Notes under the pieces: model-generated | Database searches by the model: none | The model's input: only the letters and a program-made list of their open reading frames with translations | Told to the model about the DNA's origin: nothing | Translations under genes and position numbers: made by a program | Assembly: GCA_040753875.1 (NCBI GenBank) | Contig: JBFMDV010000024.1 | Coordinates: 15,970 to 79,969 of the forward strand | Source: Candidatus Zixiibacteriota bacterium | GTDB lineage: Bacteria; Zixibacteria; MSB-5A5; GN15; FEB-12 | DNA length: 64,000 nt | Direction: 5' to 3' | Part shown: positions 1 through 64,000 of the stretch, piece by piece | How positions within the stretch are numbered: the stretch's first letter is position 1 | Layout: every line of letters starts with the position of its first letter

Positions 1-317
1 GGACTGTTGAAACTGAGCGGCAACACTGGCCGCGGCGGCAATGAATCGATGCCAAGAGCTATTTGCAGGTTTCGGTCGAACTTGTCGCGGTTCATGACGA
101 AGTCGGCCACCGCCGACATGCCGCACTTGATCGGAACGCTGGTATCAACCGAAGGCGCGACCGCTTGAATAAGTGATGACGGTGCCGGTTGATGTGTGAC
201 GTACAGGTAGTCTCGTACAATCTGCAGTTGCTCCTGTCGCGAAAGAACCGGTTGGTTATCCGCCATCCCCGACACGGCCACCAACAGGCTGACCGCCGCC
301 CAGACTCGTATGCTCAC
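1..317 (-). CDS. hypothetical secreted protein, 3' end cut by the window edge
   Basis: The minus-strand frame is open from 317 to position 1. It is absent from the ORF track because it has no stop in the window. GTG at 317 overlaps the stop of the upstream PHP gene (GTGA); an alternative ATG lies at 266. The N-terminus (V)SIRVWAAVSLLVAVSG is signal-peptide-like. No family recognised. Confidence 0.4.
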   Translation of the reverse strand, partial: MSIRVWAAVSLLVAVSGMADNQPVLSRQEQLQIVRDYLYVTHQPAPSSLIQAVAPSVDTSVPIKCGMSAVADFVMNRDKFDRNLQIALGIDSLPPRPVLPLSFNS

Positions 318-1150
318 ACTTGTCCCCTTATCTGCTCAACATGTTTCTTCAAATCTGCAAGAAGAGAGGCCGGCACGCGCTGCGACCCCACCATGCCGTA
401 GCGCCCCTCACGGCCATGAAAGTCCGACCCACCCGATATAACCAGGTGCCGCTCTTTGGCGATCCGCTTGAGACGTGCCACCTCATTCTGCGTATGCGAG
501 GAGTGATACACCTCGATGCCGTCCAGTCCGAGGTATTGCAACATATCCAGATGGCGGGCGGAGTCATCGATGAATGGATGAGCCATGACGGTGAGTCCAC
601 CTGACCGATGCACCAGATCGATAGCGGCTTTCGGTTCCAGCGTAACTTTGGGCACGTAGGCAGGACTGTTCTTGGATATGTACCGGTCGAACGCTTCCTG
701 GTAACTACCCACTTTATTGAGATTGACCATCGCCTCCGCAATGTGCGGACGACCGATCACCGAACTGCCGGCTCTTTCCTCAACGGCTTCGAACGGAACA
801 TCCATCCCCATATCACGCAGTTTCTCGACGATCATACGACCGCGGCGATTCCGCTTCTCCTGAAAGTCCAGCAGTGCCAGGTTTAGTTCCTCGTGGTCCG
901 GGTCGAACAGGTAGGCCAGCATGTGGACATCATCATCGCCCACTGCTATCGATAGTTCTACCCCGGTTATGAGTTCCGGATCCCCGGTTTTCAGCATCCC
1001 CGCAATATCGCGGTACCCGGCCAGTGTGTCGTGGTCGGTGACGGAAAAAGCAGAGACACCGCTGGTCCGCACCAGATCGAGCAGTTCAGCGCTCGTACAG
1101 GTACCGTCAGAGTGGAGCGTGTGCATGTGCAGGTCGATGGTGTCATTCAT
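314..1150 (-). CDS. PHP-domain metal-dependent phosphoesterase (TrpH/YciV-like)
   Basis: 278-aa ORF. The N-terminal IDLHMHTLHSDG and SVTDHDT motifs are typical of the PHP (polymerase/histidinol phosphatase) family. It starts 3 nt downstream of the ftcD-like stop. Confidence 0.85.
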   Translation of the reverse strand: MNDTIDLHMHTLHSDGTCTSAELLDLVRTSGVSAFSVTDHDTLAGYRDIAGMLKTGDPELITGVELSIAVGDDDVHMLAYLFDPDHEELNLALLDFQEKRNRRGRMIVEKLRDMGMDVPFEAVEERAGSSVIGRPHIAEAMVNLNKVGSYQEAFDRYISKNSPAYVPKVTLEPKAAIDLVHRSGGLTVMAHPFIDDSARHLDMLQYLGLDGIEVYHSSHTQNEVARLKRIAKERHLVISGGSDFHGREGRYGMVGSQRVPASLLADLKKHVEQIRGQV

Positions 1151-1153
1151 GCA

Positions 1154-2686
1154 TTACAGCTTGCTTTCAACCACGCGGGCGATCTCGCCGGCCACCTGCG
1201 CTGCCCGGCGGCGAACGGCCTCGGTTTCGCTGCGCGTACGATCAACAAAGTCCGTATCGGTGAGATTCTTCAAATTGATCCGCACATTATAGCTGGCCCC
1301 CTCGACGGCGGCATGGCCGGCCAGTCCCGCTACGCCGGCATCGCTGATAGAGTTCTCGTTCCCTTTCGTCGCCACCACGAATGCCAGTTCGAGAACTTCG
1401 AGTGCTCGCTTCATCACGGTCAAAGGCACAAGTGACGCCTTCTTGGTAGCTTCCTGGACTGCTGCTTCTCTTTTGGCCACGTCTTCGTCCGTGCTCTTGG
1501 GCAGTCTGAAGGACGCCATCACAGCGTTAAATGCCTCTTTATCATCGTCGATGAGTCGAGTCAACTCGGCGCGCAGGGTGTCCCCCTTGTCCCGGATGTG
1601 GGAAAGTTCGTCCTTTACGTCTTCGTATTTCTTCTTGCCGACAGTGAGGCGACAGACCATCGACGCGAGCGCAGCACTCAATGCCCCGCATGATGCCGCC
1701 ACCGAGCCGCCCCCCGGAGCCGGCGACGAGGAAGCTACCTGGTCGTAAAATGATTCCGTGACTGTGGCCCCGCCTGTGCCAACACCGGCTGATTTGAGTT
1801 TCTCCTCCAATACTTGATTCTTGGAAAAGTTCTCCAACTGCAAATAGAAATCGGCCACATCGAGAATGGCATCGTTGGGCAACAGGCCGACGATCTCCGA
1901 CGAGGTCACCATGACGCCATACCGGGCAGCCTCGCGCTTGATCGTCTCGAAGACGCGGAATATCGGCGTTTTGGTGTAATTGACCAGATTCATAGAGATC
2001 TGCACCTGGTTCCGTTCCTTGATCTCGAAACCGAGCGCTTTCACGAACTTGTACCCGCCCCGCAGTGCGCGGACAGCATCGGCGATCTTATCGGCGATCC
2101 ACTTCTGATTGGTGTTCAGATAGACATTGAAGGCAATCAGGAGAAATCGTACGCCGATAGCGGTCGATCCGGCGGTGAGATTCATTTGCGCCGGCCCGTA
2201 GTCGGGTCGCCGCTCAGGATCGGTTGCAATCGTATCACGGATCCCTTCGTACTCCCCGGAGCGGACATTCGCCAGATTACGGCGCTTGGGGGAGCTGGCG
2301 GCATCTTCGTACAGATAGACAGGAATTTGCAGCTCCTCACCGACCCGTTTTCCAAGCTTATTGGCCAGCTCGATGGCCTCATCGATCTCCATCTCGAACA
2401 GCGGGATAAACGGGCAGACATCACACGCCCCCATACGCGGATGCTCCCCTTTGTGAGTGCGCATATCGATCAACTCGGCCGCTTTCTGGTAACCCCTGAA
2501 GGCTGCTTCGACCGCCAGTGACGGATGGCAGACGAACGTCACCACCGCGCGATTGTGGTCGGCATCCATTTCCCGATCAAGCAACGTGACTCCCTCGACC
2601 GATGTAATGGCGGAACAGATAGCGGTAATAACCTCGGGGCGGCGCCCCTCGGAGAAATTCGGAACGCATTCAACCAGCTTAGCCAT
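1154..2686 (-). CDS. ftcD: bifunctional glutamate formimidoyltransferase / formimidoyl-THF cyclodeaminase (FTCD-like fusion)
   Basis: MAKLVECVPNFSEGRR is the classic formiminotransferase N-terminus. The C-terminal ~200 aa carry the cyclodeaminase signature SSSPAPGGGSVAASCGALSAALASMV. I place the start at the internal ATG at 2686, because the track ORF start at 2740 would overlap the upstream gene. Confidence 0.85.
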   Translation of the reverse strand: MAKLVECVPNFSEGRRPEVITAICSAITSVEGVTLLDREMDADHNRAVVTFVCHPSLAVEAAFRGYQKAAELIDMRTHKGEHPRMGACDVCPFIPLFEMEIDEAIELANKLGKRVGEELQIPVYLYEDAASSPKRRNLANVRSGEYEGIRDTIATDPERRPDYGPAQMNLTAGSTAIGVRFLLIAFNVYLNTNQKWIADKIADAVRALRGGYKFVKALGFEIKERNQVQISMNLVNYTKTPIFRVFETIKREAARYGVMVTSSEIVGLLPNDAILDVADFYLQLENFSKNQVLEEKLKSAGVGTGGATVTESFYDQVASSSPAPGGGSVAASCGALSAALASMVCRLTVGKKKYEDVKDELSHIRDKGDTLRAELTRLIDDDKEAFNAVMASFRLPKSTDEDVAKREAAVQEATKKASLVPLTVMKRALEVLELAFVVATKGNENSISDAGVAGLAGHAAVEGASYNVRINLKNLTDTDFVDRTRSETEAVRRRAAQVAGEIARVVESKL

Positions 2687-2709
2687 GTAGACACAACTCC
2701 CGGAGCGGA

Positions 2710-3672
2710 TCAGGCCCGGCGTCTCGTTTTGAGACCCCAAGCCAGCAGCGGCACCATGATCTCATGGTGACCGACGAAGTTAAACCCCTTCCCCGCCTGA
2801 TAGGTGGGCCGGGTGACCACGTTCACCCGAGGGCGGTAATGTTCGATCATATCAAAATTGGCCGTGGTCAGCCGGCTTTTCCCTTTGTGCAGGTTACGCG
2901 CTACTGTCAGCGCTTTGAGAAAAACCTCCGGCAGGATCACCGCCGATCCAATATTGGCAACAACCCCGCCTCTGTCAATGGCCGCGCAGACACTGCAAAG
3001 AAGACGGAAATCCCGATGTGATGCGGCTCCAACTTTGGCGGCATCGAAATTCGGATGCTGCGCCACGATATCGGTGCCGATCCCCACATGTACGGTGGCC
3101 GGCAAACCAAGCTTCTGTGCGACACCAAAGACCGACAAATTCCGGTTGCGCGCTTTGCGTTCGTTGATCGCACGACCAGCCGCTTCGCCAAGACCGATCT
3201 GCTCTCTCTGCGCCAGTTCGGCCACCATGGCATACAACTCACCGGTCTCACGCGCCATCCCGAAAGAGCCGTCGGTCAGACCCGCCTGCACGTCTTCGGA
3301 TGTGCCGCCAAAGAAGGCCAGTTCCAGGTCGTGAACAAGTCCCGCACCATTGAACGAGAACCCGGTCACCAGCAAACGATTCATCAGATCGATGAAGATT
3401 GGGGACAATCCGACTTTGATGGTATGGGCGCCAAGAAGCAGATGAAACGGGTGCCCTCGTTGGCGAGCGTTCCGCACCAATTGAATGAACTCATTCAGTT
3501 CCGAGGCTTTGAGAAAACGGGGAAGCGACTTAAGGAAACCGGAGGCCGCGGCCGGATCGTCGAACGGAACTCCGAACGCACGTACTTCGGTCTTGTTGTC
3601 CCGCCTCGATATGGGATAGCGGCTGACTTTTGCCAGATCGACAGGCTCCGGCCTGGACGGTCGTTTGGCCAT
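2710..3672 (-). CDS. deoxyhypusine-synthase-family-like protein (function uncertain)
   Basis: 320-aa ORF. The pattern HLLLGAHTIKVGLSPIFIDLMNRLLVTGFSFNGAGLVHDLELA and a later GGVVANIGSAV stretch resemble the DHS-like NAD-binding fold (LSGAMvpaGmr...vDviVtTGAnltHDl; GGGvpKn). The assignment is by eye only. Confidence 0.45.
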   Translation of the reverse strand: MAKRPSRPEPVDLAKVSRYPISRRDNKTEVRAFGVPFDDPAAASGFLKSLPRFLKASELNEFIQLVRNARQRGHPFHLLLGAHTIKVGLSPIFIDLMNRLLVTGFSFNGAGLVHDLELAFFGGTSEDVQAGLTDGSFGMARETGELYAMVAELAQREQIGLGEAAGRAINERKARNRNLSVFGVAQKLGLPATVHVGIGTDIVAQHPNFDAAKVGAASHRDFRLLCSVCAAIDRGGVVANIGSAVILPEVFLKALTVARNLHKGKSRLTTANFDMIEHYRPRVNVVTRPTYQAGKGFNFVGHHEIMVPLLAWGLKTRRRA

Positions 3673-3676
3673 AGGA

Positions 3677-4528
3677 TCAGAATTCCCGGATATCGCCCAG
3701 GTGATAATCGGTCAGTTCGGCGGAGACCGAGCCAACCAGGATCTTGGATTTCATAAGCACCGGCATCCGGAGCCGGTCATCGGTAAGCCACACCGTGAGC
3801 GTTCCTTCGTTTTTGAAAACACCGACCGACTGGGTCAGCGGTTCGACGACAATGCAATCAAATGAACCGGCCGCAACCTTGATCCGCTCTTTCTTGAGCA
3901 CCCGCACTTCCATACGGTACTTTTTGCCGTCGACGAAGTTGTCGACAAAAATCGACTTGCCTACCTCCAAAGGCTGCGTGCGCACAAAATAGAGGGCCGA
4001 CAGAGCGTCCTGCACGTACGGTTCGACCGGGAGCGTATCTTTCTCATAGTGTACCGCACGGTTGATTTGATCGAACGCATACATGCGGTCGGCCCGGTAA
4101 TTCCCCTCCCGCAGGTTTTTCTCAAAACGCCAGCTATAGACACCGACAGCATCGACAATCGATTCTACGCGATCCTCCACGCGATAGAAACTCGAAAAAA
4201 AGCTGTTGGACTGAGCCCGCGAGACAACCTGGTAACAGGGCCGCCCCTGGTACTCTATGAGCTTCGCAACTTCGAGTGACGCGCTGCCTGCATTGATGAA
4301 GCCATAGTTGATATCAAAAGTCATCCGCTCCCCAACGCCGAAAGCGACGTTCTCGATGAAGCGATCGATCGACGAGGCGTTGGCCTCACCGCCTGGCTGA
4401 GACGAATCCGAATCGGCCATCCCTCCGGTCGCCGTCACCAGGTAGATTGCCGGGATCGTGGCGGCCAGTGCGGCCACGATGACGGCCCACTTGATGCTAC
4501 GTGGTCTGGTCAATGGCGGCCTTTTCAT
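3677..4528 (-). CDS. DUF3108 domain-containing protein
   Basis: 283-aa ORF with an N-terminal TM/signal segment. The body (GERMTFDINYGFINAGSASLEV...YQVVSRAQSNSFFSSFYRVEDRVES...LREGNY...LTVWLTDDRLRMPV) matches the DUF3108 beta-barrel family pattern. Confidence 0.75.
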   Translation of the reverse strand: MKRPPLTRPRSIKWAVIVAALAATIPAIYLVTATGGMADSDSSQPGGEANASSIDRFIENVAFGVGERMTFDINYGFINAGSASLEVAKLIEYQGRPCYQVVSRAQSNSFFSSFYRVEDRVESIVDAVGVYSWRFEKNLREGNYRADRMYAFDQINRAVHYEKDTLPVEPYVQDALSALYFVRTQPLEVGKSIFVDNFVDGKKYRMEVRVLKKERIKVAAGSFDCIVVEPLTQSVGVFKNEGTLTVWLTDDRLRMPVLMKSKILVGSVSAELTDYHLGDIREF

Positions 4529-5000
4529 CTATCCGTTTTACAATCTCGGAAAGAAACTTGCCCAAATACTCTCCGATCTCCAGGAAAGTCGCGTTGTACC
4601 GATCCAGCGATTGCCCCACCGGATCTTCAACCCCTTCGCCGGTTAACCGACCGTCAGGGAAATTCTTGAACAAAAATACCTTTGGTTTGGCTTCGGGCGA
4701 CAGACGCAGAATCTCCTTCACGTGTTCGGGAGTCATTCCCAAAACCAGATCGGCATCTTCGATGAGCCGTCGCGACAGAAGCTGCGAACGGTGCCGCGAA
4801 AGATCGCCCGACCAGATCTTCACGGCTTCGAGTGCATACAGAGTAGCCGGGAAGCCGTTGGCGGCAGCGGTGCCGGCAGACAAAACACGATACCGGCCCG
4901 GTCTGTCCTTGTCCAGCAGCACACGAAGCGCCGCCTCGGCCATAGGGGAGCGACAGGTGTTTCCTGTGCAGACAAAAAGTATCGTGTATGGCTCGCTCAT
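4497..5000 (-). CDS. low-molecular-weight protein tyrosine/arginine phosphatase
   Basis: MSEPYTILFVCTGNTCRSPMAEA contains the C-X5-R(S/T) P-loop of LMW-PTPs. I use the internal ATG at 5000, which forms an ATGA overlap with the tsaC stop. Confidence 0.85.
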   Translation of the reverse strand: MSEPYTILFVCTGNTCRSPMAEAALRVLLDKDRPGRYRVLSAGTAAANGFPATLYALEAVKIWSGDLSRHRSQLLSRRLIEDADLVLGMTPEHVKEILRLSPEAKPKVFLFKNFPDGRLTGEGVEDPVGQSLDRYNATFLEIGEYLGKFLSEIVKRIDEKAAIDQTT

Positions 5001-5632
5001 TGAACGCCTTCGCTCGTCAGGGCCTGCCGGACCTCGTCTGCCGGTATGGCCCCTTCTCTCAGAATGATAACAGGATCGGCGCTGCAATCAACAACTGTTG
5101 ACACCGGCCCCGAAAGCTTTCCCCCATCGACATATATCGCCACCGTATCGCCAAGTTCCGCCCGGATCTCCTCAATCGTCTCCTTGTCCGGGCTGCCTGA
5201 GCGATTAGCCGAGGTAGCGGTGATCGGGTAGTCGATATGTTCTATCAGCCGTGCGATCAGGACCGAGGAGGAGTACCTGCAGCCGATCTTGCCCCCGACC
5301 ACAAGCGGAGGGGGCCAGGAGACTCTGGCTCGAAGTACAAGCGTTAGCGGACCGGGCAGGAAACGTTTGCCCAGTGATTGAGCGGCCGGAGTGATCTCGC
5401 CCCATTTGCCCATCGATTCTAAGTCCTTGACGAACAGTGCCGTCGGGGAACTGCCTGAACGCCCTTTCGCGCGGTAAAGATTATCGACCGACGATGGCTT
5501 GTCGGCTCTGGCGAGAATGCCGTAGCGGGTTTCCGTGGGGAGAACCACGAGCTCACCGGAATTCAGCGCTTCTCTGATAACGCCAACCACGGTTTCGGGC
5601 GGCGCGTGTGTGTCCAGCTCAAGAACCCGCAC
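4997..5632 (-). CDS. tsaC: L-threonylcarbamoyladenylate synthase (TsaC/YrdC type)
   Basis: The stretch VLPTETRYGILARADKPSSVDNLYRAKGRS...LPGPLTLVL...ITATSANRSGSP is the YrdC/Sua5 fold signature. There is no Sua5 C-terminal extension. A likely GTG start at 5632 lies 1 nt after the upstream stop. The track start at 5728 would overlap the SPOR gene by about 95 nt. Confidence 0.8.
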   Translation of the reverse strand: MRVLELDTHAPPETVVGVIREALNSGELVVLPTETRYGILARADKPSSVDNLYRAKGRSGSSPTALFVKDLESMGKWGEITPAAQSLGKRFLPGPLTLVLRARVSWPPPLVVGGKIGCRYSSSVLIARLIEHIDYPITATSANRSGSPDKETIEEIRAELGDTVAIYVDGGKLSGPVSTVVDCSADPVIILREGAIPADEVRQALTSEGVQ

Positions 5633-5633
5633 A

Positions 5634-6224
5634 TCAGCCGGCCTTCTTGGGAGAAATGTCGCGGGAGAGTGAGTCGGTACTCTTGGGCACCCTTGGAGCT
5701 TCATACATCGGCAGCGCCTGCTGCACACCGACGTTGGCTGTCACCACAATGGCGTTGGGGTAACCGACCGAGCGTGCCTTCTGCACGTATGCTTCCGCCT
5801 CGGCGCGAGTTCGAAATTCTCCCACCCGAAGCTTGAAATACGGGACATCATAATCGAGCAGCACCGGTTGATCGAAGATCTCCTCGGCCACCTGCAAGCC
5901 ATGGCGCCCCTCGCCATACGCTTCAAAAGTCAGCAACTGCACTCGGTACACCTGGTGGGTCGCGGTATCGCCGGGAGCAGTTTGGACACCAGGTGCCTGA
6001 GGACTCTGCTTTTCGGCCTGGCTTGCCAACTGGGCCGGAATGTTCACCGTGTCCTGGGGGAGCCCCAGCGGGTCGAAACCGGGAGGCACTTTGGTTACCG
6101 GCGCAGGCTTGGTTTCAACAACGTCCGGAGGCCGAAGGCCCCCGCAACCTGTTGCCATTATCAGTACCGCCGCGAGACCAAAGGCGATGCTACAGGTATT
6201 TCTTGAGCTTCTCATCCTGGCCAA
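5634..6224 (-). CDS. SPOR-domain lipoprotein
   Basis: Signal peptide with lipobox LIMATG-C. The C-terminal YRVQLLTFEAYGEGRHGLQVAEEIF...YFKLRVGEFRTRAEAEAYVQKARSVGYPNAIVV fits the SPOR peptidoglycan-binding repeat. Confidence 0.75.
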   Translation of the reverse strand: MARMRSSRNTCSIAFGLAAVLIMATGCGGLRPPDVVETKPAPVTKVPPGFDPLGLPQDTVNIPAQLASQAEKQSPQAPGVQTAPGDTATHQVYRVQLLTFEAYGEGRHGLQVAEEIFDQPVLLDYDVPYFKLRVGEFRTRAEAEAYVQKARSVGYPNAIVVTANVGVQQALPMYEAPRVPKSTDSLSRDISPKKAG

Positions 6225-7269
6225 GCCTTGCCAGCAGTTCCTTGACCTGGTTTACTTTGGTCTTGTGGGCGACCAGCGTGATATTGGCGGATCGGACAAC
6301 CACCAGGTCCGCGACTCCAATACAGGCGATCAGACCGTCGGCGTCGTTGTACACGGTGGTTTCGTACGTATCCATCATTTCCGTTTCACCGACCAGTACG
6401 TTGTTGTCGGAGGTCCTGTCTTTATAGCGTTCCAGCGCGTTCCAACTCCCTACGTCGTCCCACACCATGTCCGCTTTGATCACCAGCACATTGCTGGCTT
6501 TTTCGAGGACGGCATAGTCGATGGAAATGGACTCGACATTCTTGTAGAGTGCGCTGCGTTTCGGCAGTTCCTGAGCAGTACCGATAGTGGCACCGTATTC
6601 GAACAGTTGTTTGTAGATATCGGGCCGGCATGATGAGATCGCCTGGAGTATCGCGCCCGCAGACCAAATGAACATGCCGCTGTTCCAGAGATACTGACGG
6701 CTGTAATAGTATTCCTGGGCCACGGTCAGTTTCGGTTTTTCGGCAAAGAGCGATACCGCGTGGACGACACTCTCTCCTTCATATGTATGCAGATCGCCGA
6801 CCTTGATATAGCCATAGGCTGTTTCCGGCCGGGTGGGCACAATGCCGATCGTGATGAGTCGATCCTCGGCGGCGGCGATGGTGCAACCGTCTTCGAGTAT
6901 CCGAAGCAGTTTTTCGGGCGGTCGAATCAGGTGATCGGCCGAAAGCACCACCATCACGGCGTGCGGGTCCTCTTTCTGAAGATGCACCGCGGCCAGACCG
7001 ATTGCCAGACAGGTGTTCCTCCCCACCGGCTCCTTCAGAATGTGGCTGGTGGTCATGTTGGGCATGGACCGAAGAATATGTTGCGCCATGGATTCGCCGG
7101 TCACGATCCGGATCCGGTCCTCGGGGATAAGCGGACGCACCCGTTCGATCGTCTCCGCCAGCATAGTGCGGTCGGAGGTAAGGGTAAGAAACTGCTTGGG
7201 CCGTTCCGCTCGCGACAGCGGCCAAAACCGCTCCCCTTTGCCGCCGGCCATTATGACGCCGTAAATCAC
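6190..7269 (-). CDS. mannose-1-phosphate guanylyltransferase (nucleotidyltransferase only, no isomerase domain)
   Basis: MIYGVIMAGGKGERFWPLSRAERPKQFL is the sugar-1-P nucleotidyltransferase G-rich loop. The 359-aa length and overall pattern fit the GMP family. Confidence 0.85.
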   Translation of the reverse strand: MIYGVIMAGGKGERFWPLSRAERPKQFLTLTSDRTMLAETIERVRPLIPEDRIRIVTGESMAQHILRSMPNMTTSHILKEPVGRNTCLAIGLAAVHLQKEDPHAVMVVLSADHLIRPPEKLLRILEDGCTIAAAEDRLITIGIVPTRPETAYGYIKVGDLHTYEGESVVHAVSLFAEKPKLTVAQEYYYSRQYLWNSGMFIWSAGAILQAISSCRPDIYKQLFEYGATIGTAQELPKRSALYKNVESISIDYAVLEKASNVLVIKADMVWDDVGSWNALERYKDRTSDNNVLVGETEMMDTYETTVYNDADGLIACIGVADLVVVRSANITLVAHKTKVNQVKELLARLGQDEKLKKYL

Positions 7270-7597
7270 TGTCTCAACTTTCCCTTTTGACTACTCTGAA
7301 TAGTACAGAATACCGATCCGCGCAACAGCCGTCAAGGTTTGTTTCCCGAACGGACAGTCAGGGCGGGATTCAGTGGAAACCGTCATACGACCAACGAGTC
7401 AACGAGCGGTGTCTCTATAGACAATATGTCAGCAAGTGAACGGCCAAAAGAAAGCACTTGACAGCAGGAACGGTGTATAACATTGTAATTGGACAACAAT
7501 ATGGAGCACAGCGCTCCACGGGGTTTCAGAAGCAGTTTCACAACAGATTTCCGGGTGGTTACGGCCATCAGTCGATGTATGGGAAGGAGGAATCTGA

Positions 7598-8728
7598 ATG
7601 ATTGAAGCATCCGCATTCCTGAGCACCATTCTCGGCATCGCGGCGAGCATTCTCGCGCTCTCAGTCCTGGTGCAGGTTCTGCAGGAAATGTACAAGTATC
7701 TCACCAACAGCAAATCGCTGGTCTATCAACAGGTTTTAACGGACCTGCTGGGCCCATCGGTACAGCGGCTCTGGACAGCACCGGAGTTCGCCGGATTGCG
7801 GGTTCGCGGTCCGTTCCAACTCCGCAGGCGACGCCCGGGAGGAGCTCTCTTGCCACTTCCGAAAGATGAACTTGTTTCCGCTCTGACCCGCACTGCCCCG
7901 CTCTGGACACAGCGAGTCATGGAGCAGATACAACGGGAGCGGACCGCCAGCGCAGCGCCAACCGCCCCCACATCGGTTTGGGCTTCGCTGCTTGCACAGC
8001 TGGGCGAGTGCCAACGGGGCACGCCCGGATTCTGGGTCGCCAGGGAGATAGCGCAGTTTCTTGCCCTCATTGAACATGACTGGCGACCGTCTGAAAACCG
8101 GGTCGGGCATATCTCAGCCAGCACAGAGATCGATTTCGCCCGGCTCGAACTCGCCTTCCGAGACCGCTTCCTCCCCCACGTCGTTCGCGCCGAACGACTT
8201 TTCCCTCTGCTCGACCGTCATTTGGAGTACGCCAATGGGCGAAGGAATATCCGCCAGACGTTTGTCCTCGGTTTGCTGGTAACGCTGGTAATGGGATTTT
8301 CGATACAAGAGTTGTTCCGACAGGCTTATGCCATGTCACCGGAAGATACCGTAGCAATAGCGGAGCGCGTGGTGAGCATCGAAGAAAAACACGCCACCCT
8401 TATGCGCGACAGCACAATCGGCGAGGATCAACGAATACGAGCGCTTGTCGACGAAGTGCTCATGCCAACTAAGGCAGCATTGCAGGAACTCCAGACAAGA
8501 CAACTGCAACCCAGCAAGAAGCCCGTGTCCCTGGCCGAATACTGGGATGCTTTCAAACGTCGGTTGTCCTGGTCTTACTTCATAGGGTGTCTCGTGACCG
8601 CGATACTCATTTCGGTAGGAGCTCCGTTATGGAACGATATCGTCAAGTCGGTGCTCTACTTCCAGCAGTCACGTCGTCGCATGATACAAGGGCAGGCGCC
8701 TCCGGAGAAAGAAGGTGCCAGTGCCTGA
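7598..8728 (+). CDS. hypothetical membrane protein (about 3 TM segments)
   Basis: 376-aa ORF with a strong SD (GGAGG) 7 nt upstream of the ATG. Hydrophobic segments lie at the N-terminus, mid-protein (TFVLGLLVTLVMGF) and C-terminus (YFIGCLVTAILISVGAPLW). No family recognised. Confidence 0.6.
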   Translation: MIEASAFLSTILGIAASILALSVLVQVLQEMYKYLTNSKSLVYQQVLTDLLGPSVQRLWTAPEFAGLRVRGPFQLRRRRPGGALLPLPKDELVSALTRTAPLWTQRVMEQIQRERTASAAPTAPTSVWASLLAQLGECQRGTPGFWVAREIAQFLALIEHDWRPSENRVGHISASTEIDFARLELAFRDRFLPHVVRAERLFPLLDRHLEYANGRRNIRQTFVLGLLVTLVMGFSIQELFRQAYAMSPEDTVAIAERVVSIEEKHATLMRDSTIGEDQRIRALVDEVLMPTKAALQELQTRQLQPSKKPVSLAEYWDAFKRRLSWSYFIGCLVTAILISVGAPLWNDIVKSVLYFQQSRRRMIQGQAPPEKEGASA

Positions 8729-10136
8729 ACCGAATGATACACAGAGCACAATCGACCTGGTACGATTTCCATCGTTCGCTTCTGACCGTGGCTGGCGTTA
8801 CTGGCTGAACCCGCGGAATCTCTGGGCGGCCCGCTATCAGCGACTCCGCGCCGATTACTCCATCGACTGGCGCCGCGCCTATCCGTACGACATGATCCCA
8901 TCCGAGTTTTGCGACATCAATGGCCCCGGCACCCGCTCGACTCCATTCGCAGCGCTCCTGGGCGGCGAACGACGGAAGTTCCGCTTCCTCGTTCTGGGGG
9001 ACACGGGTGAAGGGGACCGCTCACAATACTGTCTGCTTCCGCTCATCCATGCGCTCGCGCCCGATTTCATGATCATCAACGGTGACGTCGCCTACCCCGC
9101 GGGGCGTTTCGGTCCCGACCGGAACAGCGATGATTACCTCGCGGGGTTCTTCGAGCCGTATCGCGGTCTGGACATCCCGATCTGGGCGGTCCCGGGGAAC
9201 CACGAATACTACTCGGACAGAAAGGGCCAGGAGTTTTTCGAGTTGTTCTGCACCAGAGCGCGGGAACGGGACTGGGCACAGTACGGGCTGCGCCTCATCC
9301 CCCAACCCGGAACATACTGGGAGCTGAAAGACGCAAAATTGAGAAACGACCTCGTGGTGATCGGGATCGATTCCGGGCGCGGCGCCAATCTCGATGGACA
9401 TCACTCGTGGTGGCAGGTGTGGAAACGCCGTGAATCGCCGGATCGGGAACAGTTGAGCTGGCTCTGTGACCGACTCGGCCAGGCGGAGATCGATGACCAG
9501 CGTGTCATCGTCATGTTTCACATTCCGGCGCTCGTGAACGAACGGGACAAGTCGGACATCCACCTCGGCGAACTGCACAAGATGTTGGCCGCGTTTTCGT
9601 GCGTCAGACTGGTCATCACCGCCCATACGCACAACTACCAGCAGTATGGACCGAGCGTATTTGGTGATTACCTGAAGAGAGTCCATGGAACTGCGTTCGA
9701 GACCGAACCGCCCCACTATATCATGTCAGGCAGGGGCGGCGCATATCTGAACGCCACTGATTTTGATGACGGACAGTTCCGATCTGACTTCAGGTATCCG
9801 ACCAAGAAGCAATGGGGAGACAGAATGAAAAATCTCTCGATTCTTCCGCACGTCCAGCAACTCGAAAAGAGCATGGTGGGGCGGATGGTGGCTCTGTTCG
9901 ACCGCGACTCGATCTACGATATGGATACTGAAGAATTCCTGAGCATGCTTCTGGTGGATGTCGACCGGACCCAGCCAACTACCAGCGTCACTGTCACGCC
10001 GGTATGCCTCGACGGACTTTCGGTACTGTACGGTGAGAACCCGACGACTGATATCGACATCACCGACCCGAACCCGCCGCTTCTGTCCGGGGCGTTGAAC
10101 AAGTGTTTGCGTAACGAGTTTGCCATCACGATTTGA
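8715..10136 (+). CDS. calcineurin-like metallophosphoesterase
   Basis: The motifs FLVLGDTGEG, INGDVAYP, VPGNHEYY and ITAHTHNY form the canonical MPE metal-binding set. A GTG start with GGAG 7 nt upstream overlaps the preceding gene by 14 nt. Confidence 0.85.
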   Translation: MPVPEPNDTQSTIDLVRFPSFASDRGWRYWLNPRNLWAARYQRLRADYSIDWRRAYPYDMIPSEFCDINGPGTRSTPFAALLGGERRKFRFLVLGDTGEGDRSQYCLLPLIHALAPDFMIINGDVAYPAGRFGPDRNSDDYLAGFFEPYRGLDIPIWAVPGNHEYYSDRKGQEFFELFCTRARERDWAQYGLRLIPQPGTYWELKDAKLRNDLVVIGIDSGRGANLDGHHSWWQVWKRRESPDREQLSWLCDRLGQAEIDDQRVIVMFHIPALVNERDKSDIHLGELHKMLAAFSCVRLVITAHTHNYQQYGPSVFGDYLKRVHGTAFETEPPHYIMSGRGGAYLNATDFDDGQFRSDFRYPTKKQWGDRMKNLSILPHVQQLEKSMVGRMVALFDRDSIYDMDTEEFLSMLLVDVDRTQPTTSVTVTPVCLDGLSVLYGENPTTDIDITDPNPPLLSGALNKCLRNEFAITI

Positions 10137-10147
10137 GAGGAAATAGT

Positions 10148-11284
10148 ATGCCCGACCAGGAATACCCGATTGTCGATATGCATTTTCACGTCGGCCTCGT
10201 TGGCGACACGTGGCCACATTTGGGACGAATGTCGCACGAATATCGCTCCCTCCCTGTGTACAAGATATTCCTGCTCTATGCCCATGTGGAGGAAGATCAG
10301 GTGTGCGATGCGGTGTTGAAGGAAAAAACGCTGGAAGTCATCAATTCGAGTGGCGTCGACAAGGTAGTCTGCCTGGCTCTCGATCCGGTCTGCACGGAGG
10401 CCGGGCAACGCGCTGAGTCTCGTTCTCATCTGTGGGTTGACAACGAGTACGTGATCGAGCTTCGAAACGAACTCGAGGACAGAATACTGCTGGGGGCATC
10501 GGTGCATCCGTATGACCTGCAGTTCAAAGAGCGGGTGAAGCAGTATGTCGACAAGGGTGCGGTGCTTCTGAAATGGCTGTCATCGGCGCAGCAGATCGAT
10601 CTGGCGCATCCGAAAGTAGGCGATGCTCTTGAGTTTCTCGCTACGGTCAAACCTGGCGGCAAGCCGCTTCCGCTGCTGTTGCATTGCGGACCGGAATATG
10701 CTATTCCCTCGACCGACTCTCGAACAACGTCGTTCGATTATCTTCACTGGTCCACGTGGGACAGTGTGGTCAATTTCTTTCGTTTCAGTAAGAAATGGCA
10801 CAAGCCGGACATTCCGAGGATTGTGCAGAATCTCGAACGGGGGCTGACGGCCGGTGCGGTGATTAGTTTCGCCCACTGCGGACTCCCTTATTTCTTTGGA
10901 GGTGTGTTGGGAGGATTGTTCGAACATTCGGAATTTGACCAGGTTGCCGAACTTCTGAGGCGTACGGCTGCCGGTGAATTCCAGGGAAAATGTCTTGCCG
11001 ACATTTCTGCCCTCGCTACCCCGCTCCGAAAGAACTATTTCTCGAAAGTGCGCACGCTGCCGCAGGAGCTGCTATTATACGGCAGTGATTTCCCGACCCC
11101 GGTGTTTGAACTTTCAGCCGATGCCGGTGAGATGATTGAAGATCTGCGAGCGGTGCTGGACGGTCACCTTGACCGGATAGCGATTCCGCAGGATAATCTA
11201 TTGGACGTGAATTTGCGCGAATTGCGAAACGCGTTTCCCGGTAGCCCGGTGTTCACCAATTTCGCCAGACACGGATTCGTATGA
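10148..11284 (+). CDS. amidohydrolase-family (TIM-barrel metal-dependent hydrolase, Amidohydro_2-like) protein
   Basis: IVDMHFHVG lies near the N-terminus, with later HCG and LLYGSDFP motifs. ATG at 10148 is preceded by GAGAGG. The track start at 10133 overlaps the upstream stop. Confidence 0.7.
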   Translation: MPDQEYPIVDMHFHVGLVGDTWPHLGRMSHEYRSLPVYKIFLLYAHVEEDQVCDAVLKEKTLEVINSSGVDKVVCLALDPVCTEAGQRAESRSHLWVDNEYVIELRNELEDRILLGASVHPYDLQFKERVKQYVDKGAVLLKWLSSAQQIDLAHPKVGDALEFLATVKPGGKPLPLLLHCGPEYAIPSTDSRTTSFDYLHWSTWDSVVNFFRFSKKWHKPDIPRIVQNLERGLTAGAVISFAHCGLPYFFGGVLGGLFEHSEFDQVAELLRRTAAGEFQGKCLADISALATPLRKNYFSKVRTLPQELLLYGSDFPTPVFELSADAGEMIEDLRAVLDGHLDRIAIPQDNLLDVNLRELRNAFPGSPVFTNFARHGFV

Positions 11285-11297
11285 AGGATGGGTGGCG

Positions 11298-12239
11298 CTA
11301 CGCGGCGAGCACGCCAAGGACGATCGAATTGAATTTGCTGGTCGTGGTGTCACTTCGAGAACCGAGAGCGATCGGCACTTTGCCTCCCACGATCACACCT
11401 CCCATTTCGCACTCGCCATAGAGCGCCATCGCTTTGTAGATGCCGTTGGCAGTCTCGATATTCGGCGCCAGCAGAGCATCGGCCTGCCCCGCTACCGGTG
11501 AGTATTTGACCCCCTTGGAGTGAGCAGCAAACATATCAACAGCGCAGTCGAGTGACAGCGGACCATCGATAATCGCGTCCTTAATCTGGCCTCGCTCCGC
11601 CATCTTGGATATGACTGCGGCTTCCATCGTGACCGGCATCTGCGGATAGACGACCTCCACCGCCGCCAGCAGGGCGATACGCGGATTCACGATACCGATA
11701 CTCCTGGCTACTCGCACCACATTGCCGATAAGCGCCAGCTTGTGCTGCAGATCCGGTTCGATCATAACGGCAGGATCGGTGACCATGAGGAGTTTCTTGT
11801 ATCGCTCCGGTTTCGTCACGGCCACGTGCGAAACGAAACTGCCTTTGCCGACAAACCGCATCTCGTGACGAAAGAGTATGCTCAGCAGTTCCGCCGTGAG
11901 AATCTTACCCTTGACGATCAGGTCGATCTCCCCTTGAGCGGCAAGGTCGGCAGTGGTCAGTACGGCTTTGTACATGTCCGGGACATCGAAGACCCTGGTC
12001 GGTGTGACGTCCACTTGTTGCTGAGTGCACTGTGCTCGGAATGCAGCTGCATCACCGATGATCGTCAGTTCGATCAAGCCGTCGTGGACAGCGCGCTCGC
12101 ACGCAGCCAGCATGTTTTCGTCGGTCGGCGCGACAAACGCCACGCGAGTCAGAGCGGTCCGTGACACTTTATCGCGGGCACGCGCCACGACCTGTTGATA
12201 CGACCGTATCTCCGGCAGATACATTTCCGGCAGGGTCAT
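11298..12239 (-). CDS. phosphate acyl(butyryl/acetyl)transferase family protein, paralog 2
   Basis: PTA_PTB family pattern (VAFVAPTDENMLAACERAV...IVKGKILTAELL...DPAVMIEPDL...IALLAAVE). I use the internal ATG at 12239, which forms an ATGA overlap with the stop of the upstream paralog. Confidence 0.8.
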   Translation of the reverse strand: MTLPEMYLPEIRSYQQVVARARDKVSRTALTRVAFVAPTDENMLAACERAVHDGLIELTIIGDAAAFRAQCTQQQVDVTPTRVFDVPDMYKAVLTTADLAAQGEIDLIVKGKILTAELLSILFRHEMRFVGKGSFVSHVAVTKPERYKKLLMVTDPAVMIEPDLQHKLALIGNVVRVARSIGIVNPRIALLAAVEVVYPQMPVTMEAAVISKMAERGQIKDAIIDGPLSLDCAVDMFAAHSKGVKYSPVAGQADALLAPNIETANGIYKAMALYGECEMGGVIVGGKVPIALGSRSDTTTSKFNSIVLGVLAA

Positions 12240-13198
12240 TTGCCCCTCCCTTGCCACAACTGGTGTTGCTGATAATAGTCGGCAATGACGCACGCAAGGG
12301 CCAATGACGCTTTCTTGTTCTTGACCGTATCGGTGCGTGAAACGAGCGACACCGGCACCCTCGCGCCCATGATAACGCCCGCAAATACCGCCTGCGCGAA
12401 CTGGATGAGTGCTTTGGCGACAATGTTCCCTTCTTCAATACTGTCCACCAGATAGATGTCGGCATCGCCGATCACAGGTCCGCTTGCTTTCTGAATCTCA
12501 GCGGCCCGCTTTGAAGTGGCCAGATCAAACGACAGCGGTCCCTGTATCGCGATGTCGGCCATCCGCTCGATGGCCGGTTGGATGATGTTGTCCATGTCCG
12601 AGAGCGTGTGCGGCATCCGTTCGGACAACCGGTCGGTGGCCGCCGAGAGTGCAACCTTCACCGGTGACAAGCCCAGTGCTCTGCCCACCATCACGGCATT
12701 CTCGAGGATCTGGAATTTCTGTTCGTGATCCGGCCTTACCACCATGCCGCCGTCGGTGAAATTCAGAAGCTTATGGTAGCCGGGAATATCGAGAACCGCA
12801 CAGTGCGACAAGGTGTTCTCGCCGCGCAGACTATATTGCTTGTCGAGCACCACTTTGAGGAGCGCTGAGGTGGGCAGAAACCCCTTCATGATGGCATCGG
12901 CGCCCCCCTCCGAGGCAATGGTAACCGCAGCGTGCGCCGCAGCGCCGACATCGGTCTTGTCGATCAACTCCAAATGGTCAATCGAGATCCCCTGTTCTCC
13001 TGCCAGTTTGCGAATGAGTTCCGCATCGCCGACCAGGATGCCCTGCAGGAAACCGTGGGCTTCGGCTTGGGACATGGCATCGATAACGTCGATGTCTTGC
13101 GCAGCAGCCACCACGACGCGTTTCTTCCGTCCTTCGCGGGCAATAGCGATCGCGCGCTCGATGAGCTGATCTGAAGAGTGAATCGGCTGAGCTGTCAC
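12236..13198 (-). CDS. ptb: phosphate butyryltransferase family protein, paralog 1
   Basis: The stretch VVVAAAQDIDVIDAMSQA...DAIMKGFLPTSALLKVVL...FTDGGMVVRPD...VALSAATD is a typical Ptb/PTA_PTB pattern. The gene lies directly downstream of buk. Confidence 0.8.
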   Translation of the reverse strand: MTAQPIHSSDQLIERAIAIAREGRKKRVVVAAAQDIDVIDAMSQAEAHGFLQGILVGDAELIRKLAGEQGISIDHLELIDKTDVGAAAHAAVTIASEGGADAIMKGFLPTSALLKVVLDKQYSLRGENTLSHCAVLDIPGYHKLLNFTDGGMVVRPDHEQKFQILENAVMVGRALGLSPVKVALSAATDRLSERMPHTLSDMDNIIQPAIERMADIAIQGPLSFDLATSKRAAEIQKASGPVIGDADIYLVDSIEEGNIVAKALIQFAQAVFAGVIMGARVPVSLVSRTDTVKNKKASLALACVIADYYQQHQLWQGRGK

Positions 13199-13226
13199 TT
13201 GAACTGACTCGGTATCTCGGTCATAT

Positions 13227-14318
13227 CTAATACGACTTCAACTGCTCCTGGCCGGTGAGGAACCTTACCCCCGCCGCCGCCAGAGCTTCCATCTCGAATT
13301 CGCCCGGTCTCACGACAATGCGTCCCAGGAACCCGCAGTATTTATGGATCTCCGTGACCAACCGCACCGAGTGAGCCATCCCGCCGGTGAGAATGATCGA
13401 TTCGTAACTTCCTTTGAGGACGGTCGCGGCCGCACCGATCTCTTTGGCGATCTGGTACGCCATGGCAGTGAAATAAAGGAGCGCCCGTTTGTCCCCCCGG
13501 TCGATCATCTTTTCGACTTCACGGAGATCAGCCTGGCCTACGTATGCCACCAGTCCCGATTGTTTCGACAGTTTATCGGTCAACTGCTTTTCGGTGTACG
13601 TTCCTGAGAAGCAGAGTTTGACCAGGGCTCCGATCGGCAGTGCTCCCGCCCGATCGGGCGAGAACGGACCCATACCGAGGAGACCGTCGTTGACGTCAAC
13701 AATCCTTCCCCTCTCCAATGCAGCCACGGAGATACCCCCCCCCATGTGAGCGCAGACGTAACTGACCTCCTCAAGCCGCTTCCCCTCTTTCTGGGCCTCA
13801 CGCCGACAAACCTCTTTGATATTCAGCGCGTGCGCTCGGCATTTCCGTTCAATCTCAGGCATGCCGCTGACACGGGCGATCTCGGTGAAATTGTCTGTGG
13901 TTATGGGGTCGGCTATCAACGACGGCACGCCATAACGCGTCGCGAGGTGATGTGCGATGATCGCACCGAGATTTGAGGCATGATTCGAGTATCGCATCGA
14001 CTGAAGATCTGACAGCATCTGTCCGGAGATGGCGTATGATCCCCCTTCAAGCGGCTTGCTCGGAGCGCCTCGACCCACCACGGCCTTGATCTGCCCCGCT
14101 TCAAGCTGAAGGGATGTTATCCACGCATCGATTGCCCGCATCCGAAAATCAAACTGGTCCGCTACATTGTCAAAGCTCGCCAGTTCTTTCGGATCATGAC
14201 GGACCACCTCTTCTGAGACCATCCGGTCGCCGTCGAACAGCGCCACTTTCGTCGAAGTGGAGCCCGGATTGACTATCAGTAGAAACTGCGACACTGGAGT
14301 TTTACGCCTTGACTGCAC
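13227..14318 (-). CDS. buk: butyrate (short/branched-chain acyl) kinase
   Basis: LIVNPGSTSTKVALF, CAHMGGGISV and the overall 363-aa ASKHA-fold pattern fit butyrate kinase. The start is uncertain (GTG at 14318 or GTG at 14294). Confidence 0.85.
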   Translation of the reverse strand: MQSRRKTPVSQFLLIVNPGSTSTKVALFDGDRMVSEEVVRHDPKELASFDNVADQFDFRMRAIDAWITSLQLEAGQIKAVVGRGAPSKPLEGGSYAISGQMLSDLQSMRYSNHASNLGAIIAHHLATRYGVPSLIADPITTDNFTEIARVSGMPEIERKCRAHALNIKEVCRREAQKEGKRLEEVSYVCAHMGGGISVAALERGRIVDVNDGLLGMGPFSPDRAGALPIGALVKLCFSGTYTEKQLTDKLSKQSGLVAYVGQADLREVEKMIDRGDKRALLYFTAMAYQIAKEIGAAATVLKGSYESIILTGGMAHSVRLVTEIHKYCGFLGRIVVRPGEFEMEALAAAGVRFLTGQEQLKSY

Positions 14319-14904
14319 TCAGAGAGATATCGCGGCCCCGTTTGAACGCGGTGATATTTATGTCAACCAGTTTCGGCTTGACCTTGCTCTTGATAGTCTC
14401 GATCCACAGGTCATAATCAAAGCTCATGTAGTTGGAAAGAATACCAAGCAAGATGGTGTTAACCAATCTGGGGTTTCCCAGTTCACCGGCGATCTTGTCG
14501 GCCTCGACGCCGATAACCCGGTTGAGTTTCTTCTTCATCTCGGCTACGGCGTCCAGCGGATAGTGGTATTTCCTGGACGATGTCACGATTGCTGGAATGA
14601 GTGTGGTGCGCGAGACGATCGCGATCCCGCCTTTCTTAAGCCAGGTGATGGCACGAAGTCCCTCCGCCTGCTCGAATGACAGCAGGATGTCTGCCTGTCC
14701 TTCCTGAATCGTCGGAGAATAGACTTTGGGAGCGATTCGGACGTGTGAACTGACGACTCCACCCCGCTGGGACATACCATGAATCTCCGACTTCTTAACA
14801 TCAAAGCCGGCCGACATCGCCGCCTCGGAAAGTATCTCGGAGGCGAGAAGTACGCCCTGACCACCGACACCGACGATCAAAATGTCATATGAGTTGTCAT
14901 TCAT
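14302..14904 (-). CDS. iorB: indolepyruvate:ferredoxin oxidoreductase subunit beta
   Basis: YDILIVGVGGQGVLLASEIL...HGMSQRGGVVSSHVRI is the IorB/POR-gamma-type signature. The gene is adjacent to iorA. Confidence 0.85.
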   Translation of the reverse strand: MNDNSYDILIVGVGGQGVLLASEILSEAAMSAGFDVKKSEIHGMSQRGGVVSSHVRIAPKVYSPTIQEGQADILLSFEQAEGLRAITWLKKGGIAIVSRTTLIPAIVTSSRKYHYPLDAVAEMKKKLNRVIGVEADKIAGELGNPRLVNTILLGILSNYMSFDYDLWIETIKSKVKPKLVDINITAFKRGRDISLSAVKA

Positions 14905-14911
14905 ATCGCAC

Positions 14912-16690
14912 CTATGCTTTCACGTACTGGCTCTTGAGGATGATGGCTTCTGGCGGACAGACCTGGGCACACAGCGTACAGCCGGTGCACAGTGTCTCGT
15001 CGATGACTGCCTTGGGATGCCCGTGCTTGTTGGTCTCACTCGACGCCGCAATAGCCGGGCAGGAGATACGGAAACAGGCGCTACAGGCAGTGCAGAGGTC
15101 GAGGTCGACCACGTACGGTTCGTCCATGATGCGAACCGGCATGAGCACGCACGGACGTGACGTTATGATGACCGATGGCCCCGGGCGCTGCATCTCCTCG
15201 GAGATCATGTGTAATGCGGCATCGTAATTGTAGGCGTCCAACTCCCGCACACTCTCTACGCCAAGTGCTTTGCAGAGATTGACAAGATTGAGTCTTGACG
15301 TCGGCTCTCCCATGAGCGTCTGGCCGGTCGCCGGGTGCTGCTGCCCGCCGGTCATGGCAGTGGCGCGATTATCCAGAATTATGACCGTGACATTACTCTT
15401 GTTGTAGACGGCGTCAAGCAGACCGGTAATGCCTGAGTGGACGAAGGTCGAATCGCCGATAACAGCGACCGTTCCTTTCTCGGAGCCTTTCACCTTCTCC
15501 ATGCCAATGGCATTTCCTATCGAAGCCCCCATGCAGATGCAGGTATCCAGTGCATTCAGCGGTTCCATCACACCGAGCGTGTAACAGCCAATATCACCGG
15601 TGACAGCGACACCGAGTTTCTTGAGCGCCATGAACGCCCCGCGATGAGGACAGCCGGGACACAGCACTGGCGGACGAGGGAACATCTCATCGACCGAGAT
15701 GGTCGGTGTCTCCACTCGGTCAAGCACTCCGGTCTCTTTGAGCCCTTGTGCCACTCGAAACGGGGACAGTTCGCCCAGCCGGCCGAAGTATCTCTTGCCT
15801 TCGACTTTTAGTCCCACGGCTTTGATCTGGTCCTCATAAAACGGCTCCAGTTCTTCGATAACAAACACGCGTTCGTGGCCATTAACGAACTGCTCGATCT
15901 TCCTCATTGGGAGCGGATATCCCATCCCGAGTTTCAGATAATCGAGGTCGGGTGCAATCTCCTTGGCATATTGATACGCCACGCCGCCTGTGATAATGCC
16001 AATCCGAGAACCATTAAGCTCAACCGTATTGAACCGGGTCTCTTCGGCAAAGCGCGCCAGTTTCTCCAGCCGTTGGTCAACCACCACATGCCGCTTGCGC
16101 GCATTCGATGGAATCATCACGTACTTTGAGGGATCCTTCACGAACCGCTTGTCGGGGCCGTGAACTGTCTCGCCCAGCTCCACGATACCTTTTGAGTGCG
16201 AGATACGAGTCACCATTCGAAGCATCACCGGTGTGTCGAACAGCTCGGACATTTCGTAGGCGGTTATCAGCATGTCCTTGGCTTCCTGGCTATCCGACGG
16301 CTCCAGAAACGGGATCTGACCAAATCGGGCAAAAAAGCGGTTATCCTGCTCGTTTTGGGAAGAATGCATCTCGGGGTCATCGCACGATACGATGACGAAC
16401 CCGCCGTTGACACCAGTATAGGTGAAAGTCATAAACGGGTCAGCGGCGACATTCAGACCGACATGTTTCATGGTCACCAGGGCGCGTCCGCCCCCTATCG
16501 AGGCTCCGATGCCGACCTCGAACGCGACCTTCTCGTTGGGGGACCACTGCGAATAAATAGAGGGGAATCGTTCGGCCAGTGTTTCCAGAATTTCAGTGGA
16601 GGGGGTACCAGGGTATGAGGCCGCCAGCGCAACTCCGGCCTCATATGCACCGCGTGCGACCGCTTCGTTGCCGGACAATAATTCTCTCAT
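14912..16690 (-). CDS. iorA: indolepyruvate:ferredoxin oxidoreductase subunit alpha
   Basis: The N-terminus is MRELLSGNEAVARGAYEAGVALAASYPGTPSTEI. A TPP-binding region (GDSTFVHSG) is present. The C-terminus carries two 4Fe-4S ferredoxin motifs (CTACSACFRISCP, CTGCTLCAQVCP). Confidence 0.9.
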   Translation of the reverse strand: MRELLSGNEAVARGAYEAGVALAASYPGTPSTEILETLAERFPSIYSQWSPNEKVAFEVGIGASIGGGRALVTMKHVGLNVAADPFMTFTYTGVNGGFVIVSCDDPEMHSSQNEQDNRFFARFGQIPFLEPSDSQEAKDMLITAYEMSELFDTPVMLRMVTRISHSKGIVELGETVHGPDKRFVKDPSKYVMIPSNARKRHVVVDQRLEKLARFAEETRFNTVELNGSRIGIITGGVAYQYAKEIAPDLDYLKLGMGYPLPMRKIEQFVNGHERVFVIEELEPFYEDQIKAVGLKVEGKRYFGRLGELSPFRVAQGLKETGVLDRVETPTISVDEMFPRPPVLCPGCPHRGAFMALKKLGVAVTGDIGCYTLGVMEPLNALDTCICMGASIGNAIGMEKVKGSEKGTVAVIGDSTFVHSGITGLLDAVYNKSNVTVIILDNRATAMTGGQQHPATGQTLMGEPTSRLNLVNLCKALGVESVRELDAYNYDAALHMISEEMQRPGPSVIITSRPCVLMPVRIMDEPYVVDLDLCTACSACFRISCPAIAASSETNKHGHPKAVIDETLCTGCTLCAQVCPPEAIILKSQYVKA

Positions 16691-16766
16691 AAGGGAGTCA
16701 CTCTATAGAAAAACATGTCATTTCCAACCCATCGTCCGTCACAGGGGATTCCTGTGTGAAGTTTTT

Positions 16767-16797
16767 CACAAAAAATACCGTCCGAGAACGCGGACGG
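16767..16797 (-). terminator. intrinsic-terminator-like hairpin inside the iorA 5' leader (candidate attenuator)
   Basis: On the minus-strand RNA, CCGUCCG-cguucu-CGGACGG is followed directly by UAUUUUUUGUG. It lies about 80-100 nt upstream of the iorA ATG (16690). No minus-strand gene ends immediately upstream. Confidence 0.45.
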
Positions 16798-16946
16798 CAA
16801 GGGGTATTTTTACTGCACCATAAGCATAACAGTCTTCAGTAGGTCAAAACCCCAACGATGCAATTCCGTCGGAAGGGGTTTTGACGATTGACGGCTCAGA
16901 GACGAGCGCAAAACAGGCAATTTTGTGGCCTTGAACAAGAAGGGTG

Positions 16947-16975
16947 TGGACATCGTAAGTCTACCTTTCTATACT
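16947..16975 (+). promoter_or_regulatory. sigma-70-like promoter candidate for the 17009 gene
   Basis: TGGACA-N17-TATACT, with the -10 element ending about 34 nt upstream of the ATG at 17009. Confidence 0.35.
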
Positions 16976-17008
16976 GGCGGTCAGCCGTTGACCATAGAAA
17001 GGAGCCGA

Positions 17009-17344
17009 ATGAACTACCTACACAACTGGTTCAATCTGAAGGAAAGTTACAAAGATCTTGAGTTTTGCGACGCCCTCAACAAGTACTTGGGTTTATTGAA
17101 GAGCAAGGGGCTGATCGAGGGATTTAGGTTGACTCGCAGGAAGTTCGGCTTTGGGCCGGAGGGGATCGGTGAGTTCCATGTTGTCATCGAGACGACCGAC
17201 CTGGCACAACTCGATTCAGCTTTTAATCTGGTCGCCACGCGAAGCGGCGAGACCGAGGATGCACATCGCGGTGTCTGGTCGGCCGTCAAGGACCTGAAGG
17301 TTGCTCTGTACCGGGACTTCCCCGACCCACAGAGAGTGCAGTGA
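17009..17344 (+). CDS. small conserved hypothetical protein (111 aa)
   Basis: ATG at 17009 is preceded by AAAGGAG. The sequence MNYLHNWFNLKE...GLIEGFRLTRRKFGFGPEGIGEFHVVIET..LAQLD.AF resembles a widespread uncharacterised small alpha/beta family. The track start at 16925 is probably over-extended. Confidence 0.55.
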   Translation: MNYLHNWFNLKESYKDLEFCDALNKYLGLLKSKGLIEGFRLTRRKFGFGPEGIGEFHVVIETTDLAQLDSAFNLVATRSGETEDAHRGVWSAVKDLKVALYRDFPDPQRVQ

Positions 17345-17397
17345 AGTGTTGACAGACTCGGGGAATATCGGGTCAAATAGCGAATGCTACAGGCTAA

Positions 17398-17943
17398 TCA
17401 TGCCACTGCCTTCACAGCCAACCCGATCAGGATGAGCCCTCCGATCACGCCGGCTGTCCGGCTGAATCTGAGTCCGACAATGCGGCCAAAAGCCAGTCCC
17501 ACGATGGTCATGGCAGCAGCCACTACGCCGATCAACAGAGCGGGATTGAGAATCTGAACCCCGACCAGCGCCAGCGACAATCCGGCCGCCAGGGCGTCGA
17601 CCGAGGTTGCCAGCATAAGCAGAATCAGGCTGGCTCCCCGAGTGGGGTCCCCTTTCCAGTGATGATCTTCGTGGTGTAATTGCTCCCCGATCAGGCGTAC
17701 GCCGATCACCAGTAGTACTGCCGCAGCCAGCCAGTCTCCGAGATCCCCAACCACGAGGTTTACATACTCCCCCGCATACCAGCCAACGAGCGGCATACCA
17801 AACTGAGCAAATCCGAAATGCCAGGACAGCCGAAAAATGGTCCACCGGTCGAGCTCACCCAGCTTTATCCCCACCGCCACCGCTACCGCAAATGCATCAA
17901 AGGCCAGCGCAAAAGCCAAGGCTATAATATCGTGAAGGTGCAA
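17398..17943 (-). CDS. mntP: manganese efflux pump MntP
   Basis: 181 aa with six hydrophobic segments and the duplicated DAFAV motif (ALAFDAFAVAVAVG ... ATSVDALAAGLSL) typical of the MntP/YebN family. The ORF track start is TTG. Confidence 0.85.
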   Translation of the reverse strand: MHLHDIIALAFALAFDAFAVAVAVGIKLGELDRWTIFRLSWHFGFAQFGMPLVGWYAGEYVNLVVGDLGDWLAAAVLLVIGVRLIGEQLHHEDHHWKGDPTRGASLILLMLATSVDALAAGLSLALVGVQILNPALLIGVVAAAMTIVGLAFGRIVGLRFSRTAGVIGGLILIGLAVKAVA

Positions 17944-18103
17944 CGGTCCGGTGCCTTCTTAACCCATTGATCCATAAGCCAATAAAAGCTCACGGAAGTA
18001 AACGTTTGGGCTATGCTCAGGCAAGTGGCAGTTGAGGAAAAATATCACAAAGAGGAAACTGGACAAAGGAACTAAACTTTCCGAGAAATAGTTACATAGA
18101 TAG

Positions 18104-18132
18104 TTTACAAAGAGGTAAAGATTTTGTATATT
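18104..18132 (+). promoter_or_regulatory. sigma-70-like promoter candidate for the Rrf2-suf operon
   Basis: TTTACA-N17-TATATT lies in an AT-rich stretch, with the -10 element ending about 44 nt upstream of the Rrf2 ATG. Direct repeats ATAGTTACA / ATAGTTTACA overlap the -35 and could be an operator. Confidence 0.45.
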
Positions 18133-18175
18133 CGCGGGTAGAAAGAATGAGCGTCAAGATGAGAGAATTGGAGCT

Positions 18176-18691
18176 ATGAGAATTTCGGCTGTCGAGGAAT
18201 ACGGGCTCCGGTGTTTGTTGGCTCTGGCCCGGAAAGGTCGCAAAGGTCAGCTGTCGATTTCTGAGATCGCTGAACTGGAAGGGTTGTCGGTGCCATATGC
18301 GTCGAAGCTGCTGGCGATCCTTCGCCGGGCAGGTTTGGTAGTGGCGGCGCGCGGCCGCGGGGGCGGTTTTACCATCGCCCGTGACGCCGGTGAGATCAAC
18401 TTGTACGAGGTGCTTACCTCGCTGGGTGGGCCGTTCATCGATCCGCAGCATTGCCAGAAACACTCGGGCCAGCTCCATGAGTGCGTACATGCCGACAATT
18501 GCTCGGTCCACGACGTGCTCGGCGGAATCGCTGGGTACCTTCAGAGTTTTCTGTCTCAGACTACACTTGCAGACATGGTAGAGAAAGAAAAAGCTCGGGC
18601 CGGACAGCGGACGGCGCCGCACGTGGTCATAGCCCATACCGCGCTGGAAAAGGAACTGGGACAGGTCGAAGGGCCGGTCCCGCTTGAATAG
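18176..18691 (+). CDS. Rrf2-family transcriptional regulator (IscR/SufR-like, Cys-containing)
   Basis: MRISAVEEYGLRCLLALAR...ISEIAELEGLSVPYASKLLAILRRAGLV is the Rrf2 wHTH. Three clustered Cys residues (C-x9-C-x5-C: HCQKHSGQLHECVHADNC) are suitable for an Fe-S ligand set. The gene is first in the suf operon. Confidence 0.85.
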   Translation: MRISAVEEYGLRCLLALARKGRKGQLSISEIAELEGLSVPYASKLLAILRRAGLVVAARGRGGGFTIARDAGEINLYEVLTSLGGPFIDPQHCQKHSGQLHECVHADNCSVHDVLGGIAGYLQSFLSQTTLADMVEKEKARAGQRTAPHVVIAHTALEKELGQVEGPVPLE

Positions 18692-18724
18692 ATGGCATTA
18701 GTCGATCGTAAGGGACAAGACATC

Positions 18725-19489
18725 ATGTCGAACAAGACACCGTTGTTTGAATTTCGGAATATACATGTCGAGGTCGAAGGGAAAGAGGTCGTCTCCGGCG
18801 TGTCATTGGCCATATACCCGGGCGAAATACACGCGATCATGGGGAAGAACGGTTCCGGCAAATCCTCGCTGTCGAATGCCCTGATGGGACATCCCAACTA
18901 TGCCATCACCAAGGGCGAGGCGTTGTTGAACGGGCAGGATATTCTCAAGATGAGCGCCGATGAACGCTCTCGCGCCGGGCTTTTCCTGGCGTTCCAGTAC
19001 CCTCTGGCGATACCAGGTGTAACCGTTGCCAATTTCATGCGCACAGCGCTGCAATCGCACCGCGGAAAGGATGCCGACATGGTCGATTTCCGCAAACTTC
19101 TCAAAGCGCACATGGACGCACTCGGCATCGATCAGACCTTCGCCACGCGCTATCTCAACGACGGGTTTTCCGGCGGTGAAAAGAAACGGATTGAGATTCT
19201 GCAGATGGCCGTGCTTAACCCGCGAGTGGCGATCCTCGATGAGACCGATTCCGGCCTGGATATCGATGCTCTGAAAACAGTGGCCGAGGGGATCAATCGG
19301 TTCCACGGTGACGGTAACGGCTTGCTCCTGGTAACGCACTACCAGCGGCTGCTCAATCATATCCGTCCCGATTATGTGCATGTGATGATGGCGGGCAAAT
19401 TCGTGAAATCCGGCGGGCCGGAGCTAGCGCTCAAACTGGAGGAGATCGGCTACGAATGGGTCGAAGCCGAGCAGAAAGCAGGTGTGTAA
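18725..19489 (+). CDS. sufC: Fe-S cluster assembly ATPase SufC
   Basis: Walker [14 protein letters not shown] signature FSGGEKKR and Walker [12 protein letters not shown] use the internal ATG at 18725, which has AAGGGA upstream. The track start is at 18692. Confidence 0.9.
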
Positions 19490-19491
19490 AC

Positions 19492-20925
19492 ATGTCGGAA
19501 TCTATTGAACAGCAGAAACACGATCTGGCCGGTCTCAACTCCGACTACGCCACCAAATACGGTTTTCGCGATCCGGTGGATTATTTCCACAAGGGAGCGC
19601 GAGGGCTGAATCACGAAGTGGTCGAAATGATCTCGAAGATGAAAAACGAACCGCGTTGGATGGCCGAACGCCGCCACGAGGCGCTTGATATCTATGACTC
19701 CCGGCCAATGCCGCAGTGGGCCAACACTAAATTGCTCTCCGAGATCGATTACGAGAATATCTACTACTATATGAAACCGATCGATGCCCAGAAACAGAAC
19801 TGGAACGACGTACCGGAGTACATCAAGAAGACATTCGACCGACTCGGCATTCCCGAGGCGGAAAAGACATTCCTCGGCGGCGTCTCGGCGCAGTACGAGT
19901 CCGAGGTTGTGTATCACTCCATGCGCGATGACCTGAAGAAACTCGGGGTCCTTTTCTCCGATATGGATACTGGGCTTCGCGAACATCCGGAGGTCGTCGA
20001 AAAGTATTTCGGCACCGTGATACCGTCGACAGACAACAAATTCGCCGCGCTCAACACAGCGGTCTGGTCGGGCGGATCATTCATCTATGTTCCGCCGGGT
20101 ATCGATGTCAAAGTGCCGCTCCAGGCGTATTTTCGCATCAACGCCGAAAACATGGGGCAGTTCGAGCGAACGCTCATCGTCGCAGACAAGGGCTCGCGGG
20201 TGCACTACATTGAGGGGTGCACAGCGCCGGTCTATTCGACCGATTCGCTCCATTCGGCCGTGGTCGAATTAATTGCCATGGAAGGGGCATATATCCGCTA
20301 TACCACCATTCAGAACTGGTCACGCAACATCTTCAACCTGGTGACCAAACGGGCCACGGCGCACAAAAATGCAACGGTCGAGTGGGTCGATGGGAACCTT
20401 GGTTCTCGTCTGACCATGAAATACCCGTGTATTCAGTTGGTTGGCGAGGGGGCGCGCGGCGAAGTGCTTTCCGTGGCCTTTGCCGGAGTTGACCAGCATC
20501 AGGACGCAGGCGCCAAGATGATTCACGCGGCCCCGAATACGTCGTCGCGAATTACTTCAAAGTCGATATCCAAAGACAACGGGCGTGCGTCTTACAGGGG
20601 CCTGGTCAAAGTGCACAAGAACGCCGTCAATGTCAAGGTATCGGTTGAGTGCGACGCTCTCCTGATCGGCAAGGACGCGCGTAGCGACACCTATCCGACA
20701 ATGGAGATCGACGCCGACCAGGTGCGTGTCGAACATGAGGCGCGCGTTTCGAAGGTTGCCGAAGAACAGCTATTCTATCTCACCAGCCGCGGACTCACCG
20801 AAGATGACGCCCGGCTGTTGATTGTCAATGGCTTTATGGAGCCGTTCACTAAGGAGCTGCCGCTTGAGTATGCGGTCGAACTGAACCGACTGATTCAGCT
20901 CGAGATGGAAGGCTCGGTGGGTTGA
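19492..20925 (+). CDS. sufB: Fe-S cluster assembly scaffold SufB
   Basis: Typical SufB sequence throughout ([12 protein letters not shown]...[12 protein letters not shown]...HYIEGCTAP...[19 protein letters not shown]). ATG at 19492 lies just after the sufC stop. Confidence 0.9.
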
Positions 20926-20927
20926 CC

Positions 20928-22241
20928 ATGAGTGCTGCGACAGATTATCGTATACCGGACATGTCCCCCGAACTGGCGCGAGGACCGGTCTGGCTGCAAC
21001 GGAAACGCAGCGAAGCCAGAGAATCGTTCAATGGCTCCCCTCTCCCCCCGCGCGGGCTTCATTTGTGGCGCTACACGGATCCGAGCCGATTCCTATATGA
21101 GAAGGCCCAGATGGCGGACACGTCGTTTGGCGAAAACTATGACGCCGTCGAACGACTGGAGCTGCGACATCTGAACGACGGGCATATCGCGGCGCTGGTG
21201 ACGGACCTCGGCGGCCGCACAATCACCGTTCATGGTCAGGACTATTTAAGCAAGCGCGGGATCATCGTCTTGCCGCTGTCGACTGCAGTCGAACAACACG
21301 CGGCGCTGGTCGAACCGTACCTGTACCGCCTGGTCAATGCGAACACCGGCAAGTTTGAAGCCATGAACGGCGCACTGTGGAACGACGGGATATTCATCCA
21401 CGTACCCGACAACTGTTCGCTGGAGAAACCAATCCACCTGCTCCGCGAGGCAGGCCGAGAACGTTCGGCCCAGTTCCCCCGGCTGCTCGTGGTGGTCGGC
21501 CAAAGCGCCGAGTTGACGTTGATCGATGAATACGGCGGCGGTGCGACCGACCGCGCCGCGGGCGCAAGCCATTCGAATGGCGCTGTCGAGATTTTTGGCG
21601 GTACCGACAGTCGCACGCGATACGTCTCGCTGCAGCGACAGACCTCGGCCATGAACTCGTATCTGACGCACCGCGCCCGGCTGGACCGCGGCGCCACCAT
21701 GCTGACGATGGCACTGGTATTCGGCGCTAATCTCTGCAAACAGAATTTCGGCGTTATACTGGATGGCCCCGGCGCTGAGAGCACCATGTACGGCCTGCTG
21801 TTCGGCTCGGACCATCAACAGTTCGACAATCACACGCTGCACCACCACGCCTCGGGTCGAACCAAATCAAATATCGATTTCAAGGTGGTACTGAGGGACA
21901 AGGCAATCTCGGCATACACGGGTCTCATTCGCATCGAACACAATGCCGAAGTGTGTGAGGCGTATCAAGAGAACCGCAATATGTTGCTCAATCCGGGGAC
22001 GCGAGCGGAGTCGATCCCCGAGCTTGAGATCTTGAACGAAGAGGTCACCTGTACGCACGGTGCCACGGTCGGACCGATCGACCCGATGCAGTTGTTTTAT
22101 CTGAACAGCCGCGGAATCGACAAGACCGAGGCAGTGCGGATGGTGGTGTCGGGCTTTGTCGCCTCCACCTTCCGCCTGGTGCCGGATGACCTGCGCGAGC
22201 GGATCACCGATTTTGTCGCACAGCGCCTGGAGAATCTCTGA
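20928..22241 (+). CDS. sufD: Fe-S cluster assembly protein SufD
   Basis: SufBD-family beta-helix C-terminal pattern (HTLHHHASGRTKSNIDFKVVL...THGATVGPIDPMQLFYLNSRGI). It sits between sufB and the Rieske gene. Confidence 0.85.
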   Translation: MSAATDYRIPDMSPELARGPVWLQRKRSEARESFNGSPLPPRGLHLWRYTDPSRFLYEKAQMADTSFGENYDAVERLELRHLNDGHIAALVTDLGGRTITVHGQDYLSKRGIIVLPLSTAVEQHAALVEPYLYRLVNANTGKFEAMNGALWNDGIFIHVPDNCSLEKPIHLLREAGRERSAQFPRLLVVVGQSAELTLIDEYGGGATDRAAGASHSNGAVEIFGGTDSRTRYVSLQRQTSAMNSYLTHRARLDRGATMLTMALVFGANLCKQNFGVILDGPGAESTMYGLLFGSDHQQFDNHTLHHHASGRTKSNIDFKVVLRDKAISAYTGLIRIEHNAEVCEAYQENRNMLLNPGTRAESIPELEILNEEVTCTHGATVGPIDPMQLFYLNSRGIDKTEAVRMVVSGFVASTFRLVPDDLRERITDFVAQRLENL

Positions 22242-22244
22242 TTC

Positions 22245-22556
22245 ATGGGGCGATTCGTGAGAGTGGCAGATGTCCAGGAGATACCGGAAGGGACAATCCG
22301 ACCGTTTGAGGTTGAGTTCACGCGCTTTGTGATCGTGCATACGGCAGACGGTTTTTTCGCGATAGCGGACGAATGCAGCCATGATGGCGCGCCGTTTTCC
22401 GGCGGGAGAATTCGCGGCACGGAGATCATGTGCACGCGACACGGCGCGCGGTTCGATTTGCGGACCGGTGCGGTGACCGCCCCTCCGGCAGTTGCGCCCA
22501 TTGATACTTACGACGTCAAGGTTGAAGGGAACGACGTGTTCATCTTCCTTGACTGA
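22245..22556 (+). CDS. Rieske [2Fe-2S] ferredoxin-like protein
   Basis: 103 aa with CSH-x16-CxxHG (ADECSHDG...IMCTRHGARFDLRTG), the Rieske ligand pattern. Confidence 0.8.
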   Translation: MGRFVRVADVQEIPEGTIRPFEVEFTRFVIVHTADGFFAIADECSHDGAPFSGGRIRGTEIMCTRHGARFDLRTGAVTAPPAVAPIDTYDVKVEGNDVFIFLD

Positions 22557-22589
22557 CCGGTGAAGAACTGATTAGCATGACCGGGTACT

Positions 22590-23867
22590 ATGAAAGCTGA
22601 AACCAATAATAAGCCGGTGGCGGCAGTGACGCAGTCGACCGGACTGGATATAGAGAAGATCAAAGCCGATTTCCCGATCCTCCGGGAGCGGATAAACGGC
22701 AATCGACTCGTGTATCTGGACAGTGCCGCCACGGCGCAGAAGCCGCAGGCAGCCATCGATGCCCACGCTGCCTATTACCGGAAACTCAACGCCAACATAC
22801 ATCGCGGCCTGCATACCCTGGCGGAACAGGCAACGGCAGCGTTCGAGTTGACCCGTGCACATGTGGCTCGATTCATTGGCGGGGTTCAGACCGAAGAAGT
22901 GATCATGACCAAGGGAGCGACCGAGTCCATCAATCTCGTGGCGTACACATGGGGTGAGAAGTACATCGGCGAGGGGGATGAAATAATCATCACCGAGATG
23001 GAGCATCACGCGAATTTCGTTCCGTGGATCATGCTGGCCGAGCGGAAGAAAGCTATCATCAAGCGGCTTCCGATCACGGTGTGTGGACATCTGGATTTGA
23101 GCGATTTCGAGAAACTGCTGACCCCGCGCACCAAGTTGCTTGCTCTCTGCCACGCCTCCAACGTGCTCGGGACGATCAATCCCATCAAAGACCTGGCGGC
23201 CAAAGCGCACCAACACGGCGTGACGGTATTGGCCGATGGCGCGCAGGCAGCGCCGCATATGCCGGTTGACGTGAAGGACCTCGGCGTTGATTTCTACGTA
23301 TTCTCTGCGCATAAGATGCTCGGTCCAACGGGCGTCGGCGTCCTGTACGGCCGACGCGAACTGCTTGAAACGATGCCGCCGTTTAATTTCGGCGGCGAAA
23401 TGATCCGCGAGGTCAGTTTCGAACGAGTAACGTTCAACGATCTCCCCTGGCGATTCGAAGCCGGCACACCGAATATCGGCGGTGTCGTAGCCTTCGATGC
23501 CGCGCTGTCCTACCTTGAGGAGATTGGTATGGACCGGATCCGCTGGCACGAGATGAGCCTGGCCAAGTATGCCATCGAACGACTGCTTGAGATACCCGGA
23601 ATTGAGATCCAGGGCCCTCGGGAGATCGAGAATCGCGGGGGCGCGATATCGTTTTCGGACCCGAATATCCACCCGCATGATATCAGCACGTTTCTGGATT
23701 CCCGCGGGATCGCCATCCGGGCAGGACATCATTGCGCCCAGCCGTTGATGCGGGCTCTCGGAAAAGTTGCCACAGCCCGTGCCTCGTTGTATATATATAA
23801 TGATGAAGCGGATATCGATGTGCTGTGCGAAGCCTTGCGAGCCATGAGAAAGTACTTCGGCGTATGA
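22590..23867 (+). CDS. sufS: cysteine desulfurase SufS (class II)
   Basis: YLDSAATAQKP, the PLP-lysine region FSAHKMLGPTGVGVLYG and the active-site loop RAGHHCAQPL are all present. Confidence 0.9.
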   Translation: MKAETNNKPVAAVTQSTGLDIEKIKADFPILRERINGNRLVYLDSAATAQKPQAAIDAHAAYYRKLNANIHRGLHTLAEQATAAFELTRAHVARFIGGVQTEEVIMTKGATESINLVAYTWGEKYIGEGDEIIITEMEHHANFVPWIMLAERKKAIIKRLPITVCGHLDLSDFEKLLTPRTKLLALCHASNVLGTINPIKDLAAKAHQHGVTVLADGAQAAPHMPVDVKDLGVDFYVFSAHKMLGPTGVGVLYGRRELLETMPPFNFGGEMIREVSFERVTFNDLPWRFEAGTPNIGGVVAFDAALSYLEEIGMDRIRWHEMSLAKYAIERLLEIPGIEIQGPREIENRGGAISFSDPNIHPHDISTFLDSRGIAIRAGHHCAQPLMRALGKVATARASLYIYNDEADIDVLCEALRAMRKYFGV

Positions 23868-24343
23868 GCCATTCCCTCGACGACATGTATCGTGAGATCA
23901 TTCTGGACCATTTCCGCTCCCCACGCGGCAAAAAGCCGGTCGACCATGCGGATATCAGTTCCAATGGCTTGAATCCGACGTGTGGCGACGAGATCTCCAT
24001 GCAGGTGGAAATGAACGACGGGGTTCTCAAGGACATTCAGGTCAATTGCAGGGGTTGCGCCATTTCCGTCGCTTCGGGCTCGATGCTGGCGGAAGTGGTC
24101 AAGGGGCGCTCGTTTGATGAGGTGAAGACTATCGCCGAGGCCGTCAAGAAAATGCTCAAAGGCGAAGAGGTTGAGTTGCCACGGGACCTGGGTGATATCG
24201 ATGCTCTCAAAGGGGTGCGCAACTTCCCGGTCCGCGTCAAATGTGCCCTTCTGGCCTGGGTCACGCTGGTGGAGGGACTGAAGAATTACGAGGCCGGCAA
24301 GCCGGAGATTACTACTTCCATCAGCACTGATGACGCCGAATAG
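23864..24343 (+). CDS. sufU: SufU-type sulfur-transfer/scaffold protein
   Basis: The sequence contains DDMYREIILDHFRSPRG...NPTCGDEI...CRGCAISVASGS...VKCALLAW. I use the internal ATG at 23864, which forms an ATGA overlap with the sufS stop. Confidence 0.85.
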   Translation: MSHSLDDMYREIILDHFRSPRGKKPVDHADISSNGLNPTCGDEISMQVEMNDGVLKDIQVNCRGCAISVASGSMLAEVVKGRSFDEVKTIAEAVKKMLKGEEVELPRDLGDIDALKGVRNFPVRVKCALLAWVTLVEGLKNYEAGKPEITTSISTDDAE

Positions 24344-24356
24344 AAGGTCGGCCGCC

Positions 24357-24668
24357 ATGCCGGTTCCCACTAAAGTACAGATCATCGAGGTTCTCAAGCC
24401 GATTCACGACCCGGAGATCCGGATCGGCATTATTGACCTTGGACTCGTGTATGATGTTGATGTCGCAGATGATGGAGTCGTGAGAGTGAAGATGACACTC
24501 ACCACGCCGGCCTGTCCGTACGGCGAAATGCTCTTGTCAATGGTTCATCGCGAGGTCGAGCAGCTCGACGGCGTCACCAAGGTCGAAGTCCTTCTGGTCT
24601 GGGACCCACCGTGGGACCCAAAAGAGATGTGTTCGGATTTCGCCAAAGACATGCTGGGAATTTGGTAA
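24357..24668 (+). CDS. sufT: SufT/MIP18-family (DUF59) Fe-S assembly protein
   Basis: IHDPEIRIGIIDLGLVYDV...LTTPACPYGE...VWDPPW is the DUF59/PaaD-like signature. I use the internal ATG at 24357. Confidence 0.8.
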   Translation: MPVPTKVQIIEVLKPIHDPEIRIGIIDLGLVYDVDVADDGVVRVKMTLTTPACPYGEMLLSMVHREVEQLDGVTKVEVLLVWDPPWDPKEMCSDFAKDMLGIW

Positions 24669-24825
24669 GTTTGCCGCACTAACCGTATTGCCGGTTCAGT
24701 ACGCGGGCAGCGCGATAATCACATCTGGTGTTTTTCTTTTTCAGTATCCAAACGAATACTTGCGCAACCTGCCGCCAGGTCATTCGTTATAGGGAAGTAC
24801 AATTCTTGACATTACTGGATCGGGC

Positions 24826-26019
24826 ATGGAAGAAGAAAAAGCAAAACCTGATTTATCGTCTTTACGCATAGACCGGAGCAAACGGTACGATGACGACCGT
24901 CCGAGGAGCAAATGGTGGCGCTACCTGGCGGTGGCGGCGGCTATCGTCATAATCGTGGTTTCGTTCATTGTATTCCGCGAGCGCGTGACTCCTTCATTAA
25001 AAGTAAAGACTGCGGTAGTGAGTCTTGTGTCCGGCTCGGAGGCCGCGGCGTCACTGGTCGCAACGGGATACGTGGTGGCACAACGCAAAGCTGAAGTGGC
25101 ATCAAAGGGAACCGGACGGCTGGCCTTTTTGGGCTTTGAAGAGGGGGACACTGTGTCTGCCGGTCAGGTGATCGCAAGTCTGGACAACGCCGACATCAAA
25201 GCGGCTCTGGAACAGGCGAAGGCTGCCCTGGGACAGGCCGAGGTTGACACGCTGAACGCCGGGCGAAATTATCGCCGGCAGGCGGACCTGCTCAAATCAG
25301 GCGCGGTCACAGACGCGCTCATGGAAGACGCCGAGGCCCGCTATAAGAGCTCTCTTGCCGCTTTCACCGGAGCCCGCGCAGCGGTCAGGGCGGCTGAAGT
25401 AAATCTCGAAAACACCTACATCCGAGCACCGTTCAGTGGTACCGTGTTGACAAAGAATGCGGAGGTAGGTGAGATCGTGGCACCTTTTGCGTCGTCATCA
25501 TCCTCGAAGGGATCCGTGGTAACTCTCGCAGATATGACGTCATTGGAAGTCGAGGCCGACGTCGCCGAGGCCAATATCAACCGTGTGCAGGTTGGCCAGC
25601 CAGCCGAGATCGTCCTCGATGCCTATCCCACGGTCCGCTATCCCGCCCAAGTCAAGAAGATTGTGCCGACAGCCGACCGCTCGCGCGCAACCGTGCTCAC
25701 CAAAGTCGCTTTCACTCAGATCGACAACAAAGTGATTCCGGAAATGTCTGCCATGGTTAACTTTTTCGTCGGTGGCGAGGCGTCCGCGGCGCAAGCTCCG
25801 ACGATGCTGTCGGTACTGCGCGACGCTATTACGACCCGCGATGGCCAGTCGGTGACGTTCCGTGTTGATGAGGACCATGTCGCCATGGTGCCGGTGAAGA
25901 CTGGCCGCGAGTTCGGTAAGACAGTTGAGATCCTCGAAGGATTGACGCAAGGAGACATGGTGGTCCTTTCGCCTCCCGGCAAGATGGCGACCGGACAGAA
26001 AGTGGACATAACCAAATAG
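24826..26019 (+). CDS. efflux periplasmic adaptor (membrane fusion protein, MacA/HlyD family)
   Basis: N-terminal TM (WWRYLAVAAAIVIIVVSFIVF), lipoyl/hairpin/beta-barrel pattern (GQVIASLDN...YIRAPFSGTVL...) and an operon with a MacB-type ABC. Confidence 0.8.
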   Translation: MEEEKAKPDLSSLRIDRSKRYDDDRPRSKWWRYLAVAAAIVIIVVSFIVFRERVTPSLKVKTAVVSLVSGSEAAASLVATGYVVAQRKAEVASKGTGRLAFLGFEEGDTVSAGQVIASLDNADIKAALEQAKAALGQAEVDTLNAGRNYRRQADLLKSGAVTDALMEDAEARYKSSLAAFTGARAAVRAAEVNLENTYIRAPFSGTVLTKNAEVGEIVAPFASSSSSKGSVVTLADMTSLEVEADVAEANINRVQVGQPAEIVLDAYPTVRYPAQVKKIVPTADRSRATVLTKVAFTQIDNKVIPEMSAMVNFFVGGEASAAQAPTMLSVLRDAITTRDGQSVTFRVDEDHVAMVPVKTGREFGKTVEILEGLTQGDMVVLSPPGKMATGQKVDITK

Positions 26020-26035
26020 ACGGATAAAATGCAGT

Positions 26036-26728
26036 ATGGCACAAACTCTTGTTCGCGTACAGTCGGTTTTCAAATCCTATTGGCGAGACAGCCTGGAGAT
26101 TCCCGTGTTGCGGAATATTTCGTGCGAGATCCCCGAAGGGGAGTTCCTGGCGTTGATGGGACCATCCGGTTCTGGGAAAACCACACTGTTGAATCTGATA
26201 GCGGGGATCGACCGGGTGTCGAAAGGAAGTATTCAGGTTGCGGGGAATGATCTTTCGTCGCTTGACGACGCCCAGATGGCGCGGTGGCGTCACCGCAATA
26301 TCGGGTTTGTCTTTCAGTTCTATAATCTCATTCCGGTTCTGAACGCATATGAGAATGTCGAACTGCCGCTCTTGCTGACCAGACTGAGCAAGAGCGAACG
26401 GAAGAAGCAGGTCGAGGCCGCATTGAACATAGTCGGTCTCGGAGACCGCATGAAGCATTATCCGAACCAGCTTTCGGGCGGCCAGGAACAGCGAGTTGCC
26501 ATCGCCCGTGCCCTGGTGACCGATCCCAATCTCATTTTGGCCGATGAACCAACGGGCGATCTCGACAAACAATCGGCCGAGGATATCATGTCCTTGCTGA
26601 GCCAACTCAACAGTCAATACAACAAGACCATCGTGATGGTCACCCACGATCCCCGGGCAGCAGAGAAAGCGCATCTCATTCGCCGTCTCGATAAAGGCGA
26701 ATTGGTTAACGGAGACGGCAGCCGGTGA
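26036..26728 (+). CDS. ABC transporter ATP-binding protein (MacB/LolD type)
   Basis: Walker [13 protein letters not shown], signature [15 protein letters not shown] and Walker [12 protein letters not shown]. Confidence 0.9.
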
Positions 26729-27882
26729 AGTTTCTCAAACTGACATTCAGAAATGCCGGGCGTCATACCCTTCGCACGGTTCTGACGGTCTTCGGCATGG
26801 CCATCGCGGTGATGGCGTTTGCCGTCATTCGCACCGCTATCGAGGCGTGGTACAGCCAGGCCGAGGCATCATCACCCAACCGCCTGGTGACCATGAACAA
26901 CGTGTCTATTGTTTTCACGTTACCGCTTGCCTACCAGTCGAAGATCGAGGCGGTACCGGGGGTCAACACCGTGGCGCACGCTCAATGGTTCGGCGGGGTT
27001 TATATTGATGCCAAAAACTTCTTTCCGAAATTCGCCATTGAAGCCGAGCCATATCTGAAGATGTATCCGGAATGGGTGGTGCCGGAGGACCAAAAGGAAG
27101 CGTTTCTTAAGGAACGAAACGCTGCGATGATTGGACGCAAGCTGGCCGACCGGTTCGGCTGGAAAGTCGGCGATGCAGTACGTATCGTCGGGGACATTTT
27201 CCCCGGCGACTGGGATTTCGTTATCCGTGCCATATATACCGGCGCCAAGGAAAACACCGATGAGAACTCCTGGATGTTCCATTACGAATATCTCGATGAA
27301 CGGATGCGCCGGGAGACGCCGGCACGCGCCGGAGAGGTTGCCTGGTTCGTCGTGCAGATCGACGATCCCACCAGGGCAACGGCATTATCGGAACAAATTG
27401 ACGCCTTATTCAAGAACTCACCCGCTGAAACCAAGACACAAACCGAGGAAGCTTTTGCACTCAGTTTCGTGGCCATGTCCGGCTCCATCATTGCCGGCAT
27501 GCAGATTATCTCTGTCATGGTTATCGGCATTATCCTGTTGGTGCTGGCAAACACGATGGCCATGACCGCACGTGAACGTATCAGCGAATATGCCGTGCTC
27601 AAAACCCTTGGATTCAGTCCAAAGCACATTGTGGGCCTCATCTTCGGGGAGTCGCTCGTCATCGCCGTCCTGGGCGGTGCCCTGGGCATTGCGCTCACCT
27701 TTCCCATCGTTGGCTTGATGAAACTCGCGCTCTCCGCCTACTTCGGAGCGTTTCCACTCCCTGCGTTGACGTTCATACTGGCAGGCGGATCGGCAGTTGT
27801 GGTCGGTCTGCTGGCCGCCATATTCCCAGCCTCCAAGGCGCTGCGAACGACAATTGTCGACGGCCTGCGAGTGATTGATTGA
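26725..27882 (+). CDS. ABC transporter permease (FtsX/MacB_PCD type)
   Basis: Layout is N-terminal TM, large periplasmic domain, then three C-terminal TMs containing the FtsX motif (RERISEYAVLKTLGFS). It overlaps the ATPase gene by 4 nt. Confidence 0.85.
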   Translation: MKFLKLTFRNAGRHTLRTVLTVFGMAIAVMAFAVIRTAIEAWYSQAEASSPNRLVTMNNVSIVFTLPLAYQSKIEAVPGVNTVAHAQWFGGVYIDAKNFFPKFAIEAEPYLKMYPEWVVPEDQKEAFLKERNAAMIGRKLADRFGWKVGDAVRIVGDIFPGDWDFVIRAIYTGAKENTDENSWMFHYEYLDERMRRETPARAGEVAWFVVQIDDPTRATALSEQIDALFKNSPAETKTQTEEAFALSFVAMSGSIIAGMQIISVMVIGIILLVLANTMAMTARERISEYAVLKTLGFSPKHIVGLIFGESLVIAVLGGALGIALTFPIVGLMKLALSAYFGAFPLPALTFILAGGSAVVVGLLAAIFPASKALRTTIVDGLRVID

Positions 27883-27892
27883 GGAAACAAGT

Positions 27893-29059
27893 ATGCCCAA
27901 GCTTCTGAGTTACTCCTACAAGAACAGCTTCGCACGGAAACTGACATCGATTCTGACTTTGTCCGGCATCGGCCTGGTGGTCTTTGTCTTCAGCGCCGTA
28001 TTGATGCTGTCGAACGGTCTCGAGAAGACACTGGTAGCCACCGGGTCGGACAGCAACGTGATAGTCGTCCGCAAGGCCGCCAACACGGAGCTTGTATCAC
28101 TTGTCAGCCGAGCACAGGCGGATGTCGTCAAGACCGACGCGGGTGTCGCGCGTGCGGCGGATGGAACGCCACTGTTTGCCAACGAGATCCTCGTACTCAT
28201 CAGCCAGCCAAAACGCTCGAACAATGAGATTTCAAACGTCCCTGTCCGTGGTGTGGGCGAGGGCTCATTCAAGATTCGGCCGGCAGTGAAACTGGTCGAG
28301 GGCCGCATGTACCGCCCCGGCACCTCGGAGATCATCGCCGGAAAGAAAGTCGCCGAGACGTTCCAGGGTTGCGGTCTGGGTGAGACGGTGCGCTTTGGCT
28401 CGCGCGACTGGACGATCGTCGGCCTCTTCGAGGCAGGCGGATCCGGATTTGAATCGGAACTGTGGGGTGATATCGACCAGTTCCTGGCGGCGTTCGAGCG
28501 TCCGGTATTCTCCTCGCTGACATTTGCTATCGATCCCGGTCACTCGCTGTCGGAGATCGAGAACCGGCTGGAGAATGATTCACGCCTGACGGTCGACGTG
28601 ATGTCGGAGAAGGAATACTATCGCCTGCAATCGGCCACTTTCGCCACCTTCATCAATATCCTCGGGGTCGCTATCTCCGTGATATTCTCGCTCGGCGCGA
28701 TTGTCGGCGCCATGATCACCATGTACGCGGGCGTGGCCAACCGCACGATAGAGATCGGAACGTTGCGCGCGTTGGGGTTCTCGCGCAACTCCATCCTGGG
28801 AGCGTTTCTATTTGAATCACTCTTCATTGCCGTCGTTGGCGGATTGGTCGGTATTTCGCTCGCATTCCTTCTACAATTGGTCGAGGTTTCCACGACCAAT
28901 TTTGATACGTTCGCCGAGCTCGCATTCTCATTCCGCATGTCCCCAAGGATCGCCCTGTCATCGATGATATTCTCAGTGATCATGGGGCTACTCGGTGGTT
29001 TCCTGCCGGCTGTGCGGGCATCACGACTGCGCATTGTTCAGGCACTGAAGACGCGGTAA
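27893..29059 (+). CDS. ABC transporter permease (FtsX/MacB_PCD type), second copy
   Basis: Same architecture as the preceding permease (NRTIEIGTLRALGFS). ATG at 27893 is preceded by GAGGAAA. The track start at 27875 overlaps the upstream stop. Confidence 0.85.
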   Translation: MPKLLSYSYKNSFARKLTSILTLSGIGLVVFVFSAVLMLSNGLEKTLVATGSDSNVIVVRKAANTELVSLVSRAQADVVKTDAGVARAADGTPLFANEILVLISQPKRSNNEISNVPVRGVGEGSFKIRPAVKLVEGRMYRPGTSEIIAGKKVAETFQGCGLGETVRFGSRDWTIVGLFEAGGSGFESELWGDIDQFLAAFERPVFSSLTFAIDPGHSLSEIENRLENDSRLTVDVMSEKEYYRLQSATFATFINILGVAISVIFSLGAIVGAMITMYAGVANRTIEIGTLRALGFSRNSILGAFLFESLFIAVVGGLVGISLAFLLQLVEVSTTNFDTFAELAFSFRMSPRIALSSMIFSVIMGLLGGFLPAVRASRLRIVQALKTR

Positions 29060-29061
29060 GG

Positions 29062-30666
29062 TCAGAGTAACATCTGACGTTTGCGTCCGGCTACGGCTGC
29101 AACTGCTAACGTCACCGTTATGAGCGCGAACGCCAGCGAGATGGTTGGGGCCACTGTTGGTGTCGCACCCATGAAGTCCAGAAACGGTACCTGGTTCATG
29201 GGGCCGATGTACCAGAGTACTACGTAGAGCGCTTCGAACAACAGGGCCCGCCCGGTACAGACACCCGCGGCCAGCGCCAGGGTGGGAACAAACAGCACCC
29301 CCACGCCCCACGCAAAGACACTGGTCAACTCCCCGGCGACAATAAAGCGAATGGCCATTCCGCAGCCGGCTGCTGCCGCCACGAGTGCCCCCGTCACCCA
29401 CATGGCGGGCAATTGACACCCAAGAGACTCTGGCGCGGAGAAAATGAGCTGTTCCGTCCGGTGCTTGGTCTCTCGGGTACCCAGGCAGGACCAGATGGCT
29501 ACCGGCCAGATCCATGCGAGTGGATAGAAATACTGCCGCGCTACGGAGATTGGCGTCACCAATGTCAGGATGATCAGGCCGGCCATCACCAGATACCACC
29601 ACCGATCGACTCCTTTGAGAGCGAGCCGGACTTCAGCGCGGAGAAGCGACAGGAATTTCGGCCGGCACGCAATGAATAATGGAGTCAGGTTGACATGCGC
29701 ATTGACCGAGGGGATTGCGACAGGTTCTTCAGATTCTCTCTCATCTCTTTTCACGCGGCCGCGTGGAGAGACCGTCAAGGACTCGAATCGCCGGAAGATG
29801 GGCGTGGCACACACCACGATGACCATCGCCAATACAACCCACACCAGTCGCTCGAGAATTATTCCACTCGTCCAGTCCATCCCATTCCAGACAAACGTGC
29901 GAGTCGACTCCCCCCGCGTATTGTCGAGTATCTGTACCCCCAGCGACATGTTCGTAAAGGTCTCCCCGGTTGCATCGGTGGCCTTGCGTATCATGTCGGC
30001 AAACAAGCGAGTAATGCCGGGCGGATCATTCATGGGCACCAACGAAACGTTCGGATTCCCCGAGGGCAACAGTGCCAGGACCAGTATGAAATTCCACAGG
30101 AAGAAATATGCCACATTGCCCGCGGCGCCCCGGAGCCCGGGCGTCACTTCAAACAACACGGCGATCGACGAAACGACCAGCAGGTAAGGCAGCGCCATGA
30201 TAAGTGAGGGCGCCACGAGATGCCAGATGTTTAGATGAACATCTTCGGCGCGAATGAGCTGTGTTACCAATGTGCTGACCAGTAATGCGCATACGACAGA
30301 ACACAGGACTGAGAAATTGCTGAGCATTTTCCCGCACAAGTATTGGAAACCAGTCATGCGGGTCGACGCCAGCACTTGAGCCACTCTGGTGTCGCGATCG
30401 CGCGCGACGGCATTGCGCACGAGATAGAACCCGATAAGCGAAAGGAAGGTCGAACTCATGAGCGAGAAGACGGCGCCAATCCAGGCCGAATTGTACACGC
30501 CACGCAGATTGCCGAGCGCCACTGTCACATAGCCGGAGTTGGATGCCGGTGCAAACAAGTATCCGACGTACAGGCTGAGCACGAGCACGATGAGAAAGCC
30601 CGGTCGACGAACCCGTTCGAGAAAGTCGGCCCGTGCGATATGAAAAAGCACCGGCAGCGTACTCAT
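29062..30666 (-). CDS. multi-pass membrane protein, probable ABC-2-type permease partner
   Basis: About 534 aa from the internal ATG at 30666, which forms an ATGA overlap with the upstream ATPase stop. There are at least 10 hydrophobic segments. The track start at 30867 lies inside the ATPase gene. Confidence 0.65.
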   Translation of the reverse strand: MSTLPVLFHIARADFLERVRRPGFLIVLVLSLYVGYLFAPASNSGYVTVALGNLRGVYNSAWIGAVFSLMSSTFLSLIGFYLVRNAVARDRDTRVAQVLASTRMTGFQYLCGKMLSNFSVLCSVVCALLVSTLVTQLIRAEDVHLNIWHLVAPSLIMALPYLLVVSSIAVLFEVTPGLRGAAGNVAYFFLWNFILVLALLPSGNPNVSLVPMNDPPGITRLFADMIRKATDATGETFTNMSLGVQILDNTRGESTRTFVWNGMDWTSGIILERLVWVVLAMVIVVCATPIFRRFESLTVSPRGRVKRDERESEEPVAIPSVNAHVNLTPLFIACRPKFLSLLRAEVRLALKGVDRWWYLVMAGLIILTLVTPISVARQYFYPLAWIWPVAIWSCLGTRETKHRTEQLIFSAPESLGCQLPAMWVTGALVAAAAGCGMAIRFIVAGELTSVFAWGVGVLFVPTLALAAGVCTGRALLFEALYVVLWYIGPMNQVPFLDFMGATPTVAPTISLAFALITVTLAVAAVAGRKRQMLL

Positions 30667-31544
30667 GCGCCGGCCCGCGCGCGATCGTGAGCGACATACC
30701 ACAAGTAGATATCTTCGAGTGTCGGTGTCGCCTGTTGCGCTCCGTCGCCAGGATCTTTGTCGGCCACCAGTCGGATGCGCAGAGAATCCCCGCGACGGAC
30801 GACTGCCGTCACCAGGAACTGTTTTCGAAGCGCCGGGAGGTCTCCTGCATGTGTGGTCATCTCCCACAGATTGCCGTCCACCGTGGCCAGAAGCTGATCG
30901 ACCGGAGCGCAGACAAGCAGCTTCCCTTGATTGATGAGAGCGATGTTGCCAGCTATCGATTCAACATCAGAGACGATATGAGTGGAGAGAATGATAATCC
31001 GCTCGCCGGACAGATCACTCAGCAGATTCCGAAAACGGACCCGTTCTTCGGGGTCGAGTCCGGCGGTGGGCTCATCGACGATGAGAAGCTTTGGATCGTT
31101 CAGAAGCGCCGACGCAATCCCTACACGCTGACGCATCCCTCCGGAGAAACCGCCAAGCGCCCGCTTTCTCACATCCTGGAGATTGACCAGAGTGAGCAGC
31201 TCGTCAATTCGACGCCTGGCCACAATCCCATGCAGTCCTTTGGTCGCCGCAAGGTACTCCAGGAACTCTTGTGCAGTCAGGTTGGGATAGACACCGAAAT
31301 CCTGCGGCAGGTACCCCAGTACCTGTCGAAGCTGATCCGGTTCAGTGATCGTGTTGATACCATTCCAAACGACCGTGCCTTCGGTTGGCTTGGTAACGGT
31401 GGCCAGAATTCGCATGAGCGTAGACTTGCCCGCGCCGTTCGGGCCCAGCAGGCCAAGCACGCCCGGACGAACGGTAAGACTGAATTCGCACAGTCCCCAG
31501 ACGTTCCCTCGGTAGCGCTTACTCAGTTGTTTGATCTCAAGCAC
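30663..31544 (-). CDS. ABC transporter ATP-binding protein (ABC-2/drug-exporter type)
   Basis: Walker A GPNGAGKSTLM, signature FSGGMRQRVGIA, Walker B LIVDEPTAGLD, plus a C-terminal accessory domain. Confidence 0.9.
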   Translation of the reverse strand: MLEIKQLSKRYRGNVWGLCEFSLTVRPGVLGLLGPNGAGKSTLMRILATVTKPTEGTVVWNGINTITEPDQLRQVLGYLPQDFGVYPNLTAQEFLEYLAATKGLHGIVARRRIDELLTLVNLQDVRKRALGGFSGGMRQRVGIASALLNDPKLLIVDEPTAGLDPEERVRFRNLLSDLSGERIIILSTHIVSDVESIAGNIALINQGKLLVCAPVDQLLATVDGNLWEMTTHAGDLPALRKQFLVTAVVRRGDSLRIRLVADKDPGDGAQQATPTLEDIYLWYVAHDRARAGA

Positions 31545-31695
31545 GAGGCACCTGGCCCCCTTTCACGGATTGGAAATCTATGGTATGATAATCTACGACA
31601 GAGGCAGGAGGTTTGTTGCCGTTTGGTGTCGAGGTTCGCTTCTAAAATGGAGCGGGTATAACCAGAATCTTTTCCGATCGCAACTGTGGTCGTAG

Positions 31696-33114
31696 TCAGT
31701 TGGGCCAGTGCGCGTTCACCAGATTCAGACCATCAGCTGAGATCTCGCAACCAGTGATGTCGCTTTCGCCAATCACCTGGTCAGTCTCATCCAGGAACTG
31801 GATATGGAGATCATAGGTACCGGTAGGAACCACAAAGTCAGCCACATAGACTCTTCCGGGGAGAAACTGCGCCGAGCGAAGGTCGGCGTTTTCGGATAGC
31901 TCAGTGCCAACATCGATGGCCGCTTTCTTGAGCCAACCGCCGAGACCACCGGTATCCGCCTTCTTCTTCATCTTATGTGTCGTCAGCCCCTTGGCCAGGC
32001 ACCGGGCAATTGTCTTGAAATAGATGAGTGATTTCTTCGCTTCAAATGTCTCCTGCGCCACCAGGTTCATATCCTCAAGCAGCTGGAGATCCCCAAGAAC
32101 AGCGTTACCGGAGAACACTCGGACCCGAGTCACTTGCGACGGTCGCACCTTCAGTTGCGGTATCGAGAACTTGAAGTAATAGTCTTCGGACACCTCGACA
32201 GGTAAATGACCGTATTCGACGTCGGCGGAATCCGGTCCATCATACATGATTTGCACGAGGTCGAGATCCTTATCGGTCCGAAGTCGCAAATTGAGTGCTC
32301 CCTTGACGGGACTGAGCCCGGTCAATGCCACAATGCTGAGAAGGGCTCCGCTGTCCGAACTGTATCGCACGTCCGGAGGCGCGAACGGATAGATATGTGG
32401 CTGCGTCCGGAAGGCGTCGAGCAGCGCCTCTCGGTCGATTCGGGCGTCATCCAGCTTGCCGTCGGCGGCATACAGATGCATGCTCAGGTACCGCGCAAAG
32501 GCATCGTTATTGAATCGGACTTCCTTGATCTCATAGGCGATGCGAGCCGACACGGTATCGGTAGTATCGCCGCGTTGATATTTGGCAGCAGCATCCGCAT
32601 ATTTCTGTTCAAGAAGCTGGAGTTTCTCGTTCGCGCGGCGAACTTCGACAAAGGCATCATCGAACTGATCCTTTGACAGGTAGTTGAGCGCTTTGATGAG
32701 GTTGGCATAGAGGATCTCGTAGTCTTCGCCGGCGTATTCCAGGACGTTATCGTTGAGCAATAACGATGCCGCTGCCCGCGATACGCTTTTGGTGAACAAC
32801 TCATCCGCAGCCAACTCCGCCTGATGCAGGCGTTCGGTGCTTGAGTCATATTGACTGGCGTAATGGTACAAGAGACCGGCGTCCAGGTAGTACAGGAGCC
32901 GGTCCTTGTCACCAAACATGCCGTTTTGCCTGGCGGTCTCAATCTGCGCCACGGCTGCGCCGTATTTGTGGACGCGCAGTTCGGCTGCGATTGGCTCGTA
33001 GAACTTGGTCTTGGTCGCCAGCGACGAGCAGCCCAACAGAACAAGAAGTCCCGCCGAGACAATGAACCCTATCGTGCGCCAAGCCCGAAACATATGCACA
33101 GCGGCGGCTACCAC
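31696..33114 (-). CDS. uncharacterised lipoprotein, partner of the LpoB-like gene (COG3014-like)
   Basis: Lipobox LVLLG-C. The helical/TPR-like N-terminal half (DRLLYYLDAGLLYHYASQYDSS...ILYANLIKALNYL) is followed by a beta-rich C-terminal half. It overlaps the lpoB-like stop by 7 nt. The family name is from memory only. Confidence 0.5.
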   Translation of the reverse strand: MVAAAVHMFRAWRTIGFIVSAGLLVLLGCSSLATKTKFYEPIAAELRVHKYGAAVAQIETARQNGMFGDKDRLLYYLDAGLLYHYASQYDSSTERLHQAELAADELFTKSVSRAAASLLLNDNVLEYAGEDYEILYANLIKALNYLSKDQFDDAFVEVRRANEKLQLLEQKYADAAAKYQRGDTTDTVSARIAYEIKEVRFNNDAFARYLSMHLYAADGKLDDARIDREALLDAFRTQPHIYPFAPPDVRYSSDSGALLSIVALTGLSPVKGALNLRLRTDKDLDLVQIMYDGPDSADVEYGHLPVEVSEDYYFKFSIPQLKVRPSQVTRVRVFSGNAVLGDLQLLEDMNLVAQETFEAKKSLIYFKTIARCLAKGLTTHKMKKKADTGGLGGWLKKAAIDVGTELSENADLRSAQFLPGRVYVADFVVPTGTYDLHIQFLDETDQVIGESDITGCEISADGLNLVNAHWPN

Positions 33115-33704
33115 TTCCGGCTGCCGCGCGAAATACCCTTCTTGATCTCTTTGCTGCCGATCCAGACTTTTTCGTTGGTCTCGATGTTGATGAGCTGGAG
33201 GTCCGTCTGGTAAAAGATGGCCTTGTTTTTCTCCTCCTGGTCGACAACCGACTTGACGGAGCCAGACAACAGGAAGTCGGCGCCCGTCTCTTCGCGCAGC
33301 TTTTTCATAGTCTCGCGCGATGCCGATTCCGCCTGGTCCATCCGTTCTTCACGTACCTCACCCCGTTCTTCTTTGGAGGCGACGAATTTTACTTTACCGG
33401 AGTTGAGCAGTTCGCGCTCGAAGTCCTTGGTGAACACTTCGGTGTCGATATGTTCGCTCGACAGATTGCGGATCGTCCCCACCGTCACCACCGGCTGGCG
33501 GCCGTTCTTGGCGACGAAGTCATACAGCCAAGGGCGGCCGACCGCGTCGGTGATCATTTCTTGCGCCACCATCCGCGAATCGGTGTCGTTCCAGTTGCCG
33601 CTCAGGTCTGTGACCGTTTCCGGTTCGAGACGTGTCACCTGTTTGGAGCTGCTGCAGGAAATCACCAGACAGACGACTGTTGCAAGACCCAATACCTTCT
33701 TCAT
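33108..33704 (-). CDS. lpoB: penicillin-binding protein activator LpoB-like lipoprotein (COG3417)
   Basis: Lipobox LVIS-C. The body (W.D.DSRMVAQEMI...VTVGTIRNLSSEHIDTEVFTK..ERELLNSGKVKFV...GADFLLSGSV...ETNEKVW) follows the LpoB/COG3417 pattern. ATG at 33704 has a GGAGGA SD. Confidence 0.7.
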   Translation of the reverse strand: MKKVLGLATVVCLVISCSSSKQVTRLEPETVTDLSGNWNDTDSRMVAQEMITDAVGRPWLYDFVAKNGRQPVVTVGTIRNLSSEHIDTEVFTKDFERELLNSGKVKFVASKEERGEVREERMDQAESASRETMKKLREETGADFLLSGSVKSVVDQEEKNKAIFYQTDLQLINIETNEKVWIGSKEIKKGISRGSRKW

Positions 33705-34017
33705 GTATCCTCCACACAATGGTTTGATTCTGTTCGCACCTTTCGCCCATGGCCGGTCAGGGAGTTCGGTCCATGAATTCCGAGGGTAATCATCACGAGA
33801 TTATATCGGCCGGGCTTCGGCCGTTCAACAACAATTGCAACAAGTAGAATCGAGCACCCGGGTTCAGGAAAATCGTTGACAAAATAGTCTCATTTGACTT
33901 ATTTTAAGAGTGAAATAGGCGACAATGGCCGGGTATCTAATCAACCAACGGGTGGCTATCCTGTCGCCGCGTCCGGCTTCGACTTTCTTAGCGTCATACA
34001 TCGATCGGAGGTTGTGT

Positions 34018-34893
34018 ATGGTCCGCTCTCTATGGAGACTGATTGTCGCCATGGTGGGGCTGCTGGTGCTGGGGGTTACGGCATCCGCTCAGTCCTACTT
34101 GAGTACTTGGAATACATATGGGGGTGGCACAAACGGAAGCGTCATGGCGCTCACCGTCTTTGAGGGTGATCTGATCGCAGGGGGGGCCTTCACCGTCGCC
34201 GGGGACGTGGCCTGCCGATCGGTTGCGCGGTGGAATGGCAGCAATTGGCAACCGATTGGCCTTGGACTGCACGCATCAGTTGAAGATTTTGCCGTTTATA
34301 ATGGCCAGTTGATCGCCGCCTGTGAGCCGAGCATTTACCAAGGAGAGTATGTCGACACGGTGACGTTTTTGGCACGTTGGGACGGTGCCAACTGGATCGA
34401 TCTGGGATTCGGCTCTGGTCAGGATTTCAATTGCCTATTGGTATGGGGAACAAAGCTGGTGGTTGGAGGACATTTCGACAGTGTGGCCGGCGTGCCCACA
34501 AACGGGGTGGCCATGTGGGACGGTGTCAGTTGGCAACCGCTCGGCACGGGGCTCGATGGTCGAGTGATGGCACTTGCGGATTACAATGGCGATTTGATTG
34601 CGGCGGGTTGGTTCAAAACCAACGGCAACGGAGATACTGTCAACTATGTCGCCCGATGGGATGGTGCCTCGTGGCAGCCCATGGGAGCTGGATTCGCCTG
34701 GTGGAGTGAATGCCTGGGTATCCATAACGGTCAACTAGTGGCCGGCGGGCATATTCGGCTTGGTCCAGATCATACTAACGGGACTGTCATGGTTTGGAAC
34801 GGATCCGACTGGGAGGTATTTGGTGGACTGCTGGATGAGCACGAGATTCCAGTGTCTGGAGTCATTCAACGGGGAGCTGGTCATAGGGACTAA
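34018..34893 (+). CDS. secreted beta-propeller-repeat protein (apparent N-terminal fragment of a disrupted gene)
   Basis: ATG at 34018 follows GGAGG. A signal peptide (LIVAMVGLLVLGVTASA) is followed by at least 5 repeats of the form ARW(D/N)G..W.(P/D)(L/I)G.G....V.AL..YNG.LIAGG. Confidence 0.6.
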   Translation: MVRSLWRLIVAMVGLLVLGVTASAQSYLSTWNTYGGGTNGSVMALTVFEGDLIAGGAFTVAGDVACRSVARWNGSNWQPIGLGLHASVEDFAVYNGQLIAACEPSIYQGEYVDTVTFLARWDGANWIDLGFGSGQDFNCLLVWGTKLVVGGHFDSVAGVPTNGVAMWDGVSWQPLGTGLDGRVMALADYNGDLIAAGWFKTNGNGDTVNYVARWDGASWQPMGAGFAWWSECLGIHNGQLVAGGHIRLGPDHTNGTVMVWNGSDWEVFGGLLDEHEIPVSGVIQRGAGHRD

Positions 34894-35089
34894 TTGGATC
34901 GATGGATATCGCTGGACCGGCACCGTCTGGGAGCCCTTGGGACTACACGATATCTATGCCATGACTGTCCATGACAACACATTAGTCGTCGGGGGCACTC
35001 TCAATACGACAGAGCTGCACCGGATTGCCGGCAAACCTTCGTTCGATGTTGATTCTGACGGCACTTAGGATTACTACGACAACTGCCCG

Positions 35090-35875
35090 TTGGAGCCAAA
35101 TGCTAATCAGTCAGATGCCGACGGCGACCACATGGGCGATGTCTGCGACTCTTGCTATGCCTGCGAAAAAACAGTCTACCTTCATCACGCGAACGGCCAG
35201 AAATCCGGCGACACGCTTTTTGCAGGAACGCCGGTTCGGTTTATATTTGCTTTGAGCGGGCTTGCTCAGAATACGGTCGTAGGGATAGTAAATGCACTTC
35301 GGATGTACACCCCGGACGGCGCCTCATGGTCGGCTCCCGTTATCGATTCGGTGAACGGTTGGCACAACTACTTCGATGCGGCGGCCGTCTTGCGCAGTTC
35401 GGTTCAGTCTGTGGGGAACGATAGCCTGTCGGCAGGCGGATTTGCCATCGCCTCTGGCGGTTGGCCCGCTGGACTGAACCAAGCGATCTATCACATCACA
35501 GCGGCATTCACGTCGACATCGAACGGCAAGCACGTGTGCATAGATTCGCTCATGAATTATCCACCGTACGACTTCAAAATTGGCGGGGGTAGTGTACCCC
35601 CGATTATACCATACTGGCCCGGTCCCTATTGCTTCACAATCTACGCCTGCGGCCAGGGACTGGCAGGGAATGTGGATTGCGATCCGAGCGACGTTGTCGA
35701 TATCGGCGATCTGAGTGCGATGGTGGACAGACTGTTCGTCACTCTTGAGCCGTTTTGTTGCTATCCAGAGGCGAATTGCGATAATGATGCGGCGGGTGAG
35801 GTCGACATCGGTGATGTCACCGCGCTTGTTGAGCACTTGTTTTTCGGGCAGCAGATTACTCGCAGTTGTGAATAG
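35090..35875 (+). CDS. TSP3-repeat / dockerin-like C-terminal fragment of the same disrupted gene
   Basis: The track ORF starts at TTG with no SD of its own. The sequence continues a thrombospondin type-3 Ca-binding repeat that is interrupted by TAG at 35066. It ends in the duplicated D-x-D...DIGDL..(M/L)V(D/E).LF dockerin-like module. Confidence 0.5.
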   Translation: MEPNANQSDADGDHMGDVCDSCYACEKTVYLHHANGQKSGDTLFAGTPVRFIFALSGLAQNTVVGIVNALRMYTPDGASWSAPVIDSVNGWHNYFDAAAVLRSSVQSVGNDSLSAGGFAIASGGWPAGLNQAIYHITAAFTSTSNGKHVCIDSLMNYPPYDFKIGGGSVPPIIPYWPGPYCFTIYACGQGLAGNVDCDPSDVVDIGDLSAMVDRLFVTLEPFCCYPEANCDNDAAGEVDIGDVTALVEHLFFGQQITRSCE

Positions 35876-35900
35876 AGTCTGAGTCTTAACAGACAGCAAT

Positions 35901-35942
35901 CGCCCCGGCCATCGAAATCGAGGCCGGGGCGTTCTATTTCTC
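35901..35942 (+). terminator. intrinsic terminator between convergent genes
   Basis: CGCCCCGGCC-(11 nt loop)-GGCCGGGGCG is followed by TTCTATTTCTCT. It lies between the + gene ending at 35875 and the - gene ending at 35943. Confidence 0.7.
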
Positions 35943-37529
35943 TCAGTGCTGCGCAAATCTTGGTCTTTGTTCACTGACTGCTTGATATGTGTCTCGCACC
36001 TTCAGCCACTCCGCAAAGTAAAGCATGCTCCCAAACTGCGGTTCATCCAGAATGCGCTCGACCAGCGGTTGGCTATCCACTGAGTCTGCATCAAGCCAGG
36101 AATAATAGTGGCCGGTGGCGCGAAGCAACATGGTTCGTGACATCCCTTCGGCGAGTGCCACAGTATCGTAACGCAACTGTGCGTAGTTGCCGGGGGCTGT
36201 CGAGTAGTACAGCGTGTCATTTGATACGAGCTTCAGCATGACATCGGTGCCGGTCTCGGAAGTGGCTGATGCCAGCCTCGCCGGCGTTACCATAATCGAT
36301 TCGTCCGGACCAAAATCGATACCGACATGATCCAGCCGCCAGAGATCGGCGCAGCTTTCGAGCTTGACTCTGACCGTGGCACCCGCAACATCGGCCAGGT
36401 TCAAGACCGCGAGGTTTGTGACTGTCGAACGGGGTCCGATCGGGGGAAGAACACCCTGAGTAACCCATCGGCCATCCATCCAGACCGACACCTGCAGGCC
36501 ACCCTCGCGCAGGAGCCAATTGACCAACCGTCGGCGCTCCAACGAGTCGGTATTCAGTTCATGATACCAGTCCAGCTTGCCCGGGCCACGGAGTGAGAAC
36601 AGCTTTTCCAGAGCGAAATATCCGAGGTTCGTCGCGCGAGCAGTGACTACCAGTTTGGCGGCTGTTGCCGTTTCGGGCTTCTCAAACTCACAAATGAGGC
36701 CATCACGTAAGCGCGTTATCGAGGAGTCGATATCCATTTGTCTCGTTTCCCAGAATCGGCCGTCTTGTGCCCTTATCTCATGCGCGGCCGGGCTGCCGTC
36801 GAGTCCAACCGCCATCGTCGGTCCATGAACATCCTGCACGGTGTGAAGTATGTTTCGAATATCGGGTATGATGCGTGTCCCATATGGATGGTCCGCAGCC
36901 AGCAATGCCAGTTCGTTCACATGCTGTGATTCGGGAGACTGGTTGGCCAGCGCCAGGCGATAGGCGCCGTCAACGATCGTCAGGTGCGCCAACGGCTCAA
37001 CCACCGTTCGCTCCAGACCGCGGCAGACCGAACCGGCAAAGGTCTCGGACTCGAATTGATACGACTTTCCATCATATGAGAACACATACGGACAGGAACC
37101 GCCTCCCCCACCCGAAACCGGATACGAGATTTCCACACCCACGACGCCAAAGCTGCCCGATCCGAGGGACTGGGCAGCACTGGCCGTTAGAAAACCAATG
37201 CAACCCCAGGCCAGCAGGTTGACCGCCGGGTCGATCTTGTTCGTTTGCACGATAGAGACGTCCGAAATCGGTATTGAGCCGGAGAAGAATTTCCCGGCGC
37301 TGTCGTGTGGAAATCTGAGCCCATAGCCTGTTATCCTCTTGGCCGTTACCGTACCCCGATCGAGCCGATAGGTTGTTCCGTCTTTCATCAGCAGTTCCAT
37401 TTTACCCGAATCGGTCTGCCTCAGGCGGGACGCAGGTACCGCCTGCAGGGTATGGATGCAACCGGACACCAGTCCTGCCACAATCAGGGCTGCCAACGTC
37501 GCACTAGCGATACACATCTTTGCTCTCAT
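35943..37529 (-). CDS. uncharacterised lipoprotein, paralog A (shares a ~400-aa domain with 39555..41528)
   Basis: Lipobox LVSG-C, followed by an N-terminal small beta domain, a hydrophobic/Gly-rich linker and a conserved body starting SCPYVFSYDGKSY. The ATG forms an ATGA overlap with the ketoacyl-synthase stop. Confidence 0.75.
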   Translation of the reverse strand: MRAKMCIASATLAALIVAGLVSGCIHTLQAVPASRLRQTDSGKMELLMKDGTTYRLDRGTVTAKRITGYGLRFPHDSAGKFFSGSIPISDVSIVQTNKIDPAVNLLAWGCIGFLTASAAQSLGSGSFGVVGVEISYPVSGGGGGSCPYVFSYDGKSYQFESETFAGSVCRGLERTVVEPLAHLTIVDGAYRLALANQSPESQHVNELALLAADHPYGTRIIPDIRNILHTVQDVHGPTMAVGLDGSPAAHEIRAQDGRFWETRQMDIDSSITRLRDGLICEFEKPETATAAKLVVTARATNLGYFALEKLFSLRGPGKLDWYHELNTDSLERRRLVNWLLREGGLQVSVWMDGRWVTQGVLPPIGPRSTVTNLAVLNLADVAGATVRVKLESCADLWRLDHVGIDFGPDESIMVTPARLASATSETGTDVMLKLVSNDTLYYSTAPGNYAQLRYDTVALAEGMSRTMLLRATGHYYSWLDADSVDSQPLVERILDEPQFGSMLYFAEWLKVRDTYQAVSEQRPRFAQH

Positions 37530-38791
37530 ACATACTCCTTCCCGGAGGAACCGTTATCGATCTTGCAAAAGACGAGGCAGGCATTCCGCCCGCCAAAACT
37601 GCAGTTGGCGGACACTGCCGCCTGAATGTCTGTCTTATGGCTTTTGTCCCCCGCGCAATTGATGTCGCATTGGGGGTCACGTGGAGTGCTATTGATCGAT
37701 GGCGGGATCACTTGTCGATCTACCGCCAGTGCGATCACCGCAGCCTCCAGTGCGCCGCACGCTCCCAGGAGATGTCCGGTCACCGGCTTGGTTGAGCCGC
37801 AGGCCGGCTGATTCTCCGTTGGTCCGAAAATCGCCCGCACTGCATTGCACTCGGCAGGATCATTGGCAGAAGTTGCCGTCCCATGCAGATTGACATAGCC
37901 GATTTCTCCTGGGGCGAGTTCTGCATCATCGAGCGCTTTCCGAATGGCTACAGCCAGCATCACGCCCTCGGGGTCAGGCGAAGTCGGATGGAACGCATCG
38001 CAGGTTTCAGCAAACCCTGCAGCCCGGCAGTACATCTTCGCCCTTCGCAGGATTGCGTGCTGACGTTCCTCAAGTACAAGATACACCGCTCCTTCACCCA
38101 GTACGAAACCGTCGCGATCGGCGGCAAATGGCCGGCACGCCGCGTGCGGGGAACCATTGAACTTTGACAGCACACCCGCGTGAACGAAGGGGCGAACAAT
38201 ATCAAGGTGTAACGGCGCCTCGGTCCCCCCGACGATCGCAACGTCGAGGTCACCGCGTTCAATGCCGCGAAGTCCATGACCGACGGCGCAGGCTGATGAC
38301 ACGCTGCCGTGCGATAGGGTCACCGCCGGACCTTTGAAGCCAAACTGCATGGCGATGGCGCCGGATGAGTTGCCCGACATGCCGCATACCAATATAGATG
38401 GGCCGTGCGCACAGTTGTCCCCTGCCAACGACTTTCTCAGTTGCTCGATGACCAGCGCCGTCGAACCAAGGGAGGAACCGTCGAAAACACCGCATCGTTC
38501 GGGGGACGCCGGTGAGGTGTTCAATCCGGCATCGGCCAGCGCCATTGTCGCCGCTCCCAGCGCGAATTGCGCCGAACGGTCGAGCCGCCGGGCCATTTTG
38601 CGTGGAACGAACCGCTCAGGATCGAATCCCACCACCTGAGCACCGATCCGCACAGCCAATCCACTCGCTTCGGCTTCCGGCCAAGGCTGAACTGCCGAAA
38701 CACCTCCGACAACATGACGCCAGAGTGCGTCGGCTCCCAGGCCGCAGGCCGTGACGGCGCCTATCCCGCTTATGATCACCTGTCGCTGCAT
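37526..38791 (-). CDS. beta-ketoacyl-ACP synthase I/II family enzyme (FabF/FabB-like), orphan
   Basis: 421 aa with the complete Cys-His-His triad context: SVSSACAVGHG, NLHGTATSANDPAE and TKPVTGHLLGACGALE. No ACP, reductase or dehydratase gene is present in the window. Confidence 0.85.
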   Translation of the reverse strand: MQRQVIISGIGAVTACGLGADALWRHVVGGVSAVQPWPEAEASGLAVRIGAQVVGFDPERFVPRKMARRLDRSAQFALGAATMALADAGLNTSPASPERCGVFDGSSLGSTALVIEQLRKSLAGDNCAHGPSILVCGMSGNSSGAIAMQFGFKGPAVTLSHGSVSSACAVGHGLRGIERGDLDVAIVGGTEAPLHLDIVRPFVHAGVLSKFNGSPHAACRPFAADRDGFVLGEGAVYLVLEERQHAILRRAKMYCRAAGFAETCDAFHPTSPDPEGVMLAVAIRKALDDAELAPGEIGYVNLHGTATSANDPAECNAVRAIFGPTENQPACGSTKPVTGHLLGACGALEAAVIALAVDRQVIPPSINSTPRDPQCDINCAGDKSHKTDIQAAVSANCSFGGRNACLVFCKIDNGSSGKEYV

Positions 38792-38802
38792 AGCCCAATC
38801 TC

Positions 38803-39549
38803 TCAGAATGCGACCACCAAACCGGCCGAAAGCCAGAACGCATCCATCGAAGCCTTGGCCGTGATGTTGTTTCCTTGCGGCAGATATCCCAACCCCTCTC
38901 TTTTCATTTCTCCCCCGATCACGTATTTTGCCGAGACGTACAGCGATTGTCTGGTTCGCTCCGGATCGCGGAACTCGATTAGTGCGACCAGTGGATAGCC
39001 AACCTCCGGACCGGTGTCAACCTCCACCCACTGCATGGTGCCGCCATCGTTTGTAGGTGAGCTATAGGTGCGATAGGCGCGCACCCGCTGGTAGGCAATG
39101 CCGGGGCCGAACGACATGCAGATGGATCTTTGCCTGAGTAGCGTAACAAGCATGCTCATGCTGAAATGCTGACGTCTCGCGTGCCCTGATGACGGCTTGC
39201 CGCCGATCACACCTTCAAACCATGCCGAGAACCGGCGACTGACATGGAGTCGCAGACCGGCGATTGCAGTCACGCTTCGGCCGGCAAGATCGCCACTCTG
39301 CGGAACGCCATAGTAATCTTCGACCGAGTGGAAAGTCTCTTTCAACTCATTATAGCTCGCCCACTCCCACACCGCTCCCATGTTCACGCTGAGGTGTGGG
39401 TAGGAAGGAACATATCGCCGTGTTTCAGCTTGCACAATGCTGTCGGGAGTTTGGAGAACCGGTCGAGTAGTGTCATCGAAAATCTGACCCCGAGCCGATT
39501 CGCCCAGCAGCACCACCCAGACAAGACTGAAAATTATTAGTGTTCGCAT
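38803..39549 (-). CDS. putative outer-membrane beta-barrel protein
   Basis: Signal peptide (LIIFSLVWVVLLGESARG), alternating-hydrophobicity strands and a C-terminal aromatic residue (...LSAGLVVAF), typical of OM beta-barrels. No named family recognised. Confidence 0.55.
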   Translation of the reverse strand: MRTLIIFSLVWVVLLGESARGQIFDDTTRPVLQTPDSIVQAETRRYVPSYPHLSVNMGAVWEWASYNELKETFHSVEDYYGVPQSGDLAGRSVTAIAGLRLHVSRRFSAWFEGVIGGKPSSGHARRQHFSMSMLVTLLRQRSICMSFGPGIAYQRVRAYRTYSSPTNDGGTMQWVEVDTGPEVGYPLVALIEFRDPERTRQSLYVSAKYVIGGEMKREGLGYLPQGNNITAKASMDAFWLSAGLVVAF

Positions 39550-39554
39550 GTGAC

Positions 39555-41528
39555 CTACCTCGTCTCCGCAGTGTCGACGACTTCCAAGGATGTCAACACG
39601 TACTGGTTGAGTAGTTGGAGACTGTACCTGCCAAACGCCCCAGGTTCATCCAGTAACTGCGCGATCAGTTTGTCCTGTGGCTCCCCCTCGCCGCATACAT
39701 GAATCGTGTAATAACCGCTGCACTTGACGACATACGACCGGGTGAGCCGCTCGACACGCGGCGGCACTTCGAACTCCACATCCGCCCAGTCGAGCGTGCT
39801 TGGCATTGCGTAATAATTCTGATCGAGGTTGGCCAGTCTGCGTCTTTGATCTTCGCTTCGATAGTCCAGCGCGCGGGCGGCCGCCAATTCCGTCACACGC
39901 ACCGGCGAAGACCAGCCATATTCAACAGCCGCCCGATTGATCATCCAGAATCCGGCAGTCGATTCGAGTCGGACCCTGAGAAGCGAATCGGACGAGTGCG
40001 GCAGCCGGAGTACGACAGCCACATCGCGTGGAACCGCCGGGCCGATCTCCCATATTGTGCCGGCATGGCGCCAGGTGCCTTGATCCCACACTTTCACCAG
40101 CAGCATCCCCTCTCGAATCATTGCCTGCATAAGTCTCGACCTATCCGGTTCCGAGTTGTTCAATGAACGATACCAACTCTCAAGCGAGTCCCCCTGCAAC
40201 GAGAGGATATGCCCAAGCATCTCAGCCGACCAGGCCGAGTTTTGACCGTTGAGAATCAGCGTGGCCGAGTCTACTCCCGGCGGCAACGAGAACTCCAGAA
40301 CCAGACCGTCGCGGACCTGGTTAATATCGGCGGGATCTCGACCGAACGGGTTACTCACCCATGTACGGTCGTCTGTTTCCCGCAACATCTCCGACAGATT
40401 CGCTCCTCGATCATCATAGGCTTGGATTGGCGCAACAGGTGCAGCAGTCACCCGCAACGTGCCGTCAAAGGTCGGTACAACATGTGTGCCGGGTGAATGG
40501 TCGACTGCCAGTAACTTGAGTTCATCGACATACTGCGTCTCCTCCAGTTCGTTGGTAATGCGTATGCGGCAGACACCGTCGACATCACGCAGGGAGTCAA
40601 GGGTCACCCAGTCAGTCCGCTGAGCCGCCCGGAAGATCGCCCCGCCAAACACCTCGGCCTGGCGGTGATATTTCTGACCGTCGAAACTATAAATGAACGG
40701 ACAGGACCAGGTACCGTTACTACTGCTTGAGGTCAGGCTCATGTCCATGCCTCCGGAAGCGGCGAAGGCGATAACGGCTGCAATGACTGCCGCATCAATA
40801 ATAGCTCCGATAATGAGGCCCGTGGTCTTGCCGTGCACTCGATTTTTCACCCAGACCTGCTCGATCTGATCCACCGGAATCACCAGTTGTATCGAATCAT
40901 TCAGGATCACAAGCGACGACAAAAGCGGCACGTGATGGTTCTGCACTGCCGACGTTATGTCAGCCCCTGACAGCACGAAATCGTCTTTGACTACAACCGC
41001 GTCGATGTTCCGACTGTCAATCCTCTGGATGGCGCCACTCTCATTATTCTGCACGGTCAAGAGGCAAGTCAGTGTCCCGTCGGTCGTCATTGACTCCAAC
41101 GTATCACGTTTCTGGTACGGGTCCACCGGGCGGTACCGCCTGTCATAGCCGATAAGCGTACACCGCATGGAATCGCCATTGTGAGTGGCTATTGATAATG
41201 TGTCCCCTGGTCGGGGGAGCCTTGCGGCAGAGGGGTCAGTGTCATGTTCGCGTGCAAATCGGTCGGCGTAGGCCGCCGCGTCCGCCTCCGAGACGGTGAC
41301 GAACCTTCCTGAATCCTGTGACCCGTCCGTTCGAAAGATGGTCACCTTTTCGTTCCGTTTGAGAGTCTGCCACTCCCATCCCGGCACCGGCTTCTTCTTT
41401 GGCTTGCCTGAATCCGCAATTGCCCCAAGCCCAAGCCCGATGAGGGTGCAGCCAAGAGTAGGCAGCAGTATTGCTCCCGTCGCCAGGAGTATCAACGCAA
41501 GTCTTGATCGATGTGCCATCTGAATCAC
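39555..41528 (-). CDS. uncharacterised lipoprotein/membrane protein, paralog B
   Basis: Lipobox-like LPTLG-C and a mid-protein TM (GLIIGAIIDAAVIAAVIAFAA). The body starts SCPFIYSFDGQKY and is collinear with paralog A (ELKLLAVDHSPGTHVVP, RDGLVLEF, REGMLLVKVWDQGTW, LRVRLESTAGFW, LLDEPGAFG). Confidence 0.75.
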   Translation of the reverse strand: MIQMAHRSRLALILLATGAILLPTLGCTLIGLGLGAIADSGKPKKKPVPGWEWQTLKRNEKVTIFRTDGSQDSGRFVTVSEADAAAYADRFAREHDTDPSAARLPRPGDTLSIATHNGDSMRCTLIGYDRRYRPVDPYQKRDTLESMTTDGTLTCLLTVQNNESGAIQRIDSRNIDAVVVKDDFVLSGADITSAVQNHHVPLLSSLVILNDSIQLVIPVDQIEQVWVKNRVHGKTTGLIIGAIIDAAVIAAVIAFAASGGMDMSLTSSSSNGTWSCPFIYSFDGQKYHRQAEVFGGAIFRAAQRTDWVTLDSLRDVDGVCRIRITNELEETQYVDELKLLAVDHSPGTHVVPTFDGTLRVTAAPVAPIQAYDDRGANLSEMLRETDDRTWVSNPFGRDPADINQVRDGLVLEFSLPPGVDSATLILNGQNSAWSAEMLGHILSLQGDSLESWYRSLNNSEPDRSRLMQAMIREGMLLVKVWDQGTWRHAGTIWEIGPAVPRDVAVVLRLPHSSDSLLRVRLESTAGFWMINRAAVEYGWSSPVRVTELAAARALDYRSEDQRRRLANLDQNYYAMPSTLDWADVEFEVPPRVERLTRSYVVKCSGYYTIHVCGEGEPQDKLIAQLLDEPGAFGRYSLQLLNQYVLTSLEVVDTAETR

Positions 41529-41561
41529 TTCCTTCTATTCGCAGGCTATGCCTACCGAACG

Positions 41562-41609
41562 GACGCGCGCCGATCGGAGGGCTCCATGCCCTCCGAAGGC
41601 GCGTGCGTC
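41562..41609 (-). other. GC-rich composite stem-loop in the 95-nt intercistronic gap
   Basis: The inner stem is GGAGGGC-(5 nt)-GCCCTCC and the outer stem is GACGCGCGCC / GGCGCG(TG)CGTC. Neither orientation has a U-tract. Confidence 0.4.
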
Positions 41610-41622
41610 GGCCCCCTCTGCA

Positions 41623-42927
41623 TCAAATTGCCCCCGGCGTACAGTGGATATCGAGTGTAAATACATTGTGAGCGCTTGTACTCACACGCAGTGTCGATCT
41701 CAGCACCCCGTGATTCGGCGCATCGACCGGTAACATCTTCTGCAGGCGATAGCTCGAAACCGCCACATAGTTGGTCATGAATAGCGACTCGTGTCGCTCG
41801 TACACTCTTGCCGGATACGTCTCGCCGACCGGCGTGGGCGGATCGGTCAGCGGATTCACCGGTGTCAGATTGAGCGACCCTTGAGCGATGAAACCGGCCA
41901 CATACTTGCCGTCACTGGTGAGGCGTACCACTTGCCGCATATGGACCGGTCCATTCGCGTAGAGATAATCGAGCGGTCCGGATGAGCAAAATGGCTTCGG
42001 TATTACCTGGTCGAAATTGATGACGAAATCCTGCACCCAGATACCGGGCGTCCAAGTCACACTTCCCCCAAGGTTGAGAATCATGGCGACCCCATCAGTA
42101 CCGATCGGCACCGGCGCGGAGACATTTCCCAGAGGACCGCCTATGAGAGCGCGCAATTCCACCGGTAAGCCGTTGTATATGATATCCGGGATCTCCCGAA
42201 ACGGAGCCGGATTGATCTGACCTGTCGGCATCATAGGAATGTCCGGATCGAGCAGACCGCTCCTCATGAGATCCACGATGACGAACTGCTCGGCCACTTC
42301 CCACGAAATCACCTGATGATTAGTCGTGCCAGGCACCTGAATTTCGAAATGCACATTGGCCAGAGTCCAATCCCCCTGGCGGAACAGGCGAAGATGGAAC
42401 CTCGCCGGCCCGTACGAACCACACGCCAGTTGGATGGCGCTGCCGGTCCAGCCTTCAGTTTCTCCATATGCGGTTTGCATGTCTCCGGTGACATCATCGA
42501 GCCATCTGCTATTGAATGGTGAGGCATCCGGAAAGCCGATCGCCGTCCTGTCGCCGTCGAGCGATAGTAAAGCCGCACGAATGTCTCTCGGATCGGCGTG
42601 TCCGACAAAGATGAGATTGATCGGATCCTGGCCCTGGCTGGAAAAGTCGTTCCCCGTAAACGGCCAGAATGTTAGCGCATTGTCGCCGAATGCAACTGTT
42701 GTAAGTGGTCCCGGCGGTGGGGTCGGCGTGGGGCACACGGCTGTCTTCGCAGTCAACCCGGCTGCGATTGCATCAACATCCAGATTCTGCGGCTCCGACT
42801 CTTCGACCGCCTCGATCGGTGCGGCCTGGTAGTTGCTCCCCTGAATTGTTTCCTGTGTTCGCTGGCATCCGAGAGCGAATAACGTGGCGACGACTGCCAA
42901 CAGGCCGAGTAGTGTAAGTCTCCTCAT
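41623..42927 (-). CDS. uncharacterised lipoprotein (first gene behind the sigma-54 promoter)
   Basis: ATG at 42927 is preceded by GGAGAA. Lipobox LFALG-C, 434 aa, no family recognised with confidence. The track start at 43017 is probably over-extended. Confidence 0.7.
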   Translation of the reverse strand: MRRLTLLGLLAVVATLFALGCQRTQETIQGSNYQAAPIEAVEESEPQNLDVDAIAAGLTAKTAVCPTPTPPPGPLTTVAFGDNALTFWPFTGNDFSSQGQDPINLIFVGHADPRDIRAALLSLDGDRTAIGFPDASPFNSRWLDDVTGDMQTAYGETEGWTGSAIQLACGSYGPARFHLRLFRQGDWTLANVHFEIQVPGTTNHQVISWEVAEQFVIVDLMRSGLLDPDIPMMPTGQINPAPFREIPDIIYNGLPVELRALIGGPLGNVSAPVPIGTDGVAMILNLGGSVTWTPGIWVQDFVINFDQVIPKPFCSSGPLDYLYANGPVHMRQVVRLTSDGKYVAGFIAQGSLNLTPVNPLTDPPTPVGETYPARVYERHESLFMTNYVAVSSYRLQKMLPVDAPNHGVLRSTLRVSTSAHNVFTLDIHCTPGAI

Positions 42928-43006
42928 CTGATTCTCCTTCCCCGACCATCGTGGTCGGAAATTGTCTTGGCTGATCATTTGCCCTGTGTGAGCTGCCCGC
43001 CTGTTA

Positions 43007-43021
43007 TGCAACCCCAATGCC
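43007..43021 (-). promoter_or_regulatory. sigma-54 (-24/-12) promoter candidate
   Basis: The minus strand reads cGGCAT-TGGGG-TTGCAt, against the consensus TGGCAC-N5-TTGCW. The GG and GC dinucleotides have canonical spacing. It lies about 80 nt upstream of the ATG at 42927 and is divergent from a sigma-54 activator gene. Confidence 0.55.
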
Positions 43022-43149
43022 GACTGAACGTGGATACTTCAGGACGTGATTATCTCAATGGGACACAATATGTTACGCGGTCGACGGGCCTTCCGGCGAC
43101 CGGTCCAGTTCTGGATAGCATTTAATCCGGTTGACCGGAGGGTGGTTAG

Positions 43150-44766
43150 TTGCTATCTTGTTATGGGCATTTCATGAAAGCAGAAGAGAATCAGATTCCC
43201 GAACATTCGGATGTCGAACGTCTGCGCAGAGCGTTGGGTGAGTTACGACTCATCAATAGTCTGATCGCGCGTATCAGTCAGGTGCGCGAGGTCAACCATA
43301 TCATGGATTTGATCCTGGGGGAGCTGGTGCGCGCCACGCAAGCGGACCAGGGACTCATCAATCTGGTGACCCCGATGGCCGAGGGGGATGCATTGACGAC
43401 GGTTGTTCGAACATCAAAATCGAAGGCTGAGACTACCCCGTTCAAAGCAAACGAACTGATTTGCGGCTGGGTGCTCACCAATCGCGTGTTGTTGAAGATC
43501 GATGATCTCGATCATGACGAGCGGTTTTCCGGTATGTCATCGTCGAACGGTCTGTTCAAGTCGGTCATTTGTTGTCCGATGCTGGTACGCAACGAAATCA
43601 TTGGCCTGACCAGTCTCGTCCGAAGTGCCGGCAAGGGTCCGTTCACCGATGAGCACTGCCGACTCGTAGGCATACTAACCTCGCAGTCGGCTCAATTGCT
43701 CAGCAACGCGCGTTTGCTGGAAGAACTGGCCGCCAAGAACGAACTCCTCGAATTGTCGCGGCAGAAACTCCACGATGAGTATGCCCGGCTGCAGTCCGAA
43801 GTCTCCGCCACGTTCGCTTTTGAGCAGATAGTCGGCAAATCGGCTCCGATGAAACGAGTCCTGGCGCTGGCGTCTAAGTTCAGCTGCACTGACTCGGCCG
43901 TTCTTATCGTGGGCGCCACCGGTACCGGCAAAGAACTGCTGGCCCGGGCCATCCATTACAATTCGCCCCGGAAGGATCGCCCGTTCATCATAAAGAATTG
44001 CGGCATCAAGACAGAATCCCTGTTGGAATCGGAGCTGTTCGGACATGTGAGAGGCGCCTTCACCGGCGCCGACCGCGAAAAACGGGGCCTTTTTAAGGAA
44101 GCCGATGGCGGCACGATATTTCTCGATGAGATCGGCGATGCTCCGCTCTCCACCCAGGCTGCGATCCTTCGGGTCATACAGAGCGGCGAGATCAGACCGT
44201 TGGGATCGACGAAGACCGAGTATGTGGATGTGCGGGTGCTGTCGGCGACGAACAAAAACCTGAAGGACGAGATTGCCAGGGGGAATTTCCGCGACGACCT
44301 CTACTATCGCCTCAATACGTTCACGCTGGAGTTGCCGTCTCTGGCGGAGCGCACCGAAGATATTCCGCTCCTTATCAATCACTTTCTTAAGCGGCTTCGG
44401 ATCAAGCTCGGCGTGGCGGAGCTGCACATCTCACCGGGCGCGCTTGAACGCTTCTTGAGATACGACTGGCCGGGCAACGTGCGTCAATTGGAACATGAAC
44501 TGGAGCGGGCGGCCGTGGTGTGCGGCTCGGACGGGGTGATCGAAGTGACCGACCTCTCCCCGGTTCTCGCGGCCCCGGCCTTTTCCGGCGAACAGTCGAA
44601 CTCTTATCGAGGAGAGCTCCGCCTGGTTGTCGAGCGAGTTGAGCGAGAGATGATAGCCCAGACGCTTAAGGAGCACGAGGGGAATATCATGCAAACGGCG
44701 GAGGCGCTGGGTCTGACGAGAAAGGGCCTGAAAGACAAAATGGACCGCTACGGCATCAAGCGCTAA
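43150..44766 (+). CDS. sigma-54-dependent transcriptional activator (GAF - AAA+ - Fis HTH)
   Basis: The AAA+ domain has Walker A GATGTGKELLA, ESELFGH and the GAFTGA loop. An N-terminal GAF-like sensor and a C-terminal HTH (GNIMQTAEALGLTRKGLKDKM) flank it. The TTG start at 43150 has GGAGG 8 nt upstream; an alternative ATG lies at 43174. Confidence 0.9.
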   Translation: MLSCYGHFMKAEENQIPEHSDVERLRRALGELRLINSLIARISQVREVNHIMDLILGELVRATQADQGLINLVTPMAEGDALTTVVRTSKSKAETTPFKANELICGWVLTNRVLLKIDDLDHDERFSGMSSSNGLFKSVICCPMLVRNEIIGLTSLVRSAGKGPFTDEHCRLVGILTSQSAQLLSNARLLEELAAKNELLELSRQKLHDEYARLQSEVSATFAFEQIVGKSAPMKRVLALASKFSCTDSAVLIVGATGTGKELLARAIHYNSPRKDRPFIIKNCGIKTESLLESELFGHVRGAFTGADREKRGLFKEADGGTIFLDEIGDAPLSTQAAILRVIQSGEIRPLGSTKTEYVDVRVLSATNKNLKDEIARGNFRDDLYYRLNTFTLELPSLAERTEDIPLLINHFLKRLRIKLGVAELHISPGALERFLRYDWPGNVRQLEHELERAAVVCGSDGVIEVTDLSPVLAAPAFSGEQSNSYRGELRLVVERVEREMIAQTLKEHEGNIMQTAEALGLTRKGLKDKMDRYGIKR

Positions 44767-44769
44767 AGC

Positions 44770-47367
44770 TCAGGCCGCACCCGCCAACAGCTTGCGGAAC
44801 GCCGGATGATCGTGGAGCGGCTTCCAAAGCGGGTCCGCTTTCAGGTACGGCACTGACACGAAACCGGGCACACTCAACAGGGCTCCAAGCTGCTCGACGG
44901 CGGCATCGTACTCGTCGAAGATCATCAGCGTTTCGGCAAGATTGACCATTAGAAACAGTGCGTCATACGCATCCCGTGACGTCGGCAGCAGTTCGACCCC
45001 TTTTCGCGCGTAAGCAATTGCTTCGCTCTTTCGTCGCATGCCCGCATAGGCCAGACCCAACTGGCTGTTGAAGCGCGCATCCTCCGGCAACGCCCGGACC
45101 TTTGTCTCCAGAATGCACCGCGCCGAATCGGCATAGGCGTATTCCTGCTGTCCCCGTCCAAGCAAGCGGTACATCTGGGCGCGATGCAGATAGAATCCAG
45201 CGGTATCGGTTCCCAGGCGTGTCTGCGACAGCACCTTGCTGAAATCACTCTCCAGTATCCGCATGAGCCACCAATAGTACGGTGATCTTGCCAGATCCAC
45301 TTGCGCTGGGACTTGCGCGAGTACCCTTCTGGATTCGCCCGCGTCGCCGTCACGAAGCACCGCCATCCAAGCTCTGACCACGTGCGGAAGCGGCCAGTCC
45401 GGGGCCAGCGCGATGGTACGATCCAGAAATCGATTTGCCTCTCGAAACTCGCGCATCATGGCAAAGGTCAGTGCCACATCAAACGCTTTCAGATAAGATC
45501 GCGGGTCGTACTCCAGTGCTTTCATGAAATTCTGTGCGGCAGCGTCGAGTTTCCCCTGTCTCCGTTGCACCGCCCCAACTGCATTAAGCAGTTCCGCATG
45601 AGTCGGTTGAAGTGTCAGCGCCCGGTCGAACTCCCTCAAGGCATTCTCATAATCGAGCTCACAGTGGTAGTAGTAATAGCCGAGCGCAAGGTGTCCTTCG
45701 AGCAGATCCGGCTGGAGCGTCAGTGCCCGGTCGACTGCCTGCCGCGCTCTCCGGCGGGTGGCGTCCGAGCGGTCATAGTATTCCCAGTACATGCTCTCCT
45801 CCGCCCGGCAGAGCATGGCATAAGCAGAAGCGAAGCCGGAATCGAGTGCGACTGCCTGTCGATACATGCGTAGCGCGATTTGAATGTCGTCCTTGTCCCA
45901 GCTTCGATTGAAATACTGATTACCTCTCAAGTAGAAGTCATAGGCCTGCAGGTTGGGGGTCAATCCGCCCCCCTGCTGTTCCGCGGGTGAACCAACTGCC
46001 ACATTGAGCGCCGCCGCGACACGCTGCGCGATCTCCGCCTGCAGCTCAAATATGTGCTCAAGCGGTCGTTCATAACTGTCGGCCCACAAGTATGTGTCAT
46101 CGGCTACTTTCACCAGCGCCGCGCTGATCCGCACGCGACTCGGTGTAACAGTCCTTTCCCAATTCACCGCACCGGTGATGGCGTAATCGACGCCCAGTTC
46201 CGACCCGATCTCAGCGACCCGAAGTTTGCTCCCCTTGTACTGCATGGAACTGGCTCGTGAGACTACTCCCATTCGCCCCGCCTTGGCCAATTGCATAGTC
46301 ACTGCGTCAGTCATGCCGTCGGCGAAGTACTCATCGCCGGGCAGGCCGAGGTTGTCGAACGGCAGCACCGCCAGCATTGGCGCCCCGGCTCCTTTCGCGC
46401 TCACATGCGGCTTGTAGACGTGCCAGCCTGTGATCGCTACAACAAGTGCGAGAACGGCAATCCCACTAGACACCAGAAGACGCCGGTGCCGAGTTGACGA
46501 TTCGATGTGTGACGCTTGCGCATGGCCTGACACCGATATTGCCTGTAACTGAGCCAGAAGGTCGTCAGCACTTTGAAGCCGTTTGGAAGGGTCTTTCTCA
46601 AGCAGACGCATAACGAGCTGTTCGAGAGCTGGTGGAATATCCGGACGGAGTTTCTGGAGCGGCTCCGGCTCCTGGTGGACGATAGCGTACAGCACAGCCG
46701 CCTCATACTCCCCGCGAAACGGCAGCACTCCGGTCAGCATTTCATACATCACCACGCCAAGCGCGAACAGGTCGGAGGCCGGCGTGACCTCCTGTGCTTT
46801 CGCCTGCTCGGGCGACATGTACGCCATGGTCCCGACCGTGGCGCTCGTCCGCGTGACATCAGAACCGCTGCAAAGCTGCGCCAGACCGAAATCGAGGATC
46901 TTCGCCGTGCCGTCCTTTGTCAGCAGGATATTGTGCGGTTTGATGTCGCGGTGGACGGTACCGACAGCATGCGCTCGGCCCAGACCGCGTGCTATCTGTT
47001 TGGTCATCTGAATTACCTCAGGGATTGCCAACCGCCCGGTAGCCATCCGATCCTTGAGTGATTCGCCATCTACATATTCCATGGCGATAAACGATCGTCC
47101 CTGAAACTCCCCCACCTCATAAATAGTGATGATATTGGGATGATTCAGGGCTGCTGCCGCCTGTGCTTCCCGTTTGAGTTTGGCGTGACAGTCGGGGTCA
47201 GAAGTCAACTGAGGGGACAGGAACTTGAGCGCCACTCGCCGCTGCAAGCTGGCATCTTCGGCCAGCCAAACTTCACCCATCCCACCGGCGCCAAGTTTTC
47301 GACGCACCGAATAATGGCTGAATGAAAGACCAGCGCGAAGGCCGGTTATTGGCTGGTCCGAATCCAT
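44770..47367 (-). CDS. Ser/Thr protein kinase with TM segment, periplasmic domain and C-terminal TPR repeats
   Basis: Hanks kinase motifs are present: GAGGMGEVW, VALK, HRDIKPHN, DFG and SPE. A TM segment (VSSGIAVLALVVAITGW) is followed by a long TPR-like C-terminal region. Confidence 0.9.
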   Translation of the reverse strand: MDSDQPITGLRAGLSFSHYSVRRKLGAGGMGEVWLAEDASLQRRVALKFLSPQLTSDPDCHAKLKREAQAAAALNHPNIITIYEVGEFQGRSFIAMEYVDGESLKDRMATGRLAIPEVIQMTKQIARGLGRAHAVGTVHRDIKPHNILLTKDGTAKILDFGLAQLCSGSDVTRTSATVGTMAYMSPEQAKAQEVTPASDLFALGVVMYEMLTGVLPFRGEYEAAVLYAIVHQEPEPLQKLRPDIPPALEQLVMRLLEKDPSKRLQSADDLLAQLQAISVSGHAQASHIESSTRHRRLLVSSGIAVLALVVAITGWHVYKPHVSAKGAGAPMLAVLPFDNLGLPGDEYFADGMTDAVTMQLAKAGRMGVVSRASSMQYKGSKLRVAEIGSELGVDYAITGAVNWERTVTPSRVRISAALVKVADDTYLWADSYERPLEHIFELQAEIAQRVAAALNVAVGSPAEQQGGGLTPNLQAYDFYLRGNQYFNRSWDKDDIQIALRMYRQAVALDSGFASAYAMLCRAEESMYWEYYDRSDATRRRARQAVDRALTLQPDLLEGHLALGYYYYHCELDYENALREFDRALTLQPTHAELLNAVGAVQRRQGKLDAAAQNFMKALEYDPRSYLKAFDVALTFAMMREFREANRFLDRTIALAPDWPLPHVVRAWMAVLRDGDAGESRRVLAQVPAQVDLARSPYYWWLMRILESDFSKVLSQTRLGTDTAGFYLHRAQMYRLLGRGQQEYAYADSARCILETKVRALPEDARFNSQLGLAYAGMRRKSEAIAYARKGVELLPTSRDAYDALFLMVNLAETLMIFDEYDAAVEQLGALLSVPGFVSVPYLKADPLWKPLHDHPAFRKLLAGAA

Positions 47368-47573
47368 TGTCTTATCCCGTTACCACGAGAGCATCTTACA
47401 TGGTCGGCTGTACTAACTACGATGCGGGTGCCCGTTGATGGATTCAAGATAGGCTACGTTGCTGCCGTTCGGCAACAACAATGTGGTGCCACCCAACAGT
47501 TCCAAATGGCCGGAACCACCGGCGGCTTCACCTTGGTGTTGACATCGCTCCCTGTGGGAAGCACTTTAGCACG

Positions 47574-48353
47574 ATGGACAAAAACAACTTCCGATTTTTC
47601 ACCGTAGCCGAACGGCCCGACCTGGCGCAAGTCGTCTCCAAATTCCCAGGTCAGTTCTGGCCCCTATTCATGCTACAGGACCCGATTGCCAACCGGTTGT
47701 TCGGCCCACTGTACCAGACGTTCGCCGAATACCAGTTTGCGCTAATCGATACCGGAACGGATGGCATTGTGGCTGTCGGCAACAGCATTCCTTTGGCGTT
47801 CGATGCCGACCCGCATCTGTTGCCGGACGACGGCTGGGACTGGGCGCTGCAACAGGGGTTCGAGGATCTCGCCGGCGGGTTGCCACTTCACTGTTTATGC
47901 GCGCTCCAGATCGTCATCGATCCGAAATACCGCTCGCTCGGGTTAAGCACTCGTATGGTCCTGAGGATGCGGGAGATCGCTTCGGCGCACTCACTGAACA
48001 GACTGTTTGCCCCGGTTCGGCCGAACCAGAAATCGCTCTACCCGCTTATCCCGATGGAGAAGTACATTCGGTGGAAGTCTGAGGACGGTCTTCCGTTTGA
48101 CCCCTGGCTTCGCACCCATACGCGTCTGGGCGCGGATATCATCCGGGTCTGCCCAAGCGCCATGCGTATCCCCGGCAGTGTGCCCGACTGGGAGACCTGG
48201 ACTTCGATGCGCCTACCGGAAACCGGGGAGTACATAATACCGGGCGCCCTTGTGCCTGTCAGAATTGACCGCGAAGCCAACCTGGGACTGTATGTGGAGC
48301 CAAACGTGTGGATGTGCCATCAACTTGGGAACTCCGCCGCCCGGAAGTCGTAG
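47574..48353 (+). CDS. GNAT-like N-acetyltransferase family protein
   Basis: The motif-A-like stretch IVIDPKYRSLGLSTRMVLRMREIA fits the R-x-x-G-x-G/A class. I use the internal ATG at 47574. The specific function is unknown. Confidence 0.5.
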   Translation: MDKNNFRFFTVAERPDLAQVVSKFPGQFWPLFMLQDPIANRLFGPLYQTFAEYQFALIDTGTDGIVAVGNSIPLAFDADPHLLPDDGWDWALQQGFEDLAGGLPLHCLCALQIVIDPKYRSLGLSTRMVLRMREIASAHSLNRLFAPVRPNQKSLYPLIPMEKYIRWKSEDGLPFDPWLRTHTRLGADIIRVCPSAMRIPGSVPDWETWTSMRLPETGEYIIPGALVPVRIDREANLGLYVEPNVWMCHQLGNSAARKS

Positions 48354-48443
48354 AAATTTCTAACACAACAAACCTTGACAGACACGGCCAGAGAAGGGAT
48401 TTTCCGGTCGTCGACAGGGAGGTTTTTGATACATGGAGGTTAT

Positions 48444-48644
48444 ATGGAATTGACGATCGGCGAAATGGCGGGCAAGGTCTGGAGCACCCTCTTGAAGAAA
48501 GAGGAGATCGCCCTGACGCAGCTCCCGAAAATGGTCCATGAAAAGGAAGTTCTGGTATATCAGGCGCTGGGGTGGCTGGCCCGTGAAGGGAAAGTCAACT
48601 ACCGGGTCGACGGCAATAAGACGTTTGTCTCGCTGATTCGATAG
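48444..48644 (+). CDS. small winged-helix protein (DUF2582-like)
   Basis: ATG at 48444 is preceded by GGAGG. MELTIGEMAGKVWSTLLKKEEIALTQL...ALGWLAREGKV matches the DUF2582 wHTH pattern from memory. Confidence 0.6.
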   Translation: MELTIGEMAGKVWSTLLKKEEIALTQLPKMVHEKEVLVYQALGWLAREGKVNYRVDGNKTFVSLIR

Positions 48645-48857
48645 TCGCCTTGCCGGGGACGACCATAGTACATATTCCTCGCCGAGCGGCAGGCCAACGC
48701 ACCGTGGCCATGTGCCCCATCGTGTGATTTTCGTTGCTGCCGCCCTTGAATCTCGTAGATTCCCTGTTCAAAACGGATGCCCTGAACCGACATTGGATCG
48801 GTCCGATATCGGTACGGCAGGGATTTGCGGCCACGAATGGTAGAAGGTTAGTCTGCT

Positions 48858-50585
48858 ATGTCTGAACGGAACGACAGATCGTCCGACGGAAACCCGGGCG
48901 TCCCGGCAGCGACGAATTTCATCAAGGAGATCATCGACGAGCACAACCGCAGCGGCCGATTTGACCGCAGAGTGCACACCCGTTTCCCGCCTGAACCAAA
49001 CGGGTATTTGCACATCGGCCACGCCAAGTCGATTTGTCTGAATTTCGGAATAGCGGAGACGTACGGCGGCTTGTGCAACCTGCGATTCGATGATACCAAC
49101 CCGAGCAAAGAGGACATCGAGTACGTCGAATCGATCATCGAGGACATCAAGTGGCTCGGATTCGACTGGGGAGACAGGCTGTTCTTCGCGTCCGACTATT
49201 TTGATCGGCTGTACGAGCTGGCCGAGCAGCTTATTTGCGACGGCAAGGCGTATGTCTGCGATCTGAGCGCCACCGAGATTCGGGAGTACCGCGGCACCCT
49301 GACCGAGCCGGGCAAGGACAGCCCCTACCGCAACCGCACCGTCGAGGAGAATTTGGACCTGTTTCGACGCATGCGGGCCGGTGAGTTCGCCGATGGCTCG
49401 CGGACGCTCCGCGCGAAGATCGACATGGCCTCGGCGAATCTGAACATGCGAGACCCGGTACTGTACCGGATTCTCCGCGCCACCCATCATCGCACCGGCG
49501 ATACATGGTGCATCTACCCCATGTATGACTACACTCACTGCATTTCAGATTCAATCGAGCGGATCACGCATTCTATTTGCACGCTGGAGTTCGAAGACCA
49601 TCGCCCGCTCTACGACTGGTGCCTTGACCAGCTCAAGTTGTACCATCCCCAGCAGATCGAATTTGCCCGCCTTGACCTCACCTACACGATCATGAGCAAA
49701 CGCAAACTGCTTCGGTTGGTGCAGGACCGCCATGTCAGCAGTTGGGATGACCCGCGTATGCCTACCCTGAGCGGCCTGCGACGGCGCGGCTATACGCCTG
49801 AAGCGATTCGCCTGTTCGCCGAGCGGATCGGCGTCTCCAAACGGGACAGTATGGTGGAGGTAGGCGTGCTTGAAGACTGCTTGCGCGAGATTCTGAACAA
49901 ACGAGCTCCTCGGACCATGGCCGTGTTGAGACCGCTTAAGGTCATACTTGATAATTACCCTGAAGGCCAAGTCGAGCAATTCGAGACCGTCAACAATCCG
50001 GAAGACCCGTCGATGGGCACCCGGACAGTACCGTTTTCCAAAGTTCTGTATATCGAACAAGATGACTTCCGTGAAAATCCACCGAAGGGATATTTCCGCC
50101 TTGCGCCTGGTGTGGAGGTTCGGCTCAAACATGCATATTTTATCAAGTGCGTGAGCGTCACCAAGAACGAAAGTACCGGCGAACTGGTCGAGCTCCATTG
50201 CACGTACGACCCCGGCACTCACGGCGGCGAGGCCAGGGACGGGAGGAAGGTAAAAGGGACCATCCACTGGTTGTCGGCGGCTCATTCGGTGCCGGCTGAA
50301 GTCCGGCTGTATGACCAGCTGTTCCTGAAAGAGGATCCAGGCGACGCCTCGGAAGATCAGGATTTCACCGCCAATCTCAATCCAGATTCGTTGAAGGTGC
50401 TGCCCGACGCGCGCGTTGAAGCGGGTGTGCGGGATGCCGCTCCCGGCAGTCTCTTCCAGTTCCTACGGAACGGATATTTCTGCGTGGATATTCGTGATTC
50501 ACGTCCGGACAGACCGGTGTTCAACCGCGCGGTCACTCTCAAGGACACCTGGGCAAAGATCGAGAAGGGACAACGAAGCGCCTGA
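48858..50585 (+). CDS. glnS: glutamine--tRNA ligase
   Basis: [18 protein letters not shown] contains the HIGH motif and MSKR is a KMSKS variant. The full-length class-I GlnRS pattern includes the C-terminal anticodon-binding beta-barrels. Confidence 0.92.
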
Positions 50586-50615
50586 TCGAAGGTAACGTAT
50601 ACACGAAACGTTAAC

Positions 50616-50653
50616 GGCCACCCAGGGAGAACCTGGGTGGCCGTTGTGTTTGG
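50616..50653. terminator. intrinsic terminator between convergent glnS and the 50695 gene
   Basis: A perfect 11-bp stem GGCCACCCAGG-gagaa-CCTGGGTGGCC is followed by GTTGTGTTTGG. Confidence 0.75.
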
Positions 50654-50694
50654 TCACGTTTTACGCCTGGCGGCGCAATCAATTCGGAACGCCG

Positions 50695-53169
50695 TTACGG
50701 CACGCAGCACGGGGGCGGACCGCCGGCATTGACATATTCGACAAGATAAACGATGTCGGCGATATTGGCCACGTTGTCGCAGTTGGCATCGGCCGCTTCA
50801 CACGGCACAGCGCAAGGACCGTAATTGAAGTAGTAATTGATGATATGCGTGATATCGGCCATATTCACCAGCCCGTCACCGTTCATATCGCCACAGTCGA
50901 AATGGTTCACGATCAGGGTGTAATCTTCCACCTCGCCATACGTGGTTGTGCCGCATGGCGCGACCGTACCGGTATAGGTGATACGTATACGCATGATCAC
51001 CGTGTCGCTGCCGGGACTGTCGGGAGGCGTGATGACCCCTGTGTACGGCCCGTTGCCGGGAGTCCCGCTCACCGTGATCTGCTCGCCGGCGTCATAGAAG
51101 TCGGCATCGCCATTCCAGTCGATCCAGACACCGCATTGATCCGATGAATACGGATAGCCGTTCTTGACCGAGAAATTGTAGTCAAGCCGTTTCCACATCA
51201 CCGTGCTCAGATAGGTGTAGTCGGCGTAGTGATCGCAGCCGGAGCTGTTATCGATCGTCCCGACCGTTACCTGACTGATGTATTCATCGCAGATATTGCC
51301 CGAGGCGGGACACGGCTTGCACTTCACCGTATCGCCGGAGACGTGCAATGTGTACGGGCCTTCGGCGCCATAGGCTGGGTCAAGCAGCACCGGATAGTAA
51401 TACGTGCCGGGCATCAACGACGACCAGCGGATGGTGACGTTACCGTCGCCGCAGGTAGTGACGTCGAACGTCCCCGCGACGGTGATTGAATCGCACGGGC
51501 ATCCCATGGCCAGATTCAACCAGGCGTTGCCAAACGCAGGCGAGGTCGTGCAATAGTCAAGCGTTACATCCATGCACTTGTCGATGGTGAACGCATGCCA
51601 GACATGACCGTCCGGGAAAATCGAGCACTGATTGATCGCGCCCGTGTTGTCGCCCGTGAAGGTAGCCGGCAGCGTGACTGGGGTGACATCCTCGCAGAAG
51701 TTGTTCGGCGGGAGCGGGCTGCACTCGACCGTAAGCACTCCGTTGCCCACTGCTGTGCTGTACCCACCGATCTCGATGAGATACGTCTGGCCCATCGTTA
51801 CGGGTATGGTGACTTCGGATGACAATCCGCAGAAATCATCATTACAGGCCACTGGGGCGCCGGGCGGGCAACTGCAGCCATTGTAGACAGCCACTTTGGT
51901 GTCGTAGCTGGACCCGCACAAACTGACGCGGGCAGCACCGTCGCACGGAGCCGTGTAGCAGAACCAGATGTTGGCGCCATATATGCACGCGCCGGGTCCA
52001 TCGTGGGTCGCACCGATCGTCGTGAACGGAAGATTGACCACATCGCCGATGGGCGTCGCGTTAGCACACGAGTTGTTCGCAGGCCCTGGCGGCGGATCCT
52101 GGCACTTCAGCCAGGCGGTGTAATTCCACGGGCCGTTGGCACAAATGTACGTGGCGTCGAAATACCGTGGCGCCACGAAGAACGCGTAGGTCCCGCCGGG
52201 GAGATCCGCAGAGACGGTCACCGTGTCACAGGGGTTGCCGGTCGCGCTGATAATGCCCGTCGCACTGCCGCAGCCGCCCGTGAGGTCGACGATGTACAAC
52301 AGGACAGGAAAGTTCGCAACCGCTTTCCATATGACGGTCGTGTCGTTGGTGAAGCTCTTCAGATACCAATCGGTATCGCGGAAATCGTTGCTGGCCCAGG
52401 CGGTACCGCAAATGGTATCGCCGCAGTTGATGGTGCTGTAGACTTCGGGACTGGAGTTGCAGCCGCCGTTGGTCACATCAGCGCCATCGGTCACACAGGG
52501 TTCACCCTCGGCAATGCCACCGGGCGGGCAAGTCACGACACAGGCCGACACCGGTGTTATCGTGAGCACGTAATTTCCGAACGCGCTCCCATAACCGTCA
52601 ACCACGATATAATAGGTCGTGCCACCAACCAGGTTGAGATCATCAATGAACGAGCGATAGCCCGGGCAGGCATCGTCGTTGCATGCGTATGGTGCTCCCG
52701 GCGTGTATGCTCCCGCATACAAATAGACTTTCGTGTCATATCCGGAAGCACACAGGTCGATATCCACTGTCACATTGGCAGCCGGCGTAAACGAGTACAC
52801 GACGTCCGGGGCGGTGCCGCCCGAATAGGGACAGACTTCGTTGTAGTCGTTGGTGTATCCGGATGTCGTGCCCGCATCAGTATACGGAATGCCCGGGATA
52901 ACCGTCGCAGTGGCGATCACATCGCCACCCTGCGCCACACGGTTGGGACGGTTCTCATCGCCGTGGTATTCCGGTTTGGTCAGCGGGTAATTGAGAATAG
53001 TTAGACTGACGTCCTGTTCGGCCGCCTTCTGAGGGCTGGGCCCCGGCAGAGGTACAACCGATCTGGGCGCCTCGCCGGCGTATGCTGTCGATTGCCACAC
53101 CAGACAACAGAACGCCAGGGCGAATAGCATCATTGCGATGATGCGCACATTTTTTTTCAATTGGACCAT
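50695..53169 (-). CDS. secreted multidomain protein: PPC-like Cys-rich beta-sandwich modules + GEVED domain + dockerin-like C-terminus
   Basis: A signal peptide (IIAMMLFALAFCCLVWQSTAYA) is followed by repeated modules with (Y)DTKV.(L/V)Y ... ACNDD.C ... TY(Y/L)I..(D/G)GY ... GN.VLT. Then come ...YGEVEDYTLIV and a duplicated dockerin-like loop-helix ending PPCCVP. Confidence 0.8.
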   Translation of the reverse strand: MVQLKKNVRIIAMMLFALAFCCLVWQSTAYAGEAPRSVVPLPGPSPQKAAEQDVSLTILNYPLTKPEYHGDENRPNRVAQGGDVIATATVIPGIPYTDAGTTSGYTNDYNEVCPYSGGTAPDVVYSFTPAANVTVDIDLCASGYDTKVYLYAGAYTPGAPYACNDDACPGYRSFIDDLNLVGGTTYYIVVDGYGSAFGNYVLTITPVSACVVTCPPGGIAEGEPCVTDGADVTNGGCNSSPEVYSTINCGDTICGTAWASNDFRDTDWYLKSFTNDTTVIWKAVANFPVLLYIVDLTGGCGSATGIISATGNPCDTVTVSADLPGGTYAFFVAPRYFDATYICANGPWNYTAWLKCQDPPPGPANNSCANATPIGDVVNLPFTTIGATHDGPGACIYGANIWFCYTAPCDGAARVSLCGSSYDTKVAVYNGCSCPPGAPVACNDDFCGLSSEVTIPVTMGQTYLIEIGGYSTAVGNGVLTVECSPLPPNNFCEDVTPVTLPATFTGDNTGAINQCSIFPDGHVWHAFTIDKCMDVTLDYCTTSPAFGNAWLNLAMGCPCDSITVAGTFDVTTCGDGNVTIRWSSLMPGTYYYPVLLDPAYGAEGPYTLHVSGDTVKCKPCPASGNICDEYISQVTVGTIDNSSGCDHYADYTYLSTVMWKRLDYNFSVKNGYPYSSDQCGVWIDWNGDADFYDAGEQITVSGTPGNGPYTGVITPPDSPGSDTVIMRIRITYTGTVAPCGTTTYGEVEDYTLIVNHFDCGDMNGDGLVNMADITHIINYYFNYGPCAVPCEAADANCDNVANIADIVYLVEYVNAGGPPPCCVP

Positions 53170-54042
53170 AGAGCCATTTACTCCTGAGGGTTACCTCATC
53201 TTTCCACCTGGCAGTTCATTCGCTGTCGCCAGACGGTACCAACCACAAATTGTCAACCGGGATTGAGATTGAGTGCGAGCTTGTCCGCGACGCTCTTCAG
53301 CGAGGATGCTCGAAGAAGCCCAAGCCAGGTTGCCGAGCGGTAATTCTGGTCGCCTCAGCTCACATTCTGAGACCACCGGTGAAACACCGCGGGTCGCTTA
53401 GAATGAATTCGTTGTTCTTATTGCGCTGTGCTAAAAAGACTGCTGCCCAATACATAACCAATCAATCAAATCCTGTCAAGTCAGAATTCGCGTCGCACAT
53501 CAGGATTCTTCACATAATCCTATGTGACTTGTTTTGCACACACGACGCGCCCATCACATCGCGTGCCGCCTAATGTATTGCATACAAAAATTGGTCGCAT
53601 TGTCGCCAATTGGATGTCATGTACGTCACACGCGATAATCTGCCGTCCAGTCACCAATTGTCGGACTCGCGTCGACATTCGTGCTTGACTATGCGATGAA
53701 AAGTTATATGTTATGTCATACGCTTGACATCCGACCCGGTCGCCCGATGCCGGACTGCAACGAGATGAAACGGGTCGAATTCTGCGAAAGGGTCCTACGC
53801 CGCGAAACAACCCATTCGACGTCATGCGTTCGCTCGTGCGCCGCATGCGTCCAGGTGGTACACACATAACTTAACGTGCCGGCGACAACAACCACACACA
53901 GGTAACGTAGACCTCGCATTCAGTCTCGGAGCATGCTCCCGTGGCGTCTTAGCCCCGGTGGGAGCACGCTCACTTTACAGCTCATCTCCTTGTCAGGTGG
54001 TGATGTCGCGGCACCTCGTAACTCATTGGAGGTCAGGAGCTC

Positions 54043-57000
54043 ATGGGTTCAAGAACCGTCACAGGCATGGTCCTGGTTTTCTGGTGTGTCAGCGCCAGTG
54101 TACTGGGGCAGGTGAGCATCGGCGGCCAGCCGCTCACATTTGTCGACCAATCCCTCAGCGCGTCCATCCCTGTCAAACTGATGCCGTCGGTTGACAACCG
54201 CGCGCTTTTGGCCGAAGACGAGGCAGAGCAGTCCAAGGATGTTCCGCTTCGATTCGGCTACCCGTTCGATGTGAACTTCACCACGGACAATGCCGGCTTT
54301 TGGCAGATACTGCCCAACGGTGATCGACTTTGGCGGCTTCGCATCGCATCGCCAAGCGCATTCTCGATCAACCTTCTGTACGATCGGTTTTGGCTGCCGG
54401 AGGGCGCTAAGCTGTTTCTTTACAGTGAGGATCAGTCATTCCTCATCGGCGCCTTTACCTCGCAGAACAACAAGGCCGAAGGTCAATTCGCCACTGCTCC
54501 GGTCAAGGGGGACGTGTGCGTACTTGAGTACTATGAGCCCGCTTCGGCGAGTCAGCGCGGTGTGATCTCCATCTCGCGTGTCATCCACGCGTACCGAAAC
54601 CTGTTTGACCGCCATGCGCTCAAAGGAGTATTGGACTACGGGGACGCCGGCGCTTGCAACGTGAACGTGAACTGCCCCGAAGGAGCCGATTGGCAGGACA
54701 TCAAGCGGGGTGTAGCCATGATTCTCACTGGTGGCGGCGGCCGCCTGTGTTCGGGTACAATGATAAATAACGTGCGGCAGGACCTGACGCCATACTTCCT
54801 GACAGCCAATCACTGTCTCGGAGGGGAGACAAGCTGGATCTTCATGTTCAATTATGAGAGTCCGGGCTGCACCAATGTTGATGGCCCCACGTGGATGACG
54901 GTTCAGGGGAGTACGCTCCGCGCAAGCAATTCGTTTTCCGATTTCGGACTGGTGCAGCTGACCGAGCAGCCGCCGGACTCATACAATGTGTATTTTGTCG
55001 GCTGGAACGCGGTTGATTCCGCGGTCGATACACTCACGGACATCCATCACCCGCAGGGAGACATCAAGAAGATCTCGTTTGAATATGATGCAATTGCATC
55101 GACCGGTTACCTTGGCGCCCCGGGTTCGGGTGACAGCCACTGGCGCGTGGCCGACTGGGACGTCGGGACAACGGAGCCGGGATCCTCGGGTTCTCCCCTC
55201 CTGGATGACCACAAACGGATCATGGGACAGCTCCATGGCGGCTATGCGGCCTGCGGCAATAACGACGCCGACTGGTTCGGGAAATTCGCCAAGTCATGGA
55301 ATTACGGGACGACGGCCTCGACCCGTCTGCGCGATTGGCTCGACCCGGACAACACTGGAGCGCTGACGCTTGACGGTCGCCCGGCTGCCGGCATCTCAAT
55401 AACGCACACACCGCTTCAGGACACACAGGATACGCTCAACCCGTACGAGGTCATCTGTGTTATCAAGTCGAATACGCCGGTCGTGGCCGACTCACTGGTC
55501 CTTCATTATAATGTCGGGGCGGGATACGTCACGGCATTGCTGACGACCACCGGAGTGACAGACGAATACCACGCGTTCATCCCCCAACAGTCCCCCGGGA
55601 CTGATGTCAGCTACTTCATGACGGCTGCCAATACAAATGGTGATGCCGACACCACTCAAGTCTATACGTTTCGTGTCGTGGATTATGCGGTTAAGTTGAC
55701 CCCGGCATCGTTGACTCATACCGGCGCGGTGGGCGACACGGCCTGGTTCGATCTCAAGGTGAAGAACGCCGGCATCTATACCGACGACTACGCGTTGGCT
55801 AACTCAGGTAATATCTGGACCACGATCATTTTCGATGCCACCGGCACGAACGTCATTTCTTCCACGGGCACCATGCTGCCGAACGACAGTTTAGCCCTTA
55901 AAGTGGCGGTCGTCATTCCCCCGTCCCTTTATGGGGATAAGGACAGCACGATCCTTACTGCGACATCGACCGCGAGTCCTGCGATCAAGGCTGCCTCATC
56001 ACTGGTCACAATTTCGGCCGGACAACCGTTGAACATTCCGTTCTTCGACGATTTCCCGACCACAAGCATCAATATCGGCAAGTGGGTTCTCGCCAGCGGC
56101 TGCCAGGTAAACACGACCGGTTCGAATCCGCCCACACCGCCGTACTCAGTTGATTTCAACGGTGACGCTGTTGGCGCCGACACACTGATGTCACAGGCGA
56201 TCGATCTGGAAGGGCTTTCGGACATTGCCCTGACCTACTCCTATGAGCAGACCGGTGGCGGGGAGTCACCAGATGCCGGGGATGACTTGTTTGTGGAGTA
56301 CCTGGACAACACCGGCACGTGGGTGCTGATTAACCAGCATTTGGGCGCCGATCCGGACATGACGACTTTCCAAGAAGTGCTGACGTACCTCCCGGCTCCC
56401 GCTTACCACGCCGGGTTCCGAGTTCGGTTCCGGAACACCGCCACGGCCGGACTGTTCGACGACTGGTTTGTGGATGACGTGAAAGTCGATGTCAACTTCC
56501 CGCCGCAGATTTCAGTCTCCCCTCTGTCATACTCCGAGACGATTCAGAAGGGGGATTCGGTCACGCGTACACTGACGATTGACAATCTCGGACTGGGGAG
56601 CTTGCAGTTCGCCGCATCGGTTCAACTCATAGCCAAGCGGAACGACCTGCTTGAATCACTCCGCGCGGCGGGACTCCTGGAACCGGCACAGAGAACATAT
56701 CCTGAGGAATACCAGAATTACGTCGAGCAGAAGGGGGCCGATGACCCGCGGGTCGGCTTCCCGGTAACCAAGGGAGCCGGCGGCCCCGACGCCTTCGGAT
56801 ACTACTGGATCGACTCCGACCAGCCGGGCGGCCCGACCTTCAGTTGGACCGATATTTCGGCTACCGGGATAGATGTGGTCAATGATCTCGTGGATGACAC
56901 CGTATCCGGACCGTATCAGCTCGGCTTTGCGTTTTCATTCTACGGCAACACCTACACGCAGTTCTATATCGGTTCGAACGGGTTGATTGGATTCAATTCT

Positions 57001-57783
57001 GACAATATGAGATCGCTCACCAACGCCACAATTCCAACCGTCGCAACACCGAACGACTTTATCGCCTGGATGTGGGATGATTTGAACCCGAAGGATCCCA
57101 CCAATCCCGGTGCTCATGTCTATATCGATACCTCCGGCGGACAGTGTGTGATCCAGTTCACGCAGTATCCTGAGTACAGCGCGGCAGCCGGCGATGTCAT
57201 CACAGCGCAGGTCGTGCTTCAACAGGACGGCAGCATTCTTATCAAGTACCTCTCGATCGCTCCCGGATTCGATCTGACTTCGAGCACGATCGGTACGGAG
57301 AATGCAACGGGTACGGACGGCCTTCAGGTGACATTTAACAGCACCTACGGGCACAACAATCTGCTGCTCAAAATCTACGCTCCGTACCGTTGGCTCGACG
57401 TTGAACCTGCCAGCGGACTGGTGCTGAGCATGCAGCAGAAGCAGCTCAACGTCAAGTTTCGCACTGCCGAACTCGACAGCGGTATGCATACCGCCAACGT
57501 GATAATCTCGAACAACGATCCGGGGAACAGCCCGGTGACGGTCCCTGTACAGCTTCATGTCACACTGGCGCCTCAATATGTTTGCGGCGACGTTGACAAT
57601 AATGGCGTGGGACCGGACATTGGTGATCTCACCTACTTAGTGGGCTTCCTGTTCCTCGGCGAGGCGGCACCGCCGATACCACAGGCGGCCGATGTCAACA
57701 GCGACAGTGTGATCGACATAAGTGACCTCACCGTACTTGTTGAATTCTTGTTCATGGGCGGCCTTCCGCCCGTATGCCCATAA
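54043..57783 (+). CDS. secreted S1-family serine endopeptidase (lysyl-endopeptidase-like) with multiple beta-sandwich domains and dockerin-like C-terminus
   Basis: Signal peptide, then a lysyl-endopeptidase-type prodomain (PLRFGYPF...WRLRIASPSAFSINLLYDRFWLPEGAKLFLY). Catalytic residues lie in the contexts LTANHC and TEPGSSGSPL. The C-terminus is VCGDVDNNG...DIGDLTYLVGFLF...DVNSDSVIDISDLTVLVEFLFMGGLPPVCP. Confidence 0.85.
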   Translation: MGSRTVTGMVLVFWCVSASVLGQVSIGGQPLTFVDQSLSASIPVKLMPSVDNRALLAEDEAEQSKDVPLRFGYPFDVNFTTDNAGFWQILPNGDRLWRLRIASPSAFSINLLYDRFWLPEGAKLFLYSEDQSFLIGAFTSQNNKAEGQFATAPVKGDVCVLEYYEPASASQRGVISISRVIHAYRNLFDRHALKGVLDYGDAGACNVNVNCPEGADWQDIKRGVAMILTGGGGRLCSGTMINNVRQDLTPYFLTANHCLGGETSWIFMFNYESPGCTNVDGPTWMTVQGSTLRASNSFSDFGLVQLTEQPPDSYNVYFVGWNAVDSAVDTLTDIHHPQGDIKKISFEYDAIASTGYLGAPGSGDSHWRVADWDVGTTEPGSSGSPLLDDHKRIMGQLHGGYAACGNNDADWFGKFAKSWNYGTTASTRLRDWLDPDNTGALTLDGRPAAGISITHTPLQDTQDTLNPYEVICVIKSNTPVVADSLVLHYNVGAGYVTALLTTTGVTDEYHAFIPQQSPGTDVSYFMTAANTNGDADTTQVYTFRVVDYAVKLTPASLTHTGAVGDTAWFDLKVKNAGIYTDDYALANSGNIWTTIIFDATGTNVISSTGTMLPNDSLALKVAVVIPPSLYGDKDSTILTATSTASPAIKAASSLVTISAGQPLNIPFFDDFPTTSINIGKWVLASGCQVNTTGSNPPTPPYSVDFNGDAVGADTLMSQAIDLEGLSDIALTYSYEQTGGGESPDAGDDLFVEYLDNTGTWVLINQHLGADPDMTTFQEVLTYLPAPAYHAGFRVRFRNTATAGLFDDWFVDDVKVDVNFPPQISVSPLSYSETIQKGDSVTRTLTIDNLGLGSLQFAASVQLIAKRNDLLESLRAAGLLEPAQRTYPEEYQNYVEQKGADDPRVGFPVTKGAGGPDAFGYYWIDSDQPGGPTFSWTDISATGIDVVNDLVDDTVSGPYQLGFAFSFYGNTYTQFYIGSNGLIGFNSDNMRSLTNATIPTVATPNDFIAWMWDDLNPKDPTNPGAHVYIDTSGGQCVIQFTQYPEYSAAAGDVITAQVVLQQDGSILIKYLSIAPGFDLTSSTIGTENATGTDGLQVTFNSTYGHNNLLLKIYAPYRWLDVEPASGLVLSMQQKQLNVKFRTAELDSGMHTANVIISNNDPGNSPVTVPVQLHVTLAPQYVCGDVDNNGVGPDIGDLTYLVGFLFLGEAAPPIPQAADVNSDSVIDISDLTVLVEFLFMGGLPPVCP

Positions 57784-57910
57784 GCGGAGTATCAGGGTAT
57801 AGTAGAGGCTGTCCGCAAGTTAGTGAAGTTGCTGCACGTCCTGACCCCGACGAAGTCGAGGTTGTGACCTGACGACGTTTCTCATTGGAGGCAAAGGGTG
57901 TCAGTTCACA

Positions 57911-57933
57911 CGACCCCGATTGCATCGGGGTCG
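57911..57933 (+). terminator. stem-loop downstream of the S1 peptidase gene (weak terminator candidate)
   Basis: CGACCCCGA-ttgca-TCGGGGTCG forms a 9-bp stem with no clear U-tract. Confidence 0.3.
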
Positions 57934-58040
57934 CAGGAACTGACACAACTGATTTCGCGGCTTAGGGGACAACCTGATGACAACTCCGACGAAGCGCACG
58001 AACGTAACATGTATTGACCGAGGAAGGAACTGACAAACGC

Positions 58041-60428
58041 ATGCAGGTATGGCGACGACTGTTGAAGTGGGCTTTAGTGACATTTGTTGGTCTGGTGGTA
58101 GTATTGACTACCGCCTCAACCACGAGAGCAGATGAGACATATATACGGTTGACAGTCAAGTCTCCCGCCGAGATCGGGAAACTGACCAAACTGGTCTCCA
58201 TCGATAACGTCGTCGCCGACACGGTGTACGCGTACGCCAACGCGCGGCAACTGACTGAGCTTGGTGAAACAGGCTTCACTTACCAGCGGCTGCCGCATAC
58301 TTCCGACGGTTTTGTCCCGCGCATGGCGGACGGCAAAGCACCGTTCGCCTGGGACATTTATCCCACGTATGAGCTGTATGTTTCCATGATGCAGCAATAT
58401 GCGCAGAACTATCCGACCCTCTGCCGGCTGGACACGATCGGCTATTCTGTACAAGGACGGATGCTGCTCATGGCGACCATTTCAGACAATGTCAACACGG
58501 AAGAGGACGAACCGGAAGTGCTGTACACCTCGAGCATGCATGGTGATGAGTTGACCGGCTACGTGCTGATGTTGCGGCTGATTGATTCACTGCTGGTCGG
58601 GTACGGGGCGGACGCACCGACAATGGATATGGTGAACGGGCTGAAGATATACATCAACCCATTGGCCAATCCGGATGGCGCATACTATGGCGGCAACAGC
58701 AGTGTGAGTCTGGCTCGAAGGTACAACGCCAACGGCATCGATCTCAACCGCAACTATCCTGATCCACAGGATGGGCAGCACCCGGACGGCAATGCCTGGC
58801 AGCCTGAGACAATAGCGTTCATGAACTTCGCCGACAGCCACTATCCGGTCATCGCGGCGAATTTTCATGGCGGCGCTGAAGTGCTTAATTACCCGTGGGA
58901 CACCTGGGTCACCCGTCATGCCGATGATGCCTGGTTTCAACTTATATGCCGACAGTACGCGGATACCTGCCATATATATGCCCCGTCAGGTTATTTGACC
59001 GACCTCGACAACGGTATCACCAATGGATACGACTGGTACGAGGTTGATGGCGGCCGCCAGGACTATATGAATTACTGGCATGGCTGCCGGGAGATTACGA
59101 TCGAACTTTCATCGACCAAGCTCCTGCCGGCGGCCCAGCTTCCCAGCTACTGGGAATACAATCGGCGGTCGTTCATTCAGTATCTCCGCCAGGCATTCTA
59201 CGGCTTCCGCGGATTGGTGACCGGTTCGCAGACCGGCCTGCCTCTGGCAGCGACTATCCGAGTACTCGGCCATGATGTCGACAATTCGGAGATGTTCAGC
59301 GACCCCACACTCGGGGACTATCACCGCATGATCAAAGCCGGCACATACACTCTGGAGGCGAGTGCCGCCGGTTACCTGCCCGATACAATGGCAAACATCG
59401 CCATTACCGATGGTGGCACAGTACTCCTCGATTTCCAGCTCGACCCGATTCCCAGCGTCCCTTCCCTCGCCTTCGTCGCACATAGCGCCGATATGTTTGA
59501 GGTTGGCGACACCACCTCGTTCGGCGTCACGCTCGTCAACAATGGCGGGGGAGCCGCAACTTCAGCCGTCGGCACGTTGACCAGCTCGGACGGTCTGGTT
59601 ACGATACTGGTCGACACCTCGTCGTTTTCCCCAATACCACCGCTGGGTGGATCGGCCGTTTCGAGCAGCCTGTTTCAGTTCACGGTCTCCCCTCCGGCAG
59701 CTCCGGGGCGGGTCATACCTTTTACTCTGCATGTCACGGCAGACGGCGGCTATGCCGATTCAGTCTCGTTCACGGCTCTCCTCGGTCAACGGATCGAAAC
59801 GTTTGAAAGCGGGACTTTCACCCGATTCGCCTGGCAGGCCGGCGGCAATCAGCCCTGGATGATCAGCAGTGTCAGCCCGCATGAAGGAATTCGGGCTGCC
59901 CGGTCAGGTGTCATCGGCAACAGCCAAACGAGCCAGCTGCTTTTGACCGATGCCGATCTAATGGCCGGTTCGATTTCGTTCTGGTTCAGGGTGTCATCGG
60001 AGGCGGGCTTTGATTCACTCTCGTTCGCTATCGACGGTGTCAGCAAAGGGAAATGGTCCGGCGAGGTCCCCTGGACGCAGATGAGCTACCCGGTGACAGC
60101 CGGTACGCACACTTTCAAATGGGTTTACGCCAAAGATATCAGCGCAGCCTCGGGCAGTGATGCGGCGTGGATCGATTATGTCGTTCTCCCCTACCACGAC
60201 GTGCAGTCATGTTGTGTGGCCTCAACAGGCAACATCGATGGGGATACCGGAGATATTGTGGATATTTCCGACCTCTCGCTGATGGTAGACTATCTGTTCT
60301 TCGGGGGGAGTATTTCGAACTGCTTTGAGGAAAACGATACTGATCGATCCGGAAGTATAGATATCTCGGACCTGTCCGGACTGGTGGATTTCCTGTTCTT
60401 CAGCGGAACGCTGCCCGCTTGTCCGTAG
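58041..60428 (+). CDS. secreted M14-family zinc carboxypeptidase with accessory domains and dockerin-like C-terminus
   Basis: Zn-ligand contexts are SSMHGDELTG and ANFHGGAEV, with NPDG and LNRNYP also present. The C-terminus is CCVASTGNIDGDTGDIVDISDLSLMVDYLFFGG...NDTDRSGSIDISDLSGLVDFLFFSGTLPACP. I use the internal ATG at 58041 ahead of the signal-like segment. Confidence 0.88.
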   Translation: MQVWRRLLKWALVTFVGLVVVLTTASTTRADETYIRLTVKSPAEIGKLTKLVSIDNVVADTVYAYANARQLTELGETGFTYQRLPHTSDGFVPRMADGKAPFAWDIYPTYELYVSMMQQYAQNYPTLCRLDTIGYSVQGRMLLMATISDNVNTEEDEPEVLYTSSMHGDELTGYVLMLRLIDSLLVGYGADAPTMDMVNGLKIYINPLANPDGAYYGGNSSVSLARRYNANGIDLNRNYPDPQDGQHPDGNAWQPETIAFMNFADSHYPVIAANFHGGAEVLNYPWDTWVTRHADDAWFQLICRQYADTCHIYAPSGYLTDLDNGITNGYDWYEVDGGRQDYMNYWHGCREITIELSSTKLLPAAQLPSYWEYNRRSFIQYLRQAFYGFRGLVTGSQTGLPLAATIRVLGHDVDNSEMFSDPTLGDYHRMIKAGTYTLEASAAGYLPDTMANIAITDGGTVLLDFQLDPIPSVPSLAFVAHSADMFEVGDTTSFGVTLVNNGGGAATSAVGTLTSSDGLVTILVDTSSFSPIPPLGGSAVSSSLFQFTVSPPAAPGRVIPFTLHVTADGGYADSVSFTALLGQRIETFESGTFTRFAWQAGGNQPWMISSVSPHEGIRAARSGVIGNSQTSQLLLTDADLMAGSISFWFRVSSEAGFDSLSFAIDGVSKGKWSGEVPWTQMSYPVTAGTHTFKWVYAKDISAASGSDAAWIDYVVLPYHDVQSCCVASTGNIDGDTGDIVDISDLSLMVDYLFFGGSISNCFEENDTDRSGSIDISDLSGLVDFLFFSGTLPACP

Positions 60429-60434
60429 ACCGGG

Positions 60435-60968
60435 TCAATCGGTGACTTCCTGCTGGTCTTTCCAGTGCCGCCACTGGGCGGCGAATCGTCGCACCCAGTC
60501 GAAAACGGCCTGGTCCCCCAGATCACGGCCGGCTTTTTCGGATTCTATCCATTTGTGGCGTTCGATCTCCTTCATCTGCTCCTGGAGCTCTTTGGTCAGG
60601 CGGTCCTTGCGCCAGCGCGAGGCATGGTGGGCCAGCCAGTGGGCGATCGTGTACTCAAGGCCGACATCATACCCTGCCTGTCGCGACAGATAGTATTTGT
60701 GGACTTCGATGGCTTTCATCTCCGCCTTGGATAGCTGATACGAAGCGTATTTGTCTCCGGTAGAAGTCACCGATGTCACCTCCTTGGGGCACGAGAGGCC
60801 CACATGCCCCTTCCAGAATCGACCCCGTTTTGCTGTAATATACGCAGTCCAAGTAGTTAAGTCACGGACTTCTATTTTGTCGGGCAGTTTGGACAGCCCT
60901 GGAGCCGTTTTCCCGCCAAGTGAAGATGATTGTTGACAAATAAATCTCTTTTTGTCATATTTGACCAT
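60435..60968 (-). CDS. hypothetical protein with a tandem HK(Y/W)..S...AG.D.G motif
   Basis: The C-terminal 95 aa contain IEVHKYYLSRQAGYDVGLEYTIAHWL and IERHKWIESEKAGRDLGDQAVFDWV. The start is uncertain: ATG at 60968 or 60719. The track start at 61016 would overlap the divergent TPR-CHAT start. Confidence 0.45.
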   Translation of the reverse strand: MVKYDKKRFICQQSSSLGGKTAPGLSKLPDKIEVRDLTTWTAYITAKRGRFWKGHVGLSCPKEVTSVTSTGDKYASYQLSKAEMKAIEVHKYYLSRQAGYDVGLEYTIAHWLAHHASRWRKDRLTKELQEQMKEIERHKWIESEKAGRDLGDQAVFDWVRRFAAQWRHWKDQQEVTD

Positions 60969-61014
60969 CCGAAGGCCGTATTCCGGGGCTCGATGTGTGA
61001 ATTTCAATAGAAAC

Positions 61015-64000
61015 ATGGTCGCCGGAGCATTGACGCTGGTAAGCGTGTGTTTCCGGGTTGCGCCGGTGGTCGCACAGGATCGCCCGCTTGAGGCGGACCC
61101 GGCGATACAGCAGGATCAGTTGCAGGTCATCCGAGCCGATTCCCTCGCCCGTGTGCAGAATCATGCGGCAGCCATCGGTCTCGCCCATGAGGCACTCGGA
61201 ACCGTCCTCGACCGAACCGAGGACAAGGACACGCTGGCCATCTTGTGGCTTAATAAGCTCGGCATATACTTCTATCAGACTGCACAATACGATTCGGCCG
61301 AGTTCTACTGGCGCCGCTCTCTTCGCGCTACGGAGGATTGGTTCGGAAATGACCACCCATCGGTGGCCAAGAGCCTCAACAATCTCGCCGTTCTGCATCG
61401 CGACAAAGGGAATTACTCACTGGCATTGCCGCTTTATCTGCGGGCGCTTGAGATCTGGGAACACGCCTATGGACCGGACCATCAACTGGTGGCAACCGCC
61501 GCCAATAATCTTGGGTACTGCTACCACTATTTGGGGCGTTACGACGATGCCAGGGTTCTCTACGAGAGGGCGTTGGCCGGATGGACCAAAGCGTATGGGG
61601 CTGTGCACCACGATGTGGCAAGAGCCATCATCAACCTTGCGAACCTGGCACGTGACCTGGGTCGATTCGCCGAGGCCGAGCGGCGGCTGCGCGATGCCCT
61701 CAATACGATGCAGCACGTATATCAGACCGCTCACCCCGACATCGCCTACTGTCTGAACAACCTGGCGTTTGTCTGCTGGAAGCAGGCCCGCTACGACGAC
61801 GCGAAGGACCTGTATCGACAAGCGTTGGCGATCAATGAAAAGTCTCTTGGCCCGAATCACCCGTATGTGGCCTACAGTCTGCACGGACTGGCGAAATTGG
61901 AGATAGAGAGCAGGGATTACCCAGCGGCGGAGTCCCTCTTATTGCGAGCGCTGGCCGTTCGGCGGGAGACGTTCGGAAACGAGCATGTCGAAGTCGCTAC
62001 GATAGAGAATGACCTGGCGGCAATGTATCTGGACTACGGCCGCCGCGAGCCGGCCGGTCAGCTCGTCGAACATGCGCTCACTATTCGAGAGAGAGCCTAC
62101 GGTCCAGTGCATTCCGATGTCGCCAACAGCCTGTACACGCTGGCCACGCTGCGGCAGCAGGAGTTGAAACCGCGCGAAACCGAAAGTCTGACCACTCAGG
62201 CCGTCGCGGTCTGGGAGAAATGTCTTGGAAAGTCGCATGATAACGTGGCAGCCGGACTTGAACTCCTGGCTCAGTTGGCGCTTGAGAAGGGTCAACCAGA
62301 GGACGGTCTCGATGCGGCCCTCCGCGCTTGTGCGATCCGCCTAAGGAACTTCCGGGCCAACGGCATGGCGCTGTCCGAGCGTGATGCGCTCGCATTCGGC
62401 GGCTCGCTACGGCAATCACTCGATTTGACTCTCGAGATCTACTTCGGCATTGATGTTCCATCCCGCGCGGCAACTGAAACAGTATGCGACTTGATCCTGG
62501 GGACTAAAGGCATGGTGACCGACCAGTTGTTCGAACAGCGACAATTGAGTCGCGTGCGGCAGGACACTCTTTCGGGCAGATTGACTGAAACGCTGCGCCG
62601 GACGAAGTTCCGGTTGTCGGAACTGTATGCTCAGGGTCAGAGTGATGACGCTGTTGCGTACTCGCATGCCACTGATTCCCTCTCCAAAGTAGCGGAAGGT
62701 ATCGAGCAGGAACTGGCGCTGCTGGGCGGATCGTTCCCGGCACGGAGCGGTCAGCGGCCAGTGACGACACTGAACATGCGACAGGCGCTGCCGCAGGCTT
62801 CAGTCATGATGGAGTTCATCAGGTATCGACACCGTCATGCCGAGTATGCTGTCGACGGAGAGTCATATGCGGTCATCGTGCTGAGACCTGACGACCCGGA
62901 GATGCTGGTGCGCCTGGGCCCGGCAGATTCGTTGCATGTGCTGATCAATGAATATCGCCGACAATTCTCAGCTATCGCGAGCGGCGAAATAGCTCCGGAT
63001 TCCCGTGCTGAGACGACGTATCGGCGAATCGCGCAATCACTTTCCGATTTCGTGTGGCGACCGATAGCGCGGTATGTCAAACCAGGTGAACGGTTGTTCC
63101 TTGCCTGTGACGGCGCGTTAAATCTGGTTTCCTTTGCGTCTCTTCCTGTCGAAGATGATCGATACCTGATAGACATTCACCCCGTGCATTACCTGTCGTC
63201 CGGTCGCGATATCCTGAGACCGTCGGCCAGGAAGAAGGCGAGTAATCGATTGTTGGTGATCGGCGACCCGGACTACTTTGCCTGGGCCACGGAAAGCACC
63301 GGTAGGAGTGTTGATACACCTCGTGCGATTCAGACCCCGGGCGTGCGAGGTCAGGTCGCGCCATGTGTAACACTGGAGAATCTGGTGGCCAGTCCGCTCC
63401 CGGGGACACGGCGCGAAGTCGAGACGATAGCAGAGCAGTGGAGCCGGGGTCACGGAAACCAGATAACGATGCTGCTGGGAGCTGAGGCGTCGGAAGAGCA
63501 AGTTGTTGCCAGTATGCCATCGGCGGGCTTCATTCACATCGCCACCCACGGCTTCTTTCTAAGTGATACGTGCCTGCCGAATTGGCCGGCATCACGGCTA
63601 TCAGCGCTTGCTCCAACTGCAAGGCTGAATCCGCTCCTGTTAAGCGGGCTTCTCCTGGCCGGAGTGAACAATCGTACGAGCGGTTCGGGAAGTGGCGATG
63701 GGATACTCACCGCTTACGAAGTCTCGGCGCTTGACCTTGATGCCACAAGGCTCGTCTTCCTTTCAGCATGCGAGAGTGGTGCCGGGCAACTTGTGGACGG
63801 CGAAGGCGTGTACGGATTGCGGCGCGCATTCCAAATGGCGGGCGCATCGACCGTGGTAAGCTCGCTGTGGCCGGTATCAGATGAGCTGACCGGCGATTTG
63901 GTGGCCTGGTTCTATGAGAACCGGAGTTCTGTACTGCCCGATCGCATGCGCGATCTCCAGGTCCGGAAGCTCAACGAACTTCGAAGATCGAATCGGCCGA
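61015..64000 (+). CDS. signal-peptide-bearing TPR (TPR_12/KLC-like) - CHAT domain protein, 3' end cut by the window edge
   Basis: I read frame 1 codon by codon from ATG 61015 to 64000 and found no stop. It is absent from the ORF track for that reason. The N-terminus is MVAGALTLVSVCFRVAPVVAQD. At least 8 TPR units follow (HPSVAKSLNNLAVLHRDKGNY..A..LY.RAL). The CHAT His/Cys dyad contexts are FIHIATHGFF and LVFLSACESG. Confidence 0.85.
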   Translation, partial: MVAGALTLVSVCFRVAPVVAQDRPLEADPAIQQDQLQVIRADSLARVQNHAAAIGLAHEALGTVLDRTEDKDTLAILWLNKLGIYFYQTAQYDSAEFYWRRSLRATEDWFGNDHPSVAKSLNNLAVLHRDKGNYSLALPLYLRALEIWEHAYGPDHQLVATAANNLGYCYHYLGRYDDARVLYERALAGWTKAYGAVHHDVARAIINLANLARDLGRFAEAERRLRDALNTMQHVYQTAHPDIAYCLNNLAFVCWKQARYDDAKDLYRQALAINEKSLGPNHPYVAYSLHGLAKLEIESRDYPAAESLLLRALAVRRETFGNEHVEVATIENDLAAMYLDYGRREPAGQLVEHALTIRERAYGPVHSDVANSLYTLATLRQQELKPRETESLTTQAVAVWEKCLGKSHDNVAAGLELLAQLALEKGQPEDGLDAALRACAIRLRNFRANGMALSERDALAFGGSLRQSLDLTLEIYFGIDVPSRAATETVCDLILGTKGMVTDQLFEQRQLSRVRQDTLSGRLTETLRRTKFRLSELYAQGQSDDAVAYSHATDSLSKVAEGIEQELALLGGSFPARSGQRPVTTLNMRQALPQASVMMEFIRYRHRHAEYAVDGESYAVIVLRPDDPEMLVRLGPADSLHVLINEYRRQFSAIASGEIAPDSRAETTYRRIAQSLSDFVWRPIARYVKPGERLFLACDGALNLVSFASLPVEDDRYLIDIHPVHYLSSGRDILRPSARKKASNRLLVIGDPDYFAWATESTGRSVDTPRAIQTPGVRGQVAPCVTLENLVASPLPGTRREVETIAEQWSRGHGNQITMLLGAEASEEQVVASMPSAGFIHIATHGFFLSDTCLPNWPASRLSALAPTARLNPLLLSGLLLAGVNNRTSGSGSGDGILTAYEVSALDLDATRLVFLSACESGAGQLVDGEGVYGLRRAFQMAGASTVVSSLWPVSDELTGDLVAWFYENRSSVLPDRMRDLQVRKLNELRRSNRP

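What the first reader, a model, noticed from the sequence alone, without database searches (positions are those of the whole stretch)
35943..44766. Sigma-54-controlled envelope operon built around an orphan ketoacyl synthase
Five tightly packed minus-strand genes run in the order lipoprotein 41623-42927, paralog B 39555-41528, OM beta-barrel 38803-39549, KAS 37526-38791 and paralog A 35943-37529. The gaps are 5 and 11 nt, one junction is an ATGA overlap, and one 95-nt gap contains a stem-loop. The genes sit behind a -24/-12 promoter-like element and are divergent from a GAF-AAA+-HTH sigma-54 activator. The KAS keeps a complete Cys-His-His triad, so it looks catalytically competent. It has no ACP, reductase, dehydratase or acyltransferase neighbour. 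Instead it is embedded among three lipoproteins and an OM barrel that I cannot assign to any family. A cytoplasmic condensing enzyme co-transcribed with exported proteins suggests a dedicated, signal-induced surface-lipid or lipoprotein-modification module. I do not recognise it as a described pathway.
Basis: partly seen in the sequence, partly recalled or inferred. Interest (0 to 1): 0.72.

Follow-up and report, generated by a model that had tools for sequence, protein, structure and literature searches.

The report
Serine-type ketosynthase paired with membrane proteins
A Zixibacteria-like bacterium places a fatty-acid-synthase-like enzyme, whose key cysteine is replaced by serine, under a sigma-54 switch together with four exported or membrane proteins of unannotated families; the enzyme-plus-membrane-protein pair recurs in many uncultured bacteria and matches no pathway I could find described.

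Summary
The five minus-strand genes, their tight junctions, the intercistronic hairpin, the -24/-12 box and the divergent GAF-AAA+-HTH activator are all real. One key claim is wrong. The KAS does not keep Cys-His-His. The acyl-accepting Cys is Ser, here and in its 29 nearest homologue clusters, while His-His-Lys-Phe are kept. It scores below the fabF cut-offs, so it is not housekeeping FabF.

Related loci show the operon is a lineage-specific fusion of two sigma-54 units:
- a widely conserved 434-aa lipoprotein, always beside the activator and a TPR Ser/Thr kinase;
- a module of barrel-like protein, KS-like enzyme and paralog.

The KS-like gene lies next to a paralog in 12 distinct loci and is absent from 3.

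The paralogs belong to a large unannotated family (4,939 representative clusters) with an invariant Ser-Cys-Pro motif after a hydrophobic helix. In most other members the adjacent gene is a radical SAM enzyme rather than a KS.

Best reading (inferred): a sigma-54-induced envelope module in which a non-elongating KS-like enzyme serves the membrane protein. Function is unproven. Four of the five proteins have no family or structural match.

The parts
43007..43022 (-). sigma-54 type -24/-12 promoter element CGGCATTGGGGTTGCA, 79 nt upstream of the lipoprotein ATG
   Evidence: Equivalent boxes lie upstream of the lipoprotein gene in L001, L002, L004, L005 and L006, and upstream of the separate barrel/KS/paralog units in L001, L002, L004 and L008.
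41623..42927 (-). 434-aa lipoprotein (lipobox Cys21). Conserved family with more than 900 homologues and no Pfam domain. Confident model with no structural match.
   Evidence: pLDDT 89.7, pTM 0.85; no Foldseek PDB hit at E<=1e-3.
41529..41622 (-). intercistronic GC-rich hairpin without a U tract (possible attenuator or mRNA 3' stabiliser)
   Evidence: conserved in position in L005; no Rfam family; not scored as an intrinsic terminator.
39555..41528 (-). paralog B (657 aa; probable start ATG 41519). Lipobox Cys27, about 210-aa N-terminal region, hydrophobic helix with Asp, then the Ser-Cys-Pro domain.
38803..39549 (-). 248-aa exported protein that ends in ...VVAF. Outer-membrane beta-barrel is plausible but unverified.
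   Evidence: Homologues precede KS or paralog A in L001, L002, L012, L013, L014 and L016.
37526..38791 (-). FabF-derived KS-like enzyme (421 aa) with a Ser-His-Lys-His-Phe active site and no signal peptide
35943..37529 (-). paralog A (528 aa). Lipobox Cys24, small beta domain (26-99), helix 101-119, Gly-rich linker, invariant S145-C146-P147, two jelly-roll sandwiches with a helical insert.
   Evidence: (pLDDT 79.7, pTM 0.75).
43150..44766 (+). GAF - sigma-54 AAA+ (GAFTGA at 302, Walker A at 255) - HTH_8 enhancer-binding protein, divergent from the operon
   Evidence: Syntenic in L001, L002, L004, L005 and L006.
44770..47367 (-). 865-aa Ser/Thr protein kinase with TPR repeats, tail-to-tail with the activator. 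Part of the conserved lipoprotein-activator-kinase triad.

Best explanation
This is a sigma-54/enhancer-binding-protein-controlled envelope gene set of a Zixibacteria-like bacterium. It is not a fatty-acid elongation pathway.

Shown:
- Two ancestral sigma-54 units are fused here. Unit 1 is the 434-aa lipoprotein that always sits divergently from the GAF-AAA+-HTH activator and its neighbouring TPR Ser/Thr kinase. Unit 2 is a module of 'SCP-domain' membrane proteins (A and B), a small exported beta-rich protein and a FabF-derived enzyme.
- That enzyme carries Ser in place of the acyl-accepting Cys and keeps His-His-Lys-Phe.
- It is genetically coupled to an SCP-domain gene across many loci, often by overlapping or near-abutting stop and start codons.

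Inferred:
- The enzyme is cytoplasmic and draws malonyl- or acyl-ACP from the housekeeping pool.
- It acts as a non-elongating decarboxylase or acyl-transferase, forming an acyl-O-Ser intermediate or none, rather than as a chain-extending synthase.
- It works as the dedicated partner enzyme of the SCP-domain protein. It fills the slot that radical SAM/SPASM enzymes fill for most other family members.
- The invariant Cys at the membrane-proximal start of the domain is the most likely acceptor or active residue.
- The barrel-like protein and the lipoprotein provide the periplasmic and outer-membrane part of the same induced response.
For: - Active site: Ser at the FabF Cys163 position in the window and in P0136-P0164, with His303, Lys335, His340 and Phe400 kept.
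- Not fabF: below the NCBIfam fabF cut-offs and 35% identical to E. coli FabF.
- Orphan: no ACP, KR, DH or AT in the window or in L001-L010.
- KS next to an SCP gene: window, L002/L014, L004, L005, L008, L009, L010, L016, L017, L020 and L099. All five Ser-KS homologues of the nearest clade whose contexts I looked up were adjacent to one.
- Different regulators around the same pair: sigma-54 EBP + kinase in Zixibacteria, HisKA + OmpR-type response regulator in L009 and L010. This points to the pair as the functional unit.
- SCP family: 4,939 representative clusters. Invariant residues are S145, C146, P147, E200, D438, G473 and Y475.
- Neighbours of SCP genes in 80 metagenome loci: radical SAM/SPASM immediately downstream in 28 of 66, and a radical SAM whose best match is Tes in 10 of 66.
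- Fusion: one member is fused to an FGE-sulfatase domain.
- Regulation: sigma-54 boxes are conserved upstream of both units, and the activator has GAFTGA.
- Precedent: stand-alone condensation-inactive KS enzymes that decarboxylate malonyl-ACP are established in HMGS cassettes (PMC10006238). That these carry Cys-to-Ser is my own recollection (PksF/CurC).
Against: - No biochemical or transcript data exist for any of these genes.
- Topology of the SCP domain is unresolved. Lipoprotein signal plus one helix puts it in the cytoplasm. However, K+R is depleted after the helix (0.77 against 2.3 per 15 aa). Rare members are fused, without a helix, to PKD, Big-like and beta-helix domains that are normally extracytoplasmic. 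If the domain is periplasmic, a cytoplasmic KS could act on it only before export.
- The KS is absent from L001, L012 and L013, so the paralog can function without it.
- Two members of the same KS clade keep Cys (L016, P0165/L099). L069, L079 and L085 carry a full DH-KS(Cys)-ACP-KR set beside the SCP gene. Both observations fit real chain building in at least some lineages.
- A Ser nucleophile does not by itself exclude condensation.
Confidence: 0.33

Rival explanations
1. The KS is an active condensing enzyme. Using housekeeping ACP and reductases, it builds a special acyl chain or surface lipid, which the lipoproteins and the barrel then handle or export.
For: - His-His-Lys-Phe and the overall FabF architecture are intact.
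- Cys-bearing members exist in the same clade and in the same gene order.
- L069, L079 and L085 place FabA-like DH, KS, ACP and SDR next to an SCP gene.
- A homologue of the lipoprotein lies among PAP2, Phosphodiest and DedA lipid-related genes in L007.
Against: - The acyl-accepting Cys is Ser in the window and in its 29 nearest clusters.
- There is no ACP, KR, DH or AT in 64 kb, nor in the relatives L001-L010 that were searched.
- The KS is dispensable in L001, L012 and L013.
- None of the exported proteins resembles a known lipid transporter.
Confidence: 0.2
2. Signal-lipid model. The KS-like enzyme makes or edits a small lipid-like signal that feeds back on the neighbouring sensors (GAF activator, TPR kinase). 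A and B would be receptors or presenters rather than substrates.
For: - The pair is always embedded next to signal-transduction genes: EBP + kinase, or HisKA + response regulator.
- A second Ser-type KS clade is co-transcribed with an ICMT/PEMT methyltransferase, a 7TM histidine kinase and a GAF response regulator.
- GAF domains bind small ligands (general knowledge).
Against: - No ligand or product is known.
- Regulators next to their target operons are common and need no feedback loop.
- The lipoprotein-activator-kinase triad exists without any KS (L001, L006).
Confidence: 0.1
3. Pseudoenzyme model. The KS-like protein is catalytically dead and serves only as a cytoplasmic scaffold or chaperone for the SCP-domain proteins.
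For: Loss of the Cys nucleophile, tight coupling to the partner gene, and a frameshifted copy in L004/L015.
Against: - Ser, both His, Lys and Phe are strictly conserved over sequences only 43-75% identical. This is not expected for a dead active site.
- The L004 frameshifts also affect a neighbouring gene on that contig, so they may be assembly errors.
Confidence: 0.08
4. The KS is simply the genome's housekeeping fabF, and its neighbours are unrelated genes.
For: The best family hit is TIGR03150 fabF, and the best PDB hits are KAS II enzymes.
Against: - The score is 374.8 against a trusted cut-off of 493.75.
- The nucleophile is Ser.
- No acpP, fabG or fabD lies nearby.
- The gene is absent from the syntenic locus in the complete genome behind L001.
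- The linkage to SCP genes is conserved.
Confidence: 0.02

Closest known systems
FabF / KAS II (beta-ketoacyl-ACP synthase II, TIGR03150)
   Same: Full-length two-domain thiolase fold (PF00109 + PF02801). E 1.2e-85 to Thermus FabF 1j3n. His303, Lys335, His340 and Phe400 are conserved.
   Different: Cys163 is replaced by Ser. The score is below the equivalog cut-off. There are no fab or acp neighbours. The gene sits in a sigma-54 envelope operon next to a membrane protein.
Stand-alone condensation-inactive KS of HMG-synthase beta-branching cassettes (PksF, CurC, MupG type) and KSQ/KSS loading domains
   Same: FabF-like proteins that have lost the Cys nucleophile but keep the His pair. They decarboxylate malonyl-ACP to acetyl-ACP (PMC10006238; PMC11350588). 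The Cys-to-Ser detail for PksF/CurC and for polyene KSS domains is from memory.
   Different: No HMGS, ECH, donor ACP or PKS lies anywhere near. The partner here is a membrane-anchored jelly-roll protein. No NCBIfam model of that type was hit.
Maturase-substrate pairs such as anSME (radical SAM/SPASM) or FGE with sulfatases
   Same: In the wider SCP family, a Cys followed by Pro at the accessible start of the domain is invariant. The adjacent gene is most often a radical SAM/SPASM enzyme, and one member is fused to an FGE-sulfatase domain.
   Different: The motif is S-C-P-x-[VI]-[YF], not C-x-P-x-R. The fold is a double jelly roll, not the sulfatase fold. The radical SAM neighbours are not anSME by NCBIfam. 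In this window the partner is a KS-like enzyme, so the analogy is only architectural.
Sigma-54 regulons driven by GAF-domain enhancer-binding proteins (NifA/NorR type)
   Same: GAF + AAA+ with GAFTGA + HTH_8. The activator is divergent from a GG-N10-GC promoter.
   Different: It scores below every NCBIfam equivalog cut-off: NifA 346 against 529, NorR 344 against 476. It is always paired with a TPR Ser/Thr kinase. The target genes are envelope proteins of unannotated families.

Membership tests
FabF / KAS II (housekeeping) | Score at or above the curated equivalog cut-off (TIGR03150, 493.75 bits) | tested here: not met
   374.8 bits. Also below the cut-offs of NF005589 and all other KAS models.
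FabF / KAS II (housekeeping) | Cys-His-His catalytic triad (Cys163, His303, His340) | tested here: not met
   Ser-His-His. Lys335 and Phe400 are kept.
FabF / KAS II (housekeeping) | Genomic association with acpP, fabG, fabD or fabH | tested here: not met
   tblastn with E. coli ACP, FabG, FabD, FabZ and FabH found nothing in the window or in L001-L010.
Decarboxylating, condensation-inactive stand-alone KS (HMGS-cassette type) | Nucleophilic Cys lost while the His pair is retained | tested here: met
   SHKHF pattern in the window and in 51 other aligned sequences.
Decarboxylating, condensation-inactive stand-alone KS (HMGS-cassette type) | Encoded with HMG-ACP synthase, ECH1/ECH2 and a donor ACP | tested here: not met
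   None of these is in the window or in related loci.
Decarboxylating, condensation-inactive stand-alone KS (HMGS-cassette type) | Malonyl-ACP decarboxylase activity without condensation | not testable with these tools
   Needs an enzyme assay.
Sigma-54-dependent operon | -24 GG / -12 GC element at the correct spacing upstream of the first gene | tested here: met
   CGGCATTGGGGTTGCA at 43007-43022. Conserved in 10 of 10 orthologous upstream regions against a background of 0.10 per kb.
Sigma-54-dependent operon | Cognate enhancer-binding protein with a GAFTGA loop and a DNA-binding domain | tested here: met
   Sigma54_activat 5.9e-65, GAFTGA at 302, HTH_8.
Sigma-54-dependent operon | rpoN in the genome, and RpoN- and EBP-dependent transcription as one unit | not testable with these tools
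   There is no rpoN in the window. rpoN is present in the related contig L008. No transcript data are available.
Bacterial lipoproteins (lipoprotein, A, B) | Signal peptide ending in a lipobox with an invariant Cys | tested here: met
   C21, C24 and C27 are invariant or near-invariant in alignments A2, A1 and A4. No dedicated predictor was available.
Outer-membrane beta-barrel (248-aa protein) | Match to an OMP barrel family, or a barrel fold | tested here: inconclusive
   No Pfam hit for any of 7 homologues. hhalign against the PF13505 protein of L020 gave probability 0.2. A signal peptide and a C-terminal ...VVAF are present.
Formylglycine (sulfatase-type) maturation system | C/S-x-P-x-R target motif and an anSME or FGE maturase | tested here: not met
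   The motif is S-C-P-x-[VI]-[YF]. Neighbouring radical SAM enzymes score far below all named families. The window has no radical SAM gene beside A or B.

The most novel reading that the evidence does not exclude
The SCP-domain proteins (A, B and about 5,000 representative clusters) form a widespread, undescribed class of membrane-anchored proteins. Their invariant Cys, at the start of a double jelly-roll domain, would be matured or acylated by a dedicated partner enzyme. Different lineages recruit different chemistries for that job: radical SAM/SPASM, a radical SAM whose best match is Tes, a fused FGE domain or, as here, a Ser/Cys-type FabF derivative. On this reading the window shows a new protein-modification or cofactor-forming system under sigma-54 control.
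Probability: 0.2. Interest if true: 0.85.

Novelty: categorically new. Interest (0 to 1): 0.62.

Why it matters
If the pairing is functional, it gives a first handle on a very large protein family with no Pfam, NCBIfam or PDB counterpart. It also shows a new use of the FabF scaffold outside lipid and polyketide assembly lines.

It identifies a conserved sigma-54, GAF-activator and Ser/Thr-kinase envelope regulon in Zixibacteria, an uncultured phylum whose cell-envelope biology is essentially unknown.

The recurring choice between a KS-like enzyme and radical SAM enzymes beside the same invariant Ser-Cys-Pro motif is a concrete hypothesis. It can be tested with a handful of heterologous expression and mass-spectrometry experiments.

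Tried and rejected
- Family searches on the four non-KS proteins found nothing usable. Pfam and NCBIfam gave no hits at E<=0.1. PADLOC gave only a 13-bit noise hit.
- PDB sequence searches with family profiles gave nothing for the lipoprotein and only noise for the paralogs.
- Foldseek against PDB gave only generic jelly rolls for paralog A (TM <=0.19) and nothing at E<=1e-3 for the lipoprotein.
- Rfam found nothing for the hairpin region, and it was not scored as an intrinsic terminator.
- The search for conserved inverted repeats as activator binding sites in five orthologous intergenic regions found nothing shared.
- Barrel test: hhalign against an OMP_b-brl neighbour of a related locus and Pfam on all 7 homologues were both negative.
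- Topology tests were ambiguous or inconclusive: charge bias around the helix and co-occurrence of Cys169 and Cys280 as a disulfide proxy.
- Housekeeping fabF was rejected.
- A link to the SAO organometallic system, suggested by a SaoD/DsrE-like neighbour in distant loci, was read up and dropped as unrelated.
- A literature search for Zixibacteria + sigma-54 found no papers.
- The first metagenome scan, with a very diverse alignment, failed for lack of a conserved stretch. It was repeated with a narrower alignment.


Full report
**Observation.**
All five minus-strand ORFs exist at the stated coordinates. The junctions are as described:
- B/barrel: TAG + 5 nt + ATG.
- Barrel/KAS: TGA + 11 nt + ATG.
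- KAS/A: ATGA overlap preceded by GGAAGGAG.

The 94-nt gap after the lipoprotein gene folds into a GC-rich hairpin (-50.4 kcal/mol, z = -3.55). A hairpin of different sequence sits at the same place in the closest relative, L005. It has no U tract and no Rfam match.

A and B are paralogs: 30% identity over 361 residues, E 1e-54. The divergent gene is a GAF, sigma-54 AAA+ and HTH_8 activator with GAFTGA and Walker A motifs. CGGCAT-N5-TTGCA lies 79 nt upstream of the lipoprotein ATG at 42927.

**The ketosynthase.**
Pfam finds both KS domains. NCBIfam's best model is fabF, but at 374.8 bits against a cut-off of 493.75, and every other KAS model is also below its cut-off.

In the HMMER alignment to Thermus FabF (1j3n), and in MAFFT alignments with E. 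coli FabF, the acyl-accepting Cys163 aligns with Ser in the motif SHGSVSS. The only nearby Cys lies five residues downstream and is not conserved.

In a 136-sequence alignment, the pattern at Cys163/His303/Lys335/His340/Phe400 is S-H-K-H-F for the window and for all 29 nearest homologue clusters (P0136-P0164, 43-75% identity). Canonical C-H-K-H-F starts at P0165. The substitution is ancient and fixed, in an otherwise intact active site.

E. coli ACP, FabG, FabD, FabZ and FabH find nothing in the 64-kb window or in the flanks of the relatives L001-L010.

**Gene neighbourhoods.**
Homologues point to Zixibacteria. The closest locus is L005, from assembly GCA_000315315.2. Across relatives:
- The lipoprotein, the activator and a TPR Ser/Thr kinase form an invariant triad (window, L001, L002, L004, L005, L006).
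- In L002, L004 and L014 the other genes form a separate unit on the far side of the kinase, in the order 203 aa, 330 aa (similar to the N-terminus of B), barrel-like, KS, A.
- In L005 the order is lipoprotein, B, KS.
- In L008 it is 291 aa, B, KS.
- In L009, L010, L016, L017 and L099 it is KS then A. L016 and L099 also carry a barrel-like gene before the KS.
- L009 and L010 carry a histidine kinase and an OmpR-type regulator upstream instead of the sigma-54 activator.
- L001, L012 and L013 have barrel-like plus A and no KS.

So the five-gene order is not conserved. The window is a fusion of two units. The conserved feature is the KS-like gene lying directly next to an A/B-type gene, seen in 12 distinct loci.

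Ten of those KS genes have Ser. L016 and P0165/L099 have Cys.

**Sigma-54 control.**
A single box in the window is not significant: 3 matches against 1.6 expected. With the criterion of at least 9 of 11 consensus positions and fixed GG and GC, each of ten oriented upstream regions carries one box. These regions precede the lipoprotein gene in six loci and the separate barrel/KS/paralog unit in L001, L002, L004 and L008. They total 4.06 kb. The background in the same loci is 0.10 per kb per strand.

rpoN is present on the related contig L008 and absent from the window. Transcription as one unit was not tested. No second box lies in the 94-nt gap, so B to A would depend on read-through of the hairpin.

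**The paralogs.**
An AlphaFold2 model of A (pLDDT 79.7, pTM 0.75) shows, in order:
- a signal peptide with lipobox;
- a small beta domain (26-99);
- a helix (101-119);
- a disordered Gly-rich linker;
- two jelly-roll sandwiches with a helical insert.

Foldseek finds only generic jelly rolls, with TM <= 0.19.

An exhaustive profile search finds 4,939 representative clusters at E <= 1e-3 and 1,474 at E <= 1e-30. None of those checked has a Pfam domain apart from fused modules. Across a broad alignment the invariant residues are S145, C146, P147, E200, D438, G473 and Y475.

Of 138 representatives with the motif, 122 have a strongly hydrophobic helix within 50 residues before Ser-Cys-Pro, and a hydrophobic N-terminal segment carrying a lipobox-type Cys is common among them.

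Topology is unresolved:
- Simple parity puts the large domain in the cytoplasm.
- K+R is depleted after the helix (0.77 against 2.3 per 15 residues).
- Rare members carry the domain directly after PKD, Big-like or beta-helix modules with no helix in between.
- A disulfide proxy was uninformative.

**Partners of the wider family.**
In 80 metagenome loci recovered with the SCP motif, the genes around the SCP gene are as follows:
- Immediately downstream on the same strand: a radical SAM/SPASM enzyme in 28 of 66 cases where a neighbour is visible, frequently with overlapping stop and start codons.
- Immediately downstream in 10 of 66: a radical SAM whose best but sub-threshold NCBIfam hit is the tetraether lipid synthase Tes.
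- Upstream: often a 400-aa exported beta-rich protein (15 cases) or a 185-aa lipoprotein (8 cases).

L069, L079 and L085 carry FabA-like DH, canonical Cys-KS, ACP and an SDR beside the SCP gene. L020 has B, KS(Ser) and a PF13505 barrel. One member, P0388, is a lipoprotein with PKD, FGE-sulfatase, PKD and then the SCP domain.

**The lipoprotein and the barrel-like protein.**
The lipoprotein family has more than 900 homologues at about 50% identity, all unnamed. It has invariant His, Arg and Trp residues and two invariant Cys besides the lipobox Cys. The model is confident (pLDDT 89.7, pTM 0.85). It has no PDB sequence hit and no Foldseek PDB match at E <= 1e-3.

The 248-aa protein has homologues only in the related loci. 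It has no Pfam hit and no profile similarity to an OMP_b-brl protein. 'Outer-membrane barrel' rests on its signal peptide and its C-terminal ...VVAF.

**Interpretation.**
Shown:
- a conserved sigma-54-type regulon;
- a non-housekeeping, Ser-type FabF derivative;
- conserved coupling of that enzyme to a member of a very large unannotated membrane-protein family.

Inferred: the KS-like enzyme is a non-elongating partner of the SCP-domain protein, acting as a decarboxylase or acyl-transferase on housekeeping malonyl- or acyl-ACP. It would occupy the slot taken by radical SAM enzymes elsewhere, with the invariant Cys as the likely acceptor or active residue.

The precedent for condensation-inactive stand-alone KS enzymes comes from HMGS cassettes (PMC10006238) and KSQ domains (PMC11350588). 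That PksF/CurC-type enzymes carry Cys-to-Ser is from my own memory.

**Novelty.**
Four of the five proteins belong to families without Pfam, NCBIfam or PDB counterparts. The conserved KS-like/SCP pair corresponds to no system I could find described in the libraries and literature I could search. I rate it categorically new as a system. The KS-like enzyme on its own is a new variant of a known kind. Function remains hypothetical.

Noticed in passing
L018-L097 (for example L036:7692-10495, L049:1869-5424, L051:7079-10020): In the wider SCP-domain family, the gene right after the SCP gene is a radical SAM/SPASM enzyme (28 of 66) or a radical SAM whose best match is Tes (10 of 66), often with overlapping stop and start codons. 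PaaK-like, AmmeMemoRadiSam-like and SaoD/DsrE-like genes recur nearby.
   Followed up: partly
protein P0388 (869 aa), P0336, P0321: Rare SCP-domain proteins lack the preceding helix. They are fused to FGE-sulfatase + PKD, to beta-helix, or to Big-like repeats. This implies an extracytoplasmic location there and hints that the invariant Cys is a modification target.
   Followed up: partly
L098:1969-7983 and L100:5435-11458: A second Ser-type KS clade (P0176, P0214) sits in overlapping-gene operons: ICMT/PEMT methyltransferase, KS(Ser), HisKA_7TM histidine kinase, response regulator with GAF. There is no SCP gene.
   Followed up: no
L069:10583-13449, L079:4262-7175, L085:2223-5271: A complete mini elongation set (FabA-like dehydratase, canonical Cys KS, ACP, SDR/FabG) lies directly beside an SCP-domain gene. 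In L079 it lies behind a 958-aa sigma-54 activator homologue.
   Followed up: partly
window 41529-41622 and L005:11303-11400: A strong GC-rich hairpin immediately after the lipoprotein stop codon is conserved in position but not in sequence. It has no U tract and no Rfam family. It may be an attenuator or a 3' stabiliser separating the lipoprotein from B, barrel, KS and A.
   Followed up: partly
window 41519-41528: B more likely starts at ATG 41519 (GGAAG 8 nt upstream) than at the GTG 41528 used by the ORF list.
   Followed up: no
window 39555-41528 (N-terminus of B) and B-type homologues: In B-type proteins the lipobox Cys is followed by a conserved [ST]LIGLGIGA glycine-zipper-like stretch. 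The helix before Ser-Cys-Pro carries a conserved Asp.
   Followed up: no
window 31696-33719 and 33925-35875: LpoB (PF13036) plus an overlapping 472-aa ORF follow the KS directly in relative L005. In the window, paralog A and two plus-strand genes lie in between: a 322-aa protein with Rax2/DUF5122-type propeller repeats and a 261-aa protein with a dockerin-like tail.
   Followed up: partly
L007:145-4447; L002:1-1738; L004:1-1546: In a Gemmatimonadetes MAG, the lipoprotein homologue lies between PAP2, Phosphodiest and DedA/VTT genes. In L002 and L004 it is followed by a B12-binding radical SAM gene.
   Followed up: no
L004/L015 (contig_45802) 6700-9986: The KS and the 330-aa gene are split by frameshifts on this contig. 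This is either assembly error or gene decay.
   Followed up: no
window 47481-48353 and L005:4583-5374: A 290-aa protein with a weak GNAT signal is conserved next to the kinase in the window and in L005 (58% identity). It is not part of the regulon in other relatives.
   Followed up: no

Follow-up and report, generated by a model that had tools for sequence, protein, structure and literature searches.

What purpose is served by giving one and the same C-terminal tail to secreted peptidases and adhesin-like proteins, and what might such a tail bind? The question is raised by a 64-kb stretch of DNA from an uncultured Zixibacteria-like bacterium (the window), in which four open reading frames share a homologous C-terminal module some 70 amino acids long. 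A preliminary description had named these four ORFs, had read the tail as a dockerin-like module bracketed by cysteines, and had proposed a cellulosome-style assembly displaying peptidases. The tail is indeed present on all four (Table 1), and the quoted peptides, with the endings V-C-P, A-C-P and C-C-V-P, were all found in the translations. An HMM made from the four modules recovered exactly its four sources from the six-frame translation (E 4e-30 to 6e-33), with no fifth copy in the 64 kb (next match E > 4), and an HMM built solely from the modules of other organisms scored those of the window at 100.6, 69.0, 57.5 and 25.7 bits. From these two results, the resemblance is not due to chance.

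Table 1. Module-bearing genes of the window and their C-terminal modules (module coordinates checked by translation)
Feature	Position	Strand	Description
Protein 1, 824 aa	50695..53169	-	Secreted, Cys-rich, non-catalytic ('adhesin-like')
Protein 1 dockerin, 6-Cys subtype	50698..50901	-	FDCGD...GPC..VPC...DANCD...PPPCCVP
Protein 2, 1246 aa	54043..57783	+	Secreted S1 lysyl endopeptidase with C-terminal dockerin
Protein 2 dockerin, 2-Cys subtype	57565..57780	+	YVCGD...GGLPPVCP
Protein 3, 795 aa	58041..60428	+	Secreted M14B zinc carboxypeptidase with C-terminal dockerin
Protein 3 dockerin, 4-Cys subtype	60195..60425	+	SCC...TGNxD...NC(linker)...LPACP
Disrupted fourth gene	33925..35875	+	Signal peptide, beta-propeller (Rax2/DUF5122-type repeats), TSP3-like repeat, unassigned region, dockerin
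Disrupted-gene dockerin, 6 Cys	35642..35872	+	Most divergent copy; loop 2 position 5 is Ala

What kinds of protein carry the tail? Protein 1, whose N-terminus (MVQLKKNVRIIAMMLFALAFCCLVWQSTAYA) resembles a Sec signal peptide when judged by eye, consists of PPC-like/GBD modules and a GEVED domain (aa 679-752, nt 50914-51135) ahead of its dockerin. The catalytic domain of protein 2 (aa 201-454, nt 54643-55404; Pfam Trypsin_2, with TANHC at aa 254 and GSSGSP at aa 380) is followed by long beta-rich or Ig-like regions, and the protein matches lysyl endopeptidase (4NSV/1ARB) at E 2e-46. In protein 3, the M14B domain (aa 114-375, nt 58380-59165; Pfam Peptidase_M14, E 2.1e-57) retains the motifs HGDE, FHGG and TIELS and matches 1H8L (carboxypeptidase D domain II) at E 2.5e-61; it precedes a transthyretin-like CarboxypepD_reg domain (aa 390-467, nt 59208-59441), and domains of no assigned family lie between this and the dockerin. 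An alternative TTG start for protein 3 is present at 58014, and the database gene call (P0171) is likewise of 795 aa. The two peptidase assignments of the preliminary description, an S1 lysyl-endopeptidase-like enzyme and an M14 carboxypeptidase, are thereby upheld, and the adjacency of a lysyl endopeptidase to a carboxypeptidase of the basic-residue type suggests a coupled release of lysine from proteins. With the GEVED protein and the beta-propeller, they make up the window's cargo of two peptidases and two other proteins.

Two lesions disrupt the gene for the beta-propeller protein: a frameshift around 34800-34890 and an in-frame TAG occupying 35066-35068. The module of this gene scores 100.6 bits with the window-derived HMM and 25.7 bits with the HMM from other organisms, and has no Pfam match. 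A match to the NCBIfam 'selenoprotein' model NF045500 had raised the idea of selenocysteine at the in-frame stop; the codon there is TAG, not TGA, and lies within the TSP3-like repeat, so the idea was dropped. On a Zixibacteria contig the genes stand in the same order (GlnRS / GEVED protein / lysyl endopeptidase / M14), and orthologues of the three intact genes show 65-75% whole-protein identity (75% between protein 1 and its L001 orthologue), each keeping its 2-, 4- or 6-Cys module pattern, with all six cysteines of the protein 1 module conserved in the Zixibacteria orthologue. The module is also kept in 117 of the best 120 homologues of protein 3. An ORF of 173 aa between the L001 orthologues is probably not a gene, its conservation being at the DNA level only and without an Rfam match.

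Against Pfam, the four modules score unevenly. Protein 1 exceeds the Dockerin_1 gathering cutoff of 22.9 bits (26.6 bits for the whole protein, 32.2 for the module alone); the protein 2 module falls short of it at 16.9 bits, and there was no Dockerin_1 match for the modules of protein 3, which showed only weak EF-hand matches, or of the disrupted gene. Thus, three of the four are under the cutoff, though all four are mutually homologous by HMM. The module profile matches dockerins in the PDB (4FL4, E 2e-8), and AlphaFold2 models were made of two modules: for each of proteins 2 and 3 (pLDDT 95.6 and 92.1), Foldseek ranks 1-33 in the PDB were all dockerins, with TM values up to 0.84 and an rmsd of 1.5-1.8 A for the best in protein 2, and 0.57-0.73 by query length or 0.39-0.85 by target length in protein 3. 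Over both predicted models the best TM was 0.78-0.85, the three-helix dockerin fold being present in each. The alignments agree in showing two segments of about 22 residues, each a 12-residue EF-hand-like calcium loop followed by a helix; ligand positions 1, 3, 5 and 9 are D or N, and position 12 is D in 568/569 and 569/569 instances. Loop 1 carries one or two extra residues in the modules of protein 2, protein 3 and the disrupted gene. A canonical EF-hand pair does not fit: PF00036, PF13405 and PF13202 reached only 11-16 bits where their cutoffs lie near 25, and in neither model is a loop preceded by an entering helix. On these models, then, the shared tail is a type-I dockerin fold, much as had been proposed (TM about 0.7-0.85 to solved dockerins for modules 2 and 3).

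It is not a T9SS CTD. None of the four proteins or modules matched Por_Secre_tail (PF18962) or CHU_C even at E <= 10, and the models are alpha-helical; the same HMM library does detect Por_Secre_tail in relatives, some of whose proteins carry a dockerin and, downstream of it in the same polypeptide, a genuine Por_Secre_tail.

How widespread is the module? Its profile matches 50,051 representative clusters, and relatives carry 2-5 module genes in each 12-kb locus and many in each MAG. Pfam Dockerin_1 picks up just 7 of 67 module-bearing proteins of these relatives; the module is common and under-annotated. The relatives' tails sit for the most part on peptidases and adhesin-like proteins; among the matches listed, their cargo includes peptidases of families M14, S8, C25, M28 and M43, together with PAD, FG-GAP and PKD, beta-propellers and NCBIfam 'choice-of-anchor' domains. 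Glycoside hydrolase families were absent from the matches listed for the 67 proteins (25 of 43 families). This accords with the earlier reading of the cargo as peptidases rather than glycoside hydrolases, and the predominance of CAZymes among dockerin cargo that marks a cellulosome was seen neither in the window nor among the relatives' listed families. Both repeats show helix faces (D-L-T-Y-L-V-D-Y-L-F) whose strong conservation over unrelated cargo suggests a common binding function.

The cysteines had been taken to indicate either a stapling disulfide or a processing signal, and here the two halves of the suggestion fared differently. The terminal Cys is present in 19/19 sequences of a first alignment, and, of 128 modules taken from relatives, 114 carry Cys at both flanks, seven at neither and seven at one. 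The two flank cysteines co-occur strongly, whether over 569 instances (2 x 2 counts 135, 69 and 15, 350; OR 46) or with one module per protein (22, 20 and 4, 104; OR 28.6, p 3e-11). The pair also recurs, unit by unit, in the internal tandem arrays (9x and 12x) of P0021 and P0022, and Cys-flanked tandem modules occur inside proteins of other lineages, Parcubacteria among them. This retention far from any C-terminus favours an intradomain disulfide over a C-terminal processing signal. The four window modules carry 2, 4, 6 and 6 cysteines, all even numbers; parity counts over homologues (72 even vs 45 odd, and 379 vs 190) were confounded by the cysteines of adjacent TSP3 repeats, which fell within the counting window, and were set aside for that reason.

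Where might such a disulfide lie? In the alignment with the 4FL4 dockerin, Cys(-1) falls opposite Met(-1), the published intramolecular clasp residue that touches a C-terminal Pro (PMC3821032). In the protein 3 model there is a beta-bridge between residues 8 and 73, the residue before the terminal Cys pairing with the N-terminal strand; in the protein 2 model the corresponding residue bridges residue 45 of loop 2, not the N-terminal strand, so that any connectivity is tentative. In terms of the module's internal two-fold symmetry, linker residue 38 is the counterpart of the terminal Cys, and residue 41 that of Cys(-1); as these positions are three residues apart, a close approach of the two cysteines is predicted. 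Thus, the module is probably locked by disulfide bonds, and the flank cysteines look like a putative intradomain disulfide that would make covalent the 'intramolecular clasp' already known from dockerins.

The preliminary description saw no cohesin-like partner in the window, and Pfam Cohesin was likewise found in none of 35 scanned window proteins, the remaining ones being judged housekeeping by eye. Clustering of 573 genes from 79 relatives' loci gave no recurrent non-module neighbour apart from housekeeping or sensor families, and among the matches listed for 76 neighbouring secreted proteins (25 of 89 and 25 of 78 families) there was no receptor candidate. A phmmer search with a clostridial cohesin, validated against 1AOH, gave no hit in 889 kb (the window and the relatives' loci; best E 0.061), at a low sensitivity. 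The marginal matches P0049 and P0058 turned out to be dockerin-only proteins. In these searches of limited sensitivity, therefore, the proposed cellulosome-style assembly gained neither a cohesin nor any other recurrent partner in the window or the relatives' loci. Literature searches found nothing tying Zixibacteria to dockerin, and the top results of a cohesin/cellulosome search did not mention Zixibacteria.

We consider it reasonably probable that the tail is a disulfide-clasped dockerin serving as a surface docking tag, with its receptor encoded elsewhere in the genome. It would be a true type-I-style dockerin, a small three-helix module of two calcium-binding F-hand (loop-helix) repeats, in a large and poorly annotated subfamily in which a disulfide would take the place of the non-covalent clasp joining the residue before loop 1 to the C-terminal tail; certain subtypes would add one or two more disulfides. 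As the proteins bear Sec-type signal peptides, the cysteines would be oxidized in the periplasm or outside the cell, and the resulting lock would keep the module folded in harsh, protease-rich extracellular surroundings. The module would then most likely be a protein-protein docking or anchoring tag, rather than a cleaved secretion signal, and would hold a protein-degrading secretome (here, the lysyl endopeptidase and the adjoining M14B carboxypeptidase) and adhesin-like proteins on a cell-surface receptor. A point against this docking-tag explanation is that it supplies no route across a diderm outer membrane for tagged proteins that lack a T9SS CTD.

What form might the receptor take? According to classical cellulosome logic, a scaffoldin with cohesin repeats, perhaps T9SS-anchored as has been suggested for Ca. 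Stygibacter (Cloacimonadota), would be encoded elsewhere in the genome and would bind the dockerins to give a surface 'peptidosome'. This is a special case of the docking-tag explanation and does not contradict it. The dockerin fold of the predicted models in Foldseek and the many dockerin-tagged secreted enzymes per genome are in its favour, as are the T9SS CTD proteins encoded beside dockerin genes in relatives, and Ca. Stygibacter offers a precedent in the dockerin-bearing S8/C25 peptidases and cohesin-rich CTD scaffoldin described in PMC8542988, for a candidate phylum of the FCB group; given the failure of cohesin to appear in any of the sequence searched, and the silence of the literature found on dockerins in Zixibacteria, we think it rather unlikely. 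We regard as distinctly unlikely a cohesin-independent display, in which peptidases and adhesins, dozens to a genome, would sit on a non-cohesin receptor to form a protein-degrading 'peptidosome' in Zixibacteria and allied uncultured bacteria. One candidate receptor in that case is the class of T9SS-anchored proteins like P0045, P0047 and P0076, which consist of several dockerins plus a T9SS anchor and nothing else; their use as receptors would imply dockerin-dockerin assembly.

Alternatively, the module might not dock at all. Were it a C-terminal sorting or export signal, in the manner of T9SS CTD, PEP-CTERM or MYXO-CTERM, its near-terminal Cys could be processed or attached to lipid or glycan, and the module removed or modified after export. 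Of 131 module ORFs in relatives, 122 do have the module at the very C-terminus (with Cys within the last six residues in 113), although such placement is also normal for cellulosomal dockerins. Its cargo classes, too, are those of neighbouring T9SS CTD genes and include the 'choice-of-anchor' domains, and a weak match to protein 1 comes from the NCBIfam model 'GC-type dockerin domain-anchored protein'. A sorting signal would be hard to reconcile with Cys-flanked modules repeated 9-12 times in tandem within proteins, or with modules upstream of a genuine T9SS CTD, and the even Cys counts and covarying flank cysteines suit disulfides, not one modified Cys; the idea seems to us very unlikely. Finally, it is conceivable that the module has no partner, and is a calcium- and disulfide-stabilized domain that confers stability or solubility, or a binder of polysaccharide or mineral surfaces. 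No partner came out of the clustering of loci or the 889-kb cohesin search, and non-cellulosomal dockerins without known cohesins are widespread, to judge from the clusters that match the profile; yet neither the conservation of the helix faces over unrelated cargo nor the existence of proteins made of several dockerins and a T9SS anchor is easily seen as the mark of a stabilizer, and this last possibility is extremely improbable.

Cellulosomes use dockerins as their standard plug, and dockerins are also much used as a tool in synthetic biology. If a disulfide truly replaces the non-covalent clasp between N- and C-termini, these modules would provide a natural, ready-made and sturdier version of the plug. 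Dockerin-like modules matching the profile run to at least thousands of sequence clusters, and the Pfam model overlooks most of the subfamily (7/67 copies seen). The module flags a secreted proteolytic and adhesive proteome in Zixibacteria-like bacteria of sediments and aquifers, lineages previously noted as sources of exported peptidases (PMC6365825), so recognition of the tag betters the prediction of their extracellular enzymes and frames a concrete hunt for the missing receptor. A comparable assembly of dockerin-tagged peptidases was previously proposed for Cloacimonadota (PMC8542988).

How, then, does the module compare with those of better-known systems? It shares with clostridial and ruminococcal type I dockerins (PF00404; 4FL4, 1OHZ, 4DH2, 5LXV) the duplicated F-hand pattern and three-helix fold, the internal two-fold repeat, and a C-terminal location on secreted enzymes. 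In type I dockerins, the residue before the conserved Gly contacts the C-terminal tail as the 'intramolecular clasp' (PMC3821032), and it is these same positions that are Cys here, as a putative covalent clasp, with extra Cys pairs in some subtypes. Further differences are the G-G-P-x-P motif conserved after both helices, and a loop 1 that is often one or two residues longer. Unlike cellulosomal dockerins, most copies fall under the Pfam threshold, the cargo is of peptidases and adhesin-like proteins instead of CAZymes, neither the window nor the relatives' loci yielded a cohesin, and the host is a Zixibacteria-like, presumed diderm lineage of the FCB group, whose relatives encode T9SS cargo.

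A close parallel is Ca. Stygibacter (Cloacimonadota), also an uncultured FCB-group organism, for which Williams et al. (2021; PMC8542988) proposed a cellulosome-like complex; as in the present case, S8/C25 peptidases and other enzymes bear signal peptides and C-terminal dockerins, and there was reported in addition a scaffoldin of 3,755 aa with tandem cohesins and a CTD. A link to T9SS is plausible in both cases. The differences are that no scaffoldin partner was found here, and that what the paper says of dockerins and cohesins is silent on cysteine clasping.

By alignment score and model name, two NCBIfam models, NF041540 ('GC-type dockerin domain-anchored protein') and NF045500 ('Omp28-related selenoprotein'), have C-terminal parts that align with the window modules. 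For NF041540, protein 1 reached 17.8 bits against a curated cutoff of 29 and the other three modules gave no match; nor was this model among the matches listed for the 67 relatives' proteins (25 of 47 families). NF045500 gave 13-31 bits with the window modules against a curated cutoff of 200, and matches 21 of the 67.

In Porphyromonas gingivalis, the T9SS cargo includes Kgp, CPG70, PPAD and the gingipains, with CTDs that are cleaved. The tag here differs in being an alpha-helical dockerin, whereas the CTD is a beta-sandwich, and the lysyl endopeptidase is of family S1, not C25. The enzyme repertoires are similar: both comprise a Lys-specific endopeptidase, an M14 enzyme removing basic residues, peptidylarginine deiminase and C25 peptidases, and in both a C-terminal tag would serve for localization at the cell surface.

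All four open reading frames that the preliminary description had credited with a common dockerin-like ending are present in the window: those for protein 1 (824 aa; 50695-53169, minus strand), protein 2 (1246 aa; 54043-57783, plus strand) and protein 3 (795 aa; 58041-60428, plus strand), and a fourth (33925-35875, plus strand), in which a frameshift near 34800-34890 and an in-frame TAG (35066-35068) interrupt the coding sequence. All four share a closing module, 68-77 aa long (see table). Searched against the window in all six frames, an HMM made from the four recovers them (E 4e-30 to 6e-33) and no fifth copy, the next match having E > 4; one made exclusively from other organisms' modules scores them at 100.6, 69.0, 57.5 and 25.7 bits. 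From this, their similarity reflects homology, not chance.

Location of the dockerin-like modules in the window
Feature	Position	Strand	Basis
Module, protein 1	50698-50901	-	translation
Module, protein 2	57565-57780	+	translation
Module, protein 3	60195-60425	+	translation
Module, broken fourth gene	35642-35872	+	translation

Only protein 1 passes the cutoff for Pfam Dockerin_1 (22.9 bits), scoring 26.6 bits whole and 32.2 bits as the module alone; the module of protein 2 scores 16.9 bits, below the cutoff, and those of protein 3 and the broken gene have no Dockerin_1 match. AlphaFold2 models from alignments of homologues were confident for the modules of protein 2 (pLDDT 95.6) and of protein 3 (92.1), the latter missed by Pfam. 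When these were compared with the PDB by Foldseek, ranks 1-33 were exclusively dockerins for both (TM up to 0.84 and rmsd ~1.5-1.8 Å among the best matches of protein 2; TM up to 0.85 and rmsd 1.4-3.0 Å among the closest to protein 3). The module profile also matches solved dockerins at the sequence level (4FL4, E 2e-8), and the calcium-ligand positions are kept in both loops of 569 module instances (D12 in 568/569 and 569/569). Models for T9SS, PEP-CTERM and other sorting domains, the alternative assignment allowed for at the outset, gave no match to the modules even at E <= 10, and two curated models (NF041540 and NF045500) indicate that related C-terminal regions exist. Together, the HMM, structural-model and calcium-ligand evidence makes the module, as the preliminary description had supposed, a type-I-style dockerin rather than a T9SS CTD.

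The modules in the window contain 2, 4, 6 and 6 cysteines, and the patterns of 2, 4 and 6 in the intact genes are kept position for position in orthologues (whole proteins 65-75% identical). The terminal cysteine pattern is indeed conserved: all 19 aligned modules have a cysteine 0-4 residues before the C-terminus, and in Zixibacteria-like genomes 114 of 128 modules have both this and the cysteine just before the first loop, Cys(-1), with seven having neither and seven only one. When 1.84 billion representative proteins were searched with a module profile, 50,051 matched at E <= 1e-3 (15,846 at E <= 1e-10), a number that takes in dockerins generally; among the 569 module instances in the 150 best, Cys(-1) and a cysteine in the C-terminal tail co-occur ([[135,69],[15,350]], odds ratio 46). 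The association persists with one module per protein ([[22,20],[4,104]], odds ratio 28.6, p = 3e-11), these samples being of related sequences, so that p-values are indicative only. The pair is present in all units of internal tandem arrays in two homologues, P0021 (nine copies) and P0022 (12 copies; annotated as a Parcubacteria 'peptidoglycan-binding protein'). The cysteines thus belong to the domain, not to the protein C-terminus, which argues against a processing signal; of the two roles originally offered for them, it is the stapling disulfide that is favoured, by their co-occurrence and by their position at the clasp. Such long arrays are found beyond Zixibacteria, one of them in a bacterium of the candidate phyla radiation.

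The profile alignment pairs Cys(-1) with Met(-1) in 4FL4, a dockerin whose 'intramolecular clasp' is made by that residue together with a C-terminal proline. Clasps of this N-C kind have been shown to make dockerins more stable and to aid cohesin binding; the same paper makes no mention of a disulfide clasp (PMC3821032). No description of a cysteine-clasped dockerin surfaced in our search of the dockerin and disulfide literature. The protein 3 model has a beta-bridge between the N-terminal strand and the residue preceding the terminal cysteine; in that of protein 2, residue 70 bridges to loop-2 residue 45, so the disulfide connectivity is one that we infer. Judged by the internal two-fold repeat, residue 38 in the linker is the counterpart of the terminal cysteine (residue 71) of the protein 2 module, and residue 41 that of Cys 7; as these counterparts lie three residues apart, the two cysteines are predicted to come close to each other. 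The linker cysteine of the 4-Cys subtype occupies exactly the position that corresponds, in the repeat, to the terminal one.

One narrow 10-residue pattern yielded 307 confirmed modules in a species-representative genome collection, the best 80 of which lie in about two dozen MAGs (Zixiibacteriota, 'Ignavibacteriales', GN15 and unclassified), often with at least 10 per MAG. In 79 loci of relatives, 131 ORFs bear modules, often clustered (2-5 per 12 kb); the module is C-terminal in 122, and 113 of these have a cysteine within the last six residues. A Pfam census of 67 module proteins found TSP3 (17), M14 (11), FG-GAP (7), PKD (7), S8 (4) and PAD_porph (4), as well as C25, M28, M43, arylsulfotransferase and BNR; the 25 families listed (of 43) include no glycoside hydrolase. 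Dockerin_1 was found in only seven of the 67 (loci L003-L081; module at E <= 1e-4), so dockerin content in these lineages is badly under-annotated. NCBIfam matches in the relatives include 'choice-of-anchor' B, X and J domains, and 'Omp28-related selenoprotein' matches 21/67 below its cutoff; we think that it does so through TSP3 and the dockerin-like tail, because that model aligns to the window modules and to the TSP3 repeat of the broken gene.

The best-supported reading is that the module is a disulfide-clasped dockerin that would serve as a docking or anchoring tag, with a putative receptor, on a protease- and adhesin-rich secretome. The cellulosome-style assembly of the preliminary description is a plausible special case of this, with a published precedent in Cloacimonadota, where S8 and C25 peptidases that bear dockerins are reported together with a CTD-bearing cohesin scaffoldin (PMC8542988), but the defining partner was found neither in the window nor in the relatives' loci searched. 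There was no Pfam Cohesin in 35 window proteins scanned (other window genes resemble, by eye, housekeeping genes of Suf, IOR and Pta-Buk type), and clustering of 573 genes from the window and relatives' loci gave no recurrent non-module neighbour. A single CipA cohesin sequence, validated against 1AOH and, as one clostridial query, insensitive, had no phmmer hit in 889 kb of the window and relatives' neighbourhoods (best E 0.061); two marginal cohesin hits led to dockerin-only proteins and were rejected. These negatives are weak, covering neighbourhoods rather than genomes, and families among those listed. Our literature search found no paper linking Zixibacteria with dockerins.

That the module is instead a cleaved sorting signal is disfavoured, because internal tandem copies exist and because dockerin modules co-occur with T9SS CTDs: in some relatives both dockerin modules and an above-threshold Por_Secre_tail are found within single proteins. 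Genuine T9SS CTDs occur in 7/76 neighbouring secreted proteins of these loci. Three small homologues (P0045, P0047 and P0076) have a signal peptide, three or four dockerins and a T9SS CTD, without a catalytic domain; L032:3-2591 and L043:434-3100 likewise combine dockerin and T9SS CTD, and other proteins have cargo, then dockerin, then CTD. Anchored at the surface and bearing several dockerins, proteins of this kind may act as scaffolds or adaptors.

The broken gene is flanked by a run of signal-peptide or lipoprotein genes (31696-33719 and 35943-43017), which also surrounds genes for an LpoB-like lipoprotein (33108-33719) and a beta-ketoacyl synthase (37526-38791); its products of 472, 528, 248, 657 and 464 aa have no Pfam family, and none of these signal-peptide or lipoprotein genes matches Cohesin. 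Two adjoining genes that lie upstream of the dockerin cluster by a few kb encode possible regulators, a GAF-containing sigma-54 activator (43150-44766) and a Ser/Thr protein kinase that carries TPR repeats (44770-47367). About 260 bp of non-coding DNA (53136-53391) separate the divergently oriented genes of proteins 1 and 2; this stretch has no Rfam match and is 75% identical to the counterpart in L001, a Zixibacteria contig with an orthologous cluster, where a 173-aa ORF called in this region looks spurious; it may be a shared promoter or regulatory element. Synteny with L001 stops past a DUF4032-like gene (60435-61016); the genes downstream in L001 (for DUF4342, 800-aa and 430-aa proteins) have no tblastn match in the window, and 61000-64000 has no convincing ORF, tRNA or Rfam family, ORF GC3 being low.

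The N-termini of proteins 1-3 resemble, by eye, Sec signal peptides. Protein 1 has PPC-like modules and a GEVED domain, without a catalytic domain. The peptidase identities proposed for the other two hold good: protein 2, with its His and Ser motifs in place, is a lysyl endopeptidase of family S1 (4NSV/1ARB, E 2e-46), and protein 3, which retains both zinc and catalytic motifs, is an M14B carboxypeptidase (1H8L, E 2.5e-61) that also has a transthyretin-like domain. Among the 120 best homologues of protein 3, many named Candidatus Zixiibacteriota or GN15, 117 have the module, 107 at the C-terminus. The order GlnRS, GEVED protein, lysyl endopeptidase, M14 is kept on AMWB02163660 (GCA_000315315.2, which we take to be the Zixibacteria RBG-1 aquifer assembly), with identities of 80%, 75%, 71% and 65%, respectively; the window is accordingly assigned to a Zixibacteria-like bacterium. 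The lysyl endopeptidase gene lies directly upstream of that for the M14B enzyme, a pairing kept in L001. Characterised members of the M14B CPD/CPM/CPN-like group remove C-terminal basic residues, and the two enzymes are predicted to be a pair that could free lysine from proteins. In this they resemble Kgp and CPG70, which are paired in Porphyromonas gingivalis.
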